Notes: generated from the letters alone by a model not told the origin. A stretch of DNA of 23,099 bases from a virus (IMGVR_UViG_3300037467_000752); one strand, 5' to 3'; shown: positions 1 to 23,099, numbered from the stretch's first letter. Made by a program: numbers and translations.

Positions 1-2
1 CT

Positions 3-458
3 AAGGCTACGGTGCTGGTGGCGAAGCTTGACCGGCTGAGCCGCGATGTTGCGTTTATCAGCGGGCTCATGGCACAGGGCGTTAGGTTCGTGGTCGCGGA
101 GTTAGGGGATGATGTTGACCCCTTCGTGCTTCACCTGTATGCAGCCCTAGCGGAGAAGGAAAGGCGTCTGATAGGTGAGCGTACCAAAGCGGGGCTTGCG
201 GCCCTTAAGGCTCGCGGTGTGAAGCTTGGCAATCCGAAGAATCTAGCCTATGCGGGCTCCAGCGGGCGCGACGTACAGCGTAGGCAGGCTGATGATTTCG
301 CGGCCCGTATGCGGCCCACCATCGAGCGTATGAGGGCTGCAGGGATGACTATCGCACAGGTGGCTAACGAGCTTAACGCTACGGGTGTACCGACAGCTAG
401 GGGCGGGGCATGGGGAGCTACTACAGTAGCTAACATGCTTTCGCGCTGGAGGCAATAA
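3..458 (+). CDS. Serine recombinase (resolvase/invertase family), 5'-truncated by window edge
   Basis: The frame is open from base 3. It has the resolvase motifs VAKLDRLSR and [30 protein letters not shown], plus a C-terminal HTH-like region (IAQVANELN...W...TV..ML). The catalytic Ser region lies outside the window. Confidence 0.92.
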
Positions 459-791
459 GATCGTTTGCTGCTTTCGTTCGTTGTTGTTTTCTTACCACGG
501 TTTGTAAGAATGTTGCGCTAGGGGGTGCTTTGACGCAAGATTCTTTCATTTCTACTGCGTTAATAGCAAGCACGCGCTGTGAATGGAACCAATCAAGCTT
601 TTTACTGTCCCATTGGTCAGTAACAGCCCTAGCCCATGTCCAAAGAGTCAAGCTTATGTCTGTTTTTCAGACACTCCAGCCAACCCAGCCTGCTACTGTA
701 CGCCTTAACAGTGTACGTCCATACAGTATGCCTCTTCCCTGTATGTTTATACAGCTATTTCCTAGCCCCTTTTCTAGCAAATGTCGCCAGC

Positions 792-823
792 CAATGCCCC
801 AGCATTGCCCCAGCATTGCCCCA
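792..823. repeat. Tandem 11-bp unit GCATTGCCCCA; 23-bp direct repeat with 15923-15945
   Basis: CAATGCCCCAGCATTGCCCCAGC (792-814) vs CAATGTCCCAGCATTGCCCCAGC (15923-15945), 1 mismatch. Confidence 0.85.
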
Positions 824-1012
824 TTCGGCGGCGCGTTTACGATATACGGCCACGGCGTTTTCATAATTCATGGATGCTGAAAATTGCCTAAAGGCTGACA
901 ACATCCTGACGGCTAGTAAGCTACCTAAGTCACTACGTAGTTTTCTGTTTTAGCCTTGCGAATCAATGCCTTAGCTCGTTTCAGCCTACCTGCATACGTA
1001 GTTTTACGTATC

Positions 1013-1041
1013 TTGACAAGGTGTTGTATTATTGGTACAAT
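1013..1041 (+). promoter_or_regulatory. Strong sigma70 promoter
   Basis: TTGACA-17 bp-TACAAT with TG extension. An ATACGTA-GTTT-TACGTAT inverted repeat lies just upstream (994-1011). Confidence 0.85.
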
Positions 1042-1047
1042 TCAGCC

Positions 1048-1360
1048 ATTGAGGGGGGTCAGGGGGTGTAAGAGATGTAGAGGTAGAGGCAGAGGCTAAG
1101 GCAAGGCTTAAACATATGCTTAAGCATATAAGATGAGGCATAATCCCCCTGATACTGCATAAGAGAGTACATAAGGGGAGAGGATGAGACATCAGGCTAA
1201 AGCGTATAGCTTCAGCATCTTCCAATGGTGTTTGAATCCATCGTTAGATGGATGAGTCTAGGGAAACAATCCTTCTAAGAATCCTAGAAGAAAAGAGAAT
1301 CTGAGCTTCCCTACGTGGGATGCTAGTAAAAGGGCCATACCGTAAGGGTATGGTCCTTTT
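1048..1360 (+). ncRNA. Candidate ~310-nt non-coding transcript (or tiny ORF 1184-1255)
   Basis: Lies between a consensus promoter and a strong terminator. The sequence is purine-rich and has no ORF longer than 23 aa. Confidence 0.4.
1328..1360. terminator. Bidirectional intrinsic terminator
   Basis: AAAAGGGCCATACC-GTAAG-GGTATGGTCCTTTT, at the 3' end of the minus-strand gene block. Confidence 0.9.
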
Positions 1361-1371
1361 GTCGTTTCTGC

Positions 1372-1650
1372 TCAGGGCTTTTGCCTAGCTTTCCTACGGG
1401 CTTCCCTGTCGGCCTTTTCCTCTTTGGCGTATTCCTTGAGAAACCATTCATTGAAATCGCGCAGTTGCTGAAAGGCTGTAGCGTAAGCCCGGCTTGCCTC
1501 TTGCCACTCTGGGGAGGCTTTCACGTTGTCAGGTGTCAGCCCCATAGGGCCTTTGGGAAACCCATTCGCTAGAATGGCCCCTGCGGCCTGCGTATCGGCC
1601 TCTAGGGCCTCTTTTCGGGCTTTGGCTATGGGGTAGGGTATCTTTGCCAT
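1372..1650 (-). CDS. Phage hypothetical protein (FPKGPMGLTPD motif)
   Basis: 92 aa, GGAGG RBS, ends at the terminator. Confidence 0.85.
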   Translation of the reverse strand: MAKIPYPIAKARKEALEADTQAAGAILANGFPKGPMGLTPDNVKASPEWQEASRAYATAFQQLRDFNEWFLKEYAKEEKADREARRKARQKP

Positions 1651-1682
1651 GAAAAAGCCTCCTAGGGCGTTTAAAAGGGCCG

Positions 1683-1949
1683 TCAGCCCTTGCGCATACG
1701 TCTACGGCTTGCCTGCCCCACGTGGTAAGCATAGCCTTTAGGGGGTCCGGGCAGTTGAGGGGCTGCTTTGTACCGTGCAAGGGATTCAGCATCCAGCCGG
1801 GCAGATTCTGAAGATTCTGCAGATTCCCTAGCATCAATGGCTTCCCAGCGGGCGATGGCGCGGGCTTGAGACTCCGGGGAGCGGGTCAGGAATTCCGCGA
1901 GGTCTTCACGGGCTTCAATCATGGTGATTTGAGCGGGAGTGAGTTGCAT
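1683..1949 (-). CDS. Hypothetical protein
   Basis: 88 aa, CCGGAG RBS, promoter upstream. Confidence 0.8.
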   Translation of the reverse strand: MQLTPAQITMIEAREDLAEFLTRSPESQARAIARWEAIDARESAESSESARLDAESLARYKAAPQLPGPPKGYAYHVGQASRRRMRKG

Positions 1950-1994
1950 GTCTATCTCCGGGTTTGCCTTGCGGCGTTGTTTGGCGATGGCTCT

Positions 1995-2039
1995 ATTCTA
2001 ACGGGCCAAAGTCGCATTATCGGACTAGGACAAACCCTA
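1995..2039 (-). promoter_or_regulatory. Promoter with upstream box
   Basis: -10 TAGAAT, poor -35 (CCGATA). Box TAGGGTTTGTCCTA sits 2 bp upstream of the -35. Confidence 0.7.
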
Positions 2040-2059
2040 GTAGAGAAAAGACTTACAGG

Positions 2060-2347
2060 CTATTTCCTGCCCCACGGTACATTCCCCCACATCCAGCCCG
2101 GCTGTTCCCAATAGGGGCGCGGCTGTATCTCAGGGGCTCTAGTGCGTTCCCGGCAATCGGCTGAGGGGCTAGGACGGCTGGAGATTCTTTCCTCTGTCAC
2201 TCTATCCCCATGCAGGCAGATTTCCTGCCGCTGTTGATTGGTCAGCCGGGTAAATGCGTCCTGACTGTGCAAGCCATAGCCTACGATGCGCCAGCTACGG
2301 CTCCGGTCGGACAGGTGCCAAGTTACGCGGACAGTTTCGTTCATCAT
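2060..2347 (-). CDS. Hypothetical protein
   Basis: Start moved to the ATG at 2347, behind GGAG; 95 aa. Confidence 0.7.
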   Translation of the reverse strand: MMNETVRVTWHLSDRSRSWRIVGYGLHSQDAFTRLTNQQRQEICLHGDRVTEERISSRPSPSADCRERTRAPEIQPRPYWEQPGWMWGNVPWGRK

Positions 2348-2371
2348 GCGAGCCACTCCACTAAGTCAGGG

Positions 2372-2449
2372 TTAGACGCCTAAGCGTTTGGCGATGTTAT
2401 GGCCTAGCATGAGCCCGGCCAGCGTGCAGAGTGCGAGGATGGTAATCAT
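2372..2449 (-). CDS. Small hydrophobic peptide (MITILALCTLAGLMLGHNIAKRLGV)
   Basis: 25 aa, one TM-like stretch, fills an operon gap. Confidence 0.5.
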   Translation of the reverse strand: MITILALCTLAGLMLGHNIAKRLGV

Positions 2450-2465
2450 GTTCGGGTTCCGGGGA

Positions 2466-2723
2466 TTACTCGGATTCGCGGGAAGTGAAGGCGGGCACGG
2501 GGTTGCCATAGCCATTGTTAATCGTCGCACCCGTGGGCATACGCTCGGGGGCATCCATCGAATAAGCGGAGTCCTGCCAAGCTTGTCCGATGTCTTCTGC
2601 ATAGTTGCTGATATGAAACAGGCTAGCCGCTTGCGTCATGAAGCGCGGGCAGTTGGCAAGGGCCATATTTGCCATGTCCTTCAGGTCAGACAGGTAAGCG
2701 TTGTGCGCGTGATTCGTTTGCAT
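2466..2723 (-). CDS. Hypothetical protein
   Basis: Start MQTNHAH after a TAAGGAG RBS; 85 aa. Confidence 0.75.
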   Translation of the reverse strand: MQTNHAHNAYLSDLKDMANMALANCPRFMTQAASLFHISNYAEDIGQAWQDSAYSMDAPERMPTGATINNGYGNPVPAFTSRESE

Positions 2724-2749
2724 GAGGAAACTCCTTAGTAGGTGCCTGT

Positions 2750-2792
2750 ATTGTGCAGCCCGTAGCATTACCGTACATTAGGACAAACCCTA
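2750..2792 (-). promoter_or_regulatory. Promoter with box and 17-bp operator
   Basis: -10 CACAAT, poor -35, abutting box TAGGGTTTGTCCTA, operator TGTACGGTAATGCTACG (2777-2761). Confidence 0.7.
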
Positions 2793-2829
2793 ACAAGCAT
2801 AGCGCAGTGGGGCGGAAACCCTAATACCC

Positions 2830-3051
2830 TCATTCTCTGCCTTTCCTCCACTCGGCCATGTGATACCTGTGGCTCTCCACTCGTGCCGGGTGTGGGCTCT
2901 TGCGGATTTTGCCCGTCAAAAGGCTCAGACAAGGGTTTCCGGGCATAGCGCCACAATCAGGGCATGAGGCATCGCCCGGCCCGTCTAGGGGCTCACGCTC
3001 GCGTTTTTGCCGTGGTCCAGCCATGGGGCTAAAAGGGCTTTGGTGCATCAT
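2830..3051 (-). CDS. Small zinc-finger protein (CPxCxAxxGxPC...HxAR)
   Basis: CPDCGAMPGNPCLS...HPAR; ATGA overlap with the upstream stop. Confidence 0.75.
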   Translation of the reverse strand: MMHQSPFSPMAGPRQKREREPLDGPGDASCPDCGAMPGNPCLSLLTGKIRKSPHPARVESHRYHMAEWRKGRE

Positions 3052-3203
3052 TTCCACAGCCCCCTGCTAGTTCCCCGTTGAATGATGTATTCCCCGTAAT
3101 GCGGGGCCAGAGGGTCACAGGTGCGAAGCCTCAATCCTGCGGCCACTTCACGCCACAGGGCCATGATAGGCCCGAGTCCGGGCAGGTGTACGGTAACCTT
3201 CAC
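3048..3203 (-). CDS. Hypothetical protein
   Basis: GTG start with GTGA overlap and GGGAG RBS; 51 aa. Confidence 0.6.
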   Translation of the reverse strand: MKVTVHLPGLGPIMALWREVAAGLRLRTCDPLAPHYGEYIIQRGTSRGLWK

Positions 3204-3547
3204 TTTTTGCTCCCGTTGCGTCTCGCCTTTTGTGCTGCCAGCTTTTCCCGCTCGCGTTGACGCCATTGGTAATTGACGGCTGGTTTGCCAGCCACGTCAG
3301 GAAAGCCTAATTCCCCGGCTGTAGTTCGTGTCAGCGCCAGCGCGAGCAGTCCCGTAGTCGTGTCTACAATTTCAACGCGGCGGTAGCGCATGTCCGCGAA
3401 GACTTGCGTAGCTGCGGCTCTCTTGGCATTGCGTAGGTCATTGCCTTTGATGTCGGCAGCTTTACAGGCTCCCTGCGCTATGGGAAGGCCCCCGCGTGCG
3501 TCGGAGTAGTAAAGCGTTGCATAGGGGCGTTTAGGGGGCTTTGGCAT
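3200..3547 (-). CDS. Hypothetical protein
   Basis: 115 aa, AAAGGA RBS. Confidence 0.8.
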   Translation of the reverse strand: MPKPPKRPYATLYYSDARGGLPIAQGACKAADIKGNDLRNAKRAAATQVFADMRYRRVEIVDTTTGLLALALTRTTAGELGFPDVAGKPAVNYQWRQREREKLAAQKARRNGSKK

Positions 3548-3556
3548 GGTGTCCTT

Positions 3557-3718
3557 TCATTTGCTGAATTTGTGCATCATTTTTCTAGCTTCGTGCGGGT
3601 CGCGTTTTTCTCCGCTAGGGCGTTGGCACGGGTAGCCCATTGGTGCTCTGCATACTGGGCAGGGGATGTCTAGAGGGCTAGGAGGGGCGGGCGGATAGGA
3701 GTGTCCGGTTTTCGTCAT
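3557..3718 (-). CDS. Small zinc-finger protein (second CPxCxAxxGxPC...HxAR copy)
   Basis: Hand-translated, 53 aa: MTKTGHSYPPAPPSPLDIPCPVCRAPMGYPCQRPSGEKRDPHEARKMMHKFSK. Absent from the ORF track. Confidence 0.75.
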   Translation of the reverse strand: MTKTGHSYPPAPPSPLDIPCPVCRAPMGYPCQRPSGEKRDPHEARKMMHKFSK

Positions 3719-3741
3719 TCCAGCATTTTACTCGACTGAGG

Positions 3742-4032
3742 TTACAAGTGCGTATCCAAGCCAGTCATGGCGGTAAACGTGCGCTGGAGGTCGTCCACGT
3801 AAACGCCTTCCCGCTTGTCCACAGTGCGCGAGTCAAACCCGCGAACCTTGAAAGCTTCCACGGTGTAGAGGTCATCCGGGGTAAGCGTGATTTTCACGTG
3901 CGTAACGCCTTTGGCATTGCGGCCCACTTTGAAAGACAGTTCACGATGTCCGCCGACAAAGTTTTTAGCCCCGGTCATAACCGCAAAGCGGTTTCCTCCG
4001 AGTTGCTGAAGGATGGTCTTTGCAATTTCCAT
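3742..4032 (-). CDS. Conserved phage protein of unknown function (TILQQLGGNRF...DLY...TGL)
   Basis: 96 aa, CGGAG RBS. It resembles a widespread phage family from memory. Confidence 0.88.
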   Translation of the reverse strand: MEIAKTILQQLGGNRFAVMTGAKNFVGGHRELSFKVGRNAKGVTHVKITLTPDDLYTVEAFKVRGFDSRTVDKREGVYVDDLQRTFTAMTGLDTHL

Positions 4033-4056
4033 TTGTCTAGCTCCGTGGTGAATGCA

Positions 4057-4102
4057 TGTACTGTAACCGTACCACATGGATCAGAAATAGGGATAAACCC
4101 TA
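4057..4102 (-). promoter_or_regulatory. Promoter with box and operator
   Basis: -10 TACAGT (4065-4060), poor -35, box TAGGGTTTATCCCT, operator TGTACTGTAACCGTACC (4057-4073). Confidence 0.75.
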
Positions 4103-4106
4103 CGCT

Positions 4107-5378
4107 TTAGATCGAAGCCCCACGAGTGATTACCGTTTGCTTCCGGCCTTTGAAATCATCATGAGCCTTAACCGTAGCCTTCAGGTTGAGCGTTGCTCCC
4201 ACATCTCCCACAGCCTTTGACGCGAACCAGACAACGCTATTCCCGTCTTTGTCTTCCATGGTCGTAATGTAGGTTGTCCCGTAGGCGCTTTCCTTCAGAT
4301 AAACGCGGGTGATGGTGAGCCCATGGAATTCCATGCGCTGGCCCACGGTCCCAATCCAGTTATTAGCCTTCGGGGCTTGCGTCGGCTCGGGCGTAGCAAT
4401 CGGCGCAGTAGTGACAATCCACATATTCACGGCTGCGGCGATGTAGCCGAACATCGTGTATTTGATTGCGGATTGTTGGCAGGCGAGAGCCACGTTATAG
4501 AGGAAATCATTGCCTGCGGTGTTAAGCGTGGAAACGTAGGCTTTGAAAGCTTCAACGTCCGGGGCTGCGGCTTCAATTTCGGCTTCCGTATAGTAATCGT
4601 TCCGATCAATGATTTTCTGTCCACGGCTGTATTGCGTTTGCACTGCCATGTTGGCGGTAGTGGGGCTAATCGTCTTGTCGTGAAACTCTTTGCCTTCGTA
4701 CTCTGCCTGATTGGCTGCGGCCTCCACCTTTTCGTTATAGGCGTTAGCTGCCTTTTTGCTCGTATAGCCGCGCTTGCGGATGACAATGATTGCTTCAGCA
4801 ATTGCGAGGTCGAGCGGATAGCGCAGGGCTTCGCGCGGGGCGTTGCGCATGGCTTCCTCTTCATCTTCGCCAGAGGTAGACAGGGCCTGCAGGCTGCCGA
4901 GGTAGGACAGGAGGGCTTCGGCATCGGCTTGGATGAAGTCAGTAACGCAGGTGCGACCGACAAGCCTCTGTTCTCCGGTTTCCTGATTCTGCAGGAGATA
5001 AACCAGCTTGCGGCCCCTGTCCATGTTGCAATGCTCGCACGCCATAGACGTATAGCGCAGGCGTTCTACCGGGGCAAACTGCGGCGCAGTGAAGACAAAG
5101 TTTTGCCCGGCCACGTCAGAGGGCTCCACGCGGGAATGCACGGCCCAGCCGTTGAGCTTCGGCACTTCGCCTGTGAATTCCACTTCGGCCCATTCGAGAT
5201 ACGCGACTATCTCGCGCGGGGTAGACAGAATTCCGTCCGCGTCGCGCTTGTAAACCGGATCAGCCCATTCCTTCGTGATGGTGTAGCCCATTTCAGGAAG
5301 GCCCCACTTGACAGCCTTGCGGTTGAAAGAATCAACGCGCTTTTGCAGTTCGGGAAGGCGGTAAGCTGCGACTTTCAT
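4107..5378 (-). CDS. Conserved phage protein with Cys/Zn module and C-terminal OB-fold-like domain
   Basis: 423 aa. Contains CEHC...TGE...VGRTC. The C-terminus (WIGTVGQR...YGTTYITTMEDKDGNSVVWFAS...KATVKAH..FKG.KQTVITR) has an OB-fold pattern. Confidence 0.9.
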   Translation of the reverse strand: MKVAAYRLPELQKRVDSFNRKAVKWGLPEMGYTITKEWADPVYKRDADGILSTPREIVAYLEWAEVEFTGEVPKLNGWAVHSRVEPSDVAGQNFVFTAPQFAPVERLRYTSMACEHCNMDRGRKLVYLLQNQETGEQRLVGRTCVTDFIQADAEALLSYLGSLQALSTSGEDEEEAMRNAPREALRYPLDLAIAEAIIVIRKRGYTSKKAANAYNEKVEAAANQAEYEGKEFHDKTISPTTANMAVQTQYSRGQKIIDRNDYYTEAEIEAAAPDVEAFKAYVSTLNTAGNDFLYNVALACQQSAIKYTMFGYIAAAVNMWIVTTAPIATPEPTQAPKANNWIGTVGQRMEFHGLTITRVYLKESAYGTTYITTMEDKDGNSVVWFASKAVGDVGATLNLKATVKAHDDFKGRKQTVITRGASI

Positions 5379-5417
5379 TTGGGTGGCTCCGTAAGGGTTG
5401 TCCGTTGCGATGGCTCC

Positions 5418-5482
5418 ATTATGTACGATAACGCTACGCTTTGCGATACGCCGTGCAAGGAATTTTCTTAGGACAAACCCTA
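5418..5482 (-). promoter_or_regulatory. Promoter with box and operator
   Basis: TCGCAA-17-CATAAT, operator TGTACGATAACGCTACG (5422-5438), box TAGGGTTTGTCCTA (5482-5469). Confidence 0.75.
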
Positions 5483-5506
5483 GTAATAAAGCCTTTAGCG
5501 ATTACC

Positions 5507-5837
5507 TCAGCCTTGCATTTTTTCCAGCAAATCCGGGTTCTCAGCCGTCCAAGTGTGGGCCTTCGTCGGGTGCGGGATATAGCGGCCCCCTGCGGCTTTG
5601 TACGCTGCACGAGTGGCCCAATTCAGACAAGTAATGTAGCTGTCGTGTTTGGCAATAGCAGCCTTGATTTCTTTTTCAAGGTTGAAGCCTTTAACGGGCT
5701 GCATAGCGCAAGCCGAAGTGTTTATGCTCGCCTGTCTCAGTGTCGAGAATCCAGACAACGCGCTTGAGATTCTTTTTGCCGCAGCACTCTCAATAGTCGC
5801 GTTCGTCGTTCACTGCGATAACTTGAAAACGTTGCAT
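5507..5837 (-). pseudogene. Disrupted Cys/Zn-module gene (premature TGA plus frameshift)
   Basis: Reads MQRFQVIAVNDERDY*ECCGKKNLKRVVWILDTETGEHKHFG, then shifts frame near 5711 to CAMQPVKGFNLEKEI...MQG*. It has its own promoter and CCGGAG RBS. Confidence 0.75.
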
Positions 5838-5863
5838 GGGGCGCGGCTCCGGGTTAATGTGGG

Positions 5864-5895
5864 TGTACTGTAACCGTAATCCCGGCAGAGTGCAA
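5864..5895 (-). promoter_or_regulatory. sigma70 promoter with operator
   Basis: TTGCAC-17-TACAGT; operator-like TGTACTGTAACCGTAAT. The -35 is flanked by a CCCGGCAG/CTGCCGGG inverted repeat. Confidence 0.8.
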
Positions 5896-5916
5896 GCCCC
5901 TGCCGGGGCTGTGGTT

Positions 5917-6234
5917 TTAGACTTTCGGCAGTGCTGCCAGCATGTCGGCGTTTTTCTGTTGCACGTGGGCGAGGGCTTCAGCCTGTGACATGACAATAGC
6001 GGGGCTGTCGTCCTTGCCTTCGATTGCGGCATTCCATTTTGCGCACTCTGCCGCCATGAATTGGCGCGTGCCGGTGTAGATCGCGGGGCCGAGAATGGCG
6101 ACCTTTTTGCCGTCCGTCTTCAGGCAGCAATCATGCCAGACGATGACATACAGGTGGGAGGGCACGGCTGCGATAGCGGCCTCAGACTTGGCGGCTGCGG
6201 TTTTGACTTCTGCGATTGCTTGGGCGATGTTCAT
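5917..6234 (-). CDS. Hypothetical protein
   Basis: 105 aa, GAAGGA RBS. Confidence 0.82.
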   Translation of the reverse strand: MNIAQAIAEVKTAAAKSEAAIAAVPSHLYVIVWHDCCLKTDGKKVAILGPAIYTGTRQFMAAECAKWNAAIEGKDDSPAIVMSQAEALAHVQQKNADMLAALPKV

Positions 6235-6268
6235 TTTGCGTTTCCTTCAGGTTGCGTGTTGCGATGGG

Positions 6269-6325
6269 TGTACTGTAATTGGACTTAGGCACTTGTGCAA
6301 GGCTTTTTTATAGGGACAAACCCTT
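6269..6325 (-). promoter_or_regulatory. Promoter with box and operator
   Basis: TTGCAC-17-TACAGT; box AAGGGTTTGTCCCT 11 bp upstream of the -35. Confidence 0.85.
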
Positions 6326-6329
6326 AGAA

Positions 6330-6375
6330 GGAAAGTGTCGCGCAGGGGTGCCGTCCATCCCCGTCGCGTTCGAAT
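6330..6375 (-). ncRNA. Repeated short element, copy 1 (sRNA or micropeptide MDGTPARHFPSKGLSL, 6358-6308)
   Basis: ATTCGAAC-GCGAC-GGGGATGGACGGC, starting 6 nt after TACAAT (6387-6382), with box TAGGGAAAGCACCT (6425-6412). Confidence 0.55.
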
Positions 6376-6409
6376 GCCCGAATTGTAGCGGGCTTTCGTT
6401 CGTTATTGC

Positions 6410-6580
6410 CTAGGTGCTTTCCCTAGCTTTGTTTGCTTTCTGCACGGCCCAGCGAATATATCCTAGCTGCCGTTCACGATTCAAAGCTTCCCATGGCGCA
6501 GGCTTGGGCCATCCCTCGGGATTCTTTGCGTGTAGCTCTCGGCCTGCAGCCTCTTGTTCGGATGTCGGCGGTGTGGTCAT
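6410..6580 (-). CDS. Hypothetical protein, 56 aa
   Basis: MTTPPTSEQEAAGRELHAKNPEGWPKPAPWEALNRERQLGYIRWAVQKANKAREST; ATGA-coupled. Confidence 0.7.
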   Translation of the reverse strand: MTTPPTSEQEAAGRELHAKNPEGWPKPAPWEALNRERQLGYIRWAVQKANKAREST

Positions 6581-6687
6581 TTACTGCCCCAGCGTTTAGC
6601 GTAGACTCTGCCCCGTTGCTCTCCATTCTGCAACGTGTAGGAGTAGGCGTAAAACTTGGCGTAGTGCCTTGCTTTGTGTTTTCTCAT
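6577..6687 (-). CDS. Small basic protein, 36 aa
   Basis: MRKHKARHYAKFYAYSYTLQNGEQRGRVYAKRWGSK; ATGA overlaps at both ends. Confidence 0.6.
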   Translation of the reverse strand: MRKHKARHYAKFYAYSYTLQNGEQRGRVYAKRWGSK

Positions 6688-6716
6688 TTGTTGCCCCTGT
6701 AGTTCGGTGGTGTCAT
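6684..6716 (-). CDS. 10-aa minigene MTPPNYRGNK
   Basis: Its start overlaps the upstream TGA and its stop overlaps the downstream ATG. Confidence 0.4.
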   Translation of the reverse strand: MTPPNYRGNK

Positions 6717-6814
6717 GCCTTGCTTGCCTTAGCTTGAGCCACTAGCGCAGCCTTCACGGCTGCAAACGCGGCAATAGCTGCACGGGTAGGAGTAGCGGGG
6801 CGGGTGATCGGCAT
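6713..6814 (-). CDS. Small Ala-rich protein, 33 aa
   Basis: TAAGGAA RBS; extended -10 TGcTACACT at 6850-6842. Confidence 0.6.
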   Translation of the reverse strand: MPITRPATPTRAAIAAFAAVKAALVAQAKASKA

Positions 6815-6854
6815 TGGTGCGTTCCTTAGTTGCTTGGCTGTAGTGTAGCAGGCT

Positions 6855-7103
6855 TTACAGAGCAGCCCAGCGCGTAGTGTTGCGGTCGTCGGAATCCAGC
6901 CCAAAGCAAACCTTCACGCGATTGCAGATGGTTTCGCTCGTGCCGTCAATCACAATCGTCCCCTTACCGATGTAGCGGCCAAACAGGGCGCGTTGATCGG
7001 CTGCGGACATTTTCCCTTCCCATGTTGCGAGAGGGCTTCCCTTGCGTTCCGTCAGGAAGAGTGCGAGGGCTGCGGCGTAGTCTGTGCGGGTGTTCGTGTT
7101 CAT
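6855..7103 (-). CDS. Hypothetical protein, probably leaderless
   Basis: MNTNTRTDYAAALALFLTERKG...; the ATG is 7 nt after the -10 and has no SD. Confidence 0.8.
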   Translation of the reverse strand: MNTNTRTDYAAALALFLTERKGSPLATWEGKMSAADQRALFGRYIGKGTIVIDGTSETICNRVKVCFGLDSDDRNTTRWAAL

Positions 7104-7107
7104 GGGG

Positions 7108-7155
7108 TGTACTGTAATGTTACGCAACGCAGGATGCAAGCTAGGACAAACCCCT
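7108..7155 (-). promoter_or_regulatory. Promoter with box and operator
   Basis: TTGCAT-17-TACAGT, box AGGGGTTTGTCCTA 2 bp upstream, operator TGTACTGTAATGTTACG. Confidence 0.85.
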
Positions 7156-7297
7156 ATCTTCTATCGGTAAGGTGGTAGGAGTAATAAACGTGCGTCCCGT
7201 TGTGATGTTGCACTTTTTGCACCCGTGGGCTAGATAGTCCGCCTAGCGTGCAAAAGTAGAGATAGGTGATTTGATTGGAAGCGGATGTAGGAAACAT
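7154..7297 (-). CDS. Small phage protein, 47 aa (MFPTSASNQITYLYFCTLGGL...)
   Basis: ACGGAG RBS before the ATG at 7297. Confidence 0.75.
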   Translation of the reverse strand: MFPTSASNQITYLYFCTLGGLSSPRVQKVQHHNGTHVYYSYHLTDRR

Positions 7298-7311
7298 GAT
7301 GTTGCTCCGTG

Positions 7312-7461
7312 TCAGACGTTGAACCCGTGCACCTTCAGGAAGGCGATTTGCTCGGGCGTGCAGAGCGCAAGGGCCATCATGTGGCGTTGCATGTACTTTT
7401 CCAGTTTCGCGCGATTGCTGGGGCTGGGGCACTTGCGAAAGGCGTTAATCAGGCGTTCCAT
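7312..7461 (-). CDS. Small phage protein, 49 aa
   Basis: Hand-translated: MERLINAFRKCPSPSNRAKLEKYMQRHMMALALCTPEQIAFLKVHGFNV; CCGGAG RBS. Confidence 0.8.
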   Translation of the reverse strand: MERLINAFRKCPSPSNRAKLEKYMQRHMMALALCTPEQIAFLKVHGFNV

Positions 7462-7489
7462 TTGGTGGGCTCCGGTGTGTTTCAATGTC

Positions 7490-7547
7490 TGTACTATAAC
7501 CGTACATCAGAATAAAAACAATGGGCCAGCCATAGGGACAAACCCTA
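7490..7547 (-). promoter_or_regulatory. Promoter with box and operator
   Basis: TTGTTT-17-TATAGT, operator TGTACTATAACCGTACA (7490-7506), box 12 bp upstream of the -35. Confidence 0.8.
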
Positions 7548-7576
7548 ACGTTTGCCCTAGCAGCATGGCCCCAGCT

Positions 7577-7762
7577 TCAGCACGGGCGAACGCCTACAGC
7601 CTCCGCTATCCGTCCCGTATGCGTCCGCGCGTCCGTCTGCAGGATGCCCCGCAATTGCACCTCTGCCACACTCGGGGCAGGCGAGGGCGTAAGCGTAGGC
7701 TTACAGGCAGGGTCTAGGGCTTTCGCCTTCGGCTGCGTGGGCTTGATGAGCAGATGACACAT
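7577..7762 (-). CDS. Possible hypothetical protein (uncertain)
   Basis: 61-aa ORF with a weak RBS; the region may be degenerate. Confidence 0.3.
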   Translation of the reverse strand: MCHLLIKPTQPKAKALDPACKPTLTPSPAPSVAEVQLRGILQTDARTHTGRIAEAVGVRPC

Positions 7763-7859
7763 AACGGGCGCGTCCTTCGCTATTCGTGCTTTTCCTCTTC
7801 CTCTCCAACGATGATTTTTGTTCCGATACTACTACGGTGTAGGCTTTTGCCTACGCGCG

Positions 7860-7917
7860 ATTGTCGAGCCAAAAGGTTCCCGGGATATTGGGACAAACCC
7901 TAATAGGGGTAACCCTA
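7860..7917 (-). promoter_or_regulatory. Tandem double box with possible promoter
   Basis: TAGGGTTACCCCTA (7917-7904) and TAGGGTTTGTCCCA (7902-7889); candidate -10 GACAAT (7865-7860). Confidence 0.6.
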
Positions 7918-8106
7918 ATTGACGTGGTTAGCCCAGAGTGCTAGGGCCTGCGTTATCGTTTCGGTTTTCCAGCCCTTGCGGGACAGTTGCAGCCTCAGCA
8001 CGCCTACCCGGGTGATTTGCATATCCCGGGCGATTCGTACTGCATCCCGGAGACATCCAAAGACTTTAGGCGATACCTCCGGGCTTACGTCTGCGGGCTT
8101 TGTCAA
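7915..8106 (-). CDS. Hypothetical protein
   Basis: Start uncertain (TTG with TTGA overlap chosen). The C-terminal part looks protein-like. Confidence 0.65.
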   Translation of the reverse strand: MTKPADVSPEVSPKVFGCLRDAVRIARDMQITRVGVLRLQLSRKGWKTETITQALALWANHVN

Positions 8107-8552
8107 GGCTTCGGCATTGCCGGGAAGTGGAAACTCTCCGGGAAGGGCCACGGGCCAGCATTCGCACCGGCTAGGGCCTTACAGCCTGTATTGCACTCCC
8201 AATGGCGCACAGGGCCACAGGTGCAGCCTGCGGGGCGAGGCAGGCTTGAACGCGCGGCGGCTGCGTCTTCCCGCATAACTTCCGATGCCATTGCGTTGAT
8301 CGCCGCCATATCTTCAGCGAAAAACCCGCTAGGCGGTGCCATAGTCAATGGCGGGCGACTGTCGAGCAGGAAACGGATAAATGCAGCCTCCAGTGCTGCG
8401 GCTCTGTCATCGGCTGCGGGTGTCAAGCCTACGGCCTTGCCGTCGCTGTAGATGAGTGCAAAACAATCATCTATCAGGGCGTTTTCCTCGGGGCTCAGTT
8501 GCCCATTCTCGCGAACGGAAAGGGCTAGGCGTTCATTGTCGGTAAGTCTCAT
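8103..8552 (-). CDS. Hypothetical protein with Cys-rich C-terminal module
   Basis: 149 aa from MRLTDNE; ATGA overlap; contains CTCGPVRHWECNTGC. Confidence 0.8.
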   Translation of the reverse strand: MRLTDNERLALSVRENGQLSPEENALIDDCFALIYSDGKAVGLTPAADDRAAALEAAFIRFLLDSRPPLTMAPPSGFFAEDMAAINAMASEVMREDAAAARSSLPRPAGCTCGPVRHWECNTGCKALAGANAGPWPFPESFHFPAMPKP

Positions 8553-8650
8553 GGGTCCATTCTCCAAAAATAGACGATAAAAGGTGCGGCAAACACTGCC
8601 GCAAGGATGGCGGCAAGCGCCAATTCTTTAAGGTACTGTTTGAGCTTCAT
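8549..8650 (-). CDS. Small membrane protein, 33 aa
   Basis: MKLKQYLKELALAAILAAVFAAPFIVYFWRMDP; ATGA overlaps at both ends. Confidence 0.75.
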   Translation of the reverse strand: MKLKQYLKELALAAILAAVFAAPFIVYFWRMDP

Positions 8651-8850
8651 ACGCTGGCCTGTCTGCGGGTGATGAGTGCTCGGTAATCATACGTGTCCGC
8701 AATGGTGGCGCAAGGGCCACAGGCGGGAAGCCAGCTACGGGCTTCGGCTTCCGTCCAACAAAGGCGGTATGTCCCGTAATCGCACGTGACACGATAGGGG
8801 GCGAAGTAATCGCGGGCGATGCTGTCGAGGGTCTTGATGATTTTGCGCAT
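8647..8850 (-). CDS. Hypothetical protein, 67 aa
   Basis: MRKIIKTLDSIARDYF...; CGGAG RBS. Confidence 0.8.
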   Translation of the reverse strand: MRKIIKTLDSIARDYFAPYRVTCDYGTYRLCWTEAEARSWLPACGPCATIADTYDYRALITRRQASV

Positions 8851-8878
8851 GATCGCTAGCTCCGTTGTGATGCTTTGC

Positions 8879-8922
8879 AGTATGGCCCAGCGTAGCGTAA
8901 TCGTACATAGGGGCAAACCCTA
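8879..8922 (-). promoter_or_regulatory. Promoter with box and operator
   Basis: -10 CATACT, operator TGTACGATTACGCTACG (8907-8891), abutting box TAGGGTTTGCCCCT. Confidence 0.75.
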
Positions 8923-8948
8923 GTTAGTCGGCGTAACGTTTGCAAGCT

Positions 8949-8981
8949 AAAAAGGAAAACCCCTACTTTCGCTAGGGCTTT
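8949..8981 (-). terminator. Probable intrinsic terminator
   Basis: AAAGCCCTAGC-GAAA-GTAGGGGTTTTCCTTTTT on the minus strand. Confidence 0.6.
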
Positions 8982-9000
8982 GCTTTGTGGCCTGCTCTGC

Positions 9001-9156
9001 TCAGTGAGTGGTATACCTCTGGCGCGTGGGCATTTCCTGAGCATGCCTCTGCAGCCTGTCAAGCTCTCGGCGCTGGCCTGCAGTGAGCCTGCGCGGTTGA
9101 CGGCTCGTCTTTGCATTAATGTTGCCCGCGCTGTTGTAATAGGTGCGTTGTTGCAT
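9001..9156 (-). CDS. Small basic protein, 51 aa
   Basis: MQQRTYYNSAGNINAKTSRQPRRLTAGQRRELDRLQRHAQEMPTRQRYTTH; GGAGG RBS. Confidence 0.75.
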   Translation of the reverse strand: MQQRTYYNSAGNINAKTSRQPRRLTAGQRRELDRLQRHAQEMPTRQRYTTH

Positions 9157-9188
9157 GTCGTTCCTCCGGGGCTACGCTTATTCTTGCT

Positions 9189-9374
9189 TTAAGCGGCTGC
9201 AGCGTTGCGCAACATGATCCGGAAAGCCTTGCGGCGTTCTTTGGCACTCCCGGACAGTCCGCTGATGGTCCGGGCATGGCGGGCACCCTTCGGCGCATCC
9301 TTGCCCATGTCGGCATACTTGCCAACGGGGAAAGCGCGGGCGGCTTCACGGGTGGGGAAAAAGACTTGACGCAT
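9189..9374 (-). CDS. Hypothetical protein, 61 aa
   Basis: AAGGAG RBS. Confidence 0.8.
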   Translation of the reverse strand: MRQVFFPTREAARAFPVGKYADMGKDAPKGARHARTISGLSGSAKERRKAFRIMLRNAAAA

Positions 9375-9423
9375 GTTTAAGCTCCTTTGTAGCTATTGTG
9401 TCCTGCCGGACGTTGGAAGAGTC

Positions 9424-9510
9424 TAACGGGAGCCTACGCTAGCCCGGCGGGATGGTCCCCGCTAGTTAGGTAGGAGCTAATGCAAGCTCCCGTTAAGCCC
9501 TTCCGGGCTT
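9424..9510. other. Intergenic multi-stem inverted-repeat element
   Basis: 10-bp closing stem TAACGGGAGC/GCTCCCGTTA with internal stems, next to the hairpin AAGCCC-TTCC-GGGCTT. Confidence 0.6.
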
Positions 9511-9513
9511 GTG

Positions 9514-9678
9514 TTATGGCAGCGTCCAGCGCCCGCGACTGTTATCCCAAACTTCCCCGGTTGCCTCTCTAATTGCGGCTCTCGCGGCTCGCAATGCTTC
9601 ATGTTCTTCGGTGTTTAGACCCGTCCTGTGGTAACGGTTAGTGAGGGCTTCCGCGCAGAGCTTGAGGGCTTGAATCAT
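9514..9678 (-). CDS. Hypothetical protein, 54 aa
   Basis: MIQALKLCAEALTNRYHRTGLNTEEHEALRAARAAIREATGEVWDNSRGRWTLP; promoter directly upstream. Confidence 0.75.
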   Translation of the reverse strand: MIQALKLCAEALTNRYHRTGLNTEEHEALRAARAAIREATGEVWDNSRGRWTLP

Positions 9679-9710
9679 GTTAGTAGCTTCCGGGAGTTAC
9701 GATGGAAAGA

Positions 9711-9754
9711 ATGATAGCAGGGCTAGCGGGCTTGTCTAGTAGGGACAAACCCTT
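9711..9754 (-). promoter_or_regulatory. Promoter with box
   Basis: TAGACA-16-TGcTATCAT; box AAGGGTTTGTCCCT 2 bp upstream. Confidence 0.75.
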
Positions 9755-9755
9755 A

Positions 9756-9959
9756 CTAAAACACAGCTTGAAAGATTGGGCGCGGGCGATTCAGTATGCG
9801 CCAGCCATCAGCCCCGACAGCCTTTTCCAGCTTCGCGGCTGCATCCGGAATATTGCGGGCTTCGTGGATAGGGTGCTTAATCAGGTGCTTACGCTCGGCT
9901 CTGCCGCTTGCGTCAATCCGTGAAAGCGTTGCGGTAATCAGATAGGTGCGCGTCTGCAT
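9756..9959 (-). CDS. Hypothetical protein, 67 aa
   Basis: MQTRTYLITATL...; GAGGT RBS. Confidence 0.75.
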   Translation of the reverse strand: MQTRTYLITATLSRIDASGRAERKHLIKHPIHEARNIPDAAAKLEKAVGADGWRILNRPRPIFQAVF

Positions 9960-9963
9960 TTGC

Positions 9964-10242
9964 TTACCTCTTAGCGGCTTCGTGCGCAGCCTTACGGGCT
10001 GCATCGTATTTCGCCAAAGCCTGAGTAAGCTCTGCCTCTGCAGCGGCCAAAGCCTTAGCTTCAGCCTTCCGCCCGTCAAGCTCAGGTGTCCAGTTGTGAG
10101 GGCGCTCAGCCATCATCCACATTTGAGACAGGGAACCGTTAAACCCATATGCAGCAGCATGGAAAAACAATCCAGCGGCCTCGCGAGCCTGATATGCGTT
10201 TTCCATGTTGTACTCACGGCGGGTTTCAAGAATGCGGCTCAT
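9964..10242 (-). CDS. Hypothetical protein, 92 aa
   Basis: CCGGAG RBS; Ala-rich helical C-terminus. Confidence 0.8.
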   Translation of the reverse strand: MSRILETRREYNMENAYQAREAAGLFFHAAAYGFNGSLSQMWMMAERPHNWTPELDGRKAEAKALAAAEAELTQALAKYDAARKAAHEAAKR

Positions 10243-10274
10243 GGCGTTAGCTCCGGTTTTGTGTTTGCAATGGG

Positions 10275-10332
10275 TGTACTGTAATCGAACCTAACAGGCT
10301 TGTCTAGGATTATTTTCTAGGGGCAAACCCTA
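10275..10332 (-). promoter_or_regulatory. Promoter with box and operator
   Basis: TAGACA-17-TACAGT; box TAGGGTTTGCCCCT 12 bp upstream. Confidence 0.8.
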
Positions 10333-10574
10333 ATACCTGCGGCTTCGAAAGCTTCAGCATACCCTGTCGGGCTTCTCCCCTTCACAGTGGAAAGCTTCGC
10401 GCCCTTTTTGCCTGTGCGATAGTAGCCCACTTCATAGACAAAGATAGGGCCAGAACAAATCCGCCAGCCTTCGCTGTCATAGGTGTCCGCGTCCGTAGCT
10501 TCCCGCAATTCACGGGCAAAGCCACGGGAACCCCAAAGGGTCCGGGCGAATGCTTCAGCCTGTGCGCGGTCCAT
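10317..10574 (-). CDS. Hypothetical protein, 85 aa
   Basis: MDRAQAEAFARTLWG...; TAATG overlap with the upstream stop. Confidence 0.78.
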   Translation of the reverse strand: MDRAQAEAFARTLWGSRGFARELREATDADTYDSEGWRICSGPIFVYEVGYYRTGKKGAKLSTVKGRSPTGYAEAFEAAGIRVCP

Positions 10575-10849
10575 TAGCCATACACCTGAAACATAGCGGC
10601 TTTCCACTCGGCCACGGTGTGTCCGTCCCACACATTCCGGCGAACCCTTGCCCATCGCGGGTAAGGGATATATCCCAAAGCCTGCGAGATATGGGCATTG
10701 CAGCCCCCTGCCTCTAGGCTTTTGGCGTACTCCATAACTACTCGCTCCAGCTTCGCGGCTGTGGGCTTGCCGTGGCGCTTCGTGTCCCATGCCATGCACG
10801 TGCAGCCGTCCATGTCGAGGGCATACTTAGGGGTAATGGTGCGTCCCAT
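10574..10849 (-). CDS. Phage hypothetical protein, 91 aa
   Basis: MGRTITPKYALDMDG...SLEAGGCNAHISQALGYIPYP. Confidence 0.82.
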   Translation of the reverse strand: MGRTITPKYALDMDGCTCMAWDTKRHGKPTAAKLERVVMEYAKSLEAGGCNAHISQALGYIPYPRWARVRRNVWDGHTVAEWKAAMFQVYG

Positions 10850-10850
10850 G

Positions 10851-11084
10851 TTAGATACCCTTGCTGATGACGTGAGCGCAGTAGGCGCGGAGGGCGTCCC
10901 CGATGGTGAAGCCAGCGGGAAGGCAGGCGATGTCCTGCAGGTTATTGCGGAAGCCGCTCCAGCCGTGCACGTTATCCACGTCATATCCCTTCGCGGCGGT
11001 TTCTGCCGGGATGCTGAAGCCCAGCACGATTGCCAAAGCTTCGCGGGCGTTGCGGCTCATTTGTTCGTACAGGTTGCGAGGCAT
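10851..11084 (-). CDS. Hypothetical protein, 77 aa
   Basis: TAAGGA RBS, promoter upstream. Confidence 0.8.
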   Translation of the reverse strand: MPRNLYEQMSRNAREALAIVLGFSIPAETAAKGYDVDNVHGWSGFRNNLQDIACLPAGFTIGDALRAYCAHVISKGI

Positions 11085-11117
11085 GTTGCGTTTCCTTAGT
11101 GCGTTGTCGATGGGCGT

Positions 11118-11161
11118 ATTATGTCCCGTTATCGTACTTAGTCAAACTAGGACAAACCCTA
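11118..11161 (-). promoter_or_regulatory. Promoter with box and operator
   Basis: TTGACT-16-CATAAT; operator at 11122-11138; box 2 bp upstream. The core is 25/28 identical to the promoter at 14781-14808. Confidence 0.85.
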
Positions 11162-11176
11162 CCACTTTGCGAATAT

Positions 11177-11240
11177 GGTTATCCGTTGTCCCGTGTGAAT
11201 TCTTGATTCAACCAATCAGACAACCCCTTGCGGGGTAACC
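11177..11240 (-). other. Candidate structured RNA (three-way junction)
   Basis: Pairings GGUUA/UAACC, GUUGUC/GACAAC, UGAAU/AUUCA and CCC-GCAA-GGG (GNRA loop). Confidence 0.45.
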
Positions 11241-11286
11241 GTGTGCACGTCCGCACGAACGGGCAAGCTGGGGCGTTTCGGTGCCG

Positions 11287-11529
11287 TCATTTTGTGCCCC
11301 TTCGCCCGTTGCTTTGCGTGATGCGCCAGCCGACTAGTTCCCCCTTCGGGTTAACTGCTTTGGCTACGCTCATGCCGTAATTGCCGCATGCCATGCGTAG
11401 GCGCTGAGAATCCGGCACTTCGTCAGGGCTCAGAAAAATCATGCCGTCACGTTCTTTTGCCAGTAGTTCGCGCAACGCGGCGTAGTCGATAATTGCACGC
11501 ATCGGCAGGGGTGTAAATTTAATTTTCAT
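11287..11529 (-). CDS. Hypothetical protein, 80 aa
   Basis: MKIKFTPLP...; ATGA overlap and AAAGGTG RBS. Confidence 0.78.
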   Translation of the reverse strand: MKIKFTPLPMRAIIDYAALRELLAKERDGMIFLSPDEVPDSQRLRMACGNYGMSVAKAVNPKGELVGWRITQSNGRRGTK

Positions 11530-11756
11530 GCGTTCACCTTTTTCCAATCCTGCCCCACGCGGGACAGAATGCGCTGCGCGGCTTCCGTGTTTGACATCGC
11601 CGGGTCTTTCGCCTTCTCTTTTTCCCGCTTCAGCGTGGAATAAATAGACGTGAACCATACGGCATTCGCGGACAGGTCTGCGGCTTGCCGGGGCGTGGCT
11701 CCATTTGCCACGAGCATAAGCGCGTCGCGCATTTCCTGAGATTGTTTTGCTGGCAT
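11526..11756 (-). CDS. Putative HTH DNA-binding protein
   Basis: ALMLVANGATPRQAADLSANAVWFTSIYSTLKR has an HTH-like pattern followed by a basic tail; AAAGGA RBS. Confidence 0.6.
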   Translation of the reverse strand: MPAKQSQEMRDALMLVANGATPRQAADLSANAVWFTSIYSTLKREKEKAKDPAMSNTEAAQRILSRVGQDWKKVNA

Positions 11757-11760
11757 TTGT

Positions 11761-11934
11761 TTAGTTCCTTTTCCAAGCCTCAGGCAAAAACCCGCCGCTA
11801 CTCATCCAATTATCTAGTGCATTAAAATGCTCTGCCGCTTCGTCCGCGTGGGCCTGCCGGATGGCTGGATCAGTGTCGGCTTTCATTTGCTTTAACGTCA
11901 GTCGTAGCAATCTCAATGTTTCGTTGGGGTCCAT
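11761..11934 (-). CDS. Conserved phage protein, 57 aa (MDPN...ALDNWMSSGGFLPEAW)
   Basis: Hand-translated; AAAGGA RBS; extended -10 TGcTAAAAT at 11967-11959. Confidence 0.85.
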   Translation of the reverse strand: MDPNETLRLLRLTLKQMKADTDPAIRQAHADEAAEHFNALDNWMSSGGFLPEAWKRN

Positions 11935-11974
11935 GCGTGTTTCCTTTCGATGTGTACGATTTTAGCACGCGGGT

Positions 11975-12184
11975 TTAGTCGAGCGTGGCCCGTTGTGCGA
12001 GAGCTTGCGATATGTCTCCGTCGCGCTCCATGGCATCAACAAAATCAACCCATGCCACTCGCGTATCGGTAGGATACATTTTGTCGGTTCCGGCATAGTT
12101 CATAATTTTTCGCTTGGGCAAATCCGGATGCGCTTGCCAAAACGCAGTGCGAAGGGCTTTTTGTGTCGTTATGATGTGGGACAT
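11975..12184 (-). CDS. Conserved phage protein, 69 aa
   Basis: ITTQKALRTAFW...DTRVAWVDFVD...RDGDIS..LAQRATL; GAAAGG RBS. Confidence 0.85.
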   Translation of the reverse strand: MSHIITTQKALRTAFWQAHPDLPKRKIMNYAGTDKMYPTDTRVAWVDFVDAMERDGDISQALAQRATLD

Positions 12185-12229
12185 TTTCGGCTTCCTTTCA
12201 GGGAGTTACCCGTGTTGAAATTGTGTACG

Positions 12230-12943
12230 TCAATAGTCGTTGTCGTCCCCGTAATCCTCATCGCAGAATGCATACGGAACGCCAGTGCTAGCCCGTAGGC
12301 CATACGTCAGCGTAAACCGTTGCCCCTCATACTCGACATGCTTGCAATACGGCTGCACTGCCTCAGCAATGGCCCAAAACAGGTCGTAGGCTGTCAATGC
12401 ACTCCCATGGAATCGCCTAGAGGCTTTGCGATAGCCTGTCCGCATACGGGCAAGGGCTGCAGCTAGATAGGGTTTGATAAGCTTTTGGGCTTCAGTCCTG
12501 TCTTCGTCGTCTATCTCGCTAAGGCAGTTCATCCGGCCATGCTCTGCGGCGAAGATAATCTCCCGTAACTCTTCATCGCAATCAATGGGGCGCGTCCTGC
12601 GTGGCGTAGTATCCACGGGTGCCCCGTAGAAGTAATCCCGGAACATGCGCTGAAGGTCGCCCGCAATGTTTTCGTGAATCGTCCATGCGCTGCCTATGTG
12701 ATCGCGGCGCAACTCTCCATTCTGCCCACGGACAAACCAAATCCCGCCGAGGGCCTCTAGCTCGTCGTCAATCGAGCCGATAGCCTCTAGCCCGTTAACG
12801 TGCTCTAGGAGGTCATGCGCGATAACCAAACCCTCTGTAGCCGAGTTCAAGGCCTCGTCTGTAGTGTCAATGCCTTTCACGCCTAAGCCAAGCTCGCCTG
12901 TCATTTCGTCGCGGAAGGCAATCAGGGTTACTGTTTTGTTCAT
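12230..12943 (-). CDS. Hypothetical protein, possible metal-binding (HDLLEH...DELEA); leaderless
   Basis: 237 aa; the ATG is 7 nt after the -10 of TTGACA-17-CACAAT. Confidence 0.88.
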   Translation of the reverse strand: MNKTVTLIAFRDEMTGELGLGVKGIDTTDEALNSATEGLVIAHDLLEHVNGLEAIGSIDDELEALGGIWFVRGQNGELRRDHIGSAWTIHENIAGDLQRMFRDYFYGAPVDTTPRRTRPIDCDEELREIIFAAEHGRMNCLSEIDDEDRTEAQKLIKPYLAAALARMRTGYRKASRRFHGSALTAYDLFWAIAEAVQPYCKHVEYEGQRFTLTYGLRASTGVPYAFCDEDYGDDNDY

Positions 12944-12950
12944 GGGTGTA

Positions 12951-12979
12951 ATTGTGTACGGTTATTGTTCGGCTGTCAA
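12951..12979 (-). promoter_or_regulatory. sigma70 promoter with operator
   Basis: TTGACA-17-CACAAT; operator-like TGTACGGTTATTGTTCG (12955-12971). Confidence 0.85.
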
Positions 12980-13230
12980 GCCCTTTTGATGGGCGTTAGC
13001 TTGCCGTGATATTCCATGCGGCTGCGGGCTTCCCCGTAGAGGCAGACACAGAGGTTGGCGCTAGCAATATAGCGCAGGCTCAGCGGGTCTGTTTTCTTGC
13101 GGGTTTCGCTGGGCAGTTCGTGCCCCCTGCCTGCCGCAATCATTTCAGCACAAATGGCCCTAGCTTCCGCGTCAGCCTTCAGCGTAGCCCGTTCAAGAGC
13201 CGCGCGGGACAGGGCAGCTACGTTCTTCAT
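12976..13230 (-). CDS. Hypothetical protein, 84 aa
   Basis: MKNVAALSRAAL...; ATGA overlap. Confidence 0.75.
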   Translation of the reverse strand: MKNVAALSRAALERATLKADAEARAICAEMIAAGRGHELPSETRKKTDPLSLRYIASANLCVCLYGEARSRMEYHGKLTPIKRA

Positions 13231-13436
13231 TCTGCAGCCTTCAGGACATCGGCAAAGGTCCAAACCTTACCCGTCCCGTTATCGTTCACAGTGTAGCCCG
13301 TGCTACCGTTAGGGTAAGGCATCGGGCCATTCCCCGGAATGGTCATCAGTCCAGTAACGGTAATGCCTTTGCGTGCTAGCTTGCGCACGATAGCGGCTCC
13401 GAAGTGGCGGGCAGAGATTTGCTGGGATGCGTTCAT
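13227..13436 (-). CDS. Phage hypothetical protein, 69 aa
   Basis: CGGAG RBS. Confidence 0.82.
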   Translation of the reverse strand: MNASQQISARHFGAAIVRKLARKGITVTGLMTIPGNGPMPYPNGSTGYTVNDNGTGKVWTFADVLKAAE

Positions 13437-13472
13437 GGCGTTTAACTCCGTGGCTGTTTCGTTTGCAATGAG

Positions 13473-13525
13473 TGTACTGTAACGCTACGCTGAAGGCGTT
13501 GCAAGAGCTTTTTATAAAGCCCCTA
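13473..13525 (-). promoter_or_regulatory. Promoter with operator and degenerate box
   Basis: TTGCAA-17-TACAGT; operator TGTACTGTAACGCTACG. Confidence 0.85.
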
Positions 13526-13744
13526 CGCCTTAGTATGGGAAAAGCCCAGACGGGCCAGCGTAGCCCGTGCGGCTTCGTGCGTGGGCTCGTAGTGGGTGAA
13601 GGCTGCGCCATCGCTCCACGTGAAGCGGATAGACGCATCGCCTTCCGGGTAGGTGGTGAGGGCTGCGCTGTCGGCGCTGCCCCAATAGCGGCCCAGTGAA
13701 AGGGCTGCAGCCTGCGCAGGGGTAAGGGCGGCTTGTGTTTGCAT
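13523..13744 (-). CDS. Hypothetical protein, 73 aa, probably leaderless
   Basis: MQTQAALTPAQAAALSLGRYWG...; the ATG is 7 nt after CATAAT. Confidence 0.75.
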   Translation of the reverse strand: MQTQAALTPAQAAALSLGRYWGSADSAALTTYPEGDASIRFTWSDGAAFTHYEPTHEAARATLARLGFSHTKA

Positions 13745-13751
13745 GTGACGG

Positions 13752-13859
13752 ATTATGTACGATAACAGGACGCATGAAATAGGGATAAACACCTAGACGC
13801 AAGGCTAGGGAAAGCACCTAGAAGAAAAAGCTTGCAAGGCTGTACGGCTATGCTACACT
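13752..13859. promoter_or_regulatory. Divergent promoter pair, each with box and operator
   Basis: Minus: CATAAT 13757-13752, operator 13756-13772, box 13794-13781. Plus: box TAGGGAAAGCACCT 13806-13819, TTGCAA-16-TGcTACACT, operator TGTACGGCTATGCTACA 13841-13857. Confidence 0.8.
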
Positions 13860-13865
13860 GCAGGC

Positions 13866-13915
13866 ATTCGAACTAGCAGGGGATGGACGGCGAGAGTGGG
13901 CGACTGTTTTGTTTT
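13866..13915 (+). ncRNA. Repeated short element, copy 2 (sRNA or micropeptide MDGESGRLF..., 13883-13960)
   Basis: ATTCGAAC-TAGCA-GGGGATGGACGGC, starting 6 nt after the -10; U-rich 3' end. Confidence 0.55.
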
Positions 13916-13925
13916 CCGCATAATG

Positions 13926-13952
13926 AAAAACCCGGGCTATGCCGGGCTTTAG
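13926..13952 (-). terminator. Intrinsic terminator
   Basis: AAAGCCCGG-CATAGC-CCGGGTTTTT on the minus strand, overlapping the stop of 13949..14185. Confidence 0.85.
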
Positions 13953-14185
13953 TTGGCTAAAAATCGCTGGCACGTGGCGGCGTTTGTAGGCAGGTTGATT
14001 CCTTCGCGCTTGCACAGTGCCACGGCTGCGGCTATGGCCGCGTCCATGCTGGCAGCGGCTATCTCGAAAGTATAGCGGGGCAAAGCGTGAAGGTTCACCC
14101 GGTAGCCTGCCGGAATCCCGGCTAAGGCGTGGGCTAGGTTGTCGCTAATGCGGATTGTGTCGCCTTCGCGGATAGCTGCGGTCAT
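13949..14185 (-). CDS. Hypothetical protein, 78 aa
   Basis: ATGA overlap; ends at the terminator. Confidence 0.75.
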   Translation of the reverse strand: MTAAIREGDTIRISDNLAHALAGIPAGYRVNLHALPRYTFEIAAASMDAAIAAAVALCKREGINLPTNAATCQRFLAN

Positions 14186-14403
14186 TGGTAACCCCAGCTT
14201 TCGCGGGCGTAGCGGGGCAAGTCTGCCAGCAATTCCGCCTTACTCGCGTAGAGCGGCCCCACGGCGGCAGGCGTGCCTATTTCGTGGCAGTCATAAACCC
14301 GCCACAGTGGCTTACCTGCCGGGTTACTGTTGCCGTACTTCAGCCCCTTAAACTGCGTGGCATGAAGCGCGATCGGATTGACTCCGTTATGTGGTGTTGT
14401 CAT
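14182..14403 (-). CDS. Phage hypothetical protein, 73 aa
   Basis: VGPLYASKAELLADLPRYA; ATGA overlaps. Confidence 0.8.
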   Translation of the reverse strand: MTTPHNGVNPIALHATQFKGLKYGNSNPAGKPLWRVYDCHEIGTPAAVGPLYASKAELLADLPRYARESWGYQ

Positions 14404-14555
14404 TCTGCATGGGCCTTTGCTTGTTGGTAGTCTGTGCCACGGTAGACTATGCGTTGATACTCGTGCTGAAACCTCTGCTCTAGCGGCTCGCTGCGACGGA
14501 TTACCCGCTTAACTTCGCCCGTGCTGGGGCTCCGAAATTCCCATACTGTCCACAT
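14400..14555 (-). CDS. Hypothetical protein, 51 aa
   Basis: MWTVWEFRSPSTGEVKRVIRRSEPLEQRFQHEYQRIVYRGTDYQQAKAHAE; AGGAG RBS. Confidence 0.75.
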   Translation of the reverse strand: MWTVWEFRSPSTGEVKRVIRRSEPLEQRFQHEYQRIVYRGTDYQQAKAHAE

Positions 14556-14564
14556 TTGCGGCTC

Positions 14565-14753
14565 CTAGTTGGTTTGCTGGGCTGTGCCGTTGCGACGGCG
14601 ATAAAGCTCCGTAGCGGCGTCGTTCAATTGATCGAGGTATTTGCATTCGGCTTCCGGGCTGTGCCCCCGCATAGCGTCAGCGGCTTCCTTAGCGTCACGC
14701 ATAATGTAATGCAGTTCCGCATCCGTCTTATGGCTGTAGCGCGTGGTGAGCAT
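14565..14753 (-). CDS. Phage hypothetical protein, 62 aa
   Basis: CGGAG RBS; L.YI..DA.EAA.A...E.KYLDQ.NDA pattern. Confidence 0.82.
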   Translation of the reverse strand: MLTTRYSHKTDAELHYIMRDAKEAADAMRGHSPEAECKYLDQLNDAATELYRRRNGTAQQTN

Positions 14754-14780
14754 GTTTGCGACTCCGTTGATGAAGGCTCG

Positions 14781-14808
14781 ATTATGTCCCGTTACCGTAC
14801 ATTGTCAA
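14781..14808 (-). promoter_or_regulatory. sigma70 promoter with operator filling the spacer
   Basis: TTGACA-16-CATAAT; operator TGTACGGTAACGGGACA (14801-14785). Confidence 0.85.
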
Positions 14809-14814
14809 GCGGGC

Positions 14815-14845
14815 AAAAATAAACCCCGCGCCAGGTGGGGCTTTC
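14815..14845 (-). terminator. Intrinsic terminator
   Basis: AAAGCCCC-ACCTGGCGC-GGGGTTTATTTTT. Confidence 0.75.
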
Positions 14846-14856
14846 CTGTGGCTGTC

Positions 14857-15063
14857 CTAGTGGCATTCCATAGAGGCACTGCCCCCGCTTACGCGCGTAA
14901 TGCATGTTTGCACCTGTCCGAATGGCCCGCGCACATGTGTGACAGTAGATGATGATTCGCCTACCGTGAAGGTCTGAGACTCTACCTGTAGGGGCTGCGG
15001 CTCACAGGCGCACAGCCCCAAAGACAGGGCCACGAGTAGGGCTGCGGTGTAGGCGCGGCTCAC
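14857..15063 (-). CDS. Small lipoprotein
   Basis: Signal peptide II pattern with lipobox L-C-A-C; beta-rich mature part with two further Cys. Confidence 0.75.
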   Translation of the reverse strand: MSRAYTAALLVALSLGLCACEPQPLQVESQTFTVGESSSTVTHVRGPFGQVQTCITRVSGGSASMECH

Positions 15064-15572
15064 AGGGCCACCCTGAGCGTTTCCGCAATCTTCAGGATGA
15101 GCGCAGCCGTGCGGGGGTCTTCCATCATTTTAAGAGCCTGCGCGTATTCCGGGGCTACGTGCACGGTTACCGGAACAGTAGCACCACTACTAGGCGTAGA
15201 CGTAGGCGCTTCAGGCTGTGGCGTGCCGTTGCCTGCCTTCAAGATATCGGCCTCCATTTGCGCCCGTGCGGCTGCAGCCCGCTTGTTTTCTTGCTGGCCT
15301 GCGATAAGGTTCGGACGTTCTTTGTACGTGCGCGGCAGGCGTTGACGTAGGAAAACCGATTCTAGCGGCTGTCCCGTGGCTTTAGCGTAACGCTTGCGCA
15401 AGGCTTCCGCGTCAGCATCGCTAACCGGCTGTGTCCGCATGTAGTAATCAACGCCAACGGTTTTGGTTCCGGCTGCGCCGTCCCACATTTGCAGTTGTCC
15501 ATCTTTCAAGCTGTCAGCAATGAAGACGGCAGGAGAGCTATCAGCACCAATGCGGGCAAGAATGGAAGGCAT
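15060..15572 (-). CDS. Hypothetical protein, 170 aa
   Basis: AGGAG RBS; first gene of the leftward block. Confidence 0.85.
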   Translation of the reverse strand: MPSILARIGADSSPAVFIADSLKDGQLQMWDGAAGTKTVGVDYYMRTQPVSDADAEALRKRYAKATGQPLESVFLRQRLPRTYKERPNLIAGQQENKRAAAARAQMEADILKAGNGTPQPEAPTSTPSSGATVPVTVHVAPEYAQALKMMEDPRTAALILKIAETLRVAL

Positions 15573-15625
15573 TTTTGGGGCTCCTATGAATTGCCCCTAA
15601 GCTGGGGCGGGTTGAAAGTGTTTGT

Positions 15626-15716
15626 ACTGTAGCGGCTTGTTTTGTTCGTTGCTAGCTGGGGCTCGGCATTGTCCTACGCGGGAGGCTTGCGTACGGTTGA
15701 GCCGTTATGCTAGAAT
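15626..15716. promoter_or_regulatory. Divergent promoters
   Basis: Minus: TAGCAA-17-TACAGT (15654-15626). Plus: TTGCGT-18-TGcTAGAAT (15687-15716). Confidence 0.7.
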
Positions 15717-15721
15717 AGCCG

Positions 15722-15884
15722 ACACGCAAGCCGGAAACGTCCTACAGGGATGGCCGGAAACTACAACCAATAGTATTAGGAGATACGGAACAAAGGCGCT
15801 GGGCTGTCAGTAAAGCCCTACAAAATCCGGCGATGTAAGCCTACGCGAGAGCGGCCACGGTAAACACCCGTGAGCCGCTTTTTT
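15722..15884 (+). ncRNA. Candidate ~160-nt GGA-rich sRNA
   Basis: Bounded by a promoter and a strong terminator; no ORF longer than 7 aa from ATG; five GGA motifs. Confidence 0.55.
15850..15884 (+). terminator. Intrinsic terminator
   Basis: AGCGGCCACGG-TAAACAC-CCGTGAGCCGCT followed by TTTTT. Confidence 0.88.
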
Positions 15885-15922
15885 GTTGCCTACTGACTAC
15901 CGGAAGCCTCGATTCCCTCGTT

Positions 15923-15945
15923 CAATGTCCCAGCATTGCCCCAGC
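15923..15945. repeat. 23-bp direct repeat (partner of 792-814)
   Basis: 22/23 identity. Confidence 0.85.
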
Positions 15946-16008
15946 TACAGCCAGCCAAAACCCGTAGGCGTTCCCGCTTGGGTTCCCTCCCGTGGTTTCG
16001 GCAATGCT

Positions 16009-16063
16009 AAGGGAAAGCCCCTAGAAAATTCCGCTTGCGCACCCCGTATCGTTATTGTACTAT
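16009..16063 (+). promoter_or_regulatory. Promoter with box and operator
   Basis: Box AAGGGAAAGCCCCT 12 bp before TTGCGC-17-TACTAT; operator at 16045-16061. Confidence 0.8.
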
Positions 16064-16069
16064 TGGGGC

Positions 16070-16117
16070 AGTTTCGAATTAACAAGGGGTGGACGGCGAC
16101 CCTGCCCGTCTACTTTT
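16070..16117 (+). ncRNA. Repeated short element, copy 3 (sRNA or micropeptide MDGDPARLLF..., 16089-16154)
   Basis: TTCGAAT-TAACA-AGGGGTGGACGGC; hairpin GTGGACGG/CCGTCTAC followed by TTTT. Confidence 0.6.
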
Positions 16118-16247
16118 CAACCTTCCCCCATTTCCCCGGTTTGTTGCAGCCTAGCAACGCTCCAGCCTTAGCTGTTGCGTGGAACCAACGCGACTGTTGG
16201 TTTCACACCACATTTGTAACGGAGGGGGTGCCCCCGGCTCCATGATC

Positions 16248-16269
16248 GGGCGGGGGAGGGGCGGGCGGG
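16248..16269 (+). other. G-rich tract (G-quadruplex-forming pattern) at the block boundary
   Basis: GGGCGGGGGAGGGGCGGGCGGG, followed by an AT-rich stretch. Confidence 0.6.
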
Positions 16270-16356
16270 CTAAGAAGCTTGCGAAAAATTCGGGTAAGTT
16301 CTGGACGTTTTTGAAATTTGAATTTCGAAAAATCGTTTCCGTTCGCTAACTCGCCC

Positions 16357-16581
16357 TCAGCATTCGAACGTCATACCCGTTCTCCGGGCTTCCTCCTTTA
16401 CTTCCGCAACTTTTTCCAGCAGCTTATACAGCGCCGGGTTGTCCTGCGCGTATGCCCGCATAGACAGATAATCGTCACGCATCCACACCAAACCTTTGTG
16501 GCTGTGGAACGCCTTGATAAGTTCGGGCGTGATGTCCTCTACACCAACAGGCGGCAGATAAGCCTTCATGCCGACGCTCAT
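16357..16581 (-). CDS. Hypothetical protein, 74 aa
   Basis: ATGA overlap; coding-like codon use. Confidence 0.75.
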   Translation of the reverse strand: MSVGMKAYLPPVGVEDITPELIKAFHSHKGLVWMRDDYLSMRAYAQDNPALYKLLEKVAEVKEEARRTGMTFEC

Positions 16582-16772
16582 CGCTTGTAGCTCCCAATGC
16601 GCTGCACCACGTTGCCGTAGATGCTGTACGTACCGCCCATGAAGTTCACCACAGTGCGGCCAGTGATAGCCGCCTTGGCTTGGATGAGAGCGTACTTAAT
16701 CCACGTTGCAGCGGCGCTCACGTAGTACATAGCCCAATTGAAGGCGTAGAATACGTAGAAGAAAATCTTCAC
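16578..16772 (-). CDS. Hypothetical protein with hydrophobic N-terminus, 64 aa
   Basis: GTG start with GTGA overlap; VKIFFYVFYAFNWAMYYVSAAATW. Confidence 0.7.
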   Translation of the reverse strand: MKIFFYVFYAFNWAMYYVSAAATWIKYALIQAKAAITGRTVVNFMGGTYSIYGNVVQRIGSYKR

Positions 16773-17062
16773 AGCATGTCTCCAGCAGGAACGCAATAAT
16801 CCCAAGAAGTGACAGCGGGTACGGCCACGTACTTAGGAATGTTCTGGCTGAATGTAGCCAGCGCAAATTCTTTCTTGTTGGGACGCAGCACGGCGATCTT
16901 GTTGTGAAACGGGTGGTCTTCATTGAGGCGAATGAACACAGGAATTCCGGGGTCGGGAAGGTGCTTCGGGCCTTCCACCACAGCGAAATCAACGCCGAGG
17001 CATTCTTCCACCGGGCGGCTGCGGTACTCTTCCTTGTGTTGGCTCATAGTGGTGCGGTGCAT
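16769..17062 (-). CDS. Hypothetical protein, 97 aa
   Basis: CCAACGAAAGGAAC leader/RBS. Confidence 0.8.
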   Translation of the reverse strand: MHRTTMSQHKEEYRSRPVEECLGVDFAVVEGPKHLPDPGIPVFIRLNEDHPFHNKIAVLRPNKKEFALATFSQNIPKYVAVPAVTSWDYCVPAGDML

Positions 17063-17122
17063 GGTACAGTTCCTTTCGTTGGTTGCTGCTAGGTTGGAGG
17101 TTGGTTTTGCTTGCTTGTTGGA

Positions 17123-17287
17123 TTACTTGATAACTCCGCAGGCGACACCCAGCAGGGCCAAACCAATGCTGACCAGAAGCACGCGGGCAGCATCCCCTCC
17201 GGGGGTTTGCGCAAGGTTTCCGAATACGGCCCGGAAGATAAATCCCACGCCTGCGAAGACGATGATGAAGATTGCGAGGGTGCTCAT
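17123..17287 (-). CDS. Small two-TM membrane protein, 54 aa
   Basis: MSTLAIFIIVFAGVGFIFRAVFGNLAQTPGGDAARVLLVSIGLALLGVACGVIK; AACGAAAGGAAC RBS. Confidence 0.82.
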   Translation of the reverse strand: MSTLAIFIIVFAGVGFIFRAVFGNLAQTPGGDAARVLLVSIGLALLGVACGVIK

Positions 17288-17324
17288 AGGTTCCTTTCGT
17301 TTGTTCTACGGTAAGAAAGAAGCA

Positions 17325-17352
17325 AGTGTAGCAAGGCTTGATAGGAAGTCAA
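17325..17352 (-). promoter_or_regulatory. sigma70 promoter
   Basis: TTGACT-16-TGcTACACT. Confidence 0.75.
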
Positions 17353-17452
17353 TAGGGTATTGTTGTAAAAACATCACAAAAGGCAGAAATAAAATTGGCC
17401 CACTTTTAGCAAAGTAGCACCAAAATATCTGTGCACTCTCGTCTTAAAATAT

Positions 17453-17575
17453 CTATGAAGGAATGCGGGTGTTTCCGTGGGGCAAGATGCTTTTAATGAC
17501 TTCGCGCTCCAGCGCCAAGGCTTGCTCGTGGGTCAACCCGTCCTTGTAGATCATCACTTCCACCCGCTCTCTCGC
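17453..17575 (-). pseudogene. C-terminal remnant resembling a GIY-YIG endonuclease
   Basis: RERVEVMIYKDGLTHEQALALEREVIKSILPHGNTRIPS*. The A..LE..xI....P..N pattern matches the GIY-YIG catalytic Glu/Asn motifs; the N-terminal GIY/YIG motifs are missing. Confidence 0.45.
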
Positions 17576-17581
17576 GAAGTA

Positions 17582-17611
17582 TTGACAGCTACGAGCGAAG
17601 TAACGTAGGAT
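17582..17611 (+). promoter_or_regulatory. sigma70 promoter for the rightward operon
   Basis: TTGACA-18-TAGGAT. Confidence 0.75.
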
Positions 17612-17641
17612 AGCGGCTTCAACTGAAAAGGAGACTCAAAC

Positions 17642-18400
17642 ATGGTTGAACCCACCACGAAAGAAATCGATGCGCTGCTCTCTGACTTGGACGAGATCGC
17701 TCGCGACTACGACCACTATGAGTTCGGCTTGCCCATGTTCAACGCGGGAGAAGACGACTCGCCGCTCAACAAGATGCGCAGCGCAGTGCTGACGTGGCTT
17801 GCTGCGCGGGGCATTGCCGTCGCTCCCTACGGGGAAACCAATGCTGGCGTGACAGGCATACACGGCAATCGCGCTTTCACCATTGAGCACGTGGGCACAA
17901 GATTTCAAGCGGCTCTCAGCGCCATTGGGCAAGGACAAGGTTTCAGCGGCTGCGCCATCTGCCCTAACTCCATCCCCTGCGAGACGGGCCGATGCGTCAA
18001 GGCGCAGCGCAATGCTGGCGTGCCGGAACGTCTGCCGAAGCGGCGGAAGGAAGTAACTCGAAACAGGAAAACGACCATGGATGAACCCGCAATTCCGTAT
18101 CTACCGATGGTCGGCAAGCCGCTTCCTGCCGTGCGCGAGGCGCTGAACTGGCTCGCCGGGGCGCTGGAGGATGTTTCGTTTCCGTGGGACGACGACCACC
18201 ATCGCTTTGCGCGGGATGCGTGCCAACGCGCAGCGTCCGAGTTGGAAGCCGTGGTGCCCAGCGCCGAGCTTGCACAGGCAATCCGCGAATGGAACGACAG
18301 CCTACCAGCAGGGACGCTGGGCAAAGTTCACCTAGGCACTTTGCTCGGACGGCTGCAAGCCGTTGTTGGCGTGGATTCACCTGACGGAGCGCAGCGATGA
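17642..18400 (+). CDS. Mosaic phage hypothetical protein, 252 aa
   Basis: AAAGGAG RBS; unrelated-looking segments joined at xGV linkers; one Cys cluster (CAICPNSIPCETGRC). Confidence 0.8.
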   Translation: MVEPTTKEIDALLSDLDEIARDYDHYEFGLPMFNAGEDDSPLNKMRSAVLTWLAARGIAVAPYGETNAGVTGIHGNRAFTIEHVGTRFQAALSAIGQGQGFSGCAICPNSIPCETGRCVKAQRNAGVPERLPKRRKEVTRNRKTTMDEPAIPYLPMVGKPLPAVREALNWLAGALEDVSFPWDDDHHRFARDACQRAASELEAVVPSAELAQAIREWNDSLPAGTLGKVHLGTLLGRLQAVVGVDSPDGAQR

Positions 18401-18705
18401 ACTTCTTCGTGACCCTCTACATCTGGACCGTCGTGCGTCAGATCAGGCGCGAGACTGTAATCCGGGCGGCTGCTACCAACGGCTGGAAGTGTTGCCCAAC
18501 GTGTGCGCAGATGAACGACGAGGCGAATGCGATCTGCTGGCAGTGCGGAGCCGCCCTTGGCGTGCCGGAATCTTTCGACCCGAACAACGGCGATTGCCCG
18601 CACTGCGATCCGGCGCGTTTCTGCACCCGCAAGGAATGCAATACCGATGGCGTGTCAACAGCTGACCGTCAACCGTTTTCTAATAAACCTCTCATGAAAG
18701 ACTGA
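18397..18705 (+). CDS. RanBP2-type zinc-finger protein with second Cys cluster
   Basis: WKCCPTCAQMNDEANAICWQC fits W-x-C-x(2-4)-C-x3-N-x6-C-x2-C; also CPHCDPARFCTRKEC. Confidence 0.75.
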   Translation: MNFFVTLYIWTVVRQIRRETVIRAAATNGWKCCPTCAQMNDEANAICWQCGAALGVPESFDPNNGDCPHCDPARFCTRKECNTDGVSTADRQPFSNKPLMKD

Positions 18706-18707
18706 CA

Positions 18708-20117
18708 ATGACTACCCTCTACGAAATCGTCAAAACCCTGCACGATGTGTCGGGCAACAACGACAAGCTGGCAATCCTGCAACAGCACAAGGACAACGAA
18801 TTACTGAAACAGTACATGAAGGCCGTCATGGACCCGGCTATCAACTACTGGCAGACGAAGTTGCCCAAGTACGACAACAAGACAGCCGCAGCGTCCAATA
18901 TTGACTTCGGGCTTGAGACATTGGCAGACCTGCACGACCTTGCAGAACGTAAGGTGACGGGCAAGGGCGCAACAAAGCAACTGGCAAGCACCCTGAGCGC
19001 ACATACCGACGAGGGGGTGAAGCTTATCGAGTACATCATCAAACGCAAGCTTGGCACGTCCAAGGTGGGCGACACGATGGTGCTGAAGACGTGGCCCGGC
19101 CTGTTCTTCATCCCTCCGTACATGCGCTGTGCAGGCATGGATGCGAAGGTGCTGGCGCACTACAAAGAACTGCCCCACTTTTACGTGCAGCCGAAGCGCG
19201 ATGGTTCGTTCGCCTACCTCTGCGCTGGTTGGGACTTCGGTGGGAAGGTGGCCCTCATCACACGCACGGGCAACTACTATCCGCAATGGCTGGCTGAGAA
19301 AATCCTTGAAGGCGGTATCGGCTATCTTGGCGGCGGGTATGAAGTGTTCGCTGGCGAGTTAGAAGTGTACGCGCGTGGTCCCAACCTCTTAGGTACACCT
19401 GTGTTGCTTGACCGCAAAACTGGCAACGGGATTCTCAATAGCGCCCAAAGTTCTGAGAGCGCCGCTGAGTTTTCCGAGTACATCTTCAAGTTCGTCGCGT
19501 GGGACTTGCTTGCGAGTCAAGAGTGGGAGAGTGGGGCATCGGAGCGGGACTACGCGGAACGGCTGGACGACTTGGCGGAAACCCTCAAGATGGTTGGTTT
19601 CCCCAACATCGAAATGATCGAGACACACGAAGTTTCTTCGACAGAGGAAGCCTTCGAAATCAACACGAAGCTCACTACCGAGGGCAAGGAAGGCACCGTG
19701 TGGAAGAAGATGAGCGGCAAGTGGAAGGACACTTCCAGCGGCACGAAGGACATGGTGAAGCTGAAGGTGAAGTTCCAAGTCGAGTGCAAGGTGACGGGCT
19801 TCTACGAGGGCGAAGGCAAGGCCGCAGGAATGCTGGGCGGCATCGAAATCGCCACGGAAGACGACCTTCTGCAATGCAATTGCGGCTCTGGCTTCAGCGA
19901 CGATGCACGCAAGGAATTTTGGCGCATGTTCAACGAGCATGGCACGGACGACCTCATTGCGACCATCGAAGCCAACGATGTCATCACAAACAAGAATCGC
20001 CCGGACATCATGGCCCTGTCATTGCCGATCTTCATTGAACTTCGCAGTGACCGTAAGCAAGCAGATACGCTGGCCCGTGTGATCGAGCAACGCGATAGCG
20101 CAAGGATGGGCAAATGA
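18708..20117 (+). CDS. ATP-dependent DNA ligase (T4 gp30-like)
   Basis: Motif I KRDG, III FAGEL, IIIa FVAWDLL, IV EGTVWK, V MVKLK; OB domain GEGK..GMLG...CGSGFSD. Confidence 0.97.
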   Translation: MTTLYEIVKTLHDVSGNNDKLAILQQHKDNELLKQYMKAVMDPAINYWQTKLPKYDNKTAAASNIDFGLETLADLHDLAERKVTGKGATKQLASTLSAHTDEGVKLIEYIIKRKLGTSKVGDTMVLKTWPGLFFIPPYMRCAGMDAKVLAHYKELPHFYVQPKRDGSFAYLCAGWDFGGKVALITRTGNYYPQWLAEKILEGGIGYLGGGYEVFAGELEVYARGPNLLGTPVLLDRKTGNGILNSAQSSESAAEFSEYIFKFVAWDLLASQEWESGASERDYAERLDDLAETLKMVGFPNIEMIETHEVSSTEEAFEINTKLTTEGKEGTVWKKMSGKWKDTSSGTKDMVKLKVKFQVECKVTGFYEGEGKAAGMLGGIEIATEDDLLQCNCGSGFSDDARKEFWRMFNEHGTDDLIATIEANDVITNKNRPDIMALSLPIFIELRSDRKQADTLARVIEQRDSARMGK

Positions 20118-20464
20118 GCCGCTTACTCGCTGAGACTGCCGATTACGATACACCCGGCTCGTGGGGCACTGCCTCCGTGGGCTGGCCTGAGATTCGTGGT
20201 GACGTGGCTTACGACATGTACATCTTTGCCAACTGCATCCAGTCGATTCCCTACGGCAGTTACGTGCTTATGGGAGAGCGTGGCCGCTACGGCGCAAAAG
20301 AGTCCATGCTGCGCGTGCATTCCAAGTACCTGACGCAACTGAAGGCGGATTTCGAGCATTGCGGCAAGCCTGATGCAGAAACAAGCGTTCAGCGACGTAA
20401 GCAGTACGGCAAGAAAAATCAATGGGGCAACGAGGAAGCTGCGTCGCTGTGGAGTCCAGCGTGA
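20114..20464 (+). CDS. Hypothetical protein, 116 aa
   Basis: ATGA overlap with the ligase. Confidence 0.75.
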   Translation: MSRLLAETADYDTPGSWGTASVGWPEIRGDVAYDMYIFANCIQSIPYGSYVLMGERGRYGAKESMLRVHSKYLTQLKADFEHCGKPDAETSVQRRKQYGKKNQWGNEEAASLWSPA

Positions 20465-20622
20465 AGTACGTCGCTGGCATTTTGGTAGCCATCGCGCTAT
20501 TCGCCTGTGACGCGAGGCCGTGTAAGCAATCTCACACGGAAACGCAGTTGCTACTCTTCCCGATGAATGACGGCAACATGATGCTGCTGCCTAGCACAAC
20601 GGAGGTTTGCGATAAGCGATGA
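20461..20622 (+). CDS. Small lipoprotein, 53 aa
   Basis: GTG start with GTGA overlap, GGAG RBS; KYVAGILVAIALFAC lipobox. Confidence 0.7.
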   Translation: MKYVAGILVAIALFACDARPCKQSHTETQLLLFPMNDGNMMLLPSTTEVCDKR

Positions 20623-20855
20623 AGACTATCCTGCACGTCAATCAGCACGTAACGCGGTCCAACCGTGTCAACGGGGAGAACGAACCTGTCATCACGGTCA
20701 AGACTCACAAGGACAACCGCTACGCTCACGAAGTGGACATCCTTGACAAGGACGGCAACGTGGTAGCCACCATCATCGTCCACAGGCCGCAGAAGCCGCT
20801 TAGCTGCGGTGCTCGTGTGTGGATAGAAACCAACAACGAGGCTGTGCTTCGTTGA
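20619..20855 (+). CDS. Conserved phage protein (IHVNQH...PLSCGARVWIET)
   Basis: 78 aa; a widespread phage family pattern from memory; function unknown. Confidence 0.9.
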   Translation: MKTILHVNQHVTRSNRVNGENEPVITVKTHKDNRYAHEVDILDKDGNVVATIIVHRPQKPLSCGARVWIETNNEAVLR

Positions 20856-20880
20856 CAGCAACGTAGCTTGCGAGTAAGAT
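20852..20880 (+). promoter_or_regulatory. sigma70 promoter
   Basis: TTGACA-17-TAAGAT, followed by a CCAACGAAAGGAAC leader. Confidence 0.8.
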
Positions 20881-20911
20881 AGCAGGCTTACCAACGAAAG
20901 GAACTAGATAC

Positions 20912-21238
20912 ATGGAAGCGTTTGAAGTGACCCTTACGGCAGCACCCGGTTTCGTGCCCAATGCTCGACAGGAAGAGGCTGGAGACATAGCAGCGGACAT
21001 CATTGCTGAATCTGCCGCAGCGGGTTTTATGACAGCCCAAGCATCCGCCAAGATGTTGTTGCTGGGCTTTTGCCCGTGTCTTCTCAGCTTCTCACGCGGT
21101 GAGTTGGTGTTGGACTATATCGGTGAAGAAGAGGGTGCGGTGGGGGCTGTTGCTACGTTCATTGCAGACAGGAGCGGTACTACGGGATTTCCCCTCGCAT
21201 TCAACGTTCGCAACGAGTTTTTGGAGGCACGCGCATGA
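20912..21238 (+). CDS. Hypothetical protein, 108 aa
   Basis: AAAGGA RBS. Confidence 0.75.
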   Translation: MEAFEVTLTAAPGFVPNARQEEAGDIAADIIAESAAAGFMTAQASAKMLLLGFCPCLLSFSRGELVLDYIGEEEGAVGAVATFIADRSGTTGFPLAFNVRNEFLEARA

Positions 21239-22416
21239 CTCGTAAGCTCGTTACCGTCCGTCCCATCAAAGAGCTAGTGCCCATCGCAGGCGCAGACCGC
21301 ATCGAACTGGCTATCGTGGACGGTTGGCAAGTGGTCGTCAAAAGGGGTATCCATCAGGCAGGAGAGCTTGTCCTTTACTACGAAATCGACAGCTTCCTTC
21401 CTGCCGAAGACAAGCGATACGCCTTCCTTGACGCTCCCGAAGCATCTGGCAAGGGCTTCATCACGTGGGGTGACAAGTACGGTGCACGCCTGAAGACGAT
21501 CAAACTGCGCAAGCAACTGTCGCAGGGCCTTGTGCTGCCATTGGCAGACTTCCCCGAAGTGCTTGAAGTGCTGGCTGACACTACCGAGGAAGAGAAGATC
21601 AACCTCGATGTCACGGAACTGCTGAAGGTGGAGAAGTGGGAGCCTATCGAGAAGGAATTCCGTGGCAACAGCCCCGGCTCATCCGAAGGCAAACGCTTCC
21701 CTGCGTTCATTCGTAAGACCGATCAGGAACGTATCCAGAACTACGGAACGCTCGTGGAGCGTGCACTGGATGAGGAATTCGAAGTTACGATTAAGAAAGA
21801 TGGTAGCAGCCTTACCGTCTTCGCCGTGCAGCCTGAGAGCCCGTTCTACGCCGATGCTAAGGCATTGACGGACAAAAAGCTGTCGCTGTGGCAACGCTTC
21901 CTTGGCTTGTTCAAGAAGAAGCAAGCCGTGATGGGCATTTGCAGCCGCAACGTCCTGCTGCCGCTGGAGGGTGACAGCAACTTCCATCTTGTGGTGGAAC
22001 AACAGGGTCTGCTGGGCGTGCTTGGCATGATTGGCATGATTGGCGGCAGCTACGCGCTTCAAGGCGAGTTGGTTGCGCCCGACATTCAGGGCAACTACGA
22101 GAAGGTGACGGGGCTGGAATTCCACTTGTTCGACATATTCGACATCGATAGCCAGAAGTATCTCACTCCGTTTGAGCGGCAGGCAATTGCAGAGGACTTG
22201 TGTATCCCGCACTGCACCATCCTGAAGCAAGACATGCTGCGCGACATCATCGGCTACAAGGAAGGTGATGACGTGGTGAAGAAGTGTCTGGAGTACGCTT
22301 CCGGGCCGGGCGACAACCCCGGAGTGCTTCGGGAAGGTGTTGTCTTCAAGGCGCTTGACAGGGACTTCAGCTTCAAATCCGTTTCAAACGAGTACCTACT
22401 CGCCACTGGAAAATGA
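21235..22416 (+). CDS. RNA ligase, DRB0094 family (Rnl2-related)
   Basis: N-terminus RKLVTVR.I....I.GADRIE...VDGWQVVVK...YEIDSFLP; motifs KKDGSS, QGEL, FHLFDI, REGVVFK, SFKSVSNEYL. Confidence 0.95.
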   Translation: MTRKLVTVRPIKELVPIAGADRIELAIVDGWQVVVKRGIHQAGELVLYYEIDSFLPAEDKRYAFLDAPEASGKGFITWGDKYGARLKTIKLRKQLSQGLVLPLADFPEVLEVLADTTEEEKINLDVTELLKVEKWEPIEKEFRGNSPGSSEGKRFPAFIRKTDQERIQNYGTLVERALDEEFEVTIKKDGSSLTVFAVQPESPFYADAKALTDKKLSLWQRFLGLFKKKQAVMGICSRNVLLPLEGDSNFHLVVEQQGLLGVLGMIGMIGGSYALQGELVAPDIQGNYEKVTGLEFHLFDIFDIDSQKYLTPFERQAIAEDLCIPHCTILKQDMLRDIIGYKEGDDVVKKCLEYASGPGDNPGVLREGVVFKALDRDFSFKSVSNEYLLATGK

Positions 22417-23000
22417 TAGTAGCTGACATCAAAGATGGAGCCCTGTGGGTGCAGACTCGTGGTACTCCACCTAATCAATCTCGCACGAGAGCTTACGCTT
22501 TATGGTGTAAGGTAAAGGACCGTACTTCACCGCGCAGCCACTACCAACGCGAGGCTACCTACGGCGGCTGCTCCCTGTCCCCTAACTTCCAAAACTTCCA
22601 ATTTTTCGCGGAGTGGTGTCAAAGCCAAGTTGGGTACGCTATGACGGGATTCCAGTTGGATAAGGATTTGCTTGTCAAAGGCAACCGAGTCTACGCCGAA
22701 GATCGTTGCGTGTTTTTGCCGGGAGCATTAAACACACTGTTGATTAAATCCGATAAGTCCCGAGGAACACTGCCTTTAGGTGTTTACTTCGATGCACGCA
22801 GGAGCCACTACACGGCTAGCGTTAGCGTGGCAGGCAAGAAGAGACACTTAGGGTCGTTCCCGGACGTTCCTAGCGCCTTCGCAGCGTACAAAACAGGTAA
22901 GGAAGCCTACATTAAGGAATTGGCAGCGCGTTATAAGGGACAAATTGACCCGCGTGCTTACGAAACTCTACTATCGTATGAAGTGGAGGAATCAGATTGA
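22413..23000 (+). CDS. HNH-type (homing) endonuclease with AP2-like DNA-binding domain
   Basis: F..FAEW...LDKDLLVKGNRVY....CVFLP..LN (His-Me finger variant), then LPLGVYF...YTASV....KRHLGSF...AF.AY (AP2-like). Confidence 0.88.
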   Translation: MIVADIKDGALWVQTRGTPPNQSRTRAYALWCKVKDRTSPRSHYQREATYGGCSLSPNFQNFQFFAEWCQSQVGYAMTGFQLDKDLLVKGNRVYAEDRCVFLPGALNTLLIKSDKSRGTLPLGVYFDARRSHYTASVSVAGKKRHLGSFPDVPSAFAAYKTGKEAYIKELAARYKGQIDPRAYETLLSYEVEESD

Positions 23001-23099
23001 GCCTCAAAGGCCTGCTAGCTGGCTTCCTTCTAGCCTTCACACTCGTGGCCCAAGCTCCATTGGCTCCACGATATTCACCGCCGCCTAAGCCTCTGCCCG
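22997..23099 (+). CDS. Secreted or membrane protein, 3'-truncated
   Basis: TTG start with TTGA overlap and GGAGG RBS; MSLKGLLAGFLLAFTLVAQAPLAPRYSPPPKPLP is signal-peptide-like. Confidence 0.6.
   Translation, partial: MSLKGLLAGFLLAFTLVAQAPLAPRYSPPPKPLP

Follow-up and report, generated by a model that had tools for sequence, protein, structure and literature searches.

Three copies of a promoter-coupled motif with a covarying mini-hairpin in a soil phage, and their relatives in unrelated phages

Organisation of the three loci

The window analysed here is the whole 23,099-nucleotide stretch of viral DNA IMGVR_UViG_3300037467_000752, in which an initial annotation had described three intergenic repeats. 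The repeats were found where they had been placed, and their ungapped alignment was reproduced (Table 1). Each consists, in order, of UUCGAA, a mini-hairpin and GGGRUGGACG. Copies 2 and 3 had been described as running opposite to the genes, which is confirmed by the genes that JGI called on L238, a near-identical contig. There are three exact matches to the core GGGRTGGACGGC in the 23-kb window, at 6350-6361 (minus strand), 13880-13891 (plus) and 16086-16097 (plus), where by our own arithmetic about 0.006 occurrences are expected by chance (11 fixed bases and one R, two strands, 23 kb). A covariance model was trained on 117 members of the family and run over about 36 kb of this phage (the window together with contigs L236 and L238). 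The next-best match after these reached only 13 bits, and this DNA carries exactly three copies.

Each copy lies 7-9 nt behind its own sigma70-type -10 element, with the same upstream hairpin box in front; the measured gaps to TTCGAA are 7, 7 and 9 nt, slightly longer than the 6 nt or so first given. The 16-nt box has three occurrences in the window at up to three mismatches, compared with 0.16 expected. The copy 1 box is situated about 22 nt upstream of the -10; in copies 2 and 3 it stands some 10 nt (one helical turn) further away. No convincing -35 element was apparent for copy 1 on direct reading of the sequence. Transcripts are predicted to start near A6375 (copy 1) and A13866 (copy 2). 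Other box-bearing promoters form repeat families across the window, and the box AGGG-AAAG-CCCT is common to the present soil phage and some freshwater phages.

Table 1. Positions of motif, promoter and hairpin features, counted from the first nucleotide of the window
Feature	Position	Strand	Remarks
Copy 1 upstream hairpin box TAGGGAAAGCACCTAG	6410..6425	-	CTAGG-N7-CCTAG
Copy 1 -10 TACAAT	6382..6387	-	read directly
Copy 1 motif	6338..6375	-	covariance model 40.1 bits
Copy 1 UUCGAA	6374-6369	-	
Copy 1 mini-helix	C6368-G6362, G6367-C6363	-	loop CGA
Copy 1 core GGGGAUGGACGGC	6362-6350	-	
Ordinary promoter cassette directly 3' of copy 1	6272..6326	-	box 6326-6311, TTGCAC 6300-6295, TACAGT 6277-6272; drives gene starting at 6234
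Copy 2 upstream hairpin box CTAGGGAAAGCACCTAG	13805..13821	+	
Copy 2 promoter	TTGCAA 13832-13837, TACACT 13854-13859	+	16-nt spacer; read directly
Copy 2 motif	13866..13903	+	covariance model 49.4 bits
Copy 2 UUCGAA	13867-13872	+	
Copy 2 mini-helix	C13873-G13879, U13874-A13878	+	loop AGC
Copy 2 core GGGGAUGGACGGC	13879-13891	+	
GC-rich hairpin CCCGGG-CTAT-GCCGGG	13931..13946		terminates convergent minus-strand gene 13949-14185
Copy 3 upstream box AAGGGAAAGCCCCTAG	16009..16024	+	
Copy 3 promoter	TTGCGC 16035-16040, TACTAT 16058-16063	+	17-nt spacer; read directly
Copy 3 motif	16072..16109	+	covariance model 44.0 bits
Copy 3 UUCGAA	16073-16078	+	
Copy 3 mini-helix	U16079-A16085, U16080-A16084	+	loop AAC
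Copy 3 core GGGGUGGACGGC	16086-16097	+	
Copy 3 hairpin, core paired with CCGUCUACUU	16085..16117	+	UUUU 16114-16117; locus-specific

Distribution and conservation of the motif

The motif is widespread in unrelated phages. Its pattern was matched in 27 IMG/VR viral contigs and at least 120 metagenome contigs, giving 146 distinct instances across all the DNA collected, and the carriers are mostly large freshwater phages with rIIA and rIIB. No match was found among GenBank phages, and 596 Gb of bacterial genomes gave only eight, of the type expected by chance. When loci were instead sampled independently of the pattern, by anchoring on neighbouring proteins, 50 of 80 contained the motif. The earlier remark that the motif fits no named family is borne out as far as Rfam 15 is concerned, which returned nothing for the window at the gathering threshold and nothing for the loci of seven relatives (53 kb) at E values up to 1.

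Coupling to a promoter is a regular feature of the family. In 141 of the 146 distinct instances there is a promoter with a score of 9 or more out of 12, with the motif always on the transcribed strand behind it; the distance from the end of the -10 to TCGAA is 6-12 nt in 118 instances and 25-51 nt in 23. In two near-complete jumbo genomes a single copy follows a near-perfect TTGACA-17-TATAAT promoter, and in a complete 383-kb genome the motif is present at one promoter only. The copy number fits a dosage effect, with one copy behind a near-perfect promoter there and three behind weaker ones here. No protein is common to the window and the relatives' loci, and a binding partner is therefore more likely to be a host factor, or the relevant feature a physical property.

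The mini-hairpin covaries. Its first pair is CG in 103 instances, GC in 13 and UA in one, its second AU in 75, UA in 20 and GC in eight, and where the hairpin is longer a third pair is GC in 13 and AU in six; in some phages it is enlarged to 3-4 bp with longer loops. The covariation score of 0.374 compares with 0.083 in shuffled alignments, none of 500 of which reached the observed value, and with at most 0.087 when the partners were slid. A search of the family for a second covarying helix revealed none beyond the mini-helix, and the loops are unconserved (UAG, AGG, AGC, CGA, AAC or 5-8 nt). Because the hairpin both covaries and varies in size, the conserved entity should be a single-stranded nucleic acid, most simply RNA, rather than a duplex-DNA operator. 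The comparison thus confirms the three repeats as real non-coding copies of a short promoter-coupled motif that is predicted to lie at transcript starts. The original proposal of a non-coding RNA with a fixed core is borne out as far as the core is concerned, since this is conserved far beyond the present phage, follows a promoter on the strand that is transcribed, and contains a covarying mini-helix.

The defined species of 45-60 nt expected in that proposal finds no family-wide support, and neither does a conserved terminator. The GC-rich hairpin beyond copy 2 has a weak U-tract on the plus strand, so that a copy 2 transcript could stop there after about 85 nt. The hairpin and U4 tract attributed to copy 3 are real (-15.4 kcal/mol) but no better than those of shuffled sequences (z -1.2); the structure looks like a terminator and is not a family feature. 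A terminator-like hairpin with a U-tract within about 140 nt was found in only 30 of 118 relatives, so that a defined small RNA is no family trait. Downstream contexts are heterogeneous among relatives, no consensus pairs were found in their downstream sequence, pairing of that sequence with the core was not in excess (mean z +0.18), and terminator-like ends were no better than those of shuffles. At most two small genes lie downstream of the motif in a jumbo relative (G002). The present phage was found in no RNA run, and one freshwater metatranscriptome contig covers only sequence downstream of a relative's motif.

The same 146 instances refute the suggestion that the repeats encode a micropeptide, MDGx[PS][AG]Rx[FL], from RTG, which we now consider barely credible. 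The R of GGGRTGG is invariably A or G, so the triplet is invariably ATG or GTG; however, only M-D is constant, codon 3 specifies G, V or T, and codon 4 more than eight residue types. The start is GTG in 105 of the 146 instances, and the frames range from 6 to more than 35 codons (10 or fewer in 44 of 146); the peptide lengths first given are correct but carry no meaning. Column entropies show no excess at third positions (for example 1.80/0.89/0.98 for codon 5), and there is no spaced Shine-Dalgarno sequence, the sole SD-like run abutting the start codon.

What the motif may do

We tentatively favour, from sequence comparison, the view that the three loci are sibling genes for small RNAs, and that a conserved trans factor binds the motif at the 5' end of each. 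Each locus would be a short non-coding RNA gene with its own sigma70-type promoter and the shared upstream hairpin box. The functional part would be the first 30 nt or so, comprising single-stranded UUCGAA, the variable hairpin and single-stranded GGGRUGGACG within a G-rich block, and the sequence after the motif would be irrelevant to function. The hairpin would set the two invariant single-stranded segments side by side to form a binding site for the trans factor, most likely a host or phage protein and less likely a very conserved RNA. We infer that the RNA is produced, where it would end, what it would bind and that it would work in trans, as a decoy or sponge expressed early and abundantly. 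The promoter coupling, the phage-specific distribution, the single-strand constraint, the unconstrained downstream sequence and the copy numbers argue for sibling small RNAs. The orphan placement of copies 2 and 3, directed against the genes and with terminator-like ends close by, does so too, whereas the scarcity of such ends among relatives argues against them. The arrangement of copy 1 and several relatives also argues against them, as these lead straight into another promoter and gene and look cis-acting. Sibling small RNAs with separate, co-regulated promoters are exemplified by Qrr1-5 and OmrA/B, which likewise occur as separately promoted copies with a conserved segment and a type of upstream site in common, and otherwise diverge in sequence. 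The ends of those RNAs are nevertheless set by defined terminators, and their mRNA targets, which depend on Hfq, are known, while the search of the motif family gave neither a conserved terminator nor a target for the motif RNA.

A free-floating decoy also does not explain the association with DnaA boxes, at least two of which lie within 260 nt downstream of the motif in 83 of 143 relatives (58%). In the complete 383-kb genome (G001), six of the seven perfect DnaA boxes are at most 130 bp from the motif, the only DnaA-box cluster there. These arrays would suit an origin-associated transcript, whose G-rich RNA start would remain as a persistent RNA-DNA hybrid (R-loop) that opens the DNA or primes the leading strand; the displaced strand might then carry a G-quadruplex. 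T4 oriF/oriG, ColE1 RNA II and mitochondrial LSP-CSBII are origin transcripts that form R-loops or primers, and are alike in having a promoter followed by a G-rich conserved block, often near initiator sites. The 30-nt block of the motif is 50% G and 68% GC with a G-skew of +0.46, between flanks of 43-47% GC, and a G-quadruplex is formed by a DNA oligonucleotide that has GTGGGGGTGGACGG in common with the family consensus (PMC6256979). The orphan promoters and the single-copy locus in jumbo genomes point the same way; the outward-pointing copies here and in G004 would suit bidirectional priming, and the present phage has genes for a PolA-family polymerase and for a Toprim primase-helicase. We nevertheless regard a role at origins as rather unlikely, for origin transcripts need neither invariant non-G sequence nor a covarying hairpin and the family has both: an R-loop leaves the invariant UUCGAA, the invariant UGGAC and the hairpin unexplained. 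Moreover, DnaA boxes are missing at all three copies here and the present phage's own DnaA array is without the motif, copy 1 and several A-variants in our reading do not have four G-tracts, and the GC skew in G001 merely tracks gene orientation.

An equally improbable role is that of a cis-acting co-transcriptional signal like nut, put or rrn boxA/boxC, with the nascent motif loading a factor onto the RNA polymerase that transcribed it, or itself modifying that polymerase, which would then pass terminators, head-on traffic and roadblocks such as DnaA arrays or promoter-bound polymerase. The 141 promoter-proximal instances would suit such a signal, as would the obstacles that often follow the motif, namely DnaA-box arrays, terminators or a second promoter (copy 1; L018, L039, L049). 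The single copy of the 383-kb genome sits at a divergence point, at the head of about 85 kb of genes arrayed leftward, and the leftward copy 1 and rightward copies 2 and 3, like the two diverging copies of G004, resemble nutL and nutR. The nut sites of lambdoid phages and rrn boxA-boxC leaders are likewise promoter-proximal RNA signals, few per genome and on divergent early transcripts, with short conserved single-stranded blocks and a hairpin of variable detail; the likeness to boxA/boxB of conserved blocks with a dispensable hairpin is our own comparison. A site of that type would have a boxA-like sequence, CGCUCUUUA or UGCUCUUUAACA, and behind it a boxB hairpin whose loop is conserved. Neither sequence is seen by eye in UUCGAAC...GGGRUGGAC, and the motif, unrelated to boxA, has a hairpin that lacks a conserved sequence or loop and can shrink to 2 bp; by sequence it is neither a lambda-type nut site nor an rrn boxA. 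Copies 2 and 3 are without sensible cis cargo, being antisense to genes and followed by a strong hairpin within 65 nt or by their own hairpin and U4. Only two small genes follow the motif in G002, just one promoter of a 383-kb genome has it, and no protein like N or Q is known here. A T-box antiterminator was rejected: the core resembles by eye the T-box sequence AGGGUGGNACCGCG (about 11 of 13 with one indel), but neither the window nor the seven relatives' loci matched the Rfam T-box model, and there was no Stem I and no conserved terminator.

Two further explanations have much less to commend them. Transcripts can be stabilised at the 5' end by STAB-SD elements, or by the polypurine stabiliser of phage SP82 in Bacillus. 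The G-rich block might similarly pair with the 16S rRNA 3' end (GGGGGUGG with CCACCUCC), and the transcript would then be shielded by the 30S subunit bound to it; the motif is purine-rich and 5'-terminal in 118 of 146 instances, and by hand the G-variant could form eight contiguous pairs with the anti-Shine-Dalgarno. This is very unlikely, given that the A-variant (41 of 146, copies 1 and 2 included) breaks the pairing, that UUCGAA and the hairpin go unexplained, and that a stabiliser would be expected on many transcripts rather than one per 383-kb genome. Still less plausible is a duplex-DNA operator spanning +1 to +30, through which a bound repressor or activator would regulate these promoters, in spite of the fixed position relative to the promoter and the palindrome ATGTTCGAACAT in many relatives. 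Self-complementary insertions of 4-9 bp between the conserved halves would wreck a duplex site and be neutral for a hairpin, the motif is 25-51 nt from the -10 in 23 instances, and the palindrome beyond TTCGAA is missing from all three copies in the window.

The upstream boxes themselves have a precedent in the promoter-early stem-loop (PeSL) cassettes of T4-type phages, repeated units in which a small stem-loop directly precedes an early promoter of sigma70 type and which are dispersed through plastic regions of small, variable ORFs (PMC2839356, PMC4122927). By the definition of PMC4122927, the CTAGG-N7-CCTAG boxes 10 nt before a -35 are stem-loops of this kind; many similar ones are present in the window, and the boxes before the promoters of the three copies and before others there suit the description. 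That soil and freshwater phages have AGGG-AAAG-CCCT in common would suit a mobile cassette. PeSLs as described, however, finish with the Shine-Dalgarno sequence and initiation codon of the gene downstream and include no conserved transcribed block, whereas copies 2 and 3 have no same-strand downstream gene. From its sequence, UUCGAA-hairpin-GGGRUGGAC is an additional element beyond the PeSL description.

The motif is a widespread phage element that is absent from Rfam. Beyond the sibling small RNAs favoured above, a more speculative possibility is that it constitutes a portable, host-independent RNA tag at the transcript start in unrelated lake and soil phages. Such a tag would either capture a factor conserved in all bacteria (RNA polymerase, a Nus factor and a widespread defence sensor are examples) or make a replication primer of the transcript near DnaA sites. 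If this were true, in either form, the motif would be a phage RNA element of a new class, equipped with a mobile promoter cassette of its own.

Three promoter-coupled copies in the window

On direct reading of the sequence, the three loci lie where the initial annotation had placed them. The exact core GGGRTGGACGGC occurs three times in the window, against an expectation by chance of ~0.006 by our own calculation, and the 16-nt upstream box likewise has three occurrences against 0.16 expected. The likeness among the copies is recovered over 44–58 nt by repeat finding (families D17 and I1), and with a covariance model built on the wider family they reach 40–49 bits, against 13 bits for the next match in ~36 kb of this phage. 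There is no further copy in the 6 kb to the left or the 7 kb to the right of the window. Copies 2 and 3 do run opposite to the gene block, as had been claimed, since gene calls on near-identical metagenome contigs put both in intergenic gaps of a minus-strand block.

A sigma70-type −10 stands 7–9 nt before each copy. Copies 2 and 3 also have −35 elements at 16–17 nt spacing (TTGCAA and TTGCGC), whereas copy 1 has none, its box lying one helical turn nearer to the −10. The box forms a small hairpin (CTAGG-N7-CCTAG). Repeat families show small hairpin boxes, of the TAGGG-TTTGT-CCCTA type, in front of many promoters of the leftward small-gene block, where they abut the −35 or lie 10 nt from it. 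These promoters fit the description of PeSL, the stem-loop plus promoter cassettes of T4-type phages (PMC4122927), although the window phage is not T4-like. A subset of freshwater phages has an AGGG-AAAG-CCCT hairpin box before the −35, the same as that of the window copies, and because the box is common to both, box, promoter and motif look like one PeSL-type cassette. This shows that PeSL-type promoter cassettes can carry a payload predicted to be a functional RNA.

Coordinates of motif copies, promoter cassettes and associated features
Feature	Record	Coordinates	Remark
Motif copy 1	window	6338..6375	minus strand
Motif copy 2	window	13866..13903	plus strand
Motif copy 3	window	16072..16109	plus strand
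Box-bearing promoters	window	2019-2042, 2772-2795, 5462-5485, 6305-6328, 7531-7549, 7882-7905, 9740-9755, 10312-10335, 11145-11163, 13780-13795 and others	repeat families
Direct repeat CAATGCCCCAGCATTGCCCCAGC	window	792-825 and 15923-15945	~23 bp
Contig ends	window	~8410-8470	Ga0395907_0000271 and Ga0395907_0001338
Separate candidate small RNA	window	15690-15884	terminator 15850-15884
DnaA-box array of window phage	L236	8880-9035	~480-620 nt left of window start
DnaA-box cluster of 383-kb relative	G001	86760-86889
The same cluster, second entry	L356	8761-8890
AT-rich hairpin after motif	L011	2975-2996
Metatranscriptome contig	L011	3077-3291
Motif promoter after tRNA genes	L171	2813-2967
Motif promoter after tRNA genes	L210	2519-2593
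Motif promoter after tRNA genes	L211	3169-3244
Extended −10 within DnaA array	L014	13620-13680

Distribution of the motif

A family scan with the exact pattern TTCGAAY-N5-RGGGRTGGACGGC found 27 loci in IMG/VR and at least 120 metagenome loci, so the core is kept in other phages, on which the initial annotation had made its proposal depend. In 596 Gb of genomes from bacteria and archaea the pattern has only eight matches, each within coding-looking sequence that lacks a promoter; as this is the number that chance predicts, the motif is phage-specific. Most carriers are large freshwater phages that have rIIA and rIIB, a few of these genomes measuring 356–383 kb, and within the regions compared no protein common to them and the window was detectable. 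To counter ascertainment bias, loci were fetched through a neighbouring GP88-family gene and then searched with a profile, and in this sample 50 of 80 loci carry the motif, diverged forms included. Among GenBank phages (50,697 records), DNA searches for both near and distant similarity with the region, a relative's locus or the motif alone gave no relevant match. The earlier statement that no named family matches holds for Rfam, and no family described so far fits the transcribed motif. The motif would work most like sibling small RNAs or nut-type leader signals, though it does not clearly share the testable features that define either class.

Of 146 distinct instances, 141 stand behind a promoter with a score of 9 or more out of 12, in most cases a near-perfect TTGACA-17-TATAAT. 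The distance from the end of the −10 to TCGAA is 6–12 nt in 118 of them, and in 23 a structured leader of 25–51 nt lies between −10 and motif. Some contigs have two copies, either in tandem 1.9–3.3 kb apart or divergent and 15.5 kb apart.

A covarying mini-helix at the predicted transcript start

The invariant parts of the motif are [U/G]UCGAA and GGG-R-UGGAC-G, the G-rich block having 50% G and a G-skew of +0.46. The 5–7 nt between them, which had been read as variable, do vary in sequence, yet they are not unstructured, for covarying pairs show that they form a mini-helix. The first pair, between the last base after UCGAA and the first G of the G-run, is C-G in 103 cases, G-C in 13 and U-A in one, and the second is A-U (75), U-A (20) or G-C (8); the window copies have U-A, G-C and U-A/U-A. 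In ~25 phages the helix is enlarged to 3–4 bp with loops of 5–8 nt (CAG/CUG, GAG/CUC, CGG/CCG, GGA/UCC, GGG/CCC). The covariation score is 0.374, compared with 0.083 for column shuffles (0 of 500 reach 0.374) and at most 0.087 for slid partners, and the first alignment agrees. A hairpin tolerates inserted bases as long as they stay self-complementary, whereas on duplex DNA they would part two half-sites; it is therefore one strand alone that is constrained. That strand is in every case the non-template one, downstream of a promoter, so that it is most simply read as RNA, though it might otherwise be the displaced DNA strand of an R-loop.

Forms with long leaders have additional hairpins with compensatory changes of their own, for example CGG-GUAGA-CCG versus CAG-GUAGA-CUG. 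Past ~+35, G+C richness is the only conserved feature: RNAalifold, run on 118 sequences that extend from the start site to +60, returned zero consensus pairs. A mutual-information scan brought up no second covarying helix, only a weak link between R23 and Y37 (97% pairable, MI 0.11) that may reflect phylogeny. Terminator-like ends are present in 30 of 118 relatives. The mini-helix is the only supported structure of the motif, whose function is probably confined to the first ~30 nt and indifferent to what comes after. Collectively, the motif is promoter-coupled, strand-specific and phage-specific, and has a covarying hairpin.

Genomic context in relatives

Of 143 instances, 83 have two or more DnaA boxes in the 260 nt that follow the motif, usually arranged in two facing sets from ~46 nt past it. 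In a complete 383-kb IMG/VR record (G001), six of the seven perfect TTATCCACA boxes fall within 130 bp directly downstream of the single motif copy. The site is at a point of gene-orientation divergence, and the GC skew of this genome tracks gene orientation and marks no origin. The site also borders a 15-kb island with a G+C content of 0.46–0.48 versus ~0.41 elsewhere. A near-complete 356-kb genome has a single copy without a DnaA cluster, followed by two small genes. In other contexts there is an AT-rich perfect hairpin, GGTTAGTTAG-CA-CTAACTAACC, or a further promoter cassette within 25–40 nt of the motif, as with copy 1.

In many loci (such as L001, L003, L011, L026 and L088) the motif is followed by a near-perfect AT-rich hairpin, (C)TAAGTTAGTTGGCACTAACTAAC, which is sometimes duplicated (L069, L149, L057). 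In some freshwater relatives (L171, L210, L211) the motif promoter starts directly after tRNA-Met or tRNA-Arg genes, and the cassette therefore occurs at tRNA cluster ends as well. Inside many DnaA arrays (e.g., L014, L040, L056, L082) an extended −10, TGTATAAT, is found between two boxes CTGTGGATAAAAGGTGTATAATCTGTGGATAAC, and looks like a putative DnaA-controlled second promoter downstream of the motif. In one freshwater relative (L011), a single metatranscriptome contig covers only a stretch downstream of the DnaA boxes and not the motif.

The phage that carries the copies

The window belongs to an uncultured phage of ~85 kb, found in metagenomes of soil and rhizosphere, that has no close relative among GenBank phages or in IMG/VR. 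A ligase of the phage has no relatives in IMG/VR, and exact-protein look-up of its RNA ligase and HNH proteins gave no record. Portal and terminase genes are followed by a rightward accessory block with a serine recombinase at its end, a leftward block of small genes (~17 kb) that contains all three copies, and a rightward replication block encoding DNA ligase, RNA ligase, a Toprim primase-helicase and PolA. The phage has a DnaA-box array of its own, between the recombinase gene and the next gene (locus L236, from the same phage), comprising TTATCCACA, two TGTGGATAA and near-boxes; unlike the arrays of freshwater relatives, it has neither a motif copy nor a consensus promoter in front. This soil phage, unrelated to the freshwater carriers, shows the motif apart from DnaA boxes and in triplicate.

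Several further features of this region were observed. A direct repeat, CAATGCCCCAGCATTGCCCCAGC, flanks the whole leftward small-gene block beside the serine recombinase gene, with copy 3 just outside the right-hand repeat. In one JGI sample two contigs end and begin at the same place, which puts a break in the assembly of the phage within the small-gene block, perhaps where promoter cassettes are repeated or strains vary. Some ~160 nt with no ORF extend from a separate promoter, TTGCGT-18-TGCTAGAAT, to a strong terminator; this stretch contains CAGGGAUGGCCGGAAAC, which is like the motif core but lacks UUCGAA, and since the family model misses it, it is treated as a different candidate small RNA. 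ARAGORN found no tRNA or tmRNA in the window, and no RNA run is listed as containing the phage.

What the motif may do

We tentatively favour a trans-acting RNA that would offer a binding site to a conserved factor, possibly as a decoy. This reading is preferred because two invariant single strands lie beside a hairpin of variable size, no phage protein is shared, copies 2 and 3 are orphan and antisense in placement, and there is an apparent dosage pattern, either a single copy with a perfect promoter or three with weaker promoters. A co-transcriptional signal that makes polymerase processive would account for the frequent downstream obstacles (DnaA arrays, promoters, terminators) and for the outward-pointing arrangement of copies, and is on balance unlikely. 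Equally doubtful is an R-loop or primer RNA: the G-rich block, the association with DnaA boxes and the PolA and primase-helicase genes of the phage are consistent with it, as is the finding that an oligonucleotide sharing GTGGGGGTGGACGG folds as a G-quadruplex (PMC6256979), but it leaves the invariant non-G bases and the hairpin unexplained, and copy 1 has no fourth G-tract.

Below the trans-acting RNA, the co-transcriptional signal and the R-loop or primer rank three other readings. A 5′ stabiliser acting through anti-Shine-Dalgarno pairing is very improbable, and an operator in duplex DNA, whose half-sites enlargement of the hairpin would part, is more improbable still. The micropeptide that the initial annotation had offered beside a small RNA is scarcely credible and is rejected. 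Over the 146 instances only Met-Asp is constant, position 3 being G, V or T and position 4 nearly free; the frame from the RTG ranges from 6 to >35 codons and has 10 or fewer in 44 of 146; the start triplet is GTG in 105 of 146, abutted by the sole Shine-Dalgarno-like run. Column entropies have no third-position excess of the kind a codon pattern would leave.

Other candidates were tried and rejected. RAT-like antitermination, with the core as 5′ arm of a terminator specific to each locus, fails because the core pairs with the next 30 nt no better than shuffles do, and a CRISPR repeat or anti-repeat was dismissed as the 596 Gb of genomes hold no array. Further candidates were discounted by eye: a sigma54 promoter for the inconsistent spacing of TGGAC-N-CTGC, a −10-like pause element because covarying variants lose CATAGT, an RfaH ops site and a degenerate DnaA box for agreeing at only 7 of 12 and 5 of 8 positions, a CsrA site for having a single GGA only, and a leaderless AUG peptide because ATG is missing here and in several relatives. 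The T4 stable RNAs rnaC and rnaD, also compared by eye, are unrelated. There is no depletion elsewhere of TTCGAA, a restriction site of the BstBI type. An RNA duplex scan of three seeds against the window returned only the copies' own antisense strands and was powerless, shuffled G-rich seeds reaching −32 to −38 kcal/mol; analysis of flanking strands from crude ORF content was noisy.

Significance

A near-invariant stretch of ~25 nt in phages of different habitats that have no protein in common in these regions is rare, and its conservation would imply a common, important partner in the infected cell. Being absent from Rfam and from 50,697 GenBank phage records, the motif is invisible to current annotation, and it provides a concrete, short and easily synthesised experimental handle. 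It could reveal new ways in which phages handle host transcription, RNA-binding factors or replication initiation, the last suggested by the DnaA-box arrays beside the motif in most relatives.
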